A stretch of DNA of 64,000 bases. Origin: an uncultured virus (IMG/VR IMGVR_UViG_3300048691_000212) (Duplodnaviria > Heunggongvirae > Uroviricota > Caudoviricetes). The number at the start of each line of letters is the position of its first letter. Position 1 is the stretch's first letter. Shown here in pieces: positions 1 to 64,000 of this stretch. A program made the position numbers and the translations under genes. The stretch is taken from the IMG/VR virus record IMGVR_UViG_3300048691_000212; one strand, written 5' to 3'. The notes below the pieces were generated by a model. It ran no database searches and was not told where the DNA came from. It worked only from the letters and a program-made list of their open reading frames with translations.

Positions 1-469
1 GGATAGAAATGAAGTCAGAATTATCTTTAGACCAGTTAAAACAAGTATCTAGCACAAGTATTTTTGTGTTTTTGTGTTTGTTTAAACAGTGGTTTTCGAT
101 AAATTCTAGAAAACTTCTAATTCCTATCATTTTTTCTGAGTAAAGTTGAAAATACTCAAAAATCCATTTATTAGAATTTATCTTATCTACATAATCAGCG
201 AGTAAAATATCAAACTTAGGACTTTTTTCTACTTTGGTTACATAGTGTTCTATTTGATCATGTATTTGATTAATAGTGCTTTCAAATAACAAAACTTCTA
301 CACAAGTTTCCTTAGTATTTTCATTAAGAAAAGCTATGTCTTTTAGTAACGTAAGAATAAAACCAGTTTGAAATGATCCAGGATAGCCTGTAAACATATA
401 AATACCGGTTTTGTTTAAACCACCATTTAGAGCTTCGCTAAAGTTAGGAAAAGCAGTTTTGTATTTCAT
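1..469 (-). CDS. RecA/DnaB-like P-loop protein with degenerate Walker A (runs off window edge; absent from ORF track)
   Basis: Manual translation from ATG 469: MKYKTAFPNFSEALNGGLNKTGIYMFTGYPGSFQTGF...VLLFES...ILVLD, open to base 1. The layout matches DnaB/RecA N-terminal motifs but the Walker A Lys is Gln. Confidence 0.55.
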   Translation of the reverse strand, partial: MKYKTAFPNFSEALNGGLNKTGIYMFTGYPGSFQTGFILTLLKDIAFLNENTKETCVEVLLFESTINQIHDQIEHYVTKVEKSPKFDILLADYVDKINSNKWIFEYFQLYSEKMIGIRSFLEFIENHCLNKHKNTKILVLDTCFNWSKDNSDFISI

Positions 470-471
470 TA

Positions 472-987
472 TCATTTCTGATTCCAATTTGTCAAAGTAT
501 CAAATCTTTCTTTCCTGAATAAATTATAAACAGGAATACCTAGACGACTAGCGTGCGCAATGGCTTGTCCTGTACCTCCTGATTTAGAGCTTCTTTCGGA
601 CTCTTTCTCCATTCCATCGAGTGTCCAGCATAACACCATTTTTACAGGATTGTTTAGGTTGGGACCTAAAAGTTGCATACAGTTTCTAGCCATCAAAGAC
701 TGAGCACCTTGATTTAATCTTGTCCAGCCAGGATGTATGGTACTTGCTATTGTGTATGCTTCAGAAGGAATAGGGAACACTAGTTGCTGCCCTTGAAAGC
801 CGTTCCAAGGCACAAATATTTGTTTCTCTACACACCCACTACTAAATGCAGTATCAGCTCCCTGAGCCCCTCCTGACCTCAGTACCCATCCTTGTTTTTC
901 TAACTTAGTGGCTAGATTAGTCATCAAAGATAGAATAGACAAAGGTGTTTGCCTTGACCCTATTCCAGCGTAGTATTTAAACATCAT
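472..987 (-). CDS. SLOG/DprA-like Rossmann-fold nucleotide-binding protein
   Basis: YAGIGSRQTP, LRSGGAQGAD, ARN and GGTGQAI motifs. Confidence 0.8.
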   Translation of the reverse strand: MMFKYYAGIGSRQTPLSILSLMTNLATKLEKQGWVLRSGGAQGADTAFSSGCVEKQIFVPWNGFQGQQLVFPIPSEAYTIASTIHPGWTRLNQGAQSLMARNCMQLLGPNLNNPVKMVLCWTLDGMEKESERSSKSGGTGQAIAHASRLGIPVYNLFRKERFDTLTNWNQK

Positions 988-1324
988 GGTTACCCATTCG
1001 TATAACTGGATAAAGTTGCTCTAAGCAACGTTTATCTTTGTCTGTTGGTGGAAAACGAGAGTACCCGTGCTCATGAATACTCTCAATAATGTCATTTAAA
1101 ATGTTCAAAGAGAGATTCTCGGCTGATACTATTTTTCTAGAAACTGTTTGTAAAGTTATCAGACCGTCTGTTGTCAATACAGGATTGTTCATAAGTAACC
1201 CAGAAAGATACGATTCAATAAAAGTAATCGGCATGTCTCTTACCAGTGTTGTTTTGTTATTTGACTTTATTAAATCCTTTATTAGACAGGTTAAATCTTT
1301 AGGTCTGTCAAAAATATTTCTCAT
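977..1324 (-). CDS. hypothetical protein
   Basis: ORF; start moved to ATG 1324, giving an ATGA overlap with the upstream stop. Confidence 0.6.
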   Translation of the reverse strand: MRNIFDRPKDLTCLIKDLIKSNNKTTLVRDMPITFIESYLSGLLMNNPVLTTDGLITLQTVSRKIVSAENLSLNILNDIIESIHEHGYSRFPPTDKDKRCLEQLYPVIRMGNHDV

Positions 1325-1782
1325 GTAGTTCCAACAAACTGAGCCATGAATTTTCTTGCTGAGTACCAAGCTTCTAATTGAACACGTCTAGTTGTCTGGT
1401 CTTCAATCTCACCCACAGCATCTAAACCGTCTTCAATTGCAAGTAACTCTTCTTTACTAAATACCCATTTTTTATCTTCAGTCCTACGATCTCTAATAAC
1501 ATTCAGTAGATCAAAGATGTCTTTAATAGCACCCTGTGTTTCCTCGGTATAAACTATTAAACTTATCTCATAAGCTAGTTTCATCCTAATGGTGAGATTA
1601 AACCAATCGTTAGCATCGCATATTCCTTCTGCGCACCGTTTTAAAGACGCTCTTGGTACTGAGCGTATAAGATCTTTTTGTGCTTTAGGAATAGCAATAT
1701 TAATAGGGTTATAAGTTTTGTATTTCTTCTTAGGCGCAGGACCACTAAACTTAATAAGTGGAATTTTGATATTAGCAGTCAT
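1321..1782 (-). CDS. hypothetical helical phage protein
   Basis: 153-aa ORF coupled to both neighbours. Confidence 0.65.
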   Translation of the reverse strand: MTANIKIPLIKFSGPAPKKKYKTYNPINIAIPKAQKDLIRSVPRASLKRCAEGICDANDWFNLTIRMKLAYEISLIVYTEETQGAIKDIFDLLNVIRDRRTEDKKWVFSKEELLAIEDGLDAVGEIEDQTTRRVQLEAWYSARKFMAQFVGTT

Positions 1783-2093
1783 TTTATTCTAGCGAGTATA
1801 AAGTTTTTTCTTAATGTGTTTAATTGGTCTAGCCAAAATACTCTATTTATTTTAATTGTCATTAGATCAAATTTATCATACTCATCAATATTTCTTTCAA
1901 CCCTAGAAGGAAAATAATCGAAAGATCTAATGTGTTTATATATCTTAGTAAAAGCACCCCTAAGAACACCGTCAGTAAAACCAGTAGTTGCAGTAAGTTG
2001 CTTTAAGCTACTACCTTCTAAAAGTTTTATAAATAATTCTATTTTCTCTACAGTAATTGGTGCTAGCTCTGACATAATACCTTTAAAATTCAC
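1779..2093 (-). CDS. hypothetical protein, possible HTH
   Basis: ORF; LLEGSSLKQLTATTGFTDGVLR is HTH-like; start may be ATG 2075. Confidence 0.55.
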   Translation of the reverse strand: MNFKGIMSELAPITVEKIELFIKLLEGSSLKQLTATTGFTDGVLRGAFTKIYKHIRSFDYFPSRVERNIDEYDKFDLMTIKINRVFWLDQLNTLRKNFILARIK

Positions 2094-2114
2094 AAATAAA
2101 AATCAGCTCATAAA

Positions 2115-2154
2115 TACTAGTATGACTTATCCAAAAAGATAAGTCATACTAGTA
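2115..2154 (-). terminator. perfect 17-bp hairpin closing the long non-coding interval
   Basis: tactagtatgacttatc-caaaaa-gataagtcatactagta; TATG follows on minus (cata 2109-2112). Confidence 0.8.
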
Positions 2155-4345
2155 AAACATTGTACTTCTAACTAACAAATTTATGGTATACTAATTACAA
2201 TACGGAAAACAATACGGCCTATAACTGTAATTTATCAGCGGTATACCAGCATCTGATAAATAACCTACCTGGTCAGGGTTGAATAGAGAGATGGCGCTCT
2301 TATTCGCATTTAGTACTTATAGCCATTACAAGAGTCGTGACCAGACTGAGGCTTGGAAGCACAACATTAACAAAGCGACAAAACTTTGAGTGTGTGACTG
2401 ACTAGCAGAGTACTCCATGTATTCCATTCACCTTTTTGGTTGTACCTAACCTAAGGGATAGATTGTTGAAAATTACGCTAAAAGGCATAATTCTTTTGGC
2501 TTTTGCTACTACGGGCTATTCTTCCTAGTTAGGAAAGCGTACCGGGTCACTCATTTCAGTAAGGTTGAACAATCAACCACCTTACCTATCATCACTAGCT
2601 CCTTTCGGGGTGACAGGTGATAATGCGCTGCAATTATTACGTTGCAGAATATTTCTTTAATTGAAAAATACTTCGCTTTTAAGCATTAACAAATCCAGTG
2701 TATTTCCGAGACCGTCTTAGAATGTTCAGATAGTATTCTATCTACTGGCTTTTGAAACTCTTTCGAGCCTCTCTTTAGAGTAGTTAGGACATACAACTAC
2801 TACCCCTATCTCACCTCATTGATCGCTTAGATCCAAAGGGTTCAATACTATCAGTATTTCTACTGATTATTCTTTAAATTAAGACTGGTTAGTAATTTAC
2901 CAGACAACTTGATTTGTATTTACACTCAACAGCTGATTTTGTCAACACTTATGTAAACTTATTACACTCCGATTACACACTTACTGTGATGTATTCGGAG
3001 AATCAAGTAATTGCAACGCTACGTACCCTCTATTGCTAGAGGACATTAGGTCTTTATTCCCAACCTTGCAATTTCATTTTTCGCAGTAATCCAATAATCG
3101 ACCGGTGTAATACCAATCCTTCCCTGCGGTTTATATTTTTAGTCACTGGAGGACTAATCTGTTTCGCTTCACAGCGTAGCCAGACAGACTATATCTTCAG
3201 AGTTAGTAGACCCGGTTGCAACCAGGTATTTATCTGAATACCCATCTAACAGCAAGCTGCTGTTATTATACATGATTCTGTTTTAGGTCCGGTGCCTTAA
3301 AATCATGATGGTATATTTTCTCTACTAGTTTCATGGTGCTGTTCCATTGGCGACTCCACAATACCTAGCGGCATTGCTTCAAAGTCTCACACCTACCCTA
3401 TAACTTCACTAGTTTTTCTATTACTTGTAAACCAATAGTTTTTAGCGTCGTCAGTTTAAAAGCTGAAGCACCCAACGTATTTACTTTCACAGTGAGAATT
3501 GTTAACTAATAATTTCTTATTAGATCTTTTTTACTTTCCTAAAGATTACCATACGTTAAAGGATCTTATTAGGCCTAGCTGTTAATAATCATGGCTTTAA
3601 TCTGCACCAAAGCTTTAGACTTTTTAACAATTCTACATACTGTTGTAATGCAGTACATCAAATACTCTTCTTAAAAGAAGTTTAGCTTTTTAATACCGGC
3701 TACTAAGTAATCCGCACCAAAAGCATTCGGTCTCTTCCGAACTTATTTGACTATAGTGTTTTCCCAGAACTACCAATAAGACCTTTTTCTTTCGATAGAG
3801 AATCTAATTCTGAGGTTGTTTATATCCACCAATGGCTGGCTTTACTGTTCGAAAAAACCAAACAGTCGAAGGGGTTCACTTTAACTTGGTTGGATAAACC
3901 ATGAAGCAAAAGCACCAAGATAAACCCTATCGACTATTCTCTTCTGTAAAAAGAAGAATAATTAGGTTCTGATTTGTTCATTGGTCTAGGGTAAGACCAA
4001 TGAACGACGCTACCGTAAACGCCAGATGTCTTCACTGTATAATTCAATTTTACAGTATTAATCATTTTAACCGTAAAATCTATTTCACTCCGCGCTTCCA
4101 GAAATGAAATTTTAGAACCAAGGAGCATTGGTTAGTGGGGCTAAAGGTCACGCATACACCGTCGCGTATTTGTTATCCAGTTTGACTATCCACCTAAGCC
4201 TAACACATGTTTTACAGACAAGGTTGTCGCTATTACATTACCTGAGTAATGTTTCATCTTTATTTTAAAGTCCAAGATTCGTCAGATAACTAGACTGCTG
4301 TTTCTATATATTAACAAGAATATGTAAAATATTTCTTACCCTATT
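2155..4345 (-). ncRNA. candidate ~2.1-2.2 kb structured non-coding RNA (or RNA cluster), family unknown; ends approximate
   Basis: No credible ORF. Many hairpins; minus-strand GNRA loops at 2599-2610, 2758-2767, 2850-2867, 3027-3042 and 3506-3523. Long-range complementary blocks. Bounded by a promoter-like motif and a terminator-like hairpin. Confidence 0.75.
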
Positions 4346-4351
4346 CTACTT

Positions 4352-4371
4352 TAATATTAAGTGTGTGAAAA
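4352..4371 (-). promoter_or_regulatory. candidate phage promoter, variant of the TTTT-N-CACTTATTAT motif
   Basis: minus strand ttttcacacacttaatatta resembles the motifs at 14403, 44904 and 60912. Confidence 0.4.
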
Positions 4372-4374
4372 TAT

Positions 4375-4857
4375 CTAAGATGCGTTTTTATTTCCAAACA
4401 AAGGAAATGGTGTTTTAGGCATTGTCATCTTTACTTTGGCTGTAGCAAAGTTTTCATCTTCTGTGTTAGGTCCAGAAGAAAATGAACTGCCTTCTTCATA
4501 GGTAGAAATAGGATTTTCATTATTCTGCCTAGCGCCAATAATAGGGGATACTCTATTAACGCCTGTTGTGGACTTTGAAACTGTCTCCATCTCTGCATTA
4601 GCCGATACCCCTAAAGCGGCACCAACAAGACCAAATAAAGCACCCATACCAATTCCAAAGGACTGTATATCAAAAGGTCTGCCTTGTTTAACTACATCAA
4701 ATATAGATAAGCCTAGAGCAACAAGGACAGTAAGCATAGTCAATATTTTAATTAGAGAAGCTGTTTCATTATCAGAATTAGTTAGACACTGTTTCATTAT
4801 AACAGCTAAATTCTGAGCCGCTATTACACCTGGTCTTCGTATTACTTTAGTAACCAT
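4375..4857 (-). CDS. two-TM membrane protein, holin-like
   Basis: hydrophobic ILTMLTVLVALGLSIF and FGIGMGALFGLVGAALGV, then a polar tail. Confidence 0.55.
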   Translation of the reverse strand: MVTKVIRRPGVIAAQNLAVIMKQCLTNSDNETASLIKILTMLTVLVALGLSIFDVVKQGRPFDIQSFGIGMGALFGLVGAALGVSANAEMETVSKSTTGVNRVSPIIGARQNNENPISTYEEGSSFSSGPNTEDENFATAKVKMTMPKTPFPLFGNKNAS

Positions 4858-4898
4858 AATAGTATCCTTAAAATTACATAAAATAATAAGGATACTAA

Positions 4899-5258
4899 CT
4901 AGTTAGTATTTCTAATACCCCAAAGCTCAGTAGCTTGACACTGCCTGCCCTTTTGTCCAAATATATCAGACAAACCACTAGCTTGCTTTAACACATTCAG
5001 TAAGTCGGGATTTTCATTAATATACTCCTTCCAGAGTTTACTATAAAGTATAACACAATCTTCCATGTTGATTGGGTATTTACCTTTAGCCTCTCTCCAA
5101 TGAAGGCCCGTTAAACCATTTTCAAATATTTTAGCTGCTTGGTAAATATCTTCAATAGATTTATTTCCCCTGCTTTTTATTCTAGCAAAGAAAGCACTAA
5201 AACGTTTGTCACCTTTACTACTGCATTCTAGGAATGGTGCAACACCATGTCTAATCAT
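4899..5258 (-). CDS. NADAR-like ADP-ribose hydrolase (DarG1/NADAR-antitoxin-like)
   Basis: LECSSKG..FSAF...SIEDIYQAAKIFENG resembles the LEISSK..LSAF...E..(F/Y)Q..K.F pattern. Confidence 0.5.
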   Translation of the reverse strand: MIRHGVAPFLECSSKGDKRFSAFFARIKSRGNKSIEDIYQAAKIFENGLTGLHWREAKGKYPINMEDCVILYSKLWKEYINENPDLLNVLKQASGLSDIFGQKGRQCQATELWGIRNTN

Positions 5259-5316
5259 TAAGACACCTCTAAAGTAAATGATCCCACTGTGTGTGTACTG
5301 TACTTAAATGGTATAT

Positions 5317-5622
5317 TTAACACGTACTTCTCCTTAAATTAAAATGTCTTGATTCTTGTGCCTTAGATATTCTATTAAAAGCGTTTAAACAAGCCTCTAA
5401 ACATTCGTAATCTGGCGAGTTATCAATGTAGCGCCATTCTTCACTCACTTTGTCATAAGCGGTTATTATGTACCCACCATCGGGATATTCTTGGTTTACG
5501 TAAGGTGTGCCAGTATTGAATACTTTATAAACAGAACCTGTTTGCGCAAAATAAATAACTCTATTCTTATCAACAATTATGCGTTGTGTGTTTTCTATTT
5601 TTGGAAAAAGTTCATTTGGCAT
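5317..5622 (-). CDS. hypothetical protein
   Basis: 101-aa ORF. Confidence 0.6.
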   Translation of the reverse strand: MPNELFPKIENTQRIIVDKNRVIYFAQTGSVYKVFNTGTPYVNQEYPDGGYIITAYDKVSEEWRYIDNSPDYECLEACLNAFNRISKAQESRHFNLRRSTC

Positions 5623-5678
5623 AAAATATTTCTGTAGTATATAACAATAGCTCAGTACGTAAAAAATAAAAATGCAGC

Positions 5679-5710
5679 ATAAACAGAGAGTTTTTACACT
5701 CTCTGTTTAT
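5679..5710 (-). terminator. 13-bp hairpin after dcd
   Basis: ataaacagagagt/actctctgtttat; TATG on minus. Confidence 0.75.
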
Positions 5711-6322
5711 TTAAACCAAAGCTGTTTGTAGTGTATTTTGACCTTGATATTTACGATTACCGTCAGCATAAGAAACAGTGCAGTCCGAATCTCCTTTGAA
5801 GAACAAGAACTGAGCAATACCTTGATTAGCGTAAACCTTCAACGGTAAATTAGTAGCATTGCTAATTTCAATAACTACATTTCCTTCAAAACCTGCTTCA
5901 ATAGGTGTTACGTTCACAATGGCACCTACGCGAGCATAGGTAGACTTTCCAACACAAACAACCATAATGTCTTTAGGTATTACAAAATATTCTTTTGTTT
6001 TACCAAGCACGTAACTATTTGGTGGAATAATAACAAAATCACCAGTATGGTCAACACAGCAGTTTTGATCAAAATCGAGTGGGTCAATTATTGTGGAGTT
6101 GATATTAGAGAATATTTTAAACTCTTTATCAAGTATTACATCGTAGCCGAAAGACGAAAGTCCGTACGATATTGCTTTCTTTTCTACGACAGCTTTTCCT
6201 TCATGTTCAGGAGAACTACAGAGAATAGTGCGTACCTGGAAAGGGGTAAAAGGTTTGATCATTGGCTTTGTAAGCTTAGACTCACAGAGCTTTGCAATTT
6301 GGTGGTCAGCTAAAATAGACAT
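5711..6322 (-). CDS. dcd: dCTP deaminase
   Basis: ISYGLSSFGYDV, GKSTYARVG, TPIEAGFEG, GIAQFLF and KYQGQ motifs. Confidence 0.95.
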   Translation of the reverse strand: MSILADHQIAKLCESKLTKPMIKPFTPFQVRTILCSSPEHEGKAVVEKKAISYGLSSFGYDVILDKEFKIFSNINSTIIDPLDFDQNCCVDHTGDFVIIPPNSYVLGKTKEYFVIPKDIMVVCVGKSTYARVGAIVNVTPIEAGFEGNVVIEISNATNLPLKVYANQGIAQFLFFKGDSDCTVSYADGNRKYQGQNTLQTALV

Positions 6323-6328
6323 ACATTC

Positions 6329-6703
6329 CTAAGTTAAAATTGCTTTGTGTTTGATTGAGTGAATATTTTCACTGTCTTTTTGTTTTGCAATATTATTGAT
6401 TGCTTTGGCTCTATCAGTTAGACAGTAACGATCTTCTCCGTGCATAATTACCGTTTCCAAAAGTCCTTTGTCACGTAAACTAGACACAGCTTCTTTAACG
6501 AGAACTTTTACACTTACCTGGCGATGGTATTGGTAACCATATTCAGAAAGATTTAATTGAACCATTAAGTGCTTTGCTTTAGATTCAATAGTTTCATAAC
6601 GAACCCTGGTAACCACCATTGTACTTAAAACAAAAAGAAGTGATTTCTCATTGTGGTTAAGTGTGTCAAAAAATTCGGTATTGTTTAATTCAGAGTTATG
6701 CAT
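6329..6703 (-). CDS. winged-helix protein, paralogue 1
   Basis: L...EK.LL, KEAVSSLRDKGLL and YCLTDRA. Confidence 0.6.
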   Translation of the reverse strand: MHNSELNNTEFFDTLNHNEKSLLFVLSTMVVTRVRYETIESKAKHLMVQLNLSEYGYQYHRQVSVKVLVKEAVSSLRDKGLLETVIMHGEDRYCLTDRAKAINNIAKQKDSENIHSIKHKAILT

Positions 6704-6708
6704 TTTTT

Positions 6709-7035
6709 TTAAAGCAGAGGTAATTGTGCTTGACTTTCTATCAAACGTTTCTTTACAAATGGTGAAATATGGCTTCCATCCATAGTGAGAGAATAGTAGT
6801 TTTTGTCAGAAATTTTAATATTTGACAAAAGTTTTTTATTTACCAAAGAAAGTACAGCTTCTCTTATCGAGGTTTCTGATATTGGTTTTATTATTTTACT
6901 TTTAATATCAGATATTCTGTGCGTTCTTTCAACTAAAATACTAAATGTTTGTTGAACTACTAATTCAGAATGTGTCAAAGTTAAACATATTTTATTAAGT
7001 AAAATATTTTCTGCTTCACTTAAATGTTTATTCAT
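6709..7035 (-). CDS. winged-helix protein, paralogue 2
   Basis: LSEAENILL, REAVLSLVNKKLL and YSLTMDG; start set to ATG 7035. Confidence 0.6.
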   Translation of the reverse strand: MNKHLSEAENILLNKICLTLTHSELVVQQTFSILVERTHRISDIKSKIIKPISETSIREAVLSLVNKKLLSNIKISDKNYYSLTMDGSHISPFVKKRLIESQAQLPLL

Positions 7036-7043
7036 TTCATTTC

Positions 7044-7394
7044 CTAGATGCAAATTTCAGTTATTACGCCACAACGTACCGCAGTTTCTTTTTCCACTTG
7101 TGCCAGATAATCTAAGACGCTTAAACCTTTTAAAGTAAGGATAGCACATTTTGCTAATATTTTTTCAGAGTCTATAAATCTTTTCTCGAAACTTACTAAG
7201 TCTTTTTCCACTAACTTAATTAAGCTTTCTCTTGCTTTTATAATAGTTATGTTTTTTCCAAAGATTGCAGATGCTTCAGAAATACTTACAAGTCGACCAC
7301 CGTTCTTAGTTTGCCTGCCTAAGTTTTGCAGAACCATTAGTTCTAGTTTCCCCAAAGATTTAAGGATTTTAATTGTCTCAGTATTCAAAGTCAT
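7044..7394 (-). CDS. winged-helix protein, paralogue 3
   Basis: LGKLELMVL, RESLIKLVEKDLV and ILTLKG; the track start lies inside a hairpin, so ATG 7394 is preferred. Confidence 0.6.
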   Translation of the reverse strand: MTLNTETIKILKSLGKLELMVLQNLGRQTKNGGRLVSISEASAIFGKNITIIKARESLIKLVEKDLVSFEKRFIDSEKILAKCAILTLKGLSVLDYLAQVEKETAVRCGVITEICI

Positions 7395-7445
7395 CTTGTC
7401 AGTTGTTGTTACTAAATAATAATCAGCAGTAGTAATTTTTACAGC

Positions 7446-7490
7446 ATAAATCCCTCTAGATTCCATAAAAGGTAATCTAGAGGGATTTAT
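7446..7490 (-). terminator. 17-bp hairpin
   Basis: ataaatccctctagatt/aatctagagggatttat; TATG on minus. Confidence 0.75.
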
Positions 7491-7566
7491 AAGCTGCTTT
7501 TACTTTTCGTACCTTCGCGTATCACAAACGCCAATGGTTAATGAGTTTATAACTCTTAGCATACTA

Positions 7567-8103
7567 TTAGTGGTAGTTTGGAATAGAAAACTTTAATTCA
7601 ATATCTAATTCACCAAAAGTCAGGTAATTGTACAGCTGACCTATAAAAATAGCATTTGTGAAAATGTGAATACTGGAGTTACATTTAAACTCCAAGCTAT
7701 TGCTGACCACTTTACCTTCAACTTCTGTGTAAGATTCGAAGAAATCAAAATTACCATGCTGACTAACAGAACTTAGTTTTATAGCAATGTTTCTTTTTGT
7801 TGTTTTGTTTACTAATAAAGTATCGAAAAGTATTTCACGATAACCAAAGAAACAAGCCGCCAGTCCTCCAGGTTCTACTACTGGGGTGGTGGTTTGGATA
7901 ATGTAATCATTTCTATTAATCAAACTAAGCTCGCCTCTGGCACGCCAATACTCATCTAAAGCATCCATTATCATAGCTTGAGCCCTAAGAGTTGCATTCT
8001 CTGCAAAAGCATCATCTTGATAATTTAGCATCCGCGTATGGTCGGTTGGTTCCTTAGGGGTAAAAACAAAAGGAGGAATAGTTTTTTCTACCTGCTGTTC
8101 CAT
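7567..8103 (-). CDS. hypothetical protein
   Basis: 178-aa ORF. Confidence 0.65.
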   Translation of the reverse strand: MEQQVEKTIPPFVFTPKEPTDHTRMLNYQDDAFAENATLRAQAMIMDALDEYWRARGELSLINRNDYIIQTTTPVVEPGGLAACFFGYREILFDTLLVNKTTKRNIAIKLSSVSQHGNFDFFESYTEVEGKVVSNSLEFKCNSSIHIFTNAIFIGQLYNYLTFGELDIELKFSIPNYH

Positions 8104-8558
8104 TAGTCAACTACCTCATTTTTGTAAAATTCGATTAATGCTTTAAAACTAAAAGGTAACCACGTTGCTTCAGCTTTTGAAAACGCAAAACAAATACCTG
8201 GTCTAAGGTTTTTAGGTACCTGATCTATAAAATCAGGTACAAAGAAAATTTTGTCAGCATGTGCTTTTGTATATGCAACAAAAGCCTTGATATTAAACTT
8301 AAAAGCTCTAATATCAGTCATACCTCCTTCACTATCTCTTAATTCTAAACCAAAACTATTATTAAAAGGGCCTTGTGTAGTTGTGTAACTAGCTCCGTGT
8401 TTATGCACCGCATAATTACCAGTTAGACTATTATTTCCAGTATCGGCCTGAGATAGAAATAAAAAAATATGGTTAGGTGATGGCTCTAGATCACCTACAT
8501 AAAAATTGTCTTTACAGTCACAGGTAAGCAACTCTTCTTTTATAGTAGCAACATTCAT
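8103..8558 (-). CDS. degenerate phage macrodomain-like protein
   Basis: IFLFLS...AVHKHGA....QGPFNNSFGL...IKAFVAYTKAH..KIFFV follows the phage IFVFGSN...FGA..G.G..G.SYAIP pattern but lacks the Gly-rich loops. Confidence 0.4.
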   Translation of the reverse strand: MNVATIKEELLTCDCKDNFYVGDLEPSPNHIFLFLSQADTGNNSLTGNYAVHKHGASYTTTQGPFNNSFGLELRDSEGGMTDIRAFKFNIKAFVAYTKAHADKIFFVPDFIDQVPKNLRPGICFAFSKAEATWLPFSFKALIEFYKNEVVD

Positions 8559-8562
8559 TTGT

Positions 8563-8802
8563 TTAAAACCAATTTCTATAACACAGTATTTTATTTTCTT
8601 CTAGTTCTTGTACTAAAAGAGTGGCTTTTTGTTTTCTTTTAAAAACACAGACATAGTGGTCTAAATCTATTTCTGGAAATAATGCGCATTTCCATGAATA
8701 TATATTTAAAATGTCTGTGTTTTTTTTTAATACTTTCTCGTTTAACCAGTACTCTATATTCCGTAGGGTAGTAATTAGACCAATGTAATGAATTAATTCC
8801 AA
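8563..8802 (-). CDS. hypothetical protein
   Basis: 79-aa ORF, start uncertain. Confidence 0.45.
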   Translation of the reverse strand: MELIHYIGLITTLRNIEYWLNEKVLKKNTDILNIYSWKCALFPEIDLDHYVCVFKRKQKATLLVQELEENKILCYRNWF

Positions 8803-8851
8803 GTTCCATTTATTACCTTAACCTTTACTGACTATAGAATACTTTGTCTAT

Positions 8852-9271
8852 TTAAACTTTTGTCTTGAAGTGTTTAAAGTTTTTTAACTGGTACTTATCT
8901 GGAGAAAGATTCAGTTTTTGAATTTGTTCATTTAAGTCATTTTTTTTTGTTGAGACTAAAACATAGTCATCCCCATTTAGTTTCCACGGTTGTTTTACTA
9001 AGGACTCTGGTGGTATAACGTTTTTACTTACTAGAAGAATATAAACTGTTTCTATAATTTCATCTTGAGAGTTAACCCAAAACCACTTACTCCAAGCTTT
9101 ACCAAAACCAAAGTATTCAGGTCCAACAGCCGAAGTAGTGTAGGTACTAAATTTTTCTACGTCACTTGATTTCTCAAGTACGCGTAAAATATCAAACAAC
9201 TCACTAGCGGGTGAAATTAGTTTACCTGTTTTACTATTACAGTATTTGATTTCAATAGTGACCAAAGACAT
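8852..9271 (-). CDS. hypothetical protein
   Basis: 139-aa ORF. Confidence 0.6.
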   Translation of the reverse strand: MSLVTIEIKYCNSKTGKLISPASELFDILRVLEKSSDVEKFSTYTTSAVGPEYFGFGKAWSKWFWVNSQDEIIETVYILLVSKNVIPPESLVKQPWKLNGDDYVLVSTKKNDLNEQIQKLNLSPDKYQLKNFKHFKTKV

Positions 9272-9280
9272 AACATTTCC

Positions 9281-9541
9281 TTATTCGTTAGCGATACGCA
9301 AGAGGGTATCGGCATGACAAGATTTAGGAGCACAATAACAAATCAAGTTTTTACCCTTGAGCTCTTTCTTGATGTCCAGCACTAGCTGATGTTGTTGCAT
9401 GACCCATTCTTCAAACATCTTGCAAACAGCAGCCCGATCGCTTTCGTTTGCCATTTGAAAAGGGTTGCCAAACTTAGTTGGTCGACCCACATAAACACCG
9501 TCATGGGGCGAACATGTACGTTTATTAAGAACAACTGACAC
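9281..9541 (-). CDS. DUF4326-domain protein
   Basis: YVGRPTKFGNPF...LKGKNLICYCAPKSCHADTL signature. Confidence 0.9.
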   Translation of the reverse strand: MSVVLNKRTCSPHDGVYVGRPTKFGNPFQMANESDRAAVCKMFEEWVMQQHQLVLDIKKELKGKNLICYCAPKSCHADTLLRIANE

Positions 9542-9542
9542 G

Positions 9543-9899
9543 TCAAACTTTCATTTTATCTATAACAAAATGTTTAAATACCTTTGTATGTGCATCTTCA
9601 ATGTTGCTGCATAGTTGTGGTTGTGTTAAACTATAGTTAAGCATCAAACGTCCAGAGGTTGAGTAGGATAACCCGATAGGTGTGTTTACTGCAACAACAT
9701 CTGTAGTTTCAATTGCTCTTTGCCAGTCAGCATAAAAAGAAGCAATGTCATTTGGAATTGGCGGAAGACCATTGATAACAGTTTTGCGCAATTCTTCAAC
9801 AACTTCAGTTTTACCAGCTCTTTCGAGAACATTGATAGCCAATTGTAAGGCACCAGAGTCTACAAGAGAGAAGTTTAAACGGTAGTTCTTGCTAACCAT
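9543..9899 (-). CDS. hypothetical protein
   Basis: start moved to ATG 9899 (MVSKNYR), which removes the overlap with 9901-10110. Confidence 0.6.
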   Translation of the reverse strand: MVSKNYRLNFSLVDSGALQLAINVLERAGKTEVVEELRKTVINGLPPIPNDIASFYADWQRAIETTDVVAVNTPIGLSYSTSGRLMLNYSLTQPQLCSNIEDAHTKVFKHFVIDKMKV

Positions 9900-9900
9900 A

Positions 9901-10110
9901 TTAATAAGGCCAGTTAGAAGAGTTAAACAGCCTTTCAACACCTTCATTGAGCTGTACCAAAGTAAGCGTAATCTCTTTGCTTGGGTTGTCACTGAGATAA
10001 CGAGAAGCATTAATTTCTTTACCTTTATCTTTAATAAGGGCAAGGGCTTGGCGCTCAACGTCGGCTTGTGAGTATTTCTTTACAGTTTTTTCAGCAAAGG
10101 TGTAAAACAT
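9901..10110 (-). CDS. small protein, paralogue of 63334-63543
   Basis: YTF.E.TVKKYS.AD...QA.AL..DKG...PSKE.TL shared between the two. Confidence 0.75.
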   Translation of the reverse strand: MFYTFAEKTVKKYSQADVERQALALIKDKGKEINASRYLSDNPSKEITLTLVQLNEGVERLFNSSNWPY

Positions 10111-10133
10111 TTCATTTCTTTCAACTACTGAAA

Positions 10134-10520
10134 TTATACAGTAGAAATATTAGTTTCGTAAAAACCAGTAATACCAGTACTATGTTCGATAGCTACCAAA
10201 ATAGTAAAGTGTTTTTCTTTCATAAGAAAACCAACAGTTACATATTTGACACTAAAAACATCTGCGAATTCATGAGGTAGTGCTAGGTTGTTAAAATTAA
10301 CAACATTGGTTTGTTGCCAGGCCCCCAGTGCTTTAAATGTAGGTAAGTTTTTAGCATTTTCCAAACAAATGTTAAAGCATTTTTCAATTAGTGCTTTAAC
10401 GCGATTGTTAGTAACCTTTTCATCCGGGCCACACAAACCTCCGCTACACGAAAGCATACGAATATCTTTAGTGTGAGCAGCATAGAATTTTTCGGTCAGT
10501 TTAAGAATTTCATGATTCAT
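10134..10520 (-). CDS. hypothetical protein
   Basis: 128-aa ORF. Confidence 0.6.
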   Translation of the reverse strand: MNHEILKLTEKFYAAHTKDIRMLSCSGGLCGPDEKVTNNRVKALIEKCFNICLENAKNLPTFKALGAWQQTNVVNFNNLALPHEFADVFSVKYVTVGFLMKEKHFTILVAIEHSTGITGFYETNISTV

Positions 10521-10523
10521 TTT

Positions 10524-10748
10524 TCAAGTCCAGTTTTTAAATGTTAAAATACCTCTTGCAATCAAGAGGTTGTAAAGTTCCAAAGCATGAGCTAGCTCAG
10601 TAAAATGTACTTGCATACAGTTAATAAACATTACAGATTTAGTTTTTAAAGGTATCCAGTTTAATTTCTTAAGTTCTGAATATTTAAAAGCCTTATCTGT
10701 ATTGCATGCTACTGCAAAGAACTTAGTCTGAGAGTTTAATGAGGTCAT
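10524..10748 (-). CDS. hypothetical protein, start uncertain
   Basis: fills the gap between neighbouring genes. Confidence 0.4.
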   Translation of the reverse strand: MTSLNSQTKFFAVACNTDKAFKYSELKKLNWIPLKTKSVMFINCMQVHFTELAHALELYNLLIARGILTFKNWT

Positions 10749-10965
10749 GGAGACTATAACCATAACTATTAATAAGGCCTTCGATAGAGCCCCACAATGC
10801 AATACCAGTACCTGATACAATTTTAGTTATGTTACTCTTATCATTTACAAAAATAAGTACTTTGCAGTTAAGGTCTTCGCCTCCCTCAATAGCCTCAGAA
10901 ACTAATTTTTTAAGGGTAGGAAGAAACTCTTTATTAGTTTTAATACAATCTTCGATAGTTTTCAT
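10723..10965 (-). CDS. hypothetical protein
   Basis: 80-aa ORF. Confidence 0.6.
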   Translation of the reverse strand: MKTIEDCIKTNKEFLPTLKKLVSEAIEGGEDLNCKVLIFVNDKSNITKIVSGTGIALWGSIEGLINSYGYSLHDLIKLSD

Positions 10966-10971
10966 AATTTA

Positions 10972-11253
10972 TTATTTAGTATAAGCAACAGCTTGTTTAT
11001 CTTGAATGTTAATATCGTCAAAGCTACTAACACCAATAATCTCAATAGTTGATTGTGCGCCAATATCAGAACCCAAAGTGAAACTATAGGCTAAAGTATT
11101 GTCTTTCTTAAAGAAAGAGCTAAACACTTCCAAACAGCAATCTCCTTTTGAGAACTTGCATAACTTGGCTTCTTCAGCAGAAGTCAAGAAGCCAGTAAAA
11201 ACTGTGTTTGTTGGAATGTGCGTAATATTAACGGAAACTACTTTGTATGTCAT
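10972..11253 (-). CDS. hypothetical protein, intact paralogue of the frameshifted gene 12841-13123
   Basis: HIPT...SFFKKDN.LA...IG...I.IIG...DDI....YT shared. Confidence 0.75.
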   Translation of the reverse strand: MTYKVVSVNITHIPTNTVFTGFLTSAEEAKLCKFSKGDCCLEVFSSFFKKDNTLAYSFTLGSDIGAQSTIEIIGVSSFDDINIQDKQAVAYTK

Positions 11254-11273
11254 AATTTTTTACTTTAAATTTT

Positions 11274-11540
11274 TTAAAGTACAGTTAAGTAATATTCGGT
11301 AACTAAGTCTTTCCCAGTCATGGCTTTGATAAACTTTTTCAGTCTTTCCATGCCTTCGTGTGTGTAAATCCAACAACGAAGTTTCTTGTCGTTGGATTTA
11401 CTTTCTTTAAAAACGTGAGCCATCTTTGTTAAAGTCAAAGCAGTAATATCTGTTACGTTTTCAAGGTAAACTTCATTGCCACCTTCTTTATTAAGAAATA
11501 TTTTTTTAATTTCAAAATTATATTCGTCATGTCTTTTCAT
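11274..11540 (-). CDS. hypothetical protein
   Basis: start set to ATG 11540 (MKRHDEY) to avoid the overlap. Confidence 0.55.
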   Translation of the reverse strand: MKRHDEYNFEIKKIFLNKEGGNEVYLENVTDITALTLTKMAHVFKESKSNDKKLRCWIYTHEGMERLKKFIKAMTGKDLVTEYYLTVL

Positions 11541-11550
11541 TTGAGTGAAA

Positions 11551-12390
11551 TTATTCAATTGTTGTGTAGAATACTGGCCGCATAAAGCCAGCAGCATGAT
11601 CGTGACCACCACCACCCATCTTTTTAGCAATGTCGCCTACGTTTATACTGGTTTCACTATTTTTGTCGCTACGCAAGCTATAAATACGCTTACCAGGTGT
11701 ATCAAAGTAAGTAACTGAGAATAACTCATTCTTATTTAAGATGTCTCCTATGTCAGACTTCATAAACTCAGGACAGTTCACACAAGGAACATTGTACCCA
11801 TCCAAAGTAATTCGCGTTATTCCATTATTAAGGATAGTCTTAATATTCTTAGCTTGCATTGCCAGTAGCGTTTTACCAGCAATAACCATTGAATCGTGAT
11901 AAGCGTAAGAATAAGCGTAATTATCCCAGTCGTTGAAATTAAATGGAACAGAATACAGAAATGCGGTTACCTCTCGTGTATTAGGTATCTCAAACTTCCA
12001 CAAGTCTCTGTCTTGAATATGTAGAATCAAAGATGGAGTAGTTACAAGCCTTCCGTGTACAAAATTCCAAGCAAGGTAAGCACCTGATTGTTCAATGTTT
12101 GAATGGTCGTAGAAATTATCATAAAGATCACCAAGACCTTCTAAATCATCGATTGCTGTTTTGTGATGATCAATAAACCATACACCATTAGCCTTTAAAA
12201 GCAGTTCAATAACAACTTCTCGTTTGTAACTGAAGTCAACCAGATATACATCGCGCCCAGTTACATCAGGTGGCGTGTCCCCGTACCTTACTGCCAGATA
12301 TTCGTACTTGTCTTTGTATTTTGTCCAGAAAGACCAAGCTGCCCCAAAACCATCTGTGCACGCGTCATGATAAAGTACAATTGGTTTCAT
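11551..12390 (-). CDS. DHH/DHHA1 phosphoesterase
   Basis: YHDACTDGFGAAW, DFSY, IDHH, DRDLWKF, SLRS and GGGGH..AAG motifs. Confidence 0.92.
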   Translation of the reverse strand: MKPIVLYHDACTDGFGAAWSFWTKYKDKYEYLAVRYGDTPPDVTGRDVYLVDFSYKREVVIELLLKANGVWFIDHHKTAIDDLEGLGDLYDNFYDHSNIEQSGAYLAWNFVHGRLVTTPSLILHIQDRDLWKFEIPNTREVTAFLYSVPFNFNDWDNYAYSYAYHDSMVIAGKTLLAMQAKNIKTILNNGITRITLDGYNVPCVNCPEFMKSDIGDILNKNELFSVTYFDTPGKRIYSLRSDKNSETSINVGDIAKKMGGGGHDHAAGFMRPVFYTTIE

Positions 12391-12737
12391 TTCATTTCTT
12401 TGGTTTTAGAAAACACAACACTATTGGCTTTATGATGAAGAGCTTTTGTCATACCTTCTTCAAAAATACGCTGCCAGTTTTCTTCAAAGAAAGTATTTAG
12501 TTTCTTATTGAATTCAGGGTCAGCGTATTTTTTAATAACCATGTCTTCAATTTCTACTGTTCCTGGACCTTTTACTTTGATGAATTCAAAATTACCTTCA
12601 GTAGTAAATTTATGCTCCGATGAGTCTTTAAAGAATTCATTAACAGCCCTTCGTACACTATTTTTTGATTCTGTCTCAATTTGTTTAACGAGCTCTTTTT
12701 TGATAGCAGAATCATCGATGTTAAAATCTATTTTCAT
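12387..12737 (-). CDS. hypothetical protein
   Basis: 116-aa ORF. Confidence 0.6.
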   Translation of the reverse strand: MKIDFNIDDSAIKKELVKQIETESKNSVRRAVNEFFKDSSEHKFTTEGNFEFIKVKGPGTVEIEDMVIKKYADPEFNKKLNTFFEENWQRIFEEGMTKALHHKANSVVFSKTKEMK

Positions 12738-12765
12738 TTCTTTTTCCTAAATAGTTACTAACGAT

Positions 12766-12811
12766 CACGAAAGAGGAAGTTAGAATTTAAATCTTAACCT
12801 CTTCTTTCGTG
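12766..12811 (-). terminator. imperfect intergenic hairpin
   Basis: cacgaaaga...tctttcgtg. Confidence 0.5.
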
Positions 12812-12840
12812 AGACGTAAATATGAATTTATTTCAATTCA

Positions 12841-13123
12841 TTAATCAGTGTAGCCAATACCCAAAGTATCTTCAATAATAATATCGTCATATTCACACAT
12901 CCCAATAATTGAGATATTCGAATTTACTCCAATGTTTTTACCGAGAAATTCAAGACAAGCAAGGCGATTATCTTTCCTAAAAAAAACTTTTGTAGAATTT
13001 CAAACCGGATTCCCCATTAACAAATTTTTCAATAGTTGCAGAATCTTCTACCAATACATACCCTTTACGACAGGCGGTTGTTGGTATGTGAAGAATTCTT
13101 ACATTCAAAACTGTTTTTGACAT
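12841..13123 (-). pseudogene. frameshifted paralogue of 10972-11253 (pseudogene, recoded gene or homopolymer error)
   Basis: MSKTVLNVRILHIPT...YKSFF stops at TAG 12977-12979 at the end of a T8 run; the +1 frame continues RKDNRLACLEFLGKNIGVNSNISIIGMCEYDDIIIEDTLGIGYTD*. Confidence 0.8.
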
Positions 13124-13147
13124 ATTAAACTTTCATTTAAGTAATTA

Positions 13148-14056
13148 TTAGCGAACGTGACGTGGTAGTTCAGTTTTCAAAAATACCAACGTTCCCTCAG
13201 ACCAAAAGTCAGTAGGTTCAAAACGCTTTTTATACCACTCTAAACTACGCTGAGACAGAATGCGGTAAACACGACAATCACGAGTATCTTCGTAGCTGAT
13301 AACATCGTTATGACTATAGTTAATAAACCGCATAGCAAGCATGGCGTTAGCTGACGCTACGTTAATAGTAGGTGTTACTAAACCACTTCCATTAGCTCCA
13401 AGATACCAAGCCATCGACATGTTGTCAAGAATAATGGATCTTGTTTGTTTAGTTAACAAATCATAGCTTTCGTCAGAAGCGGATGGTTTACTCCATTCAG
13501 TCATTGAGACATAATTCTCTGTTGTAAGAGAAGTTTGAATATGTTGAATTGTGTCGTAGAGATAGTAAGTCTCGTTTTGGTTAAGGCTTTGGAAATCACA
13601 AAACTTATGGATGATTTGGGCTAGTTCGGAATAGGCTTCTGTATACAAACCATTCTCTTTCAATAGCGCCAAGGCAACTAGCGAAACAGACGGTATGTAG
13701 TTGACGGCAGCGTCAGCTCTATCTTCCATTAGTTCTGTAAAACGAGAGTAGAAAATAGCCTTTTCTTTAAACTTGTCCCAGATCTTGGTAGCGTAAACTT
13801 CGCTGTTTGGATAAGCCTGAAACATAAACTTGTCTGTTTTATTATTCTCAATAATTTCAGTCAAGTCAATTGGTTTAACGTCCGCGCCCATTACGAAAAT
13901 TTCATCGTAACCTTCAGGCAAAGTATTTTTCTTAGACCTTGTATAAGGAAACAAAGAAACTATTTTCTTTTCATGAAGAGCCAATTCTTTAAGGATGACA
14001 GCGGCAAAGCAGCTATCCAGATTGAAAGGCGAGTAAATAATGGCTTGTTTGTTCAT
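13148..14056 (-). CDS. hypothetical protein, possibly a degenerate DHH-fold protein
   Basis: N-terminus IIYSPFNLDSCFAA and C-terminal PTIN...ISYED....VYRI parallel the DHH gene; no DHH triad. Confidence 0.45.
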   Translation of the reverse strand: MNKQAIIYSPFNLDSCFAAVILKELALHEKKIVSLFPYTRSKKNTLPEGYDEIFVMGADVKPIDLTEIIENNKTDKFMFQAYPNSEVYATKIWDKFKEKAIFYSRFTELMEDRADAAVNYIPSVSLVALALLKENGLYTEAYSELAQIIHKFCDFQSLNQNETYYLYDTIQHIQTSLTTENYVSMTEWSKPSASDESYDLLTKQTRSIILDNMSMAWYLGANGSGLVTPTINVASANAMLAMRFINYSHNDVISYEDTRDCRVYRILSQRSLEWYKKRFEPTDFWSEGTLVFLKTELPRHVR

Positions 14057-14109
14057 GGTTTTCTTTGAGTGTGGTTGGTTTATTTAAATTTCAAAGGCTA
14101 GGTAGTATT

Positions 14110-14337
14110 TTACCATTTCTTTGGTTTCTTACTTTTACCTTGTCTTTTGAAATCATGGGAGTTAGGATTTACGTACAAATGTTTCCTTACAGAAGGCTGA
14201 GCATTTGAATCGTGACTACTAGTAGTTAGTGTAAGGCCATTCAAAGCAGTAACGACCAGTAAAAGCTTAGTGGAAAGTTTTTTTGTACCGCCCCCGAGAA
14301 CAATAATCCCTTTTCTTCTAAATTCGTTATCATTCAT
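14110..14337 (-). CDS. small basic hypothetical protein
   Basis: ORF with a Lys-rich C-terminus; start set to ATG 14337. Confidence 0.5.
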   Translation of the reverse strand: MNDNEFRRKGIIVLGGGTKKLSTKLLLVVTALNGLTLTTSSHDSNAQPSVRKHLYVNPNSHDFKRQGKSKKPKKW

Positions 14338-14402
14338 TTCTTTCTTTCTTTCTTTCACTTATGGGTGTTTAAAATATAAACTATCAATGCTTTAACCTAA
14401 CT

Positions 14403-14420
14403 TATAATAAGTGCCTAAAA
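14403..14420 (-). promoter_or_regulatory. candidate phage promoter ttttaggCACTTATTATA
   Basis: heads the leftward accessory gene run; the same core recurs at 44904 and 60912. Confidence 0.5.
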
Positions 14421-14431
14421 TTATTTAAAAT

Positions 14432-15100
14432 ATGAATCCTTACCTTACTATTATTATAGCTACTTTTAATTCTGAGAAAACACTAGGTAACGCTCTAGAA
14501 AGCATAGCTAACCAAACATATAAAGATTATGAAGTAATTATAATTGATAATAACTCTACAGACAATACTTTAGGTATTTGTAATTTTTATAAGAAAGTTT
14601 TTAATAATTTTAAGATTATTAGTGAAAGTGATCAAGGTATTTATGACGCCATCAATAAAGGTATCATAAATTCTTCCGGTCGGTGGATTTATAACTTAGG
14701 TAGTGACGATAGTTTGTTTTCATTGACTATTTTGGACGATGTAACTAAGATCCTAAAATTAACGACTAAACGTTTTGTTTACGGATCTATTAAAGTTTTA
14801 GATAGAACAGAGTTTTTCAAAAAGAACGAAATTTACTGTGGGGAGATAACACTTACTAGATTGAAATCCCATGGAATATCACAGCAAGCCACTTTTTATA
14901 AAAAAGATATTTTTAGTGACTTAGGTTTATTCAACACTAGATATAAAATATGGGCTGATTGGGAATTTGCTTTAAAAGCTTTTAAGAATAATGAACAAAT
15001 TTATATTTCTTTTGTAATAGCTAATTTCTCAATAGGTGGGATTAGCACTAGAGAAAAAGATTTAAATTTCATTGAAGATAAGGTTACTGCAAAATATTAA
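14432..15100 (+). CDS. GT2 glycosyltransferase (WfgS/WcaE-like)
   Basis: IIIATFN, IIDNNSTD, SESDQGIYDAINKGI, LGSDD and WADWEF motifs. Confidence 0.92.
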   Translation: MNPYLTIIIATFNSEKTLGNALESIANQTYKDYEVIIIDNNSTDNTLGICNFYKKVFNNFKIISESDQGIYDAINKGIINSSGRWIYNLGSDDSLFSLTILDDVTKILKLTTKRFVYGSIKVLDRTEFFKKNEIYCGEITLTRLKSHGISQQATFYKKDIFSDLGLFNTRYKIWADWEFALKAFKNNEQIYISFVIANFSIGGISTREKDLNFIEDKVTAKY

Positions 15101-15103
15101 ACA

Positions 15104-15145
15104 TATTACTACCAAGATACAAATTAACGTATCTTGGTAGTAATA
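15104..15145. terminator. 17-bp hairpin between convergent genes
   Basis: tattactaccaagatac/gtatcttggtagtaata; T-run on plus, TATG on minus. Confidence 0.8.
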
Positions 15146-15153
15146 GTTTTTTT

Positions 15154-16644
15154 TTAATCTACTTCTGCTCTAAACATTTTCTTACTTGAAGGCATGAGAT
15201 AATAAAGGTATTTTTTATTCGTTGTAGTTCTTTTAGTGTCAGACTCAAGAACAAACAAACGCTTACCATCTATAATGGTGTTTAAAATACTAGGTATTGA
15301 CCCATAACCCACTAGCGCTTTTTTATCGATATCATACCCAACAAATCTAGGATTTTCACCTATTACTGGGTTTATTTGGCAGTAAATAATCTTGTTATCG
15401 ATAGTTTGCCCCATTGCAAAACTAGAAGAATTGGTAAAGATTTCATTACCACCATAGATATCCTCAACCCATTCTTTCGAAGGAAAATCGTAAGAATCTA
15501 AGAGGTTGGTGTTGTCACAACGAAAAGAAAGTATTTTTCTATACTTGGTGCTATTATCGCTATTAACTGTTTTAGGACAAGCTATCCAGTTTAAATTACT
15601 GGCTTTACTATGGTTACCCCATCTGCTGGTTGCGGTGTTTATAAAAGTCCATAAATTACTTGAAATAGAATACGAATATAAGGCATCACCACCATTACCA
15701 GTAAGATAGATTATATCTTCATTACCTATCAAAGAAAACCCTATACCTAGAGTGCTGCTGGAGAAGGCCGGTGATACAGTAATGCTCGTACTTGTATTAG
15801 AAATAACTAATCTTTTTTCGCCATATAAAACATCGTAATTTCCTATAGCAACAAGGCCTATAAAAGCGTTTACTGGATATAAAGCGTAAGGGTTTGTTAT
15901 TTGGGTGGAAGTAGATCCATCACCACCAGTAACAAATAAGTCAGTATAGCCATTAGTAAAAACTTCCATAGATCCACTACTGGACCAAGTAGCTGGTAGA
16001 TTAGTTACGGACAACCCGGTGCTCCAAGTTTGTGTTGCGTAATCAAAGTACTTAAAGCTATTATTATTCAAGGTACCAGCATTAAAAACATAATACCTAC
16101 CAGTATAAAAATCTATAACAGTGCCGGGTTCTATATTGGGTACATTCTGCCCCGATAATATAAGATAAATTATACTATTAAAACCAGTTGTATTACCAAC
16201 TATAGAAACTATTTTACCTTTATCTACGCCAGATTGAATAATTCCATAAAATACATTTTCTATACTGAGCTCGCTGTAAGGGTCTTTAGCTCGTAGGTTA
16301 GTTAAAATATTTAAATTAGTTACAAAAGAGGCACCGTCGTTACCACCTGCATAGGGATCAGGCCAAATACTTCCTCCCGACCCCGCTTGTGCTACAGCGG
16401 TAAATGACTTAGGGTGATACACCCCACAACTACCTGGTCCAAACGTACCTCCTAAATTAGGGTCAGCTATTTTAGTCCATCCGTCAGTAACAGCTGAATA
16501 ATTATAAACACTATTATTTCCAGTAACATATAAACAGTTTTTGTTTATATTGGCGTTAGACTGTATAAAAAAAGAATCAGGTGTTGAATCAATGGGGCAG
16601 GGTGCGCACTTTTCCCATATTCTTAAATTCTTAATGTCACTCAT
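15154..16644 (-). CDS. putative virion/tail protein with Kelch-like beta-propeller, paralogue A
   Basis: YFDYATQTW, DIIYLTGN and YSYS...W repeats; similar to the next gene. Confidence 0.6.
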   Translation of the reverse strand: MSDIKNLRIWEKCAPCPIDSTPDSFFIQSNANINKNCLYVTGNNSVYNYSAVTDGWTKIADPNLGGTFGPGSCGVYHPKSFTAVAQAGSGGSIWPDPYAGGNDGASFVTNLNILTNLRAKDPYSELSIENVFYGIIQSGVDKGKIVSIVGNTTGFNSIIYLILSGQNVPNIEPGTVIDFYTGRYYVFNAGTLNNNSFKYFDYATQTWSTGLSVTNLPATWSSSGSMEVFTNGYTDLFVTGGDGSTSTQITNPYALYPVNAFIGLVAIGNYDVLYGEKRLVISNTSTSITVSPAFSSSTLGIGFSLIGNEDIIYLTGNGGDALYSYSISSNLWTFINTATSRWGNHSKASNLNWIACPKTVNSDNSTKYRKILSFRCDNTNLLDSYDFPSKEWVEDIYGGNEIFTNSSSFAMGQTIDNKIIYCQINPVIGENPRFVGYDIDKKALVGYGSIPSILNTIIDGKRLFVLESDTKRTTTNKKYLYYLMPSSKKMFRAEVD

Positions 16645-16654
16645 TTATATTTCC

Positions 16655-18130
16655 TTATAGTCTATTATAGAGCTCAGTTCTATACATTGTGTTTGTGGCT
16701 GGCATTACGTAATATAAGAATCTAGCTTGAAGTACGTTATCTGACCAACTAGAAATTATACCCAGTTTTAATCCACTTGTATTTATAGTCATCTTAGCGG
16801 GAACCACACTAACTGGAATATTAGACTGGTAACTTAAATCAAATTTAGTTATTTTAGGTCTTGTGGTGTTGGTTGTGTTTAAATGACCATAAATAGTATC
16901 TTCGCTGTCATAAACCCACCCACCTTCTTGTACATCACTGCCTTCTTTTGCTGAGGGTATTTGTGTCCATGTACGTAAACCAATATTATAAATATCATAA
17001 GCTACTGAACCTCCCCTAGCACTAAGTAAATGAGAGTGGTTAACTAAAGGACCATTTGCACCTGAAGATTTATAAATAAAATCTAAAGATGTTCCAGGAC
17101 CTGCGTTACCTCCTCTGGGTGTATCCACAGATACTGCTGACCAAGTATCTGTGGAAGGAATATACGAATACAAGATGTCGCTATCGTTACCAGTTAGATA
17201 AATTATATCTTCATCGCCTACTATTTTAAAAAGATCAAAGTTACCGGGCGTTGATGGAAATGGAGAAACTACTGTAATGTTAGTAACTCCATTACTAGCT
17301 ATCTTGCGAGATAGACCGTTATTTACACCCGACACACTTAACAACACAGCGTCCCTGTATCTATTTACAACCATAGGGGAGTTTCCAGGGTATGTAATAT
17401 AAGACGCAGTAGATCCCGTGTATGCAGGTATACCGGGACCATATGTGAGATAAGAAGTACAATGAGTCATTGAACCACTAGTATTCCACGTGGTAGGCAA
17501 ACCCGTAATAGATAAGGCATCGCCCCAAGTTTGCGTAGCATAATCAAAATATTGAAAACTACCTGTTCCTAAACTACCACCTGCATTAAGTAGATAGTAT
17601 CTACCAGTGTAAAACACTACAACTGAATCTGTATCTAAGCCGGGAGTAGTCCCTGACGTATTGTGTAGATATATTTTACTATTAGGACCTGTGGTATTTC
17701 CTACAATTTTTAGTCTGGTTCCTGCGCCATAACCAGAAATCACAAAAGCTTCAAATTTTTTACCCGTACCAGCAACAGCTAGATTTGCTAGTAAAGTTAA
17801 ATTAGTTGGAAACTCTGCTGCCTGCGTAACACTGTCACCGTTAAAAAACGTGCCATTTCCGGGAGCTGTATATTTGGTGCAATTCAAGGTAAATGACTTA
17901 GGGTGATACACCCCACAACTACCTGGTCCAAACGTAGGTCCACCAAATTTATTCATTTCCACCCAAGCATCATTCTTGGATGAATATATTTGTACTTGAC
18001 TTCCTGAATTAACATACATCAATTCATTTTCTTCTGGACCACCTGTGATTAAATGAGCCCCGTCCTGATGAACTTCAGGAACAGTGGCGCACTTTTCCCA
18101 ATATTTTAAGTTTGTAAATTTATCTGTCAT
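16655..18130 (-). CDS. putative virion/tail protein with Kelch-like beta-propeller, paralogue B
   Basis: WEKCA, TFGPGSCGVYHPKSFT, YFDYATQTW and DIIYLTGN shared with paralogue A. Confidence 0.6.
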   Translation of the reverse strand: MTDKFTNLKYWEKCATVPEVHQDGAHLITGGPEENELMYVNSGSQVQIYSSKNDAWVEMNKFGGPTFGPGSCGVYHPKSFTLNCTKYTAPGNGTFFNGDSVTQAAEFPTNLTLLANLAVAGTGKKFEAFVISGYGAGTRLKIVGNTTGPNSKIYLHNTSGTTPGLDTDSVVVFYTGRYYLLNAGGSLGTGSFQYFDYATQTWGDALSITGLPTTWNTSGSMTHCTSYLTYGPGIPAYTGSTASYITYPGNSPMVVNRYRDAVLLSVSGVNNGLSRKIASNGVTNITVVSPFPSTPGNFDLFKIVGDEDIIYLTGNDSDILYSYIPSTDTWSAVSVDTPRGGNAGPGTSLDFIYKSSGANGPLVNHSHLLSARGGSVAYDIYNIGLRTWTQIPSAKEGSDVQEGGWVYDSEDTIYGHLNTTNTTRPKITKFDLSYQSNIPVSVVPAKMTINTSGLKLGIISSWSDNVLQARFLYYVMPATNTMYRTELYNRL

Positions 18131-18150
18131 AATTTGTTTCTTTATAAATA

Positions 18151-18189
18151 GTTACCATCAATAACAGTTAAAGTGTTATTGATGGTAAC
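18151..18189 (-). terminator. 16-bp hairpin
   Basis: gttaccatcaataaca/tgttattgatggtaac. Confidence 0.75.
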
Positions 18190-18195
18190 GTATTT

Positions 18196-19632
18196 TTATT
18201 CTGTATAACCTTGGAAATTAACCATACCAGCAATAATCTGCGAAGCTGTTGCTGTTCCAACAGGTATTCTCAAAATTACATGTATGAATCTACCGCTAGA
18301 ACAATAGTGAGGAGTATTAAAACTTTTGACTAAAGTAACGGCACACGTACCTATTGCAGCGCCAACAGGAAGTGTTTGAGCGCCAAGACCAACGCGTTGG
18401 ACAGTTGCTGTCGCCAGAGAGACAGCAGTGCTACCAACCCCCAATGCCCAAGTCAATAAGGTGGGTGTGGTTGCAATTGCTGCACCCGTTACCCATGCGT
18501 CAATAGTTACACCTGTTATAACGAAGTTACTTGGCGCAGGTACCTGAAAACCAAATAAAGCAAAATCAGTTACGGCACCGGCAACCGCAGCAAATTGAAA
18601 TTTACCACCTAGTGTACCATAGCCTGCCGCTGTGTTTGATAATACAGCACTTGCTGGCTCTGCTGAGTTAGTCCAAGCAGGTAACTGTGCACCTGTAAAA
18701 GGATTTTCTATAATACTTCTATTTAAAGAAGCAGAAACATCTCCCCAGGCTTTGGTTTGGTTAATATCCAACAAAAGAATATTAAAATCACTAAGACCTA
18801 ATTGGGGCGCTGTCGATGGAGCTGTACCGGTTATATAAAGCCTAGCTAATCCCGATATTTGTGTTGTACTTAAAAGACGCTGAGCGGTTACTGGTAGCTT
18901 AATAACCTGCCTAGAAATTATTATATCAGAAGAAGCATCCTGAATAATGTAAGTAACGGAGTCATCATCTAAAATAACGTCAAACGTATAGTAGTTTGTT
19001 ACTTCTAAAAGACCAGAAACATCTACACCTGTTAGAACATTTGAGTTAAAAACAAGCACCGGAACCAATGCCCCAGTCGCACCCTTTTCCCAATAAGCAC
19101 CTGTTGTATTTGCGCCGTTAAAAGTAGTAGCATCTCCAAAACCTAACTGAATCACAGAATTGGTAGTGCTATTAACTCTAGCTCTAAATTTACCATGTAT
19201 AGGGGCTCGCAAAGACTTCATTGCTTTCTTGGCACTGAGTACCGAGTACCCGGTGTTAATAGTGGTTATGTTTCCACTATTAAAAGTAATTCCGTTAGCC
19301 GACGAGACAGTCGCCGCCATTGTGGTAGCAGTAATAGTCCACCTAACAGGATGTAAAACCGTTCCTTCGAAAGAATCCATTACAACTGGTACAAAGGAAG
19401 CTAAGGCTGTGCTACCTAATCTGTCTGTTCTAATAGCTTTGGCAATACCGTCGTTTACACCCATTGACACTATGCCGAGTCTACCGTCGTTAGACCCATT
19501 AGGGGCATTTTGTTGAGACTCAGCAACAATGCTATTACCGTTAGTGTCTTTTAAATCAACAGCGGCTGCAAAATTATTAAGACCTATCCTTAGTGTTAAG
19601 CTAGGGTTTTCTGCGCTATGAATAATAGCCAT
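18196..19632 (-). CDS. putative virion structural protein (beta-sandwich/lectin-like)
   Basis: A/T/G-rich beta protein inside the tail module. Confidence 0.55.
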   Translation of the reverse strand: MAIIHSAENPSLTLRIGLNNFAAAVDLKDTNGNSIVAESQQNAPNGSNDGRLGIVSMGVNDGIAKAIRTDRLGSTALASFVPVVMDSFEGTVLHPVRWTITATTMAATVSSANGITFNSGNITTINTGYSVLSAKKAMKSLRAPIHGKFRARVNSTTNSVIQLGFGDATTFNGANTTGAYWEKGATGALVPVLVFNSNVLTGVDVSGLLEVTNYYTFDVILDDDSVTYIIQDASSDIIISRQVIKLPVTAQRLLSTTQISGLARLYITGTAPSTAPQLGLSDFNILLLDINQTKAWGDVSASLNRSIIENPFTGAQLPAWTNSAEPASAVLSNTAAGYGTLGGKFQFAAVAGAVTDFALFGFQVPAPSNFVITGVTIDAWVTGAAIATTPTLLTWALGVGSTAVSLATATVQRVGLGAQTLPVGAAIGTCAVTLVKSFNTPHYCSSGRFIHVILRIPVGTATASQIIAGMVNFQGYTE

Positions 19633-19635
19633 ATT

Positions 19636-21051
19636 TTATCCTATAAAAAAATTTACAAAATAATTTCCACTAAAGGGTATTCCTAAAGTAGAAGTTACTA
19701 TTAATGTTAGTTCATTTCCACCGACTACATAAGCGTAACAAACTAAAGGATTAAATTCTAATTCATCCAGGTGCTTATCTAATTCAGGATTAAAATCTGT
19801 GGTATTTTTAAAACCTATTGAAGCATTTACAATGTTCAACAAAGGATCTAACGGAACACTAGTGTTGGGTATAAAATTACCTACTATATCTGTACTTGTG
19901 AAAGTTTGGGTTTGTGTTGGTCTATTTATAAAAATATCATTGACAAAATCATAACCAAGAGAAATTTTAAAACAATAAGCTTTTACTGAAGAACTTCCCC
20001 CACCAACAAATGGCGTAGCCCATTCTAAATCATAATTTGCATTTGATGATTTTGTAAGAACTTGATTGACGGAACCACCTACCGGGACACTAGTACTGGG
20101 GAGAGCATAGTCAACCCCCGCAACAGCTTGCTGTATAACGCCACCAATAACGCCATTAGGATCAGGACCTGTCTCAGCTACTGCTTTTAACATTCCATAA
20201 AAACCATTTGTTTTTATGTTTAGGGCCTTATCAGTTGATTCTCCGTAAATTTCGCTAAAACCAGAACTTGTTAATCCTTTACCCACCAGACGCAAACTGG
20301 GGTCCTCGTATTGGCCAGGAAATATTTCGACGCTTGTTACAGGTAAACCATTTTTCCAATAATAAGACCCATTTGGATTAACTAAATGTGAAGGAACGAT
20401 TGATTGGTTAGGTGGTGGAGGAATACTTATGTCTAAAGTATTCTGTAAAATATCTAATTGTTCTTGTATTTTTCTATCGCCTAACCTGTAACCAGACTCA
20501 ACAAATTCCACAGTCTCAACACTCGGGTAATCGATATCGGGAACAGCTAAAACTACATTACTACCGTTGCCTTTTAACAAACCATTAATAGTTGTTCCTG
20601 AACTGCCACCCGAGGGAGTAATCCATTCAGTGTCATAATCGTCATCTGATGCTTTAGCCAGTACTTGACCAATGGTACCACCAGATACAGGTAACTTTGG
20701 CAGTACTTGCCCACGTAAATTACCTAATCCTGAATTTAATGTACCGTATAAGTTATCTACATTGGTTTTAAGCACAGCTGCTGTGACTTCGGGTGTTGTC
20801 CAGACTAATCTACTTGTAACAGCAAAACTAGCCACAGTTAACACCTGGCCAACAGTACCTATAGGAAATCTAATATTATTAGTTCCATTAAAAGCTAAAA
20901 TATCCCCTGCTACGCTGCTCGGTGATAAGTTATTGAAAGCAAGTGTTTTAGTTATAGCACCAGTACCACCTGAGGTGATAGCAATGCAGTCACCATCAGC
21001 TAAGCTCTCCACCTCCCCTACATAAAGTCCTAGTGGTTTAATTAATGCCAT
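19636..21051 (-). CDS. tail fibre protein
   Basis: two GG..xQVL.K.S...YD.EW fibre repeats; start set to MALIKPLGLY because the track start is inside a hairpin. Confidence 0.7.
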   Translation of the reverse strand: MALIKPLGLYVGEVESLADGDCIAITSGGTGAITKTLAFNNLSPSSVAGDILAFNGTNNIRFPIGTVGQVLTVASFAVTSRLVWTTPEVTAAVLKTNVDNLYGTLNSGLGNLRGQVLPKLPVSGGTIGQVLAKASDDDYDTEWITPSGGSSGTTINGLLKGNGSNVVLAVPDIDYPSVETVEFVESGYRLGDRKIQEQLDILQNTLDISIPPPPNQSIVPSHLVNPNGSYYWKNGLPVTSVEIFPGQYEDPSLRLVGKGLTSSGFSEIYGESTDKALNIKTNGFYGMLKAVAETGPDPNGVIGGVIQQAVAGVDYALPSTSVPVGGSVNQVLTKSSNANYDLEWATPFVGGGSSSVKAYCFKISLGYDFVNDIFINRPTQTQTFTSTDIVGNFIPNTSVPLDPLLNIVNASIGFKNTTDFNPELDKHLDELEFNPLVCYAYVVGGNELTLIVTSTLGIPFSGNYFVNFFIG

Positions 21052-21077
21052 ATTTTCTTTTATAAAAGTTGCTATTA

Positions 21078-21113
21078 AGACAAAAGTGTTTAAACTAATA
21101 AACACTTTTGTCT
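21078..21113 (-). terminator. 15-bp hairpin
   Basis: agacaaaagtgttta/taaacacttttgtct. Confidence 0.7.
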
Positions 21114-21121
21114 AATAGTTT

Positions 21122-23059
21122 TTACACTTTAACGGAACGAGCTGAAACGTCAAGACGCAGAACGGTTGCACTTGCCGCAACACCAATTGGTTGGACCCAA
21201 CCAGTGGTAGGTGCAGTACTAGTAATGGCGCCAGCAGTGGTACCAGACAGCCAGTAAGTAGTGTTAGGTGCTAAGCCACCAGAAGTACCAGCAACAGCGT
21301 CCCACTGAGCTGTGGTGGCTGCCATAGAACCTGAAGTAGCAAAAGCACCAGTACCTGTATTGGCAATAGACGAATCAAATACAATGCCAATAGCTCTACG
21401 GGTTGTGTTTGAATCAGAACGAGCTAATTTAGCACCAGCTGCATCGGTATAAACAACTTGACAAATAGTCAAAGAAGAACCTTGGGCGTTTGTCAGTTGC
21501 TGCAAAGGTGCTGAAGCAGCCACGGCAGCAGAACCAGCTGTAACACGACCATATGTATCAACAGTCACTGACCCGTAAGTGCCTGGACTAGCGATAACGC
21601 CTGACGTCAAGTCAAAAGTTGGATTACCAGCGACACCATCACCGTTTGCAACAGTGATGCGACCAGCGGAGCCAGTCTGTGTGCGGGCAGCCCAAGTATC
21701 GGCACCAGTGCGAACATAAAAACCTGTGCCATTCAGTGCTTCAATAGCTGCTAAATCATTGGACAAACCAATGGTGGGATTACCGGCAACACCGTCAGCG
21801 TTTGTAATAGAAATACCAGCAGCAGGACCAACTAAGGTACGGCTTGTATAGGTACCGGCAGCAGTACGATGAATACTACCGTTACTTACTAGAGCGGCAA
21901 GACCGGAGAGTTCTACACTGGCTGTTTGCGCACCAATGTCACCAGGTGTTGCTGTCGCAGTGGAAGTTACGCGGCCGTAGGTGTCCACTGTAAACTTAGT
22001 GAAAGTTCCAGTACCTGAACCACCAATGGCCAGGGCTGCTAAGTCAATACCTGAACCACTAATAGCAATTCGTGTAGAATTAGCAGTAACAGCAGAAATA
22101 GTATTACCTGTTTTAGTAATACCGTTACCTGGGGTAATCTGTCCTGCGCCACTTGTTTGCACATAAGTCAAGGATGTAGTGTTAAGTGTAATAGATGCAT
22201 TAGTTGTTAAGACGTAAGCATTATCACCATTCACTGTACCTTCGTTAACGAAAGTATAAGTACCTGGAATTACTTCGGCCGATGTATCAAAGCCAGCTAA
22301 ACGAGCCCACGTGCCATTAGACCCAGTACCTAGAGTTGTAACGCTATACCAACCGTTTTGACTAGCAGTTGTCTGGTCTTTAACCAAGACAGTATCGCCT
22401 AGAACAAGAGTTACACCGTCAACTGTGTTAGGTGCTGAACCGGCCAATGTAACGTTAGCAATAGTGGCAACACGAACTTGAGTGTGATTACCTGCATAAC
22501 CTTGCGACACTAAGTCAACATAACTCTTGGGTACTAAATCGTTAGCCGTGAACGTAGTGGTTGCTGCGTTGTACGTAATTGTGATACCACTGTTTAAAAC
22601 AGTATTGGCATCCATGCGAACATAACGTGAGTCGGCAATAGCGCCAATATCGGAAGCTGTCGGAGTGGCAGTGCCTGAAACACGACCGTAAGCGTCTCGT
22701 GTAATTTTCAGTAATGTACCTGTGCCACCATCAGCTAAAGTAGCCAAATCATAGGTAGGTGCGCCAGCGACACCATCACCGTTTGCAACTGTGATGCGAC
22801 CAGCAGTGCCTGCTAAGCTTCGAGGTACATAAGTGTTAGCACCAGTGCGAGCAATAATACCTGTAGAACTAAGCGCCGCTAAAGCAGCAAGTTCAGTACT
22901 AAAAGCTTGGACATTACTACCTGGTAACAAACCAAGCGCTGTTTGTGCACCTACTTGTGTGGTGGCACCAGTACCACCATATTGAATTTCAACGAAATCG
23001 CCAGCTGAGTAACCCTCTAACTCACCTGCGTATAAACCAATTGGTTTCTTTGCTGCCAT
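21122..23059 (-). CDS. tail fibre/virion appendage protein with internal repeats
   Basis: three NxDGVAG.PT units and three DxYGRV units; DGVTL..GD.VLVKDQT...NG.Y module; C-terminal DUF2190-like domain. Confidence 0.75.
   Translation of the reverse strand: MAAKKPIGLYAGELEGYSAGDFVEIQYGGTGATTQVGAQTALGLLPGSNVQAFSTELAALAALSSTGIIARTGANTYVPRSLAGTAGRITVANGDGVAGAPTYDLATLADGGTGTLLKITRDAYGRVSGTATPTASDIGAIADSRYVRMDANTVLNSGITITYNAATTTFTANDLVPKSYVDLVSQGYAGNHTQVRVATIANVTLAGSAPNTVDGVTLVLGDTVLVKDQTTASQNGWYSVTTLGTGSNGTWARLAGFDTSAEVIPGTYTFVNEGTVNGDNAYVLTTNASITLNTTSLTYVQTSGAGQITPGNGITKTGNTISAVTANSTRIAISGSGIDLAALAIGGSGTGTFTKFTVDTYGRVTSTATATPGDIGAQTASVELSGLAALVSNGSIHRTAAGTYTSRTLVGPAAGISITNADGVAGNPTIGLSNDLAAIEALNGTGFYVRTGADTWAARTQTGSAGRITVANGDGVAGNPTFDLTSGVIASPGTYGSVTVDTYGRVTAGSAAVAASAPLQQLTNAQGSSLTICQVVYTDAAGAKLARSDSNTTRRAIGIVFDSSIANTGTGAFATSGSMAATTAQWDAVAGTSGGLAPNTTYWLSGTTAGAITSTAPTTGWVQPIGVAASATVLRLDVSARSVKV
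21627..22804. repeat. 41-nt direct repeat with one mismatch (21627-21667 and 22764-22804)
   Basis: ccagcgacaccatcaccgtttgcaacWgtgatgcgaccagc. Confidence 0.85.
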
Positions 23060-23083
23060 GAAATACTCCTAAGACGTAAAAAA

Positions 23084-23536
23084 TTATTGCGTAGTATCTT
23101 GAGTGTTACTCGATACTTCATCAGTAGAAATTAATTCTACACCGTTTTCAACTTTTGTTTGCACTGGAACTTCAAACGGGAAATTACAAGCAGCTGGAAT
23201 ATCACAGCGTTCTAATAGTTCAACAAAACGTTGAAAAATAACAGGAATTTGGGTAATGTTGTTTACTAGTTGAACAATCAACATGCGTTCAACAAACGTC
23301 AAATCAACAGCCGTCATGTTTTGACGAATTCTGTTAGCTAAGTTAATACGAAATACTTTAGCCTCGTATTGCAACTGCTCATCCTGATAAGCCGTGGTTA
23401 GAGCAGCAATTGCAAAGTGGGCAAAAGTGGCAGGCATTTCGTGACCACCGGGTCCAGCAGGAATAGGAATGATTACATTTTTATAATCACGAATACCGGC
23501 AGACATGTCGTAAGTAAATACAGTAGGAGAATTCAT
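23084..23536 (-). CDS. hypothetical protein, possible fibre chaperone
   Basis: helical ORF directly upstream of the fibre gene. Confidence 0.5.
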   Translation of the reverse strand: MNSPTVFTYDMSAGIRDYKNVIIPIPAGPGGHEMPATFAHFAIAALTTAYQDEQLQYEAKVFRINLANRIRQNMTAVDLTFVERMLIVQLVNNITQIPVIFQRFVELLERCDIPAACNFPFEVPVQTKVENGVELISTDEVSSNTQDTTQ

Positions 23537-24084
23537 ATTTTTATAGATTGCTTGATTTCAATTGAAAAGGTTGAATTATTCAAACCTATTCCCATTTTTA
23601 AAGACCATACTGGGGACAAAGCTTCAGCAGGTGATGAACTAACTAATCTACCAGGCTCTAAACCGTCTAACCAGTAGTTCGAATTAGATATACCTCCAAC
23701 TAAACCTGTTAATACAGCCCATTCAGTATTATTAAAAAGCATTAAACCACCTTTCTGAACTAGCCCCATAGCACCGGGGTTAGTATCAAAAGCCGTGAGC
23801 CCAATTACTTTTTTACAAAACGGTGAAGTAGCTACCGCTCGTTTATAACCTGTGCCTGTGTTATAAACGACAGTTCCTTTTGGGACTGTGAATGATTCTT
23901 CATTACGAAGATCAATAAAGTCCACGGAGTTTAGTTGTTGATTTAAAGACCTTGGAGTACCAGTATTACTGTCAGTAACATACATGTCAAAACCATAACC
24001 GGTTCTAACGTAGTATATAGCATTTTCCTCGGGTGTTTGTGGTAAGTTATTTAAAACTTTATGTTGTCTTATATTGGCTGACAT
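23533..24084 (-). CDS. virion protein with DUF2190-like domain
   Basis: VY.....KRA.......IGL...W....G..GG.....YWL.....G as in the C-terminus of 21122-23059. Confidence 0.55.
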   Translation of the reverse strand: MSANIRQHKVLNNLPQTPEENAIYYVRTGYGFDMYVTDSNTGTPRSLNQQLNSVDFIDLRNEESFTVPKGTVVYNTGTGYKRAVATSPFCKKVIGLTAFDTNPGAMGLVQKGGLMLFNNTEWAVLTGLVGGISNSNYWLDGLEPGRLVSSSPAEALSPVWSLKMGIGLNNSTFSIEIKQSIKI

Positions 24085-24090
24085 TTATTT

Positions 24091-24801
24091 TTACCAATCA
24101 ACAGAAGACCAGACAGCTTCGCCACCAGATCCACCAGGGTTATTAATAACAACAGAATCTGTATAAGCTTTAGCCAAATTTAAAATATTAATATCTGCTG
24201 CTTGTTGCAGGATACTAACAGGTTTATTAATATCACTGGTATTATCAGCATTACCTAAACCTACTGATGCTTTGGTAATATTTGGAACCGTTATTACTTC
24301 GCTTTTTATTTGTATTCTTGGTCCGCTATAATAGAGTAAACTATTATTAAAAACAAGATCTATATTCGCTCTTCCATTAGCGTCACCAGGAGGTAAGGGA
24401 CCATCGACTATATCTAAATAATCGATAACAGAGTTTGTTAATTCATTTACCTGATTTAAAACATCAGATATTAAAGAGTGTCCTGTAACAAGAACATTTA
24501 TAGTACCTAGGTCACTTACATGAAGTCTATTGTAACTAATGTGGTAATCGCCGACACGTGCCAAATCAGGCAATAATTTAACTACAATCAGAGAATTAAA
24601 CTCTGGCAAATTCGTGGTTATTAAAACGGGATCATAGAATTTAAGGTTTAAAACTTTATAATTAGTTTTAGCTGCTTTGTTAAAAGCAACCACAAAAGAT
24701 GCCTTAGCATTCTCTGCAATAATAATTTCATCTAAAGAAATTTCATTGATTGTAATGTATTCTTTTTGACGAAATATCTTAGCAAAGTCTACATTTGACA
24801 T
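24091..24801 (-). CDS. tail-associated protein (YxR-domain family)
   Basis: ISYNRLHV plus the fibre motif TKASVGLGNADNTSDINKPVS. Confidence 0.65.
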   Translation of the reverse strand: MSNVDFAKIFRQKEYITINEISLDEIIIAENAKASFVVAFNKAAKTNYKVLNLKFYDPVLITTNLPEFNSLIVVKLLPDLARVGDYHISYNRLHVSDLGTINVLVTGHSLISDVLNQVNELTNSVIDYLDIVDGPLPPGDANGRANIDLVFNNSLLYYSGPRIQIKSEVITVPNITKASVGLGNADNTSDINKPVSILQQAADINILNLAKAYTDSVVINNPGGSGGEAVWSSVDW

Positions 24802-24826
24802 AAGAATCCTTATAAATCTTCATAGA

Positions 24827-24865
24827 ATTACCCTTACTTAGATTTTTTAACTAAGTAAGGGTAAT
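24827..24865 (-). terminator. 15-bp hairpin
   Basis: attacccttacttag/ctaagtaagggtaat; TATG on minus (cata 24821-24824). Confidence 0.75.
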
Positions 24866-24884
24866 CTATAAAGTTTATTTAAAT

Positions 24885-27800
24885 TTAAACAATTGTGTAA
24901 ATCAAATCAGGGGTCATTAGGATATGTCTAAATGAAACATCAGTCTGAACAAACAAATATAACTCTAAAGTACCTGATTGTGCATAGAGATCAATAATGC
25001 CTGAATTGTCAATTACAATTTGACCATTCTCATCAGCTGTAATCATTTCTTCAAAGAAACCATAAGTCTGATTATCCGAAGTTCTTCCTTGTATTGTTAC
25101 TAGGTAATCATCCCCGGTTGACAAATCAGATATTGTCGAAATGAAATAAATATTTTCACCAACAGAAACACTGGAGGGGGTAGCTGGCTTAATAGCCCAC
25201 GAAGCTGTTGCTAGAGATAAATTAACAACACGGTACTCTAAGTTTTTAGATGGAACAACACTATTTACAGTATCTAAACTAAAAACATTCATAGAAACAT
25301 TTAAAAGTTTATCCCCTGTAATCACGGGTGCTTGTTCGTTAAAACTATAAGTAAAAGACCCTGTAGCGTCAGTAAATCTATTACTTGTTTCTAGGTTAAA
25401 ATCACTATAACCCGAAGCTTGACCGCGAACATAAACTGTGTATTCAGTATTAGGTAATAAATTATTAACAACACCTGTTGCCGTAATGAAGTCACCCGGA
25501 TTAACAACAAAGTTAGTTGCTGTACTCGTCCAAGTTATTACAGGGTCAGGAAGAACAGTACCGATAACCACGCTTATAACAGGTGTTGTTAGGGTAATAT
25601 CGTTGTTGTTGGTAACTAAAACATTATACAGCATGTTAGAGCCTTCATAGATTCCTCCATAAAAACCTAATCTAGCCATTGTTGTGGTTCTATTTAAAGT
25701 TAACACGCCGGAGCTATTAGTAGAAATAGTGGCCGAAACATCGTGTCTAGCACCATTCATTTCACGCCTAAATACAACATCAAAAGAACTACTTGGTGGT
25801 AAATTACTAATGTTACCAACGAAACCAACTGTTTCATTCTCATCTACCACTGTCTCTTGACCATTTACAAACGCCCAAGTTATAACCGGTGGTGGTGAGT
25901 ATTCAATAACATTAATCTCTAAAGCACTTGATCTAATAACAACAGTGCTGGACCCTAATCTAACTTCAGCAAACACAGAACCTAGTCCTAATGGTGCATC
26001 TTCAGGTATTGGTAAGTTAGACGAAAATTCAAGTTGTCCGTATTCATTACTGGTGTGCGTAGAGAAACCAAGATTTCTTTCAATTTGATCACTACCTGCA
26101 AACGAATAGTAAACTCTGTATTCTGTTTCTAATGCATAAAGAGAACCATTGCCCGCTACGTTGTAATTAGCTGAGCGCATCTGGGTGGTTGAGACCTGGT
26201 CACCAGCAATATAGAAATCAATAGAAGGTGTAAACTTAAACGCAATTGGTGTAGGAGTAAACAGGACTTCACTCTCACCAGCTATATTGACTGTTGCATG
26301 TAAAGTAACGTCACCGATAGGTGTTGCTTCAGGTACAGGTATTGAGAAGGACTCTGTTGCTGTGCCTGTGCTTCCTGAATAGACATAGAGTTCTGTAAAT
26401 GTTATCACATCAACACTACTAGCATTCTTTACGCTACCACTAAAGTAATAAGTTTTATTGAGCTCGCCCGTGGTTATAGATGCTGTACCAGTAATAGGTG
26501 TTCCTGGAGTTACAGTTAGATCATTAAGAACCCAAGAGAAAGCAGCATTTGCTTCAGCGATATCAACAGTAACGTTTACAGAGTTAGAAGTGTGAACAAG
26601 TTCGCCGCTACCGTAAAGTTGTAACAAGCAATCAATCGCTAAAATATCACCATCTAAAGCAGTAGTTGGTATTCTCGCAATTATGGTTGCTGATATACTA
26701 CCTGTACCATCGGACATTCTAAGAGTATTTTGATACGCATTAGGAGTTATAATGTTGCCATCGTGTCTAGCACGTAAGTAGAAACCCTCGTCAGGAGCAA
26801 CACCAGAAATATTAACAGTGAATTCAACATCCTGTCCAGGTGCAACTATGGTTGATGTTGTTGCCCAACCGAAACTATAAACAGCTTCTGGTAAAATAGT
26901 TAAAGCTATCTGAGGTGTTGTAAAATGAACTACTGTTTCGGCTTCGTTATAAATTTTAACATATGCAATGTTTGAACCAACAAAAGCGTTTGCTGGGATA
27001 GTTAAAATAGTGTTTAACACAAAAGTACCGGTTACACTAGATTGTTTTGTAACAGTATAAATCGGTGTTTCTACCCCGCTATTAGGGTCTTTGATAAAAT
27101 ACTTTACTACGTAATCAGCATAAGCCAGCATACCTTCAACATTACCACCGACGCTCAAAGTTTCTTCGGCTCTAGTATTAATATATTGCCCTTGGGCAAG
27201 TTGCCAAGTAGAAGCTGGAGCAAATGTTAAGACAGGGACTGCGCCAGCAACAGATAGTTGCAAAGGATTGCTGTGTGCAATTTGCATTGCACCACCACCA
27301 GAATATCTAACTTTTGTGTAATATTCAGATCTTATTACCGAAGAATCAGTTTCAGTAACTTTAACTTCGATTGATCCTGCACCGTTAGAATCTGTTTTAA
27401 AACCAATAAACTCCCTTGGGATAGGGTCCCACGGTAAATTGTTTCCTTGAGGTGGTGTTTTCTTTTTATGAAATACCACCACTTCACAATCAGTATTGGG
27501 ACGCAAGCCACTCAAACTACCTGTTAAAGTAAATGGTGAGTTAATAGTTAATTCAGATACTGAACTAACAAAATTAAAAGAATTAGAATTTTGTGTAACT
27601 ATTGGAGTGTACTCAACAGTTCCTTGCCTAATTGTCTTCAGCCCAACAAAGTCATTGAGTACCATGTCAGACAGTTTAAAAGATTCCCTCCAATTACCAT
27701 CAACATAATTTACACTGGTGAAAGAACTACCAGTTAAGCCTCTCATTTCAGTACTGGAATTCGCTATTCCTCCAACTGTTGTAATAGTTTCTTTTCTCAC

Positions 27801-28727
27801 TATACTCGGGTAGGAAACAACTTTGAACGAAGCTGTAAGTTTAGAGCCATTAGGTTCTAAAATTTGTTGTGCTGTTGTATAAGGAATTGTTTTTACATCA
27901 CTATCGTTAATAATAAAATTCCATCCTGTTGGAGTACGTGTTAAATATAGAGTACAACCAATATACTGTACGTTGTTCAGTGTTCTTGATACAAATTCTG
28001 TAGTTAGTCCAAAAGAAGTCAAATTATCAAAAATTACACCTAAGTCTAAACCTAGAACATTTTGATAATTTAATCGATTACCCACTGGGTGTGAGACTAA
28101 GGATGTGGTGCCATTGTTTAAGAATACATTACAAACAGACGCAGGCTCAATGTCTAACGACGCAGTAATGTAAGGTATGTTCATCAGGCTTGGATCAAAC
28201 ACTTGTGTAAATACTGGAATGTCGTTTACAGTTTGGTCCAACACGATGCTACATTTTAATACATCTTCGTAAGCTGGTGTAAAAAAATTCTTCACACCAG
28301 CTTGTGTAGGGTCACTATAGATACTGTTATCAGGTTCGTGTAAAACACTATACTGGTTACCATTGTTGTCAAAGTGCGTTCCGGCGTCATTATTCGAAAC
28401 ACCGTTGCGAAACCAATTAACAGTAGCTGTATAATAAATTGTAGTTAAAATATCTTCACTACCCACTGCTGAAATTTTATAATCAACGCTATCGCTAGGG
28501 TTACCAGCAACCTCTAGTCTAGCTGTATAAAGATAGTGTCTATCAGCAACTAAAGTGTCCACAAAAACAAATGTTGTAGTTGTGAGTTGTGTTGCATTGC
28601 CCACGACTACTCCGTTACGAAGCACTTTAACTATACCTCCGTTAGGGATTGGTTGGGGTAGACTAATGCGTACTTCTGGGGTAAGTAGCTTAGTCTTACC
28701 CCCATTGGGGATAAGAATATCTGGCAT
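24885..28727 (-). CDS. 1280-aa virion surface protein with tandem Ig-like modules
   Basis: repeated ~110-aa beta modules (W...V..G..I..T......L.....Y......(T/S)D..G). Confidence 0.6.
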   Translation of the reverse strand: MPDILIPNGGKTKLLTPEVRISLPQPIPNGGIVKVLRNGVVVGNATQLTTTTFVFVDTLVADRHYLYTARLEVAGNPSDSVDYKISAVGSEDILTTIYYTATVNWFRNGVSNNDAGTHFDNNGNQYSVLHEPDNSIYSDPTQAGVKNFFTPAYEDVLKCSIVLDQTVNDIPVFTQVFDPSLMNIPYITASLDIEPASVCNVFLNNGTTSLVSHPVGNRLNYQNVLGLDLGVIFDNLTSFGLTTEFVSRTLNNVQYIGCTLYLTRTPTGWNFIINDSDVKTIPYTTAQQILEPNGSKLTASFKVVSYPSIVRKETITTVGGIANSSTEMRGLTGSSFTSVNYVDGNWRESFKLSDMVLNDFVGLKTIRQGTVEYTPIVTQNSNSFNFVSSVSELTINSPFTLTGSLSGLRPNTDCEVVVFHKKKTPPQGNNLPWDPIPREFIGFKTDSNGAGSIEVKVTETDSSVIRSEYYTKVRYSGGGAMQIAHSNPLQLSVAGAVPVLTFAPASTWQLAQGQYINTRAEETLSVGGNVEGMLAYADYVVKYFIKDPNSGVETPIYTVTKQSSVTGTFVLNTILTIPANAFVGSNIAYVKIYNEAETVVHFTTPQIALTILPEAVYSFGWATTSTIVAPGQDVEFTVNISGVAPDEGFYLRARHDGNIITPNAYQNTLRMSDGTGSISATIIARIPTTALDGDILAIDCLLQLYGSGELVHTSNSVNVTVDIAEANAAFSWVLNDLTVTPGTPITGTASITTGELNKTYYFSGSVKNASSVDVITFTELYVYSGSTGTATESFSIPVPEATPIGDVTLHATVNIAGESEVLFTPTPIAFKFTPSIDFYIAGDQVSTTQMRSANYNVAGNGSLYALETEYRVYYSFAGSDQIERNLGFSTHTSNEYGQLEFSSNLPIPEDAPLGLGSVFAEVRLGSSTVVIRSSALEINVIEYSPPPVITWAFVNGQETVVDENETVGFVGNISNLPPSSSFDVVFRREMNGARHDVSATISTNSSGVLTLNRTTTMARLGFYGGIYEGSNMLYNVLVTNNNDITLTTPVISVVIGTVLPDPVITWTSTATNFVVNPGDFITATGVVNNLLPNTEYTVYVRGQASGYSDFNLETSNRFTDATGSFTYSFNEQAPVITGDKLLNVSMNVFSLDTVNSVVPSKNLEYRVVNLSLATASWAIKPATPSSVSVGENIYFISTISDLSTGDDYLVTIQGRTSDNQTYGFFEEMITADENGQIVIDNSGIIDLYAQSGTLELYLFVQTDVSFRHILMTPDLIYTIV

Positions 28728-28764
28728 TGTAAAAACCTTTTTAATTGTTTAAGATCAGTATTTA

Positions 28765-31700
28765 TTAAGGCCCTGAAGGAACATAAATACCCGTAATTGT
28801 TGGACTTCCTGTTTCATAAATACCGGTTATGGATGGTGTGAAATCTTCTCCGGATTCAAAGAAACTATAACCTTCATTCATTAGTTCAGCACTTTGTCTG
28901 GAAACAGAAATTAGAGGAGCTAGAACTGGGCCTGTTCCTTTAATTGTTCCTGACGAGAAATCCCATGTCTGGTCTTCCCATGCACTAATGTCAAAAAGAC
29001 GCACTAGTGTTAATAACGATTCATTTGTACCTGGATCGTAATTATAAACAAGCTTGAAAATACCGTTACCCTTTTGTAAAAACAAATAATCTTTTCTATT
29101 ACTATTAAACATAGGAACAGGTATTAAATCGTTATTGTTATTACTAGGGATATTTGGAGTTTGTGAGTAAAAATTAAAAGATTTGTTACTATCTAGTCTA
29201 CCTGTGAGTAAAAATCTTTTAGCGCTATAGAAAACATAAGGGACATAATCTGTCTCTAAGTTGTCCCAAATATGCATTCCTATTTCTGGTATAAAATTAA
29301 CCAGACCAGGAACACCTAAAGTCAGAGGTAGTTCTAACTGCGTGGTTGTACCGTTAGTTGTTCTAGATGCAAATAGATAATAGTTTCTATTTCCGTTAAG
29401 TACTTCGTAGCCCGAAACTAAAAAATTTAATTCTAAATGTTTAACTCTATTGGTTGCAGTAACAGGCACTATAGTTTTAGAACTATTAATAACGTAGGGC
29501 GATACGTTAGTTTGACTTATGCTAGAAGTTAAGTATTGATTAATAATACCAAACTGCTGAACAACACCAGGGGTACTCGTACAATCCCAAGCATGCACTG
29601 AAGCATAGTTTAAATCACTTAAAACATTAAACGACACCGAACCAGTGGTAGTGACTAATAAAGGGGTTGAGTATCTGTCTGAAATCTCAAGTAAATTTTC
29701 ACTAAAATTAACCAAACCGTGGTTAGTTATATTTACCTTACTTGTAACCAAGGTATTGTTTTCAAAAGAAACTACCGGTAGGTCTGCATTAAATTTAGTC
29801 TCTAAAGTAATTACTGAGTTCTCAATTACAGCATTCTTAAAATTACTAGGTAAGAGTTTTAAACTAGTAACAGAAATAACACCATTATTAGTAATCGAAT
29901 TACTAGAATCCCTTTTACCAATTAGTTTACTTTGCCCAAACCCTGTCCACGTAACGCCACCGTCAACAGATTTTGCAATACCTTTATTTTTATCTAATAA
30001 AGCATAAACGTTAAATTGGTCGCTAAAAAGAGCTAAAGGTGGACTATTAAAAAATTTAGGATAGCTGAAGTTATCCGATGTGGATAATACCTGGTTACTA
30101 GCTAAGCCTAAGGCCCAGTTTTTCTCAGTTCCTTTAGTTAGGCTAAAGCTATAATCAAAACCTGTTCCGACAATAGGCAGATTGCCATAGAGATCATTAT
30201 AAATACCATTTATGTTCTCCACAATAACAACTGGGTGATATTCACCACCAGCTATATTTCCTATACCGTTATAAAGATGCTTTGATTCCACAGTAAACAA
30301 ATGGTCTTTTTGTACTTGGTAATCTTGGATACTAGAATTCCAAGTAAATCTAAACCCAAATATTGAATCACTTAACTGTGCATGAAATAGTCTCTTACCT
30401 AAGGTGTTGTTAATTATAAGTTGTTGCGGGTGTTGTCCTGACGCCAGAGTAAAATCTGTTTCATTCCACGCTCTACGATTACTTCCAATTCTGATTGAGT
30501 GATAAACCCTAACACCATAAGTCCAGTACCATGAATCTTCTAGGGTGGGGTTATCAGTAAAATAATAAAGATCTGGAGAGGCTTTTCTTATCTTAATAGG
30601 TATTTCAATAACGTCTATAAAAGCATTAGTGTTGTTAACTAGATTAATAGAATAGCTGTTTATATAAGCCAAACCATTGTCTAATTCGTTAAAACTTAAT
30701 GCTCCGTTACAAACCAAAGAAGCAGTGCCCGTAGAACTTAAATCATAGACAATAATTGCTGGAGTGTTAGCACCTTTAATAATGCCGTAAACACTCAGTA
30801 AACTACTTGATAAAAAGCTAAATTTATTTAATGAGTTAGTGTTATCTCCAAGTACAAAACTATTATTACCAATAGCAATACTGCTGAGAGATTTAATACT
30901 TAAAACACCTGTCTCGAAATTAAGCGTTTCTACCAGCGGTAGAGAATAAGTTGTGTTATTTAAAACAGCAGTTCTAGGACCACCCACTACCACAGAAATA
31001 GTGTTCCCATGAATATCTAGGTGTGAAACTTTAAGTGCCGTATTGGTTGGTTTAAATACATTTAAAGTATTTAAATTATGCGTACTTGCGCTCCAGTCCA
31101 AACCAAGAACCGACCCTTTATAAAGTTTATAACTGGTTCCTTGTTTTACAATAGCAAAGACACCGGTAGAATTACTAACTACATTGGTGACATTGCAAGT
31201 TGCATCTGTTAAGTTACCAGACAAGTTTCTTGCTGGTTCTGGTATTTTTGAAACAACTGTCCAGAGTTCAGCTGAGTTGCTGGTAGATAATACCAGGCCA
31301 TGGTAAGTAACTCCGTAAGTCAAAGTACCATTTTTCCAAAGATGAACAAAGGGATAAATATTTTCAATCTTTGTTTCCTTATCTACAACTCTATCATTAA
31401 AAGCAGATAAGTTTAGGTCGCTATTAAGAAAATTATCTTTATGTGTTTCTTTAGACCCGTAGATATCAATGCCTAAAGTAAAGCTATCCACAACACTTAA
31501 ATTTGATCCTAGTAAACTATTAGAAAGATCTCTCTTTGTACTACCTGACAACATTGTATCCAGGATAAACTCAGGATCTAGAGAACTGCCCTCTAGCGTC
31601 ATTTGTTCAGAGCTATAAAAGACAACAGATGTACTAGTAAAGTCCAGAGTTACTACAATATCTTGGCTTGTTCCTACAGACGGTAGTCTGTAGTCAACTA

Positions 31701-32037
31701 CGTCGCTAGGTTTAATATAAACACCATACTTAGTATTTATACTAGGTAACAAATCAACTAAGTTAATAGCTGACCCTTTCTCAATAGTTACTGCGCCTAA
31801 TTCTGATAAATGTACTCTATTATAGTAAATAGTTTTAACGCCATAGTAGCCAGAGGCTGCTTTTGGTATTAACTTAATTTTAGTATTTCTAATGGGGTTT
31901 ATTTCACTAGGGATCTCAGGATCTGAGAATACAAAATCACTCATTACGAGATTAGTATTCTCCTTAGCGTTAATAAGAGCCAGTAAAACCACGTTACCAT
32001 CACCACCGTGGTCGATTGTGCCTAAAACAGTAGCCAT
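28765..32037 (-). CDS. large tail fibre/spike: YxR N-domain plus beta-propeller region
   Basis: IYYNRVHL; Asp-box KSVDGGVTW; start set to MATVLG. Confidence 0.65.
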   Translation of the reverse strand: MATVLGTIDHGGDGNVVLLALINAKENTNLVMSDFVFSDPEIPSEINPIRNTKIKLIPKAASGYYGVKTIYYNRVHLSELGAVTIEKGSAINLVDLLPSINTKYGVYIKPSDVVDYRLPSVGTSQDIVVTLDFTSTSVVFYSSEQMTLEGSSLDPEFILDTMLSGSTKRDLSNSLLGSNLSVVDSFTLGIDIYGSKETHKDNFLNSDLNLSAFNDRVVDKETKIENIYPFVHLWKNGTLTYGVTYHGLVLSTSNSAELWTVVSKIPEPARNLSGNLTDATCNVTNVVSNSTGVFAIVKQGTSYKLYKGSVLGLDWSASTHNLNTLNVFKPTNTALKVSHLDIHGNTISVVVGGPRTAVLNNTTYSLPLVETLNFETGVLSIKSLSSIAIGNNSFVLGDNTNSLNKFSFLSSSLLSVYGIIKGANTPAIIVYDLSSTGTASLVCNGALSFNELDNGLAYINSYSINLVNNTNAFIDVIEIPIKIRKASPDLYYFTDNPTLEDSWYWTYGVRVYHSIRIGSNRRAWNETDFTLASGQHPQQLIINNTLGKRLFHAQLSDSIFGFRFTWNSSIQDYQVQKDHLFTVESKHLYNGIGNIAGGEYHPVVIVENINGIYNDLYGNLPIVGTGFDYSFSLTKGTEKNWALGLASNQVLSTSDNFSYPKFFNSPPLALFSDQFNVYALLDKNKGIAKSVDGGVTWTGFGQSKLIGKRDSSNSITNNGVISVTSLKLLPSNFKNAVIENSVITLETKFNADLPVVSFENNTLVTSKVNITNHGLVNFSENLLEISDRYSTPLLVTTTGSVSFNVLSDLNYASVHAWDCTSTPGVVQQFGIINQYLTSSISQTNVSPYVINSSKTIVPVTATNRVKHLELNFLVSGYEVLNGNRNYYLFASRTTNGTTTQLELPLTLGVPGLVNFIPEIGMHIWDNLETDYVPYVFYSAKRFLLTGRLDSNKSFNFYSQTPNIPSNNNNDLIPVPMFNSNRKDYLFLQKGNGIFKLVYNYDPGTNESLLTLVRLFDISAWEDQTWDFSSGTIKGTGPVLAPLISVSRQSAELMNEGYSFFESGEDFTPSITGIYETGSPTITGIYVPSGP

Positions 32038-32097
32038 ATTTGTTTCCTTTAAACCTACAATTATTTTGTAGCCTACGACTACGTCATAAAATAACAC

Positions 32098-32139
32098 CCG
32101 ACTACTTGTTTACCAACTTTAAGGTAAACAAGTAGTCGG
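32098..32139 (-). terminator. 17-bp hairpin
   Basis: ccgactacttgtttacc/ggtaaacaagtagtcgg; TATG shortly downstream on minus (cata 32085-32088). Confidence 0.75.
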
Positions 32140-32155
32140 ATAGTATTGCAATAGT

Positions 32156-32848
32156 TTAGTGGAAATCAGTAGCTAGTTTTTTAACTACTTGTTTAGACCA
32201 TTCTTCAAGTACAAAATCATTACTGTTAGTAATTGTCAGATCTTCAATAGTGAGCCACTGGCCTTTTGTAATGATGCCTTCTTCCAGTGTCCCAAAGCCA
32301 CATTTTTCAAAAGCAGACAAATGACCAACAATAAATAAGTTAATACCAATATGTACTTTACTAACATCATTTTCTTCATTATAAAGAAGGCTCATTCCAG
32401 GGCACACGGCAATGGTTTCGTCTTCAATTTTAAAGAATGAAGAAATACCTCGCATAGCATTTTCAAAATGGTTAACACTAAGCCTCATTCCAGTTTCTTC
32501 AAAGACTTCGGCTTCACACGCCAAGGCAACTGAATTAACAAAATTAATATCTTTGCTAACGGCTGTTTCAACATGTCCGCCAATACCAATACTACAGTTA
32601 CCAATCAAGCGTGATTCACCGCTAGACTCACCACGCATATATGTAAAGTACTTAGAACCGTATTTGGCAGTGTCAGGGGTGGGTGGCGTTGTGTCTACAA
32701 AAACAAGATAAGGAATAATTTGAAGTTGATCAAAATTAGTTTCACATTCTGGTCGATTAGCCAAAAAAGGTTTTTGATTAAGCAGTTCTTGAATAGTGAT
32801 AGTGAAAGGATCAAAATTCTTAGTTACTGAGAGCGCTACTTTTCCCAT
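32156..32848 (-). CDS. Nudix-family phosphoesterase
   Basis: QIIPY...R...GESRL...SIGIGGHVE...EVFEETG...VHIG...LEEWS. Confidence 0.8.
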   Translation of the reverse strand: MGKVALSVTKNFDPFTITIQELLNQKPFLANRPECETNFDQLQIIPYLVFVDTTPPTPDTAKYGSKYFTYMRGESSGESRLIGNCSIGIGGHVETAVSKDINFVNSVALACEAEVFEETGMRLSVNHFENAMRGISSFFKIEDETIAVCPGMSLLYNEENDVSKVHIGINLFIVGHLSAFEKCGFGTLEEGIITKGQWLTIEDLTITNSNDFVLEEWSKQVVKKLATDFH

Positions 32849-32888
32849 GGTGTTTCTTTCTTTTTTACAGTGAACATCTCACTAACAT

Positions 32889-32932
32889 ATAATCCCTCCT
32901 AATAAGTTTTTACGCTTATTAGGAGGGATTAT
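32889..32932 (-). terminator. 18-bp hairpin
   Basis: ataatccctcctaataag/cttattaggagggattat; TATG on minus. Confidence 0.75.
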
Positions 32933-32936
32933 GAAT

Positions 32937-33353
32937 CTAAACTAAAATCAAGTTACCAGATCCCATGAAAACCAGAGACGACGGTGAAGCAGTTATTGTA
33001 AAATTACCTAACGCACCTAGCGTCTCCGGTAATAAGTCGTCAGAATAAATACCAATACCGAATTTGCTATTTAATTCATCGCAAAGCTCTAAAGATATAA
33101 CTCTGTTGCCCTTAGACACTTCAGACCCATTAAAGGTGCTAAGAGGTATTCTGTCATAATAGATAGTTATTCGTCCGTATAAACCAAGACTAGGTTTTGG
33201 TTCTAAATAAACAATTGAGTTCTTCAAACTATCACTACCTGTATTAATAATCGGGTTAGTAAATTCATAATTACCAATATCAATTACACGTTCATTGTCT
33301 TCATTATAAAGGCTAATAATAATGTTTTTAATTTGTTCATTGTTATTAGTCAT
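32937..33353 (-). CDS. virion tail protein, single YxR domain
   Basis: GRITIYYDRIPL...LNSKFGI....DDL...SSLVFMG. Confidence 0.65.
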   Translation of the reverse strand: MTNNNEQIKNIIISLYNEDNERVIDIGNYEFTNPIINTGSDSLKNSIVYLEPKPSLGLYGRITIYYDRIPLSTFNGSEVSKGNRVISLELCDELNSKFGIGIYSDDLLPETLGALGNFTITASPSSLVFMGSGNLILV

Positions 33354-33802
33354 ACTGAAACCTTAAGATTTAAAGTACCGTAGAATAATAAAGAATTATA
33401 ATGGGCGTCAACATTAAAAGTTTGTTGCTGGATACCAGTCACAATAGGTAGCCTTAAATTTACTAAATCTTCAGTACCAATATAGCCTTTGGCTATTTCT
33501 CCATTTGGTAGACTGAACCTGGTATAGAAACCATGGTCAGTACCTAAGCGTTCTACAAGGTCAGCTACTTTAATAGCGCTGCCTTTAGAAATAGATATAA
33601 CACCAAAAGTACTTAAATTTATTCTGTTATATTTAAAAACAGAAGTATTATAAACACCAGAGACTAACAGTGGGACAATATCAACTTTTGTATTATGTAA
33701 TCCGTCGTTTATAGCAACAGGGTTTTGTAATCTAAATTTTGTAAGATCAATTACTTTGTCGCTATATGAGACCACTACATCCTTAGTGGTGTACGTAGTC
33801 AT
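33350..33802 (-). CDS. virion tail protein, single YxR domain
   Basis: FKYNRINL...EDL...SLLFYG. Confidence 0.65.
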   Translation of the reverse strand: MTTYTTKDVVVSYSDKVIDLTKFRLQNPVAINDGLHNTKVDIVPLLVSGVYNTSVFKYNRINLSTFGVISISKGSAIKVADLVERLGTDHGFYTRFSLPNGEIAKGYIGTEDLVNLRLPIVTGIQQQTFNVDAHYNSLLFYGTLNLKVSV

Positions 33803-35535
33803 TAAACAGTCTCTAGCATAATAATTTTAGAGATACTTACATTAGTATCAACTAAACTAGTTGCGTCTTCTCGATATATAATTTCAATTGGTGCGCCGTT
33901 ATTGGAATAACGCCCAATTGTTGTAATGGGGTCACCCCATCCTCCGTCAGCAAGTTTAGGTAACATTGTTCCGTAAGCTAATATTTTACCATTAGACTGA
34001 GTAAACAAGTTTGTGCTATTTACCCATCTAAACATTGATGAATAATCAACACCCGACAATAACGTTACTCCGCCTGTTTGGTTAAAAACAATAGGTTGTC
34101 TGTGTGAAAATCCTGTAGCTGGATTGTTCTTAATCGTAAACATTACTACAGAAGTACCCGATGCTTTAACAAGCTCATTACCCTGAACAAGTCCGTTAGC
34201 GGAATCATAAATGCTTCTTGGGTCAAAGTCTTTAAGTAAAGTATTAAACTCAGTAATCAACGTACCTGAATTAGTAAACTTAAAAATAGGATTCCACGCA
34301 TAAGGGGAGACAGAATTGCCTGGAACAATATTTACACCATTAATAATGGGTGTGTCCGCAGTAGAGCTAACGCCGCGTGGCGGATTAACAAGCACCCATA
34401 AATCACCATTAGAGCTAATGTCTAAATTAACGACCTGCATAACAGTATTAACACTGGTGTTGCTAATAACAATTGGGTTGAATGTTGTGTCATCTATACC
34501 ACTGGCTGTTAAACGATCAATACGGACCTTTGCACCATTGTCGATATAAGTAGGACTAACTGTATATAAAAAGCCCTCAGGGGACATTTTAATAAGACTA
34601 GGTACGTAGCTAATGCCCGAAGCACTATAGTTACTAATGTCAAAACCCTCTTTATCAAACTTAAAAACACTGGCGGGTTTAGTACTATCTGTTTTATCTA
34701 GAATGTAGAAATTATTAATAGAGTCCAGTGAGCTAACTTGGTCAATATTAGCTCGTAGTCCAGTATTATTAAAAGATTTTATTGCGCCGTTAGGGCCAAT
34801 AATAATAAAACTAGCACTAACGTTGGTTGGAGTCACCTGGCCTAAATTTTGGTACGTTAAATCAAAAGTACCCTTTAACAATAAATCTTTATCAGTGTTT
34901 AAAATTACAGCTGTAATGTCAACAGTAGTAACAGTAACTGCATTTCTAAGAAAACTAAAAGCAGTATTTGTTGTACCGTCATTATTAATACAAGTTAATT
35001 TATTCCTGTAGTTTACAGCGGACACCCCTGATTTTACTAAATACAAAACACGAGTTACGTTGTCCGTGTCAGTCACAGGAACGGCACGGCTACCTAAAAC
35101 TAAGTTGTACGACCCAAAGAACAATAAAGACGTTTCCTTGGCCACGATAGTTACGTGTGTATTTACAGAACCTGTAGGGTCGTATAAGGGGAGATCTTGG
35201 TCATAATAATCGTCAGCAGTTAGATTAATTCCAAAAGCTAAATTAATCTTAGGAATTAAATCACTTAGTTTAGCCTCAGTATCTGGGAGTACTTCTATCA
35301 ACCCAGTGCTAAAGATTTCACTAAACCCCATTCGGTAGTAATAAATATCCTTGCTATTGTAGTAAACAGCATTAGTTTTAGGACTAATAATAATTTTTGT
35401 GTTTGCTTTCACACCAATCTTACTATACGGCTGAGGTATAGTAAGATTAAAATCATTATAATCTAAAACAACAGTAGCAGTAAGGTTGATATAATCAAAC
35501 AGCTGCTCTATAGGGCTTTTTGTAATGTCGCTCAT
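33802..35535 (-). CDS. tail protein: YxR domain plus delta-60-like beta-propeller
   Basis: IYYYRMGF...SLLFFG; G..DTTFNP and QSNGKIL repeats. Confidence 0.65.
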   Translation of the reverse strand: MSDITKSPIEQLFDYINLTATVVLDYNDFNLTIPQPYSKIGVKANTKIIISPKTNAVYYNSKDIYYYRMGFSEIFSTGLIEVLPDTEAKLSDLIPKINLAFGINLTADDYYDQDLPLYDPTGSVNTHVTIVAKETSLLFFGSYNLVLGSRAVPVTDTDNVTRVLYLVKSGVSAVNYRNKLTCINNDGTTNTAFSFLRNAVTVTTVDITAVILNTDKDLLLKGTFDLTYQNLGQVTPTNVSASFIIIGPNGAIKSFNNTGLRANIDQVSSLDSINNFYILDKTDSTKPASVFKFDKEGFDISNYSASGISYVPSLIKMSPEGFLYTVSPTYIDNGAKVRIDRLTASGIDDTTFNPIVISNTSVNTVMQVVNLDISSNGDLWVLVNPPRGVSSTADTPIINGVNIVPGNSVSPYAWNPIFKFTNSGTLITEFNTLLKDFDPRSIYDSANGLVQGNELVKASGTSVVMFTIKNNPATGFSHRQPIVFNQTGGVTLLSGVDYSSMFRWVNSTNLFTQSNGKILAYGTMLPKLADGGWGDPITTIGRYSNNGAPIEIIYREDATSLVDTNVSISKIIMLETV

Positions 35536-35861
35536 TGATGTCCTTTAGTTACTATGGCTCTAAGTATTAGCTTAGGAATTGGTTGGAAAAGCAACTCAAA
35601 AGCAGCAATAGAAATCGTTATTTCGTTGTCGGTACAAATCTCTGTCAGTGTGACTGTTTTATCTTCCTTTGAAATCTTAAGCACTTCAAAAGATCCTAAG
35701 TCTCTAACCACTTTATGAAAAGTATTAACACCCGGATAATAACCAGCTGGAGGGTGTTCAAAGAGTAGTTTTTCTGAACCTGTAAAGTTATACCCTAATA
35801 CCACAGGTTTAGTAATAAATTTACTTATTAGTTTTTTAAAATAAATGATTAGTTTTTTCAT
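35532..35861 (-). CDS. hypothetical protein
   Basis: 109-aa ORF coupled to neighbours. Confidence 0.55.
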   Translation of the reverse strand: MKKLIIYFKKLISKFITKPVVLGYNFTGSEKLLFEHPPAGYYPGVNTFHKVVRDLGSFEVLKISKEDKTVTLTEICTDNEITISIAAFELLFQPIPKLILRAIVTKGHQ

Positions 35862-37207
35862 TTTACTGCCTTATTTACAAAAACACTTAGCCGTGTGGTT
35901 GACCTATGTTTGCTTCCTGTAAAACCTGTTCCTTCTAATTCAACCAAACTATCAGAACAAAGAATAACACCGTTTAGTTCTTGAAGATCAGCACCGTCAA
36001 TATAAAGAACTTTTGCCATCATTCCTGGAAATATAAGTGATGGATTTGAATTCTCCCAAACAAAATCAAATATACCACCTTCTTTTCCGGCTAATCTAGA
36101 AAAGGCATTGAAAGGATTAGAACTTATTTTTTCTACACTAAGTTGAATATTATTAATTCCGTCTTCTTTTAACTTATTAACAAATTCACTATTAAGTTTT
36201 GTTCTCTTAAGAATAGCTTTATTTGCAGCAGTGGCTACTAAATTTCCCATGAACTGACCAGCATCAGCTAACATAACACCGTTACCAGAATTCATGAAAT
36301 TGACACTGCCATCGTCTTTAAATCTTGTGTCGGAAGTACCCAATACAAATAAACTAGTGCCTGCCTCTCTATATGTTCTCTCAATGCCCGTAAAACGACG
36401 TTTGGGGACTTTAATAAGAGTAATGGTACGTAGAGCTTTGTTTATTTTAGTAGTGTCATATAACGGATAAACATACCATGTTTTATTTTGAAAGTAACTA
36501 CCTAGTCCGGCGTTATAGACACCGCCACAACTTTCTTGAATATAAGTAGGTAAATTGGTTAACTTAGTTCCTTGAGGTATGACAACATGGTCTTTTACAG
36601 TTTTATTAGAACCTTCATTAACGTCCACCAGATCTACCACTGGCGAAGAGTTAATTTTTAACTCTTTTGTTTCCTTACCAATCATGGCCCTTATGACAGA
36701 ATCTGTTCTGGTATTTCTAAATATACCACCCACGGTTAAGGTTCTTAGTTTATCTAAAGATTTATTAAGAAGCTGAAAGTGTATATTTATAATATCTTTA
36801 AGATCAAGCTGTTGCTGGGTAAGCTGCCCTATTTCACTACCTTCCACATTGGGTAAACCATCCAGTACTAAAACAGCTTTAAAACGCTCAGATTCTACAC
36901 TTTGGTCATCCTGTATGTTTGCGCCCACTTCAGCCACAGGGGTCTTATAAAGAGTTATTTCTAAAACAGCCCTACTGGGAAATATAATTTTCGCATATAC
37001 ACCTAGAGGAACTACTGCCTCCATCATTAGTTCATCGCCTATGTTTTTTTCATAGTCTCTGAAAGTATGGATCGTAATTATCTTCATTAACTGCGTAGTT
37101 ACATCACCGGTGTGTATCTCAGCAGTCCAGTAATTAGAAACAGGTTTACTAGTTTGTGCTGTTATTAATTGCACTTCGTTGTACAAAGATGAGCTTTCTA
37201 GTTCCAT
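35858..37207 (-). CDS. virion structural protein, putative baseplate hub (phiKZ gp101-like by synteny)
   Basis: position and size in the conserved block; IPQG..L..LP.YIQ...GGVY..GLG.Y and WENSNP.LI.PGM. Confidence 0.6.
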   Translation of the reverse strand: MELESSSLYNEVQLITAQTSKPVSNYWTAEIHTGDVTTQLMKIITIHTFRDYEKNIGDELMMEAVVPLGVYAKIIFPSRAVLEITLYKTPVAEVGANIQDDQSVESERFKAVLVLDGLPNVEGSEIGQLTQQQLDLKDIINIHFQLLNKSLDKLRTLTVGGIFRNTRTDSVIRAMIGKETKELKINSSPVVDLVDVNEGSNKTVKDHVVIPQGTKLTNLPTYIQESCGGVYNAGLGSYFQNKTWYVYPLYDTTKINKALRTITLIKVPKRRFTGIERTYREAGTSLFVLGTSDTRFKDDGSVNFMNSGNGVMLADAGQFMGNLVATAANKAILKRTKLNSEFVNKLKEDGINNIQLSVEKISSNPFNAFSRLAGKEGGIFDFVWENSNPSLIFPGMMAKVLYIDGADLQELNGVILCSDSLVELEGTGFTGSKHRSTTRLSVFVNKAVK

Positions 37208-37797
37208 ACATTGCTCTTTTGTAATTTAGATCTAAAGAAATTAGAAAATGAATCTCTTTCAGGATACTGTTTTTCTTCTGGTGTGGTAAGCTTACCATCT
37301 ATTGTAACTGAAGGTGTGCTTGAGAAAAAGGTATTTCTATTAAAAGGAATAATGGAATTCAGATATTGAATATTAAGAGAATCTATGCCTGCTTGACCTT
37401 GTTCATATTTAACATGCTCATAAAGGTCAACGGCAAATTGATCCAGTGATATCAAATCTTCAATTGGTGCTGTTCCTAAATTAACACCCGAGTCTAGTTG
37501 ATTTTTCCAAACAATTAGATGTTTGGTTACAGCTTCGTAAATAGGTTTAACATCGGTGTATTTAACCAGTCTTACTTCGGCCCCAGACGCATGTATTTCT
37601 GCCATCTTTTCAATTGAGAGATAAGTGGTGGTTAAAGCTCTAGATTGTGCCTTGTCTAAAAACTTATCTCCAGTTGAATACATCCCAAACTGCCTAATTT
37701 GCTCAATAGTTTTAGTAGCTGTAACAGGTATTCTACAGAGATAAAGAATATCGAAGATACCAGCTAGAGTATCTTCACTGGTACTTCGTCCATTCAT
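37198..37797 (-). CDS. conserved phiKZ-like hypothetical protein (gp100-like by synteny)
   Basis: synteny; IY..V..HL..W and AP.EDL..LD.FA. Confidence 0.55.
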   Translation of the reverse strand: MNGRSTSEDTLAGIFDILYLCRIPVTATKTIEQIRQFGMYSTGDKFLDKAQSRALTTTYLSIEKMAEIHASGAEVRLVKYTDVKPIYEAVTKHLIVWKNQLDSGVNLGTAPIEDLISLDQFAVDLYEHVKYEQGQAGIDSLNIQYLNSIIPFNRNTFFSSTPSVTIDGKLTTPEEKQYPERDSFSNFFRSKLQKSNVWN

Positions 37798-37801
37798 TTG
37801 T

Positions 37802-39154
37802 TTATAAACCTCTAATTGTTGACTTGATAAGAATAAGAATAATTGGGATATAGTAGAATTTCTCTAGTCCGCCAAAATGTTTATATTTCTTTATAACTAA
37901 AAGTAATTTAGAAATATCAACAGCCTTGTTGTCTAAATAATCAGATACTAAAATTTCCAACAAAGACTTGTTGTTTGTGTCTTCGTAAAAAGCTTTACTC
38001 AGGACGTAGAAATCATCTATGTTTATTTGATGAGTAATTACAGGTAATGTATCTTCTAATGTATCAGGAACAATATTTTGTAAGTTACCACCTGATGTTG
38101 AGACTACGTTAAAGTTTAAGTCTTCAGTAGTAAAGGGTTGAGGATCGCCCCCGCTCACCATTGAAATATCAGGTGTTTTTGGATAAACCACCCGTGCTGC
38201 TCCGGAATAAGTTATTCCTGACATTAAAGGATCTTTAGCAAAGTTTGCTGTACTCACTAAACCCATTTTTACATTAGCGTTAATAAGAAGGTCTTTATCT
38301 CTTCTTATTAACGCTTCAAACAATTGTGGCTGTTTAATGTAGTAACCGTTACTAACATCAAATCTTCTTACGTAAATAAACTCAGGCGCATCTCTTGATG
38401 TTAAAATACCGAGAATACAGCTGGTTACATAATGGTCATAAGTCTTAGACGTTTGACCAGGCACTAGTAAAGAATTAACTTCCTTATTAAAGAACCAAGA
38501 AAAATAATCTTTAGTTAGCTCTTTAAACTTTTGACCCAATTCTTCTATCTGGTCTACCTCTTCTTTTATTAAAAGAGGATTTTGTCCATGTTGAAGAAAA
38601 TCTTTTCTAAAATGCAGTACCCTGATAGATTTATTATCTAAATCGCCTCTTCTTTGTTTATCAGCATCAGAATAGTAAACAAGTACGTATTCTATCTGGT
38701 AAACAGTTTCTCTGAGAAAGCTTTTTCGCTCAGTACTTTTAATAATAAATATACCTTCACGACCGTCACCTACGTCTGCTGCAAACATATCTCCTTCATT
38801 AGGAATGAGAAAAGGATAAACTGTAGCCGAACCTGTTACAGTAATTCTTTTTGTTTGCTGGTCTTGACTTTGTGATAACGGACTTACAACTTTTAACTCT
38901 AGTCCTTTAATATTAGAGTATTGCTGGTAGATAGCACTTTGGCCAACATCTTGACTTCTTAGATCATTATCTTTATTAACTACCTGGCTATAGTAATCAA
39001 CAGTCCAGGAAGCTCCTGAAACATATGTAATCAAAGAAGACAAAGGTGTGTATTTTGTATCTACAACAATTCCGTTTTCTTCTTTTGTTGCTACCTTAAC
39101 AATGTTTGGTTTTAAAGTACTTGGTGCCGTTGGGGCTGATGTTGCAATTGGCAT
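37802..39154 (-). CDS. virion structural protein (phiKZ gp99-like by synteny)
   Basis: G.SWTVDYYSQ, PNEGDMF.AD.GDG and EKFYYIP. Confidence 0.6.
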   Translation of the reverse strand: MPIATSAPTAPSTLKPNIVKVATKEENGIVVDTKYTPLSSLITYVSGASWTVDYYSQVVNKDNDLRSQDVGQSAIYQQYSNIKGLELKVVSPLSQSQDQQTKRITVTGSATVYPFLIPNEGDMFAADVGDGREGIFIIKSTERKSFLRETVYQIEYVLVYYSDADKQRRGDLDNKSIRVLHFRKDFLQHGQNPLLIKEEVDQIEELGQKFKELTKDYFSWFFNKEVNSLLVPGQTSKTYDHYVTSCILGILTSRDAPEFIYVRRFDVSNGYYIKQPQLFEALIRRDKDLLINANVKMGLVSTANFAKDPLMSGITYSGAARVVYPKTPDISMVSGGDPQPFTTEDLNFNVVSTSGGNLQNIVPDTLEDTLPVITHQINIDDFYVLSKAFYEDTNNKSLLEILVSDYLDNKAVDISKLLLVIKKYKHFGGLEKFYYIPIILILIKSTIRGL

Positions 39155-39163
39155 GGTTGTCCT

Positions 39164-40696
39164 TTAGTTAATACGACGAAGAGCCATGACACTACCTACC
39201 TGAACAGTACGGGTAAGTATTTGTCTACCAGGACTACCTCGGCCATAAATGTGACGCTCTATATCTTCTTTGGTTATTTGTCTTTTGTTACCAAGATCAG
39301 CAAAGCCAGGGTTATTAGCAAGGGACTCGTTAATAGCTGAAAATATTTTTACAAAAGCTTTGGGGTAGTTCTTTAGTCTCAGTAAAGATTCAGGTCTTAG
39401 GTAGGAAATATCAGCCACTAAAGAAAATCTAATTCGGTGTGTATCTCTAAGACTTAAATCTTTGACAGAGAGAATATCTAAGCCAGCACTACAGTCTATC
39501 ACTGAATGCTCCATTAAATTACCAAACTTATACAAACTTATATTGAGAATTGATTGATAAGGTTTTGTAATATATCTATATTCAACGGCTTCTATAAAGT
39601 CCAGGATACTTTGGTCAATACTTGCATCACCTGTGTCTCTTAAATTAAGAAGGTTTCTCTTATCATTGGTGGATAATTGACACAACGCATTAAAAATACT
39701 AACAGTTCCGCTCTGGATACTACCAGGCATAAACTCATCAAAACTAGGAATAGTGATTGTCTGGTAAGGGTTTAGATACCTTCTAACTTGATTAGAAGAA
39801 TCAAAACTATTCAAAGCGTTGAAAGACTTAGAATAACTAGGTAATTGCTCATCTAAGTTGTAAGCTTGCTCTGCTGGTCTAAAGTCTGTTGTTAAAACAG
39901 AGTTATGAACCATGACAGGATAGCGAAGATTACAAGCTATTGGTTTATCAAAGAAGAAATTGTAAGTAAAACTACCTACCCAGCAATCTGAATTATCTTC
40001 AGCAGTAATCTTTTCAGGTACAGCTTGAAAATCAAACAGACCCTGTATTCTCATTTGGGTCTCAGCTATTGCTGGTTCTACCAAGCTACCCGATAGGTTA
40101 GTAACAAAAGTTAATCTCTCAGTAGAGTTTGTTCTGAGATACTCGTCAAACGATTCGCCGTAGCCTTCTTGTGTTTCTCGTAGTCTGTGTATTTCACGCA
40201 GCACTCTAATTAAGTCACTAGGCACGATATAGTGATACTTAACTGTGTGTAGATTAATATCTCTCCCACCGGAGGTACGCATACGAATATCGTCACGCCA
40301 TCTAAGCGCCATACTCTTACTAGTGGCATTAAATTTAAAAGTAATTGATACTTCATCCTTAGAATAAATAGGACGTAAATAAATTCCTAACTTAGGATCA
40401 GCAAAAATAGGGACATATTCATCGCCTGTCATTGGGGATGAAGACATGTTGGTTACATCATAATCTTCAGCTACCTCAATGAATATTTTATCACTGTTTG
40501 GAAATAACTGAGAGTCTGAATTCTCCTCACCTATAGTACTTCCTATTTGTGCTACTTTGTCAATATCGTCAGGATACAGAATAGGTACTGTAGACGGTAT
40601 TTTGGTAATGGACATGAGTTGTCTCACGACATCTAAAATGACAGGCCTCATTACACTTTGCTTTGTCTCAGTAACTACTGTGCTGATATTTGGCAT
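39164..40696 (-). CDS. virion structural protein (phiKZ gp98-like by synteny)
   Basis: synteny; start set to MPNIST because the track start is inside a hairpin. Confidence 0.6.
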   Translation of the reverse strand: MPNISTVVTETKQSVMRPVILDVVRQLMSITKIPSTVPILYPDDIDKVAQIGSTIGEENSDSQLFPNSDKIFIEVAEDYDVTNMSSSPMTGDEYVPIFADPKLGIYLRPIYSKDEVSITFKFNATSKSMALRWRDDIRMRTSGGRDINLHTVKYHYIVPSDLIRVLREIHRLRETQEGYGESFDEYLRTNSTERLTFVTNLSGSLVEPAIAETQMRIQGLFDFQAVPEKITAEDNSDCWVGSFTYNFFFDKPIACNLRYPVMVHNSVLTTDFRPAEQAYNLDEQLPSYSKSFNALNSFDSSNQVRRYLNPYQTITIPSFDEFMPGSIQSGTVSIFNALCQLSTNDKRNLLNLRDTGDASIDQSILDFIEAVEYRYITKPYQSILNISLYKFGNLMEHSVIDCSAGLDILSVKDLSLRDTHRIRFSLVADISYLRPESLLRLKNYPKAFVKIFSAINESLANNPGFADLGNKRQITKEDIERHIYGRGSPGRQILTRTVQVGSVMALRRIN

Positions 40697-40743
40697 ATAT
40701 TTTCCTGCAATTTTTAATGAATTCCTTAACACATGATAAAAAG

Positions 40744-40792
40744 CATATACTCCCACCAAACAGGCTAATGCCTTGTTTGGTGGGAGTATATG
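40744..40792 (-). terminator. 19-bp hairpin
   Basis: catatactcccaccaaaca/tgtttggtgggagtatatg. Confidence 0.8.
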
Positions 40793-40856
40793 TAGAACTA
40801 ATCAGTTAGAAGAATGTGTGATGTTCTTTACCGAATCTTTAGGTCTTTCTCGTTTG

Positions 40857-42242
40857 TTAAAATAAAGGTTTGGTTTTAGATACGTTGTATGTACCTTCAG
40901 GTTTGAAACTTGAAGTAGTTTCTAATAAATCTTTTAAAGAAATTACATAATAAATAAAATACTCGGCTAAAGCCAAAGAGATATTATTATTTACTTTATA
41001 TAAATTATCTATATCACCAACATATGTTTGAACATATTGGCGATATTCATTTTCAACTGAGGCATCAAGTTTATTTGGCTTCAGTGAATCAAAACAAGAA
41101 TCAATAAAACCATTTCTCTGAATAGCATTATTTGCAGTAGATTCGCAACCAATGGCTGATATTTGAAAGAATTTTAATACATCAGAAATTAATTTTTCTG
41201 TACTAAAAATAATCTCTTGCAAACCAGTATTAGTTACATTTTCGATAACTGTCTCTTCGCTAGTTTTCTCAATTGGTTTTGAATCACAAATAAAAGAAAA
41301 ACTACGGATAACGTCTGAGCGTAATAAAAACTGCTCCATGTTTAAATCTGGTGTTGTTTTTAATTGTTTTAAAAACACACCAAACTTAGTGTTATTCGGT
41401 AAAGGAATAGTAGATAAACATTCTTTTCCATCATCAACAGTTTTTACTAAATCTGAAGGAAGGAACACCTCGTTCCATATAGTTAACAAATCTTTATAAA
41501 TAGCAAGATTGGTGGCTTTGATAAAATTAATAGCATCGATTGGATTGCTAATCTTTTCATTCGGCGTAGCTGTTTTAATTGTTTGTTCAACAGCTTCCCT
41601 TGTTTTTAAAGCAATTTTACTAAAAGATACGAGATGTCTATTAGCTAATTTGATCTGATTCAACAAATCACCTTGTGTTTTTACCTTACCTAAAACAGTA
41701 CTAAGAATACTATCGTCCGCAAGTTTTAAAGTTAAAGTTCTGGGGTTGTCGTCCGTGCTTTTATCAGGTATGGGGAACTTATGGTAAAAAACATTAAAGG
41801 GGTGTTTGTAGTCTAAGAACTGTTTATTTAAATTTCTATAATAAACCGCATGCTCGCTAGACTGGGTAAGAATATTCTTCAAGAAATAATTAAGAATTAA
41901 GCATACTCTATCAGCAATACTCTCTAAACCTGCTTTAGAAAATACTTTGGTTTTATAACTTTCAATACCGGGAATGAAGTTATTAGGAGATAATCCGGTA
42001 CCAGCAACGGCTAAGTTACTTGCCGTCATAACTAAAGAGACATCCGTTACTGTGGGTTCAGGTATTCTTCCAATCACCACATGAAGATCATCTAACGCAA
42101 TAGTGACATCAGCTGCTTTAAGTAGTTCTTTATCTGTGTTAGAAATTTTACTTCTAGCTTCTAGACTTTGAATAGAATTTTCCAAACTATCAGACATAGA
42201 AGAATAACCACAATCTTCTTCGGCTTTAATAAGCTTACCCAT
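40857..42242 (-). CDS. internal head protein paralogue
   Basis: A.NLAVAGT shared with 42246-43376; SLE, GIE-S and GLE-S cleavage-like sites. Confidence 0.6.
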   Translation of the reverse strand: MGKLIKAEEDCGYSSMSDSLENSIQSLEARSKISNTDKELLKAADVTIALDDLHVVIGRIPEPTVTDVSLVMTASNLAVAGTGLSPNNFIPGIESYKTKVFSKAGLESIADRVCLILNYFLKNILTQSSEHAVYYRNLNKQFLDYKHPFNVFYHKFPIPDKSTDDNPRTLTLKLADDSILSTVLGKVKTQGDLLNQIKLANRHLVSFSKIALKTREAVEQTIKTATPNEKISNPIDAINFIKATNLAIYKDLLTIWNEVFLPSDLVKTVDDGKECLSTIPLPNNTKFGVFLKQLKTTPDLNMEQFLLRSDVIRSFSFICDSKPIEKTSEETVIENVTNTGLQEIIFSTEKLISDVLKFFQISAIGCESTANNAIQRNGFIDSCFDSLKPNKLDASVENEYRQYVQTYVGDIDNLYKVNNNISLALAEYFIYYVISLKDLLETTSSFKPEGTYNVSKTKPLF

Positions 42243-42245
42243 TTA

Positions 42246-43376
42246 TTAACCCTCGTTTATTTGTTCTTCAAATACTAAACTGTTTAAAAAGTCAGTAAGC
42301 GCATAAATGTATCTTGATAAATACATAATAAAACCTAACTCCTCATTAACACCGTTACAGACTTTAGTAAATAAATCTGTATATTCGTAAATAAGATTAT
42401 TCAAAACTTCGCTTGTCCCAAGAAGATTCTGAATACTATTTTTAAAGAATTCAACACCTGTGTTATTATTAGAAGCTAAGAAATCAATAATAGCAACCTG
42501 ACTCATTTTAAGCAATGCTAAGCTATCCACTCCTAAAGAATGAAAACCTTCGATATTAGTTTCAGTTAACGTTACTTCAAACTTAACATTTTCTTGATTA
42601 GTTCTTTTAACCAAAACCAAATTATCTTCACCATCTACTCTGGGGGTATAATTAGTCCCAATAGAGATATCTGTGATCAAAGTATCTTTACTTCTAGAAA
42701 TAAAATTAACACCAGCGTTTAATTCTTCTTTAGCTACCAAGATAGAATTAGTAGAAAAATTAGCAAACCCACTATTGATAACAGATTGTACATTATTAAA
42801 AGTAGAGACTGTGTAATCTCTTAATCTAGTTTCTAAACACTTTATAGTTTTATTCGTATTAACTAAAAGATCTGAAGTATAAACAATTTGTTTATTTGTA
42901 CCATGTAGCATAACAGGTAATTTAACAATCAAAGTCTTTCTAACTAATTCTGGATCAGGATTAGAGAGTTTTTCTATTAGCTGAACCAGATTAGTTTTTT
43001 GATTACTAAGTAACAAATTTAATTCGTTAGCTTGTTTAGTTAACTTTTCCCAAGTTGAAATAAAACTCTCTGCTGTTTTAATAATCTCTTCACTGGAAGT
43101 AGTCTTTAAAGACTCTGTGCTAATCTTAGTTCCGATATAAGAACTGGCATTATTTGTTGTGCCAGCAACAGCTAGGTTACCAGCAATTTTAATCAATGCT
43201 TTTTGCTCTGGGGTTATTTGGGTTACCTGGCCAGTAATGATAGACAAATCTTCCATAGACCTAGCTATGTCAAAAGACTTTGCTATACCACTTAAGTCTT
43301 CTTTAATTTCTTCTTTAGCCGCGTAGGCCTTTATCAAATTTACTTGATAAATATTATCTTTGTTAGTTGTAATCAT
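42246..43376 (-). CDS. internal head protein paralogue
   Basis: AGNLAVAGT; SME and STE-S sites. Confidence 0.6.
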   Translation of the reverse strand: MITTNKDNIYQVNLIKAYAAKEEIKEDLSGIAKSFDIARSMEDLSIITGQVTQITPEQKALIKIAGNLAVAGTTNNASSYIGTKISTESLKTTSSEEIIKTAESFISTWEKLTKQANELNLLLSNQKTNLVQLIEKLSNPDPELVRKTLIVKLPVMLHGTNKQIVYTSDLLVNTNKTIKCLETRLRDYTVSTFNNVQSVINSGFANFSTNSILVAKEELNAGVNFISRSKDTLITDISIGTNYTPRVDGEDNLVLVKRTNQENVKFEVTLTETNIEGFHSLGVDSLALLKMSQVAIIDFLASNNNTGVEFFKNSIQNLLGTSEVLNNLIYEYTDLFTKVCNGVNEELGFIMYLSRYIYALTDFLNSLVFEEQINEG

Positions 43377-43417
43377 AATAGCCTTTTGTGAATCATAACA
43401 TTTACGTCAAGACAACA

Positions 43418-43462
43418 TATTCCCCACTCTACCAAACAACTAAGTAGGTAGAGTGGGGAATA
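43418..43462 (-). terminator. 16-bp hairpin
   Basis: tattccccactctacc/ggtagagtggggaata; TATG on minus. Confidence 0.8.
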
Positions 43463-43476
43463 GTTATTTAACTAAC

Positions 43477-44844
43477 TTATTTATCGCCGTAGGCACTGAT
43501 AGAAGCACCAACGTAATCCAGAACACGTTTACCAGTAGTAACACCGCGACCATTAATAACGGTAACAATGGAGTTACTGTATTTGTTAATGTTAATCAAC
43601 GCCTTACGAATAGCAATTTCTCGAGCCTTAACACCGGCATCTTTGTTGCCAACCAATGCCTTGCCTACCGTACCTGCGTCCTTAGCATTATCAACTAAAG
43701 ATTTGGCGCTAGTAGAAACTTTTTCGATGGCCGCGTCAAACTTATTACGCAGACCGACAATTTCTTCAGCTACAGGTTTAGTGGCTTCAATAGCTTTAAC
43801 AATATCCAAAGTTGTATTGATCAGATCTTTCATCTGGTCAGTTGACAAGGTTGCCATCTTTTCAACTGGAGTCACTTTACCTGGTGCAGGCATGACTTGT
43901 AATTTCAGTCTAGAAATCAGCTCAAACGTATTAATACCAGCACTGCCTTTACCGAATGTTTGAGCAAACACAACACCGCCCGACAGTTCTTCTGAAACCG
44001 CTTCTTCTGCGCCACTTTCAGAATTATTTACCGTAGCTTTCTTTACGAAAGCCGCTGTCTTCGAAATAGTTACTTTTGCTTTATCAAAATTATCTTCGCT
44101 ATCGACAAAACCCGTCAGATCGGTAAAACCAACCATCATTGCTTTAGACTCAGCTGCCAAGGCTTTAGAACCCTGCACGCACGCTAAAAGCTTTTTGAAT
44201 GCATTCGAAATAATTTCAGGAGTAGCACCTTTAGTTGTGGCAATATGTGAACCAAAGCTAGAGGCAGAAACTTCTTTATCGGTAATTTTCTTTTTACCCA
44301 GAGCTTCAACTGCTGCTTTTAATTTCTCAGCTCGCTGACCCAAAGCCTTAACGCCGTCCGTCAATTTAATCCAGAAGGACTTAATCCAATCGCTGACCTT
44401 TTTGAAAGCATTTTTAATAGCATCCCAGATGGTTTTCAAAAACTTAGGAAGTTCTTCCATGGCCAAACGAGTGGCTTGAACACGATTACTTTTGGCGCCA
44501 AAACTTTCCAGTGCGGGCATGGTCATCTTACGGCTCATGCCCAGACGATTACGGATGCTTTCAATAGCAACTTCAACCACTTGTGCAGCAGTCTCATCCA
44601 TGCCGCCGTTTTCCAGCGAACCTTCCATGATGTCTTGATGGGCTTCTAATTCATCAGAAGCTTGCACGCCGTCATCAATGTTTTGCAGTTCAGCATCAAC
44701 AGAACCTTCAGCTTCGACCATGTCGCCTACGTGGGTTTCCAGATTGTCACCGTCTTCGATCACGCCTTCAACTTGCACAGCTTCAACTTCAGCCAGAGCT
44801 TGTTCTTCTTCAAATGCAGCAACCAGTCCAATATTACGAGCCAT
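43477..44844 (-). CDS. major internal head protein (phiKZ gp93-family-like) with acidic propeptide
   Basis: acidic N-terminus, SLENGGM, PALESFG, LAME then the amphipathic W..IK.AF....WI..F helix. Confidence 0.7.
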   Translation of the reverse strand: MARNIGLVAAFEEEQALAEVEAVQVEGVIEDGDNLETHVGDMVEAEGSVDAELQNIDDGVQASDELEAHQDIMEGSLENGGMDETAAQVVEVAIESIRNRLGMSRKMTMPALESFGAKSNRVQATRLAMEELPKFLKTIWDAIKNAFKKVSDWIKSFWIKLTDGVKALGQRAEKLKAAVEALGKKKITDKEVSASSFGSHIATTKGATPEIISNAFKKLLACVQGSKALAAESKAMMVGFTDLTGFVDSEDNFDKAKVTISKTAAFVKKATVNNSESGAEEAVSEELSGGVVFAQTFGKGSAGINTFELISRLKLQVMPAPGKVTPVEKMATLSTDQMKDLINTTLDIVKAIEATKPVAEEIVGLRNKFDAAIEKVSTSAKSLVDNAKDAGTVGKALVGNKDAGVKAREIAIRKALININKYSNSIVTVINGRGVTTGKRVLDYVGASISAYGDK

Positions 44845-44903
44845 TTTATTTTCCTTCAAGGATAAGTATTTAAAAAACGTTTTTTAAGGGCTAACCCTCA
44901 AAC

Positions 44904-44913
44904 TATAATAAGT
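44904..44913 (-). promoter_or_regulatory. candidate promoter ACTTATTATA
   Basis: same core as 14403 and 60912, about 60 nt upstream of the head-protein gene. Confidence 0.4.
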
Positions 44914-44952
44914 ATACTTTATATACTTAATTGTTTCTTATATTAAGAATGA

Positions 44953-46404
44953 TCAAGCATTCCCATATAGATTAGGTTTTGTACTTTGATACAAATACAA
45001 AATAGTAGATTCCACAATCTTACAAGTTAAAGTAACTGTATGAATCATGGGTTGTTGTAAAAGATAAAAATAATTATCCATCACACCACCAACAGCCGAA
45101 ACTGCAACTCGGTATCTATGTTTATAGACAGCGTCACTAGCTGCGTTAATAACTGTTGTTGCAACAGCAGGAAGGTGACCTGGATTTAAAGCTGGGGCAG
45201 AGATAACACTATCAGCTATTTTTTCAATTAAGTAATCAGACTTCTGAATTGTTTTAGCTAAGAATTCAAATTTCTTTAGCACTGCTGTAATCTTGTCTAA
45301 ATATTTCTTGATATTTTCTTTAGACTGATACATTATTCCATCACCCAATCTTGGGTCTGGATTAGAACTAAAATGAATATTAGCATCACCTGTACCGGAA
45401 TGCACAACACTGTCATCACCAGGTACGGCTAAAGGACAAGTAAAAACCATCTTTAATTCAGCTGGTAAATGGTCTTCAGTTTCATAAGTAGCAAACATAC
45501 CTGAATGGTCTTTTACTACTTTAAACTTTAAAGAGAAATATTCATCAGGTTTAAAGATAGGTGTACGAAGCTTAGAAATTTTCTCAGTATCTAGCTTGTT
45601 CTTAGCGATAGCATTAACATAAGACATAATCTCTGTTAACTTTTGCGGTAAACCATAGCCCATAGAAGTATTGATTTTGTCACAAAACTCTAAAGCTTTG
45701 TCAATATTTAATTCACCATCGATACAAATATGTGTAAGAGCTTTTCTGTTTTTAAAGATACCTGTGTGTTCCTTGTCACCCATTTCAGCCAAAGATTTAT
45801 AAGCTGCTTTTAATTTGCCTTGGGTACCGCGCAGACTAAAAATAAAAGAATTCAAGAATTTCTTAATGCGTTTAGCACCACTAGAAATAGCACCTACAAT
45901 CGAAGTCATGATTCTATCAAGAATACCGTCTACTTCTTCAAGAGCAACTTGTGTACTGCGTTGTCTTTGTGACACGCCACCAAAACTTTCAACACCGATC
46001 TTAGCTTTAAACGGGCTTTGCATACCAACTGTTTTAGCAATGCTCTCAATGGAAGTAATCATAGACCCAGCTGAGGCGCCTGTAAGGCCTCCACGGTCTT
46101 TACTTCTTTCAATGATATCACTGTAAGCATTGATAGCTTTAAACGCTTCCACGGCCGTTGAGAAGCTTTCAATAAAACAATCTTCTGCGTCTTGTTGTTC
46201 GGTATACTCAACAGAACCAAAAACAGGAGCTTCTTCTGAAGGTTCTTCTAATTCAAAAACACCATCGCAAGACAATTCAACTGCATTCATAGCAACGGGT
46301 TCAGGCTCACTAAGGCCCATCGTTACTACTTCTATTTGTTCTGTTGTCTCAACTTGGTCAGGAAGATTCTCTAGAGATCTTCTAATGTTAAAACGTTTAT
46401 TCAT
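44953..46404 (-). CDS. internal head protein paralogue
   Basis: GGL...SIES...GVESFGG...VALEE aligns with 43477-44844. Confidence 0.65.
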   Translation of the reverse strand: MNKRFNIRRSLENLPDQVETTEQIEVVTMGLSEPEPVAMNAVELSCDGVFELEEPSEEAPVFGSVEYTEQQDAEDCFIESFSTAVEAFKAINAYSDIIERSKDRGGLTGASAGSMITSIESIAKTVGMQSPFKAKIGVESFGGVSQRQRSTQVALEEVDGILDRIMTSIVGAISSGAKRIKKFLNSFIFSLRGTQGKLKAAYKSLAEMGDKEHTGIFKNRKALTHICIDGELNIDKALEFCDKINTSMGYGLPQKLTEIMSYVNAIAKNKLDTEKISKLRTPIFKPDEYFSLKFKVVKDHSGMFATYETEDHLPAELKMVFTCPLAVPGDDSVVHSGTGDANIHFSSNPDPRLGDGIMYQSKENIKKYLDKITAVLKKFEFLAKTIQKSDYLIEKIADSVISAPALNPGHLPAVATTVINAASDAVYKHRYRVAVSAVGGVMDNYFYLLQQPMIHTVTLTCKIVESTILYLYQSTKPNLYGNA

Positions 46405-46419
46405 TTTTAAAACCTCTAA

Positions 46420-47007
46420 TTAAATATCACCAAAGAATATTGCTAAGGTATTGAGTAGGTCTGAAAAACCACCCTCATAGCTAACCCAAGTATTAATAAA
46501 AGGTAGTAAGTTAGACTCTTTGATAGCATAAGGTTGCTTTTCGTCTAGTCTAAAGAACTCTCTCATTTTGTAAACTGATTTACTATTGTCACCAGGGCTA
46601 CCAATAGCTACAATATTTCTCCAGCTCTGAACGTTTACGCCGCGAACACCAGTGTCTAAGTATCCAAACGTATCATTCATAAACTTAACATGAGTTGCTG
46701 AAAAATACGGATTAGAAACTTGCAACTCGCACCATTGCTGAAAGTTGTTAGTGCCAAAAGCATTCAGAGCTGCTTTTAAAATACGCTCTCTAAAATCAAA
46801 TGAAGAAATGCGACCAGCGCCGCTTACATACTCTCTCCATAAAGTAGATACTTCGGGATTAAAAGGATTGTTGACCTGATTATCATCAGTTGGTCTATTG
46901 TAAACAATATTTTTTACAAGGTCAGCATAATCCATTTGTTTAGGAACAACGGCACTTTGCCCATTGTCGAAACCAATGAAACCGCGAGGATAAACTATAA
47001 GGTTCAA
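46420..47007 (-). CDS. conserved phiKZ-like hypothetical/virion protein (gp91-like by synteny)
   Basis: YPRGF, NPF, AFG...F..W and W.S..GG..DL..TL. Confidence 0.55.
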   Translation of the reverse strand: MNLIVYPRGFIGFDNGQSAVVPKQMDYADLVKNIVYNRPTDDNQVNNPFNPEVSTLWREYVSGAGRISSFDFRERILKAALNAFGTNNFQQWCELQVSNPYFSATHVKFMNDTFGYLDTGVRGVNVQSWRNIVAIGSPGDNSKSVYKMREFFRLDEKQPYAIKESNLLPFINTWVSYEGGFSDLLNTLAIFFGDI

Positions 47008-47906
47008 GATACACCTTCTTCCGTTTTCTTCAGTGCGTAGGTGAGTTTATCGACACGACCTTGGGTAACTTCAATCTCGCGCTCTAACTGGGCTGAGGGG
47101 TTTTGTTCTAATTGCATATTCAAGTTAAGCAAACGAAGTTCTAAAACCTTCTTTAGTTCTTGACGTTGCTTATAACGACCAACTTGCATCTCTGCAATGT
47201 TCAGACGAATCATGTAAATTGGATTACCAATACTAGCACCAAAACCACAGATCAGAAGAGGATCTAGTTTAGCTTCACCAAATGTTCCACCAATAACATT
47301 TGCGTTGTTAGCATTAAGCAAAACATCGGGCATATTGTCTAATGTACGTTTAAGCTTTTCTTTGTCAATAGACATGTACTTCATGAAAGTACAAAACAGT
47401 ACAAAATTTTCTTGTATGTATTGTTCTTCAGCAGGCACAATATTGTCTTTTACATAAGACTCATCGCCTTTAGCCTCAGCTGTTTCGTGAATATAAATAT
47501 AATTCAAGAATCTAGTAGCGTAGTCAGACAAGAAAGCAGTAACTTCCAAGATACGAATCAAGTTACCCTTCAAGCACCCCATACCTTCCGTAATAACAGC
47601 ATCTTCAAAAACAGATTCAATTTTTTCCCGGACAATAGATTGGTGATCTAAAAGCTTTGACAGAAAACGACTGATACTAAGAACAATATTATTTTTAGCA
47701 GGGCTTTCTGTAATTCTGTTGAACACAGGAACCAAATCTTTAATCTTCTTTGATCTAAAAACAAAAGAAGTAAAAACTTTTTCGGCTTCCTTATAAGTAG
47801 GGATGCTACTATTCTCAACAGAAGAATAAGTAACCCGTGCATCTTCAGTAATGCGGCTTTTCTCAAAACTAGGCAAGAGCGAACGGAAGTAGTCAATAAT
47901 TTTCAT
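47004..47906 (-). CDS. internal head protein (phiKZ gp90-like by synteny)
   Basis: LLPSFEK at the N-terminus; GNPIY.IR...AE.Q..RY...ELRLL coiled-coil C-terminus. Confidence 0.6.
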   Translation of the reverse strand: MKIIDYFRSLLPSFEKSRITEDARVTYSSVENSSIPTYKEAEKVFTSFVFRSKKIKDLVPVFNRITESPAKNNIVLSISRFLSKLLDHQSIVREKIESVFEDAVITEGMGCLKGNLIRILEVTAFLSDYATRFLNYIYIHETAEAKGDESYVKDNIVPAEEQYIQENFVLFCTFMKYMSIDKEKLKRTLDNMPDVLLNANNANVIGGTFGEAKLDPLLICGFGASIGNPIYMIRLNIAEMQVGRYKQRQELKKVLELRLLNLNMQLEQNPSAQLEREIEVTQGRVDKLTYALKKTEEGVS

Positions 47907-47934
47907 GATTTAAATTCTTTTGTTAGTTTAGACG

Positions 47935-47966
47935 TATTAAAAGGAGCCAGAAGGCTCCTTTTAATA
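47935..47966 (-). terminator. 14-bp hairpin
   Basis: tattaaaaggagcc-agaa-ggctccttttaata. Confidence 0.75.
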
Positions 47967-47969
47967 TAT

Positions 47970-49682
47970 TTAGATAGTTGGGCTATTACCTGCCATATAT
48001 GCTTTCATTATATCCCCAACGTCCGGACCTGACTTCTTGTTAGAAATCTTAATGTCTTTTACGCTAACATCACTACTAGCACTAATGCCCCGATGGTAGA
48101 AAGTAATGCGCTCGTACTGGCGGTTAATTACACAAATAATCATGGCATAACCTTGACCAAATATCTTCTCACGAATATGGGGACTAGATAATTTACCTCC
48201 CAACTGACGCTCAATAGTAGCAGCAGAAGCTTCACTAATAACATACAAGTTAGAAGCCACGTTCAAACTTGGGTTCTTGCTTAGCAAACCAAACTTCTTA
48301 GCATTGTTAACGCGTGTAATAACTTCCTTATGAACGTTAGTCTTGTCATCCATCATTGACTTCTTTGTCTCATCAATAAGATCTTGACAGAAAATTAAGT
48401 CTTTAATGAACTCAATGCGCCCAGCTCTCCACGCGTGATAACGTTCAGTAAAACTATTGTCCATGGCACCTTTGCAAAGCAAACCTTGCAGAGTAGATTC
48501 AGGAACAGAGTTCACCATCAGACGGAAAGAAATACTCAGAGGAAGATCGGGTAATCTATTGCCCATTGAGTCGGACCCACCACCAATAACAAAAGACACC
48601 ATTTTACCTACCGACAAATCAGAGAGTTCTCTTGCCTGGTCAATTGAGTCTTTAGTAACTTGAATACTGGGGGTGCCGTTAGCTGCAATGTCTTTGGCTT
48701 GTCTAAAAGCTTTTTCATTAATCGCGTTAGCTTTGTCTTGTTGGCGCTCAAGTTCTCGTGCAGCTGATGAAGCTAAGGAAGTCGCTTTATCTTTCTTTTT
48801 CTCTTCTCTGTCTTCTAAGCGCTCTTCTTCTCGCTTGGCTTCTTTATCAAGTCTTTGCTGTTTTTCTAGTTTATCTTGGGCAGCTTTATCTTCTCTCTCA
48901 ATTTGTTTATTAATCTCATCGAGTTGTTTCTTAACCGTTTGTTTTCTTTGTTCTTCAATACGCTCAGCCTCGCGTTTTTCAGAAGAACTTAAGTAACCCA
49001 CATCTTTACCAAAGACTCTCTCAAAATGTTTATCTTTAGTACCAACACCATTTGACAAATCATCAGAGTTATAGCTATTACCAGTTGGCGATGCTTCGTA
49101 GGCTTCGTTACCTAACTTAAAGTCTTCTTTGCTAATAACGTAGCTATCGCCCTCAGGGAAACTTACACGCTTAGTAGAATTCATCTCTGACTCTACTCTG
49201 GCTTCTTCAAGAGCAATGGCACGTTTATTCTTTGTTGTTGGGAGTCTAAAAGCATAAGACTCAGCAGCCATACGCCAATCAGATTTATGACTTTTCTCGC
49301 TTTCTTTATAAGACTCAAAGCTTAGCAAAGAGTTATTAGAATGGTTACGATTAGGATTTAGTCTTTCTAAAACTTTCTCTGCTTTTACATGCCCGGTAGA
49401 AGCCGTAAAGGATAGTGCCTGTAAGTAATAACCAGCAAAAATACTGGACAAAGATTGCAACACATCTGGTAAGTAATCCAGATGTAGACAGTCACCACCA
49501 ACAATGGTTAAGGGTTCCACACGACTAGACTTACTAATGTCAATAAGCGAACTATTGGCGATATATTTATGACCTGAGTCTAAAGTATTCCAAGTTTTCT
49601 CGGCAAGTTTCGCAGCACCGCCAGCTGAATTCACAGCTGCACTGGTGGCAGTCAAAGCTGCCGTAATTGCCATAAGCGACAT
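47970..49682 (-). CDS. internal head protein (phiKZ gp89-like by synteny) with charged insertion
   Basis: RVEP, FAGYYLQA, LERLNP.R, LSVGK, ERYHAWRAG.I..IKDLIFCQDLI and GPD..DI.KA. Confidence 0.6.
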   Translation of the reverse strand: MSLMAITAALTATSAAVNSAGGAAKLAEKTWNTLDSGHKYIANSSLIDISKSSRVEPLTIVGGDCLHLDYLPDVLQSLSSIFAGYYLQALSFTASTGHVKAEKVLERLNPNRNHSNNSLLSFESYKESEKSHKSDWRMAAESYAFRLPTTKNKRAIALEEARVESEMNSTKRVSFPEGDSYVISKEDFKLGNEAYEASPTGNSYNSDDLSNGVGTKDKHFERVFGKDVGYLSSSEKREAERIEEQRKQTVKKQLDEINKQIEREDKAAQDKLEKQQRLDKEAKREEERLEDREEKKKDKATSLASSAARELERQQDKANAINEKAFRQAKDIAANGTPSIQVTKDSIDQARELSDLSVGKMVSFVIGGGSDSMGNRLPDLPLSISFRLMVNSVPESTLQGLLCKGAMDNSFTERYHAWRAGRIEFIKDLIFCQDLIDETKKSMMDDKTNVHKEVITRVNNAKKFGLLSKNPSLNVASNLYVISEASAATIERQLGGKLSSPHIREKIFGQGYAMIICVINRQYERITFYHRGISASSDVSVKDIKISNKKSGPDVGDIMKAYMAGNSPTI

Positions 49683-49743
49683 AAAATTCTCCTTAAATCT
49701 CAGATAAAGTTACTAATAATTTTTTAATTGAAAGCAAAACGTT

Positions 49744-50808
49744 ATGGCAACTAACAAAACTGTCAGTGTATCATTAGACGATTTTCTTCAGGACAGTCCT
49801 ATTGGTCCTCTAAGTACAGCCATAGGCAATAATATCTACGGTATTAACCATAGACAAGAAGCTGCACCAGTACCTATTAATAAAGACCAATTCGGTTTTA
49901 CTTTTTTTACTCGACCCCAGCTGAACTTACAGACAGAGAATATTAGAAACGTACGTATCCTCACACCATTATTGTCTAGAAATCCAACCAGTTATCAAAT
50001 GATTTCAAGATGTTTGCTAGATCCCAGAATACAGTACGGTTATGGGAATCAAACAGACCCTATTGAGAAGTGTACTTTTGTAGATGAACAACAGGCATTC
50101 ATCCCAATTTTAACTAACCATTTAAAGTCAATTAGTGGATGGCCAGATATTACTAGTCCTACTTTTGTTGCTACTGAAGGTAAGTACAACCAAGCTCATG
50201 CAATGGTTGACGGTATTGTATCTAATTACAAAGCATACGATATAGAAGCCACCTTTCGCAATTCAAAGGGTGATTTGATCATGTCTTTGTTCCATGCTTG
50301 GGTGAATTATCAGAGCTTAGTCTTTGAAGGTAAGCTCATGCCTTACACTGATTTTATTACAGCTAATGAAATAGATTATCAAACCAGAATTTGGCGTCTA
50401 GTATTAGACGAGCGAAAGAAGAAAGTACAAAAAATAGCTTGCACAGGTGCATCGTTTCCAACTAGTCTCCCCGTTGGGTCTAGTTTTGATTACAACATTG
50501 AAAAACCTTACAATGATCAAAATTCTGATATTAGTATCAGATTTCAATGTGTTGGATTTCAATACCAAGACGATATCTTAATTAAAGAATTTAACGACAC
50601 TGTTCAGATCTTTCATAACGGGATGAGGGAAGAAAATATTGGAACTTCTATGGAGGCTATTCCTATTGAAATGTTGCGCATTTTCAATAACAGAGGTTAT
50701 CCAAGAATAGATCCAGATACTTACGAACTAGACTGGTTTGTTAGTAGATCAGAATACAATAAGAAAATAAATGCAATGCGCAGCTTTAACAATAAGTTAG
50801 GAATCTAA
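49744..50808 (+). CDS. virion protein, putative baseplate/tube-initiator (phiKZ gp88-like by synteny)
   Basis: G.TFFTRP.LNL, SISGWPD, EIDYQTRIWRL.LD and FN.RGYP.I. Confidence 0.6.
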   Translation: MATNKTVSVSLDDFLQDSPIGPLSTAIGNNIYGINHRQEAAPVPINKDQFGFTFFTRPQLNLQTENIRNVRILTPLLSRNPTSYQMISRCLLDPRIQYGYGNQTDPIEKCTFVDEQQAFIPILTNHLKSISGWPDITSPTFVATEGKYNQAHAMVDGIVSNYKAYDIEATFRNSKGDLIMSLFHAWVNYQSLVFEGKLMPYTDFITANEIDYQTRIWRLVLDERKKKVQKIACTGASFPTSLPVGSSFDYNIEKPYNDQNSDISIRFQCVGFQYQDDILIKEFNDTVQIFHNGMREENIGTSMEAIPIEMLRIFNNRGYPRIDPDTYELDWFVSRSEYNKKINAMRSFNNKLGI

Positions 50809-50811
50809 TTA

Positions 50812-53736
50812 ATGGCAACCCTAGACACAAACACTGTAAGTGGCGTATTAAACAATATAGCTGCTTATAAATATAACCCAGCAGGTATCCAGCGTGTTAT
50901 TCTACAGCATCTACAGGATGTAAAAGAAGGTACAGTCGACATTGTTGACCCAACTAATCCTTTTGTATTTGCTCTTGAAGCTTCCGCTGTAAACATTGCA
51001 GCCTTCATGACTGAAAATGAAATAAATACCAGAAGGCTTTACCCTGTTTTAGCACAGACACCTGAAGAGCTTTATATCCATATGTCTGATAAAGATTTTG
51101 TAGATAGATTTGCTACACCTGCACCTGCCACTTTTTCAATGATGATATTAAAAAGTGATTTGATGGGTAAAATGGTTTATGATCCAGAAACACTAGGTAG
51201 TAAAGTAACCATACCTCGCAACACTGAATTTACTATTGCAGATGTTATTTTTAGTATGCAGTATCCTATTGTTATTAGACAATTAGTTCACGGTGGCTTA
51301 CAAGTAGTGTACGATACTGACGAAGAGTCACCTTTGCAAAGTCTTACATCAAACGTGATTGATTTTTCAATTAGAACAGATAGTAATTTTCTTGAATGGG
51401 TCTATTTTGAATTTGATGTGCAGCAGTTCAATGTTATTTCTAATAATGCTGCGTTATCTACATCAACGGGTTTTAAACAAACTGTAACTTTAAACGATAA
51501 TTTTTATTATGCTAGAGTTTTTTATAAACCGACCTTGGCTAGTAAATGGTTAGAAGTATCTACTACACACACTGAACAGGTTTATGACTCAACCAAAGTA
51601 ACTGCTGTTATAACAGTAGTAGATAAGAATGTTACTGTTGAAATACCGCAGGTTTATTTTAATACTGGCTTAGTTAGTGGTACTGTAAGAGTAGACCTGT
51701 ACGAGACTAAAGGCGCTCTTCAGATGTCTATGAGTAATTACAAACTTGGTGCTTTTAGTGTTAAGTGGCGTAATTTGGATACTACTGAAGACACTGTTTT
51801 TACAGCAGCTACTACGGGTTTAGTTTTGTTTAGTTATTCCACACAAATTGTGGATGGTGGTAGCGCTTCTTTGTCTTTTGAGCAGCTAAGATCAAGAGTA
51901 ATGAATAACACAACTGGACCTAGGTCGACTCCCATTACTAATATTCAAATAACTAGTTCGTTAGAAAAAGAAGGCTATAACGTTGTTAAGAATGTGGACG
52001 TTGTTACTAACCGTGTATTTTTAGCCACCAAACCAATGCCTGCTCCGGCTAATACTAAACTTATTACATCCGCTGCATCCAGTATTGAAACCTTAATTGT
52101 TTCTATAGAAGACTTAGTCACTCAGCCTGGTGTTTTTAATAACAGCGCTAGAGTTACCATTACGCCTGAATTAGTCTACACCAATAATTCAGGCATTATT
52201 AATATTGTCCCAAAACAAACACTAACAGCCACACTTGGTTTACTACCAGATGACTTAGCGTACAATGTAACCAATGGAAAGTATCTCTACACTCCTTTTC
52301 ATTACGTTTTGGATACAACGGGTACTGAGTTTGAAATTAGACCGTATTTCTTAGATAGACCAGCGGCACAAACAGTGCATTTCATTTCTCAAAATGATCT
52401 GACTGAGCTACAAATTAACACCAATAGTTACGAGCTTAGTAAAACAACCACTGGTTATAAGCTAAGGGTCGTTACAAAGTCTAACGATACAGCTAATGAT
52501 TTATCAGATACTGAAGTGTTTGCTCAACTGTCTTTTGTTCCAGCTAACGAGCTTAATAGAGCTTATATCAATGGAGTGTTCATGGGTCGAACAGAACTCA
52601 ATGAACGTGTATTTGATTTTGACTTAAGTTCAAATTTTGATGTAGACGTAGAAGATAATTTAGGTTTTACTAAATTCTTTATGTTTACTACAGCAGACAG
52701 AATTACATTTAGCCCTTTATTGCAAGATTTTGATATTCTGTACTCGACCAATACAACAATGCCTCTTACTTGGGTCTCTTCTGGTATTGATGCTTTGTTA
52801 GGTAAATTTTTATTGCCTACGACTATTTTTGCTGTTACACAGGAGCGCCTTAAGCTACAATTTGGATATTCACTAAAAACGCTTTGGTCGCGTTCTAGAT
52901 CAGTTGCCGGTAGCGCACCTTACCAAACTTATACAGCAGCTGTACCGTGGTTATACGAAGCCGACGAGTATCAGAAAGACCCAGCTACTGGTTTTTCTTT
53001 CACTATAGACGGGGCAGGGAACGTAACATATACAATTCTACATAACCAGGGCGACCCTGTTCTAGATGTACAGGGTAATCCTGTTAATAGATTTGAAATT
53101 GGGGATGTTATTTTAGACTCGACAGGTAATCCCATATTTGCAAATCCGGCTTCTGTTAAAAGACAACTTGATATGATGTTTGTTGAAGGTGCTTATTATT
53201 TTGCTACCGATTCTTCTGCTTCTAGTTATAGAAACGATATGGTTGACACAGTTGTTAATTGGTTGACTAAAGACTTAGTAGCTATGGGAAATGATCTACT
53301 TGAGCAAACAAAGCTGTATTTCTATCCTAAAACTACTATGGGTAATATCAAAGTAGTGGCCGATGGTGGGTCTGTTATCACAATGGAAGCGGGACAGTAT
53401 TTCACTCTTGATCTTTTTGTATCGGAAGCTGTTTATAAAAATGATAAACTAAGAGATTCATTAAAAACTAGTACTGTTTCCATTATTGCTAAATTGTTAG
53501 AGGCCAGTACTGTTTCCATGAGTAATCTAATATCTTTATTAAAAACTGCTTATGGCGATGACGTTATCAGCTTTACTGCTAAAGGATTAGGTGGTGAAGC
53601 TAATCTATCTACTGTTACTGTTATAAATGGTGGAGAGCGCTGCAATATTCGAAAGAGTCTTGTTAAGCAATCTGATAATAAACTAATTGTTACTGAAGAC
53701 GTTACTGTGAATTTTGTTACGCACTCTGCCACATAA
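50812..53736 (+). CDS. putative baseplate wedge protein (phiKZ gp87-like by synteny)
   Basis: 974 aa; DPTNPF...LE, LY.HMSD.D, TKG, GG....FE.LR.RV and D.VTNR.FLA. Confidence 0.65.
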   Translation: MATLDTNTVSGVLNNIAAYKYNPAGIQRVILQHLQDVKEGTVDIVDPTNPFVFALEASAVNIAAFMTENEINTRRLYPVLAQTPEELYIHMSDKDFVDRFATPAPATFSMMILKSDLMGKMVYDPETLGSKVTIPRNTEFTIADVIFSMQYPIVIRQLVHGGLQVVYDTDEESPLQSLTSNVIDFSIRTDSNFLEWVYFEFDVQQFNVISNNAALSTSTGFKQTVTLNDNFYYARVFYKPTLASKWLEVSTTHTEQVYDSTKVTAVITVVDKNVTVEIPQVYFNTGLVSGTVRVDLYETKGALQMSMSNYKLGAFSVKWRNLDTTEDTVFTAATTGLVLFSYSTQIVDGGSASLSFEQLRSRVMNNTTGPRSTPITNIQITSSLEKEGYNVVKNVDVVTNRVFLATKPMPAPANTKLITSAASSIETLIVSIEDLVTQPGVFNNSARVTITPELVYTNNSGIINIVPKQTLTATLGLLPDDLAYNVTNGKYLYTPFHYVLDTTGTEFEIRPYFLDRPAAQTVHFISQNDLTELQINTNSYELSKTTTGYKLRVVTKSNDTANDLSDTEVFAQLSFVPANELNRAYINGVFMGRTELNERVFDFDLSSNFDVDVEDNLGFTKFFMFTTADRITFSPLLQDFDILYSTNTTMPLTWVSSGIDALLGKFLLPTTIFAVTQERLKLQFGYSLKTLWSRSRSVAGSAPYQTYTAAVPWLYEADEYQKDPATGFSFTIDGAGNVTYTILHNQGDPVLDVQGNPVNRFEIGDVILDSTGNPIFANPASVKRQLDMMFVEGAYYFATDSSASSYRNDMVDTVVNWLTKDLVAMGNDLLEQTKLYFYPKTTMGNIKVVADGGSVITMEAGQYFTLDLFVSEAVYKNDKLRDSLKTSTVSIIAKLLEASTVSMSNLISLLKTAYGDDVISFTAKGLGGEANLSTVTVINGGERCNIRKSLVKQSDNKLIVTEDVTVNFVTHSAT

Positions 53737-53752
53737 AAAAAAACAGCATATA

Positions 53753-53786
53753 CCCACTACAATGTGTTTAAACACATTGTAGTGGG
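53753..53786. terminator. 34-bp perfect palindrome between convergent genes
   Basis: cccactacaatgtgtttaaacacattgtagtggg; TATG then T-run on minus. Confidence 0.8.
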
Positions 53787-53796
53787 GTGTTGCTCT

Positions 53797-54930
53797 TTAT
53801 GCGCTAGGCTTAACAGCGCCATACAAGATATTGAGAAGACCTTTTACAAATTCAATATTGTAAAATTCAAACTGTATTAGTTTTACAGAAATAGTGTTTA
53901 CTCTAGTTAAAGTGTTTTTAACCTTTTCAACAGCATTACTACTTTGTTCTAAAAGCTGAGTCTTCTCTAAACTGTTATTTTCTAACAGTTTAATTTTATC
54001 TTCAATGACCAAAGAACAGGTTTCAACCATTTCTAAAAGAGTATTAAACAGTTCTCTCTCGGATACAGAGCCTGTAAACTCCAATATCTTCTTCATGGTT
54101 GGGTGAGGATTTTCCTCGCCAATTACAAAAGGGGTAGGCAATAGAAGCTTATCTTTAGTAACAGGTATATCTTGTCCAAAACAGTACAGAACGTATTGTA
54201 ACCATCTGTCTTTGTAAGTATCAGATAGTTTATCAATACTAGCTTTTATTTTGGGGTTGCCAGAATAAGCTATTTCACTAGTTTGGTCAACATAGTAAAC
54301 TGTACTGTTAATAACGCCTTCTATAGTTTTATTAAAACCAGGAATTATTCTTGTTTTAGAGTCACTATTATTTTTAATTAAGTCAAAAATATTATCAACA
54401 TAATTAGTTTTAATCTCGTCCCTATTGATATTGATGTGACCTATCCAAGATTTTGTTTTCTCTATTTCTGTTTTCAGATACTCTAAACTATTTTTTAATG
54501 AACTAACTTGAGAGTCCGTTACAGTATTTATTTGTGTATCCATTAAAACAATACTTTTATCAAACATTGTTTTAGTTGGTGTTTCTGAATAGAACTCTAC
54601 TGGATTACTAGACCCAATAGTTCCCGGCATAATAGATTCAAAAGCAGTTATGTTACTTCTTGAGATAGCACCAAAACCTTTAATACTGTTAAAGACATCG
54701 TTAGCGTCAGAGATATTGTTATTAATATCATTGCTAAATTCAGGCTTAATAACTATACTAGGTACTTTTCCTGCTTCTATATTCTCACCAAATAAATCAG
54801 TAACTGATGGTGTTTCTTCTTCAGGAACAGGCTTATCAGTTACTTTAACATTAAGTACATTTGAAGAGGTGGATTGTTTCTCATCTTCAAAACCAAACTC
54901 TTCATCAATACCGTCGTTTAATCCAGACAT
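53797..54930 (-). CDS. head protein with acidic propeptide (gp86-like by synteny)
   Basis: acidic N-terminus; AFE-S site. Confidence 0.5.
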   Translation of the reverse strand: MSGLNDGIDEEFGFEDEKQSTSSNVLNVKVTDKPVPEEETPSVTDLFGENIEAGKVPSIVIKPEFSNDINNNISDANDVFNSIKGFGAISRSNITAFESIMPGTIGSSNPVEFYSETPTKTMFDKSIVLMDTQINTVTDSQVSSLKNSLEYLKTEIEKTKSWIGHININRDEIKTNYVDNIFDLIKNNSDSKTRIIPGFNKTIEGVINSTVYYVDQTSEIAYSGNPKIKASIDKLSDTYKDRWLQYVLYCFGQDIPVTKDKLLLPTPFVIGEENPHPTMKKILEFTGSVSERELFNTLLEMVETCSLVIEDKIKLLENNSLEKTQLLEQSSNAVEKVKNTLTRVNTISVKLIQFEFYNIEFVKGLLNILYGAVKPSA

Positions 54931-54932
54931 TG

Positions 54933-55403
54933 TTAATTAGCCAAAACAGTAGTCAACTCGTTTACTAGTTTTACTACGTTGTTAGTGTAAATAGCCAAAA
55001 GTTGCATATTCTCTTGTATGAAACCAAGTTCAACATCAGAGAACACATCACCAAAACCACACATAAACGAAATACTGGGAGTGCTACCTGACGCAAATAC
55101 AAACTCGTTTGAATAGCAAACGTTGTAACGCATCATCCAGAATTTACGGGCTAGCTCTTGAATTCTGCTTGAGTCTACAGGGATAATATCTGCAATCACA
55201 TTGAGCTTTTCACGAATGAAAGGAACAGCTTCATTGAGATAAGTTTTATCAACGTTTTCAGACCGAGTGCCAGGTACTGTCATTTTAAAAACAATAGCTC
55301 TAGCTATGGCGTATGAAGTCAGCTCTGTGGCTGTTGAGCCTGCACCTGTAAAAGAATTTACAAAACGAAATGAATCAGGTGACAGTTTGGTAATGTTGTA
55401 CAT
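54933..55403 (-). CDS. virion protein (gp85-like by synteny)
   Basis: 156-aa ORF in the conserved block. Confidence 0.5.
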   Translation of the reverse strand: MYNITKLSPDSFRFVNSFTGAGSTATELTSYAIARAIVFKMTVPGTRSENVDKTYLNEAVPFIREKLNVIADIIPVDSSRIQELARKFWMMRYNVCYSNEFVFASGSTPSISFMCGFGDVFSDVELGFIQENMQLLAIYTNNVVKLVNELTTVLAN

Positions 55404-55418
55404 TGTTTTCTCTTTGGT

Positions 55419-56729
55419 TTAAATATGTTTAAGTTTTGCGGCGCTTACAAATAGATCATTGTTTGCTAATTGCTCCAAAACACCTTGGAGTTCAATTTTT
55501 ATTTTTAAATCTTTAGAATCAGAAAATAAGAAATTAGCTATAGCAGAATAGATCTTATTACTTTTTATTAAATAACTACTAAGTTCATCCAATGCTTCTA
55601 TACCCTTATCTAGCTCAGTAACTAACTCCTTAGTTAACTTAGGGTCTTTAGCTAAAGCTACATATTGTTCTCTTACACGTCTTATTCTAGTTTCGTCTAA
55701 GTCATAATTATGACTCATTACGTCCGTTCTAGCTACAAAAATATTAGCTATTAAACTACCTAGTCCTAAACCTAGTGCAAGAGGGACAGCAAATACAGCA
55801 CCCCCTCCTATTGCAATCAAGCTTGTAATTAGGGAAAATTCACTAATTACAAAATTTAAAGAACTAAATATTTTACTTCGGGAAATAGAGAACCCACCTA
55901 GTTTTTCAAGAGCTAGCATGGTTTCTTTACCGTATCCATGCCTTGAAGCAAACTGGTCTGCTAACATTTCGGATGAGCTAACGTCATAGTGACCGGTATT
56001 AATTTCCGACTGTCTTTTATTGTTACTTGTTTTTAACAGAACCAAAGCTATTTTTTCTTTGTTACATTCTTTAGCCAGGTCATCAATATTGTTTAAAGTA
56101 ACCCCTAAACCTTTAGCTGTTTCATAAATAATATCAGTTCTCTCAACCAAAGGTTTATCTTTAGTTAAGTTTTGACTAATATAGTTAAGAACTTGATTAG
56201 TGGTAGTTCTTTCGGCGAAATATTCAAAGAAAGTAAAAGCATGGCCCAGCTCATGTAGAAATACAGCTGTTATTTCTTTTGCTGTAAGTTTAAACCAAAG
56301 CATTGAGCTAGGGGGCATATGTATCTTTACTTCAACATTACCAAAAGCACCTAGTACTTTACATGTTTTTAAATCTACACCCGCTTTATATTTATTTTCT
56401 TCCAGTATCTTAGCAAATTCTTTAACACCCTTAGTAAAATCTAAATAATTAGATATACCTTCTAGAAGTAACGAATGATTTGCGTTAATAAGAGGAACCA
56501 CATAACAAGGACCGCCAACTTCGGATACAAGGTCTGTTTTTAAATTAATGTTTGTATGTCTTTTAACAATTGCATCCAACAAATGTGAGTTATTTAATTT
56601 TTTAATTTCAGCAGCATTTTTACATGATTTTAAAAGATCTTCAAAAAACAACTCAATCTCTTTGCCAAGTTTACCAGATTGAAAATCAATCGTCTCCATA
56701 CCGACACCATCCAATAGGCGGCTTCGCAT
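55419..56729 (-). CDS. virion protein with zincin metallopeptidase motif and TM hairpin (gp84-like by synteny)
   Basis: AVFLHELGHAF and EMLADQFA; hydrophobic LIAIGGGAVFAVPLALGLGLGSLI. Confidence 0.7.
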   Translation of the reverse strand: MRSRLLDGVGMETIDFQSGKLGKEIELFFEDLLKSCKNAAEIKKLNNSHLLDAIVKRHTNINLKTDLVSEVGGPCYVVPLINANHSLLLEGISNYLDFTKGVKEFAKILEENKYKAGVDLKTCKVLGAFGNVEVKIHMPPSSMLWFKLTAKEITAVFLHELGHAFTFFEYFAERTTTNQVLNYISQNLTKDKPLVERTDIIYETAKGLGVTLNNIDDLAKECNKEKIALVLLKTSNNKRQSEINTGHYDVSSSEMLADQFASRHGYGKETMLALEKLGGFSISRSKIFSSLNFVISEFSLITSLIAIGGGAVFAVPLALGLGLGSLIANIFVARTDVMSHNYDLDETRIRRVREQYVALAKDPKLTKELVTELDKGIEALDELSSYLIKSNKIYSAIANFLFSDSKDLKIKIELQGVLEQLANNDLFVSAAKLKHI

Positions 56730-56797
56730 AACTAACTCCAAAATTATTAAGTTACTGTACCAACAAATAGGATGTAGTACAAACTAAGGATTAAACA

Positions 56798-58501
56798 ATG
56801 ACTCAAATAATTAAGCCAAAAGTACCTGAAAATGTCCTGGGTATGGAGTGTAGATTTGCTGTTTATATCGACCCACCAGATAGAGATATGCCCGACATGC
56901 ATCTGATAAAAGAAAACATTACTTATAAAGACGGTACTGTAAAACCAAATGTTAAGTTAGTTTGGGATTATAAGCGACCTTTTTGGATTAACAAAGAAGG
57001 TACTCGTAATTATAAGCAAAAGAAAGAATGGACTGAAGAATCTAATCTATTAAAATACTCTACCACACAATCAAAGTTAGTAGAGTCTATTAATAGAGCA
57101 ATGAAGACACCATGGATTAAAGGTAATCTTAAAAAGATTTGCTCATCTCCTTATATTTACGGGGCTGATATTTTATCTACAGCGCTTATTAAGAATTCCT
57201 ATAAGGTCGCATTTCCTTCCCTACAGTCTAAATATTCTGTTGCTGTTTTTGATACTGAAACAGATGTGCTAAACGGCACAGGTGAAATTATCATGGCTAC
57301 AATTACTTTTAAAAATACTGTCTTTACTGCCGTTGTAAAAGACTTTATTAAAGGGTATTCAAATGTCGAGAACAGGGTAGGCGACATGATGAATAAGTAT
57401 CTCGATAAATATGTTGAGAAAAGAGGATTACAACAAAAGCTAATTATTGTAGATACTCCTATTGACGCCATTAAAGCCTGTCTAGACGTAGCACATAAAC
57501 TAAAACCAGATTTCTTAGCAATTTGGAGTCTTGACTTTGATATTACAAAAATCATTGAGGCTTGCGAAAAAGCAAGGGTAAATCCAGCTACCCTATTTAG
57601 CGACCCTATTGTTCCTAAAGATTATAGATACTTCAACTATATTAGAGGACCTAAGCAAAAGGTTACGGCCAGCGGTTTAGTTACGTCTATTAAACCACCA
57701 GCGCGATGGCATACCGTTGTTACTCCTAGTAGTTTTTATGTAGTAGACGCAATGTGTGTTTATAAACATAACCGAGTAGGACAGCCCGAGAAACAATCTT
57801 ATTCTCTTGATGCTATTCTTGACGAAGAGCTAGGTATTAGAAAATTAAAATTTGATCTACCTGGGGTAACTAACGAGACTGGTTTAAAATGGCACCAAGT
57901 AATGCAAACCAAGTATAAACTTGAATACATTATTTATAATATTTTTGATTGTTTGTCTATAGAAGAATTAGACGAAAAGACCTTAGATTTGTCGCTTACC
58001 TTTCCGATGTTCTCAGGTATCTCTGAGTTTAGTAAATACACTTCACAACCTAGACGAACAGCCGATAGACTGCATTTTCATTGCCTAAAACATGGTAAAG
58101 TAATGGCTACCACCGGTGAGGATAAGGAAGGTAATTTCGATGATAAAGTGCTTGGATTATCGGATTGGATAATCACATTACCTGCTCACCTGGTGGAAGA
58201 TAATGGCTTAACATGCATTGAGGAAGATCCTTACCTTTCGACAAACGCTAGGGGGCACGTAGCTGATCTTGACGTTAGTGCAAGTTATCCAAATGGACAA
58301 TGTGTTGCGAACGTATCCAAAGAAACAACTAGAAAAGAGTTAACTTCAATTGAAGGTATCGAGCTTCATAAACAAATGATGTCTACAATCAATTTTTCAG
58401 GTGGACAGACTAATGCCGCTGAGTTTTGTCAAACACTTATGAACTTTCCATCTTTTCCTAAGTTATTAGATATCATTAAACAAAAAGAAATTGTAATATG
58501 A
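56798..58501 (+). CDS. N-terminal part of a split family-B DNA polymerase (3'-5' exonuclease plus motif A; phiKZ gp82-like)
   Basis: ExoI FDTETD, ExoII WSLDFD, ExoIII YNIFD and motif A DLDVSASYP; motifs B and C are absent. Confidence 0.85.
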   Translation: MTQIIKPKVPENVLGMECRFAVYIDPPDRDMPDMHLIKENITYKDGTVKPNVKLVWDYKRPFWINKEGTRNYKQKKEWTEESNLLKYSTTQSKLVESINRAMKTPWIKGNLKKICSSPYIYGADILSTALIKNSYKVAFPSLQSKYSVAVFDTETDVLNGTGEIIMATITFKNTVFTAVVKDFIKGYSNVENRVGDMMNKYLDKYVEKRGLQQKLIIVDTPIDAIKACLDVAHKLKPDFLAIWSLDFDITKIIEACEKARVNPATLFSDPIVPKDYRYFNYIRGPKQKVTASGLVTSIKPPARWHTVVTPSSFYVVDAMCVYKHNRVGQPEKQSYSLDAILDEELGIRKLKFDLPGVTNETGLKWHQVMQTKYKLEYIIYNIFDCLSIEELDEKTLDLSLTFPMFSGISEFSKYTSQPRRTADRLHFHCLKHGKVMATTGEDKEGNFDDKVLGLSDWIITLPAHLVEDNGLTCIEEDPYLSTNARGHVADLDVSASYPNGQCVANVSKETTRKELTSIEGIELHKQMMSTINFSGGQTNAAEFCQTLMNFPSFPKLLDIIKQKEIVI

Positions 58502-59412
58502 TAAAACCAATGTTAGCTGAAGATTACGAGGAGGGTAGCTTAGTATTCCCTCTCTATCTTCAACCCAAAATAGACGGAGTGCGTTGTTTAAAATTAGAAG
58601 AATATCCCACAGGGAGATCTCTTAAACAACACGCTAACAAATACACTACACAATTTCTTAGTAATCCAATTTACGATGGGTTGGACGGTGAGCTAGCTGC
58701 TAGCTATGAAACTGACCCAGCTCTTTGTAGAAAGACTTCCAGTGCTCTTAGTACAAAAGAAGGTGAACCTAATTTAACTTGGCATGTCTTTGATATTATT
58801 AATAAATATACTAGAAATCTTATCTATAGTAGACGATATGAAGAATTAAAATTTAAGTTTAGAGAATGGGAAGTTTATAATAATGAAAATACAAAGGTAT
58901 TAAAATTAGTACCTACTGTAATGATTTATGACATTCAGCAGTTAAGATTAGAAGATACTAAGAACTTAGATAAAGGTTACGAAGGTAGCATTATACGTGA
59001 CCCTAATGGTTTGTACAAAGAAGGCAGAAGCACTGTTAAAGAAGGTGGTCTTCTGCGTATTAAACACTTCATTGAAGAAGATGCTACTGTATTGTCTGTT
59101 ATTGAGGGTGAGACTAATGGTAATGAGAAAGTTACTAATCTCTTAGGTAGAAGTGAGAGAAGTTCATACCAAGAGAACATGTCTTCCAATGGACTTATCG
59201 GTTCTTTAATTTGTAAGGATATTAAAACAGGTAAAAAGTTTATTTGTGCTGCTGGGACTTTAACAGTTGTTCAAAGAAAATTCTATTTTGAGAATCAACA
59301 TTTAATTGTTGGGCAGATAATCAAATACAAATACTTTCCTAAAGGTATTAAAGATAAACCAAGATTTCCAACATTTCAAAGTTTTAGAATAACAAGTGAT
59401 ATAATTATTTAA
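58498..59412 (+). CDS. minimal ATP-dependent DNA ligase
   Basis: PKIDGVR, LDGEL, VFDI, EGSIIR and PRFP motifs. Confidence 0.93.
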   Translation: MIKPMLAEDYEEGSLVFPLYLQPKIDGVRCLKLEEYPTGRSLKQHANKYTTQFLSNPIYDGLDGELAASYETDPALCRKTSSALSTKEGEPNLTWHVFDIINKYTRNLIYSRRYEELKFKFREWEVYNNENTKVLKLVPTVMIYDIQQLRLEDTKNLDKGYEGSIIRDPNGLYKEGRSTVKEGGLLRIKHFIEEDATVLSVIEGETNGNEKVTNLLGRSERSSYQENMSSNGLIGSLICKDIKTGKKFICAAGTLTVVQRKFYFENQHLIVGQIIKYKYFPKGIKDKPRFPTFQSFRITSDIII

Positions 59413-59430
59413 ATAAAAAAAAACATACTC

Positions 59431-59475
59431 TATTAATCACCCGCTAACCTATCAATGGTTAGCGGGTGATTAATA
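59431..59475. terminator. 19-bp hairpin between convergent genes
   Basis: tattaatcacccgctaacc/ggttagcgggtgattaata; TATG and T-run on minus. Confidence 0.8.
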
Positions 59476-59481
59476 TATTGG

Positions 59482-59916
59482 TTATTTCAAATTGAGCATT
59501 TCTTTGATATCGTCAACAGTTTTGATTTCTTTGGAACGAGTAACCCACTGATTAACGTCTTTGTCAAAGATATATTGTTCAGAAACAATGGTTGGCGCCA
59601 TTACACTAACTTGTGCAATAACATTTACCATACCTGTTTCTTTTGCAACAAGAAGAATATTTCGTCGTTGTTCATCTTGACAAAAATAAACATTTCCAAG
59701 TTTAAGTGTGGTAAATGGTACTACACAATCTTTGTGGTAATATTGTTGGTTTTCAATTTTCCACTGAGGATCAAAATCGACTGGCGGGTTTTTCCTTGGT
59801 CGCGTGAGTGGGTGGTAACATTGGTTACCGATACGCCATGTTGGGTCAAATTGTAAACGCAGTGTTTCTGGGTTATTGCAAATGTCGTTAAAAATTTGTT
59901 GGGCTGGATTGAGCAT
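59482..59916 (-). CDS. hypothetical protein with an internal FDP.W.I.NQ.Y duplication
   Basis: FDPTWRIGNQCYH / FDPQWKIENQQYYH. Confidence 0.6.
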   Translation of the reverse strand: MLNPAQQIFNDICNNPETLRLQFDPTWRIGNQCYHPLTRPRKNPPVDFDPQWKIENQQYYHKDCVVPFTTLKLGNVYFCQDEQRRNILLVAKETGMVNVIAQVSVMAPTIVSEQYIFDKDVNQWVTRSKEIKTVDDIKEMLNLK

Positions 59917-59956
59917 GATGATTTCTTAAAAACCTTAAATTTACTACAGTTATAAA

Positions 59957-60505
59957 CTAAATTTGAGTAACACTGCATTCTTCCACTAATCTTTCTAGTG
60001 TAAATACCCACAATGTTTTATTTCTGTTATGCGCAAAGAACTTACCTGGATAATATTCACTATGTTTATTATTACTTAATAACGTAGCTATTTCATCAAT
60101 ACTTTGTCTTTGGTTACAGAATGGAAATGCTTCACCAAGATCACTGTCGTAACAAATATATACTTGGTAATGGGTTAGTTCCTCAGGTAACCACACAGGC
60201 ATGTAATCTTCTTCGACAGGCCTAGGACCGGCATAATCAGTATACGTTGCATTTCCTTCTCTCATGGAGATAGGGATACCGTATTCTTTCGACCTTAGTT
60301 TCCAACCACCGTTATTATAATCGCGTAGAAAACCTTCTTTCCATTTAGCGTTACTTGTGTCCCAAGTAGATGATTGTTTTATCCAGTCTTTACCGTCTAG
60401 TAATTTAACATACGTATTTTTTGCTACTGGGTGTTTCCAGTCTGCTGATACTCTACGTATCATGATGTTTAATTCTTTACCTACACGATCTAGTATGCTA
60501 GTCAT
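59957..60505 (-). CDS. hypothetical phage protein
   Basis: RRV..DW.HP...P..EDYMP.W...E.TH.Q.Y pattern. Confidence 0.65.
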   Translation of the reverse strand: MTSILDRVGKELNIMIRRVSADWKHPVAKNTYVKLLDGKDWIKQSSTWDTSNAKWKEGFLRDYNNGGWKLRSKEYGIPISMREGNATYTDYAGPRPVEEDYMPVWLPEELTHYQVYICYDSDLGEAFPFCNQRQSIDEIATLLSNNKHSEYYPGKFFAHNRNKTLWVFTLERLVEECSVTQI

Positions 60506-60511
60506 GTCATT

Positions 60512-60874
60512 TTACTCATATTGATTTCTTGGAAAGCCTTTAGGTGTAGCCCACCAACTATTAAAAGGTTGGTCTTTTACCAAGTTTTCATTTGCTGGGA
60601 TTATGTCTATTACGGACAGGAGTTTGTCTATATCTCCGTCATATTCAAATAAAGGAATCCATTCAGAAGTCTCTCTGACATATCTCCAAGTAGTCTCATT
60701 CATTCCAGGAATAGAATTAAATTCTTCTTCCGTCAGATGAGAATTTTGTATTACTCCTAACCAGTTCTCATGAGAGAAGCCAAGGTGAGGACTATCTCGC
60801 AACGTTAGTATTTCAACTATTTCTTTATACGTATAAATAGTCCCGCATTTTGGATATATTTTATTCATCTTCAT
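60512..60874 (-). CDS. hypothetical protein
   Basis: 120-aa ORF. Confidence 0.6.
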   Translation of the reverse strand: MKMNKIYPKCGTIYTYKEIVEILTLRDSPHLGFSHENWLGVIQNSHLTEEEFNSIPGMNETTWRYVRETSEWIPLFEYDGDIDKLLSVIDIIPANENLVKDQPFNSWWATPKGFPRNQYE

Positions 60875-60911
60875 TTCCTTATTGTAAACAAGTTGTTATC
60901 TATCTCATGTT

Positions 60912-60931
60912 TATAATAAGTGGTTATAAAA
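60912..60931 (-). promoter_or_regulatory. candidate promoter ttttataacCACTTATTATA
   Basis: directly follows the 60952 hairpin on minus and precedes a new gene run. Confidence 0.5.
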
Positions 60932-60951
60932 AAATAAAATAAAGAAAGACT

Positions 60952-60991
60952 CTACACTCTACTAAGCTTGTTACCGCTTAGTAGAGTGTAG
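60952..60991 (-). terminator. 16-bp hairpin
   Basis: ctacactctactaagc/gcttagtagagtgtag. Confidence 0.75.
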
Positions 60992-61012
60992 GTATATTTT
61001 GTTAAGCTGGAA

Positions 61013-61849
61013 CTACTTTAAAGGGTCAATATTTTTACTGAACCATTCTGGTGTTATTTCTTCAAGAAGAATATTCTCTTTGAACAATTCTCTCCCCGTT
61101 CTTTTACGGCTAAAGAAACTGATATTTGTTTCAGGAGTAAATACTACCTCCCAGTACCCATAGTAGTAATCATCATAAAACATAATCGACCCACTAGCAC
61201 CGATAGCCACCAAGGGTAGGGGTAAAACATCAGGATATTTAGTCAAGAAAGTTTTTGCGAGCAAAACACAATTTTCGGTAGGCGGTTTCTCATCTTCACC
61301 TCCCCAGTTATGTTTGAAGCCTGAATACTCATTTAGTTTGTCATCTAAATGTTTTTTACCAGCTTCGCGCACTGCCTTTTGCTCAATTAACTTAATACGA
61401 AGAAAGTCACCTAACTTTGCAGAAGACTCCCTTTTAGTAAGAACTTCCTCACCGATAGGAATAGCCTGCACTAGGCTTTCACTGGTTTTTGTAGAATTAA
61501 AACCAAACTTAAACTCACCCTCCTTCTCAAGACAATCATCCAAGTGATGAGATTTGGTTGTCCTGGTTTCAATTAAACCAGTAGATCGTTCCACAAAAGC
61601 TTTAATGGCTTCATCTTGAAATAGAGCAGGGTAGTATTCCGTATTACTTACCATGAAATGATGTTCACCCGGAGTGGGTAAATCCTCACCGTACTTACCT
61701 TCCTGCCGCTCCAAATATTTCACTTCGTACAAATAGCCTTCTTTGTATCCGTAAAATTTGGCATTATGGTAAGTCAAAATGAGACTATCTCCACTGGAAA
61801 AAGTGGTCTTCATTTCGGTTATTACACTAGCTTTTTCTTCAATAGACAT
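61013..61849 (-). CDS. hypothetical protein
   Basis: 278-aa ORF. Confidence 0.65.
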   Translation of the reverse strand: MSIEEKASVITEMKTTFSSGDSLILTYHNAKFYGYKEGYLYEVKYLERQEGKYGEDLPTPGEHHFMVSNTEYYPALFQDEAIKAFVERSTGLIETRTTKSHHLDDCLEKEGEFKFGFNSTKTSESLVQAIPIGEEVLTKRESSAKLGDFLRIKLIEQKAVREAGKKHLDDKLNEYSGFKHNWGGEDEKPPTENCVLLAKTFLTKYPDVLPLPLVAIGASGSIMFYDDYYYGYWEVVFTPETNISFFSRKRTGRELFKENILLEEITPEWFSKNIDPLK

Positions 61850-61915
61850 GGTTGTTTCTTTCTAGAGTTAAATACCGTTTAAGTCTTCGTCTGTTTGGTG
61901 AGTAACCGTGTCGTC

Positions 61916-63310
61916 TTATTCACTTTCGCTTGCGCGATAGCTGTCAACGATAGGTTCCTCTCTTGAGTAATGAGGATTAGTCTGATACCCCATTTCTTCA
62001 CCAGCGCCAAGAGGAACTAAATCGGTTGTTCCATCCATGCAAGCACGTCCTTCGTCGCTGCCTCGTGCAGCGGAATACATAGCTGTACGAGAATGACCAC
62101 TAGAGTTAGTAAATGGATTAAGAGGATGCACGCCATTTAACAAATCAACTTTATTTTCTTCCGTAGTTCCTTCTGGTTCAGATGTATCAACAGGGTAGTC
62201 ACTGAACCGGTCTGCAAAATTACAGCTGTAATCTGAACCCTGGTCAGGAGTCAAAGTAGAGCCATCAGAATTCCTTTCCATTTCATCTTGGTGTTCTTTG
62301 GGAGCATTAAAACGTTGTTCAAAGTAGTGGCTATCATTCAAAAAATCTTCATCTCTGTACATTTCTTCGTACATAACTTTTTCAGCTGCTTCTGCCAGCT
62401 TGATAGGCATTAAAAATTTATTGAGTAAACGTTTAACGGCTTTGTTCAACTTTTGTTTACTGCACTTGACATACGACATATCACACCAATAATCACCAGG
62501 TACAAAACTTGTCTGCAATACCCCTTGTTTTAAAAGCTGTTCAATCAAAGCTTCTGTCTTCAAACACATTTCTGGTTTGATGTACTTAGAAACAACATGC
62601 ATAACCAAAGACCGGGTATCGCCAAACACTAAGTATTGCGACTTGTGTTTGGTAATTCCGTAAGACCCTTGATTGCGACGTTGTGATTTAGCAAACCAAT
62701 CTTCACGACCACCGCTGTTAACGTCGATTTTAATCTCACCGTCACCACGTTTGATGATCTTGGTTACCCAAGAAATGTTAATGCTTGTATAATGCAAACT
62801 TTCGATTTCAGACGGAATGTCAGTAATCAGAACGTAGCTGTTGACTCCATTTTGTACAACACCCTGCACTGTAAAACTAATAGGTTCTTGGTAGCTTACC
62901 TTTGCTTCACAGACAGTACCAATAGGGAAATGACCAACATTCCATTTTACTGGACGGTAATCGGGTGGATAGTTATCGTTAACAAAATCAACCAGTTCTT
63001 TAACAGTGGTGAGTTGTTTGAAATCCTTGAAGAAAACTTGAACATATTCGTCAACGGTAGAGATTTCTCCTTCTGGACATTCTTCGTTCACTTCAACCTT
63101 CAAGGGAAAGATTGTTGTTGATGTAACAAAGTCCAGAGGAATAGTATCTTCACCAAAGGAATACCGGTCTGAGAGAAAGAATACTTTCTTTTCATGATCA
63201 GATATGCAGTAGAAAGATCCGTGGTTGTATGCACGGGTCATAGCTTGCTGATTTGTCAGGACACCATAGTACAAAGAACTGTAGGTCCACAATTGTTTTA
63301 CTGTTAACAT
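61916..63310 (-). CDS. hypothetical protein with acidic disordered C-terminus
   Basis: 464-aa ORF. Confidence 0.65.
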   Translation of the reverse strand: MLTVKQLWTYSSLYYGVLTNQQAMTRAYNHGSFYCISDHEKKVFFLSDRYSFGEDTIPLDFVTSTTIFPLKVEVNEECPEGEISTVDEYVQVFFKDFKQLTTVKELVDFVNDNYPPDYRPVKWNVGHFPIGTVCEAKVSYQEPISFTVQGVVQNGVNSYVLITDIPSEIESLHYTSINISWVTKIIKRGDGEIKIDVNSGGREDWFAKSQRRNQGSYGITKHKSQYLVFGDTRSLVMHVVSKYIKPEMCLKTEALIEQLLKQGVLQTSFVPGDYWCDMSYVKCSKQKLNKAVKRLLNKFLMPIKLAEAAEKVMYEEMYRDEDFLNDSHYFEQRFNAPKEHQDEMERNSDGSTLTPDQGSDYSCNFADRFSDYPVDTSEPEGTTEENKVDLLNGVHPLNPFTNSSGHSRTAMYSAARGSDEGRACMDGTTDLVPLGAGEEMGYQTNPHYSREEPIVDSYRASESE

Positions 63311-63333
63311 TTCTCATTTCTCCTAAATAGTAT

Positions 63334-63543
63334 TTAATAAGCGAAGAACTCCGAATCAAAAACAATCTCTTGGACTTTGTCGTTGAGTTCAGAAAGAGAC
63401 AAAGTCAGTTCTTTGGATGGTTCTTGTGGAATGTTGGTGACGTTGAAAGGAATGCCTTTATCACGCACCAGCGCTTTAGCTTGAGTAACAGCATCAGCCA
63501 CGGAGTACTTCTTTACAGTACGTTCAGAAAAGGTGTAGTTCAT
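63334..63543 (-). CDS. small protein, paralogue of 9901-10110
   Basis: shared motifs and equal length (69 aa). Confidence 0.75.
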   Translation of the reverse strand: MNYTFSERTVKKYSVADAVTQAKALVRDKGIPFNVTNIPQEPSKELTLSLSELNDKVQEIVFDSEFFAY

Positions 63544-63564
63544 TTAAGTTTGAGAGTTAGGTTT

Positions 63565-63999
63565 TTATGTCGCAGCTGTATTAGTTTTTTGCGTTAAAAA
63601 AAAATCACAGACTTCACCAACTGGGACAGGACTTCCTCGTTCTTCCAAAATTTCTTCTAGTGTTTGAGGCTGAATCTTTTTAAGAATACCAGTCACGCAA
63701 AAATCTTTGGAAAGAAGATTAGCTAAACGTTGTGCTTCTTTCTCAGCTTCTTCAAATGTTTTATGTACCATTGGCTTAGTGCTAAAGAAAGGTTTCCAAC
63801 CATCTCTTAACGCACCAACAACAAAAGAACGTTTATGTACTTTGTAAGAAAAGTTACTTTCTTTAATGGATTTTACACTGAACTTGTGTGCTCTTTTATA
63901 AGCAGCCCAAGCTATTTCTACATGTGAAAATTTATAACCACCGTCTTTAGCGTGCGACACATCGGCACCAGGACTAAAAAGAATGTAAAACTTTTCAAA
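63565..63999 (-). CDS. hypothetical protein, probably starts beyond the window
   Basis: the frame stays open upstream of 63960 to the edge; P..H.T.EEA.KEA.RLA motif. Confidence 0.6.
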   Translation of the reverse strand, partial: FEKFYILFSPGADVSHAKDGGYKFSHVEIAWAAYKRAHKFSVKSIKESNFSYKVHKRSFVVGALRDGWKPFFSTKPMVHKTFEEAEKEAQRLANLLSKDFCVTGILKKIQPQTLEEILEERGSPVPVGEVCDFFLTQKTNTAAT

Positions 64000-64000
64000 G

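Follow-up and report, generated by a model that had tools for sequence, protein, structure and literature searches.

The L1 stalk is the arm of the ribosome that binds uL1 and grips tRNA. Among the translation components known from phage genomes are tRNAs, tmRNA and a small number of ribosomal proteins. The large, structured GOLLD, ROOL and OLE RNAs, some of them phage-borne and of unknown function, are abundant in environmental RNA. According to passages of PMC3664808, the double T-loop core of the stalk, found also in RNase P and T-box RNAs, is made of the motifs AG..A and UG..A. In the corresponding part of PMC5309774, the platform that receives the tRNA elbow is the pair G2112-A2169, which stacks on tRNA G19-C56. 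The locus described here, in a window of 64,000 nucleotides from an uncultured virus (IMG/VR IMGVR_UViG_3300048691_000212), combines features of these systems. Its L1-stalk module shares with the bacterial 23S stalk the three-helix structure, the conserved unpaired residues and the double T-loop core (PMC5309774, PMC3664808, in part), as well as a purine-purine platform at the tRNA-elbow site (PMC5309774, same passages). It differs from it by standing alone, with neither the H75/H79 junction nor the conserved 23S flanks nor any other part of the LSU, by a shorter H76 stem and by a 2112/2169 platform that is A-G, not G-A. According to passages of PMC10931766, the uL1 operators of rplK/rplA leaders are likewise extra-ribosomal look-alikes of the stalk, and like them the module could titrate uL1. 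Unlike them, it is not placed in the leader of an r-protein operon, it comprises the full head including H78 and it lies within a 2-kb RNA. With GOLLD, ROOL and OLE (compare the cryo-EM preprint 10.1101/2024.12.08.627333) the RNA shares large size, structure and environmental abundance. It is about twice as large as they are, or more, it contains an rRNA-derived module and it matches none of them in Rfam at the gathering score. RNase P and T-box double T-loops display the same core motif (PMC3664808, same passages), whereas the phage module is a sequence homologue of the rRNA version.

Judging from its proteins, the source is a phiKZ-like (Chimalliviridae-type) freshwater jumbo phage. PHROG and Pfam matches of window proteins include phiKZ internal head proteins, gp91 and the tail tube, and one virion protein, of 974 aa, shares 45% identity with that of Burkholderia phage FLC9 and has matches in 290 jumbo-phage records. 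The original prediction singled out one long ORF-free stretch, and rightly so: positions 2103-4374 (2,272 nt) form the sole gap of at least 200 nt in the 64 kb without any stop-to-stop frame of at least 80 aa, and the longest ATG/GTG/TTG ORF inside it has 64 aa. This stretch is non-coding. TAA, TAG and TGA are each found in all six frames, so that no stop-codon reassignment opens it and an alternative genetic code is rejected. Both neighbouring genes run in the same direction as the stretch.

Of 24 listed runs in which the stretch occurs, 6 are metatranscriptomes; the runs were picked for containing it and possibly all belong to one sampling campaign. In three of the metatranscriptomes, from lakes (X6, X12 and X14), the assembled contigs are confined to about 2215-4215 and none falls on the flanking genes. 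They match the window with 0 differences over up to 811 nt and reach a depth of about 42. RNA depth is present in 8, 8 and 7 of 30 bins, respectively, all inside 2101-4500, with zero depth across 1-2100 and 4501-9000, while a DNA run (X2) displays depth in 29 of the 30 bins and is as deep over the flanks as over the stretch. The RNA abundance of the stretch far exceeds that of the neighbouring genes, and this restriction of RNA contigs, against a DNA run present everywhere, points to an abundant and stable RNA. The contigs, at least four pieces per run, carry no strand, end or level information; in X6 they cover 2215-2444, 2504-2853, 3036-3846 and 3946-4204 at depths of 42, 37, 37 and 11 (10.9 for this last, 5'-most piece). 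One RNA of about 2.1 kb had been proposed for 2155-4345. The stretch is indeed non-coding and is transcribed far above its neighbours, but the contigs come in pieces and span about 2.0 kb (2215-4215). Of the roles first suggested for the RNA, that of a ribozyme finds no support. We infer a single transcript with ends near 4215 and 2215. The features of the locus are collected in Table 1.

Table 1. Features of the ORF-free locus, in window coordinates
Feature	Positions	Strand	Remark
Upstream non-coding spacer	4216..4374	minus	no promoter motif above chance
Body of abundant non-coding RNA	2215..4215	minus (inferred)	outer limits of the contigs
Perfect 12-bp hairpin, 5' domain	3976..4005	minus	
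64-aa ATG ORF	3934-4128	minus	
7-bp hairpin, GAAA tetraloop	3506..3523	minus	
Complete 23S L1-stalk module (helices 76-78)	3324..3413	minus	RF02541 match
Hairpin with compensatory changes in natural variant	3210..3227	minus	X12 variant contig; pairing probability 0.99
9-bp hairpin (G.U allowed), GCAA tetraloop	3024..3045	minus	
7-bp hairpin, GAAA tetraloop	2850..2867	minus	
7-bp hairpin, GAAA tetraloop	2754..2771	minus	
12-bp hairpin, one mismatch	2227..2264	minus	adjoins 3' limit of RNA contigs
Perfect 17-bp hairpin, then T-rich tract	2115..2154 (2115-2131/2138-2154)	minus	candidate terminator; fold z -5.4

The stretch had been thought to bear no rRNA signature, a view overturned by the module. 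On the minus strand, 3413-3324 matches positions 2126-2215 (of 2925) of the bacterial LSU rRNA model RF02541 with 38.5 bits (E 1.3e-10), a score below the 50-bit gathering score of this family. In the cmscan alignment H76, H77 and H78 are all formed, with three non-canonical positions in outer H76, and blastn aligns the module with E. coli 23S 2077-2178 (E 1e-4) as the sole significant segment. These alignments identify 3324-3413 as a homologue of the ribosomal L1 stalk. When the module is aligned with the 23S genes of E. coli and eight candidate phyla, 37 columns are invariant. All six residues of the double T-loop core are kept, as are all the conserved unpaired residues of the L1 head, and the stems differ by changes that preserve pairing. 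The platform columns 2112 and 2169 hold A and G, a reciprocal swap that is still purine-purine and that occurs in none of the nine other sequences. Our own model R1, built with the window sequence included, gives the module 81.9 bits, its only real hit in the window. Outside the module, no alignment with the conserved 23S flanks is obtained, and the sequence is unlike rRNA on both sides. The module lies about 800 nt from the 5' limit of the RNA.

No match in the whole window reaches the Rfam gathering score. The L1 match surfaced only in a 201-nt Rfam scan, whole-window and 2.7-kb scans having found nothing, and negative Rfam results on long inputs are therefore weak evidence. Small-window scans of 2780-3020, 3000-3300, 3460-3920 and 3900-4260 revealed no further rRNA, while 2150-2780 was covered only by the less sensitive 2.7-kb scan. 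For GOLLD, ROOL, OLE, HEARO, raiA and other Rfam non-coding RNAs, E-value scans of 1900-4600 and five sub-windows gave nothing beyond chance level, and the Rfam scans showed no match to RNase P or T-box. As anticipated from the sequence, ARAGORN found 0 tRNA or tmRNA genes in the window. A resemblance to the GTPase-associated centre (H43-44) around 2840-2900 was rejected: its blastn E is 2.8, and a 241-nt scan with the LSU model did not report it.

All the hairpins listed in the original prediction were found, among them the minus-strand GNRA-type loops at 2601-2608, 2758-2767, 2850-2867, 3027-3042 and 3506-3523, the 12-bp stem 3976-3987/3994-4005 and the enclosing pair ctggtca 2269-2275/tgaccag 2338-2344. 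A stem given as 2231-2260 extends over 2227-2238/2253-2264, and the strand acttgatt is present but one base away from its announced place, at 2907-2914. On the minus strand, six GNRA loops are closed by a stem of at least 4 bp, compared with 1.69 +/- 1.27 in 500 dinucleotide shuffles, two of which reach six; the plus strand holds one (0.92 expected). This excess on the minus strand alone agrees with the orientation first proposed for these loops, and the density of such hairpins is 2.95 per kb in the stretch, compared with 0.74 per kb for this strand elsewhere in the window. A canonical 11-nt GAAA tetraloop receptor is absent from the minus strand. Folding is only modestly better than in coding controls: the mean z over 29 windows of the region is -1.46 (minus) and -1.28 (plus), compared with -0.63 and -0.58 in 36 coding control windows (sd about 1.2-1.3). 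The lowest local minus-strand value, -5.1, belongs to the 150-nt window starting at 3975.

Natural strain variants add mixed evidence on structure. In the X12 variant contig, the hairpin 3210-3227 carries two paired changes (3212 C>T with 3225 G>A, and 3214 G>A with 3223 C>T), and 3213 C>T turns a minus-strand G.U into A-U. In single-sequence MFE folds, four further substitutions, at 3252, 3273, 3447 and 2533, leave a G.U-type pair in place, and do so on the minus strand alone. The 13 variants in 2401-2609 make the minus strand 8.5 kcal/mol more stable, which none of 300 random mutation sets reaches, and the plus strand 8.1 kcal/mol less stable; ten of them fall on predicted pairs (single-sequence MFE) and several would break pairs. 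In 3140-3340 the MFE change caused by variants equals that of random mutations. The L1-stalk module has no variant in the four runs examined. Taken with the direction of the genes, the GNRA excess, the compensatory hairpin and the G.U-compatible transitions favour the minus strand, to which the structure signals are specific.

Searches for relatives of the stretch found no homologue in INPHARED (blastn with 2100-4400; 3300-3440 gave only nine short chance matches), in four pattern scans of IMG/VR or in five related phage genomes. With no homologue found, there is no phylogenetic covariation. L1-core patterns matched 2 and 4 loci in IMG/VR, with real L1 stalks on two contigs only (one holding a true 23S gene, the other a contig-end case); two further patterns had 0 matches there. 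The single match to the one signature searched in JGI metagenomes is a coding, GC-rich, chance occurrence. Also discarded were a 23-bit match of model R1 in PhiPA3, antisense in a CDS and without the conserved core, and a separate match in Paenibacillus phage Pd_22F, which is a whole 23S gene within that record. Neither flanking protein, 4375-4857 or 1321-1782, has a relative in IMG/VR; the former has five (46-92% identity), every one of them in Logan assemblies. At three loci that encode related dCTP deaminases, any ORF-free gap is shorter than 250 nt, and FLC9, the closest cultured relative, has no comparable one, its largest measuring 481 nt.

We consider that the locus encodes an abundant, stable and structured non-coding RNA of about 2.0 kb, read on the minus strand and bearing a grafted L1 stalk, which would act on the translation apparatus; we would give this reading a probability of about 0.55. 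Transcribed from 4215 to 2215, the RNA would carry its copy of 23S helices 76-78 within sequence unrelated to rRNA and could serve as a scaffold or decoy, with the module as its point of contact with the translation apparatus. Host uL1 could be bound by the module in the manner of 23S rRNA and the uL1 mRNA operators, and its double T-loop platform could dock tRNA elbows, as do the L1 stalk, RNase P and T-box stem I. Several observations weigh against this reading: no homologue and hence no covariation, modest fold z-scores, contigs in pieces, variants of mixed effect, the altered platform pair, a window that holds no r-protein gene, and FLC9 with no gap of comparable length. If it binds uL1 or tRNA, nucleus-forming phages would have an RNA-based route to act on translation, and a giant environmental non-coding RNA would gain its first functional foothold. 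More speculatively, and in our opinion well short of even odds, the giant RNA of this nucleus-forming jumbo phage would display a working L1 stalk off the ribosome, the first functional piece of rRNA encoded by a virus. With or without captured host uL1, such a stalk may grip deacylated tRNAs or compete with E-site dynamics. In this way an RNA would let the phage manipulate host translation or the pool of tRNAs, which might for instance be protected or sequestered while infection proceeds. Full-text literature searches returned no report of a phage RNA with a functional-looking rRNA domain, nor of any phage non-coding RNA about 2 kb long, and in the term-searched passages of two recent jumbo-phage reviews the only mention is that phiKZ expresses non-coding RNAs. 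The abundance of the RNA in public lake metatranscriptomes makes its ends, strand and partners directly testable.

Several separate smaller RNAs, the module belonging to one of a few hundred nucleotides, would account for the gaps between X6 contigs (about 2445-2503, 2854-3035 and 3847-3945), for the lower depth of the 5'-most piece and for internal terminator-like sites, one of them at 3742-3725 on the minus strand. Strain variants split assemblies, and the X12 contig breaks coincide with such variants; moreover, three of the four X6 pieces have near-equal depth (37-42) and no internal promoter motif stands out, which makes this division unlikely, if still the most serious of the alternatives. 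That the stretch codes for protein, under another genetic code or as small-protein genes, is scarcely credible: the 64-aa ORF would be a candidate for the latter, but every frame holds 37-66 stops, a natural variant lacks one base at 2434 and another at 3195, which speaks against coding, and the flanking genes decode normally with table 11.

The stretch could also be decaying captured DNA that includes a fragment of a bacterial 23S gene, transcribed by read-through and functionless. The failure of the INPHARED, IMG/VR and JGI signature searches to find a homologue, phage relatives that lack the stretch and the modest fold z-scores would all fit such an origin. Read-through, however, is not expected to yield RNA far above the neighbouring genes, and decay agrees poorly with L1-head unpaired residues that are kept while stems change with pairing preserved, with the absence of the conserved 23S flanks, with the compensatory hairpin and with a GNRA enrichment limited to one strand; we regard it as rather improbable. 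Lower still, and very unlikely, do we place a long structured leader or trailer regulating a flanking gene in cis, in which the L1-like element would be a uL1-responsive operator comparable to those of rplK-rplA leaders. The mimicry of the 23S site by uL1 operators (PMC10931766, in part) and the common direction of the stretch and both its neighbours speak for it. Yet the flanking genes have no RNA contig where the stretch stands at a depth of about 37, and the next start codon lies about 1.2 kb downstream of the module, with the 17-bp hairpin between them. Neither neighbour is an r-protein, and r-protein domains are absent from all 63 ORFs of the window. Finally, the same part of PMC10931766 describes the mRNA operators as stem-loops of irregular shape that contain an internal loop, whereas a whole three-helix head is found here.

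Concerning expression signals, the promoter-like motif thought to precede the stretch is no better than chance, 1700-5000 holding 16 sigma-70-like sites against 11.3 +/- 3.5 expected. Neither 8-mers shared with other intergenic regions nor TTAATATAT show enrichment (4 matches, a number reached by 19 of 100 shuffles). The perfect 17-bp hairpin said to follow the stretch does exist, and it lies beyond the reach of the RNA contigs.

A scan of the 64 kb for gaps of 200 nt or more that hold no stop-to-stop frame of 80 aa or longer returned a single one, the stretch at 2103-4374 (2,272 nt), which bears out the original prediction of a lone long ORF-free region in a coding window. Its longest internal ORF has 64 aa. 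TAA, TAG and TGA are all present in each of the six frames, with 37 to 66 stops per frame, so that stop recoding would not rescue a gene, and the one-base deletions found at 2434 and 3195 in a natural variant strain are a further point against coding. We give little weight to a reading of the stretch as coding sequence or as a UTR.

All 24 listed public runs containing the stretch carry a freshwater metagenome label and six of them are metatranscriptomes; the runs were chosen by presence of the stretch, and the 24 'studies' may represent one campaign. Contigs of three lake RNA runs and one DNA run, which are without strand and true ends and give level only crudely, were compared with window positions 1-9000 in 30 bins. 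The RNA runs showed depth in 8, 8 and 7 bins, every one inside 2101-4500; their contigs were confined to 2215-4215, and the flanks (1-2100 and 4501-9000) had zero depth in all three. The DNA run had depth in 29 of 30 bins and covered the stretch about as deeply as its flanks. DNA carry-over was rejected, depth near 40 being restricted to 2 kb. The non-coding stretch of ~2.0 kb gives RNA far more abundant than that of its neighbours; the simplest reading is an RNA that greatly exceeds the adjacent mRNAs in abundance and in stability.

Sequenced segments of the stretch in run X6 (lake metatranscriptome) and the hairpin changed in the variant strain
Feature	Window coordinates	Depth	Detail
X6 contig	2215-2444	42	0 differences
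X6 contig	2504-2853	37	0 differences
X6 contig	3036-3846	37	0 differences
X6 contig	3946-4204	11	0 differences
Hairpin	3210-3227		pair probability 0.99; compensatory 3212 C>T with 3225 G>A, 3214 G>A with 3223 C>T

Signals of structure in the stretch are specific to the minus strand. The hairpins originally predicted were all found, a single helix strand being off by one base, and the placing of GNRA loops on the minus strand held: this strand has 6 loops with a closing stem of 4 bp or more, versus 1.69 +/- 1.27 expected, a count reached in 2 of 500 dinucleotide shuffles, and the plus strand has 1 versus 0.92 expected. On the minus strand such loops are four times as dense in the stretch as elsewhere in the window. 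Folding z-scores, also proposed as a check, departed only modestly from coding controls on both strands (mean -1.46 on minus and -1.28 on plus in 29 windows of 150 nt, versus -0.63 and -0.58 in 36 control windows, sd about 1.2-1.3) and are by themselves insufficient to carry the case for a structured RNA. The 3' end of the RNA would lie at the 17-bp hairpin 2115-2154 or at hairpin 2227-2264.

A variant strain, about 5% divergent, is also represented among the contigs of lake run X12. Besides the compensatory changes in hairpin 3210-3227 (Table), 3213 C>T yields A-U at a position that pairs as G.U on the minus strand and is a mismatched C.A on the plus strand, and in single-sequence MFE folds the changes at 3252, 3273, 3447 and 2533 retain a G.U-type pair on the minus but not on the plus strand. 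With the thirteen substitutions in 2401-2609, the stability of the variant rises by 8.5 kcal/mol on the minus strand, matched by none of 300 random mutation sets, and falls by 8.1 kcal/mol on the plus strand. To the contrary, the single-sequence MFE places 10 of these 13 positions in predicted pairs, and several of the changes would disrupt them; a two-sequence consensus fold leaves 12 of 13 unpaired, the variants themselves having been input to it. For the variants in 3140-3340, the energy change was no better than with random mutations. This two-strain covariation is suggestive, not proof.

An intact L1-stalk module of rRNA origin (23S helices 76-78, H76-H78) is embedded in the stretch. The statement that no rRNA signature was recognizable is contradicted by an Rfam scan of 3280-3480 alone, which placed LSU_rRNA_bacteria (RF02541) positions 2126-2215 on 3413-3324 (minus) with 38.5 bits and E 1.3e-10, or ~4e-8 when rescaled to the entire window by our arithmetic. 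Speed filters had discarded this match when the input was 64 kb or 2.7 kb long, and it emerged with the 201-nt input; short rRNA-derived modules elsewhere may likewise escape long-input Rfam scans. By blastn against E. coli rrlH, window 3439-3335 (minus) corresponds to 23S 2077-2178 (63% identity, E 1e-4), with no second significant segment in 23S and nothing in 16S. In the Rfam alignment all three helices form and practically every conserved unpaired residue is kept; 37 columns are invariant between the module, E. coli and eight candidate-phyla 23S genes, and the module sequence is identical across the four runs compared. All six core residues of the double T-loop (AG..A and UG..A) are present in the module; this core is described as a tRNA-elbow docking module common to the L1 stalk, RNase P and T-box stem I (Lehmann et al., PMC3664808), and the non-canonical platform pair G2112-A2169 as stacking on the tRNA G19-C56 pair (PMC5309774). 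In the phage these platform residues are A and G, a reciprocal swap found in none of the nine other aligned sequences.

The module is an island in non-rRNA sequence: neither flank aligned to highly conserved 23S sequence, and small-window Rfam scans of 2780-3020, 3000-3300, 3460-3920 and 3900-4260 returned no rRNA and no other family. A likeness to the GTPase-associated centre near 2870-2890 was rejected (blastn E 2.8, LSU model silent in a 241-nt scan).

The phage H77 variant, scanned as a pattern in 185,579 species with one genome each, occurs only in true 23S genes, at 10 loci; seven are labelled Saccharibacteria, Paceibacterota, Parcubacteria or Peregrinibacteria (candidate-phyla, Patescibacteria-type) and three are from unclassified MAGs of near-identical sequence. 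The H78 of these ten genes differs from that of the phage. Other high-depth RNA contigs match 3351-3400 at <90% identity, then continue into unrelated sequence; over this segment these lake rRNA contigs show 4-6 differences from the phage in 38-50 positions (~88% identity over 50 nt), and the best candidate-phyla 23S is farther, with ~12 of 50 by our count. We draw no host inference from this distribution.

Ribosomal protein uL1 binds H76-78 plus look-alike sites in mRNA leaders, the latter described in a review as irregular stem-loops with an internal loop (PMC10931766). Unlike these operators, the phage module retains the entire head, including H78 and both T-loops, which suggests selection beyond uL1 binding; the additional function would be tRNA-elbow docking. 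The module may work as in the ribosome, and we infer that the stretch RNA is a single molecule. We favour, with a probability of about 0.55, a giant scaffold or decoy RNA that would engage uL1 and/or tRNA via the module. Several smaller RNAs instead of one, to be considered given the separate X6 contigs, seem unlikely, and captured DNA without function, which has to be set against the RNA abundance and the conserved module, is more improbable still. Early in infection, Chimalliviridae are reported to use proteins against host ribosomes (PMC10914614, PMC11849849), and an RNA-based interaction would suit the biology of this group.

The homologues sought by blastn, as the original prediction had proposed, were not found among INPHARED phages. 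Two L1-core patterns returned from IMG/VR true 23S or chance matches, plus one L1 head at a contig end; two further signatures gave 0 matches there, and one 21-base signature a single match, by chance, in JGI metagenome contigs. None of five related jumbo-phage genomes contains a true module by RF02541 and our own L1-stalk model R1, a 23-bit R1 match in PhiPA3 being a false positive. Burkholderia phage FLC9 has no ORF-free gap >481 nt, and with its 56% G+C, non-coding DNA may be masked there by chance frames; at three IMG/VR loci that carry related dCTP deaminases, every such gap is shorter than 250 nt. The adjoining 160-aa protein has five relatives, all in Logan assemblies. The stretch RNA reaches the gathering score of no Rfam family. 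In full-text searches of openly available literature we found neither a phage-borne L1-stalk mimic nor a kilobase-scale jumbo-phage ncRNA, and a term search of two recent jumbo-phage reviews gave no mention of either.

The contig-end head (L005 1-85, in a 42.8-kb IMG/VR contig; also L026 and L047) provides another case of an L1-stalk head standing alone in a viral contig, with 72 nt at 94% identity to E. coli 23S 2109-2180 and an R1 score of 73 bits. It lies 3 nt from the contig end; the sequence upstream does not resemble rRNA, and a gene and two terminator-like hairpins precede the head. A genuine copy carried by a phage, a remnant of an attachment site and a chimeric assembly are all conceivable.

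The phage from which the window comes is a phiKZ-like jumbo phage of Chimalliviridae type: in searches against PHROG and Pfam, its genes matched phiKZ internal head proteins, the gp91 vertex protein, tail tube, head-tail joining protein and DNA polymerase, and a virion protein of 974 aa has matches in 290 jumbo-phage records, the top one in FLC9 (45% identity). The second gene upstream of the RNA (4899-5258, minus) encodes a 119-aa protein with matches to PF22397 (31.7 bits), the family of DarT1-associated NADAR antitoxins, and to phrog_9995; this protein may serve in counter-defence against DarT-type DNA ADP-ribosylation. A pair of paralogues, adjacent genes of ~490 aa each, lies at 15154-18130 (minus); the two share 33% identity across 517 aligned positions (E 1e-68) and lack PHROG and Pfam matches; relatedness of the next two similar-size genes (18196-21105) to this pair was not detectable. 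Four consecutive genes at 28765-35535 (minus) carry an N-terminal DUF7941 domain (virion structural protein family), which suggests a paralogue array.
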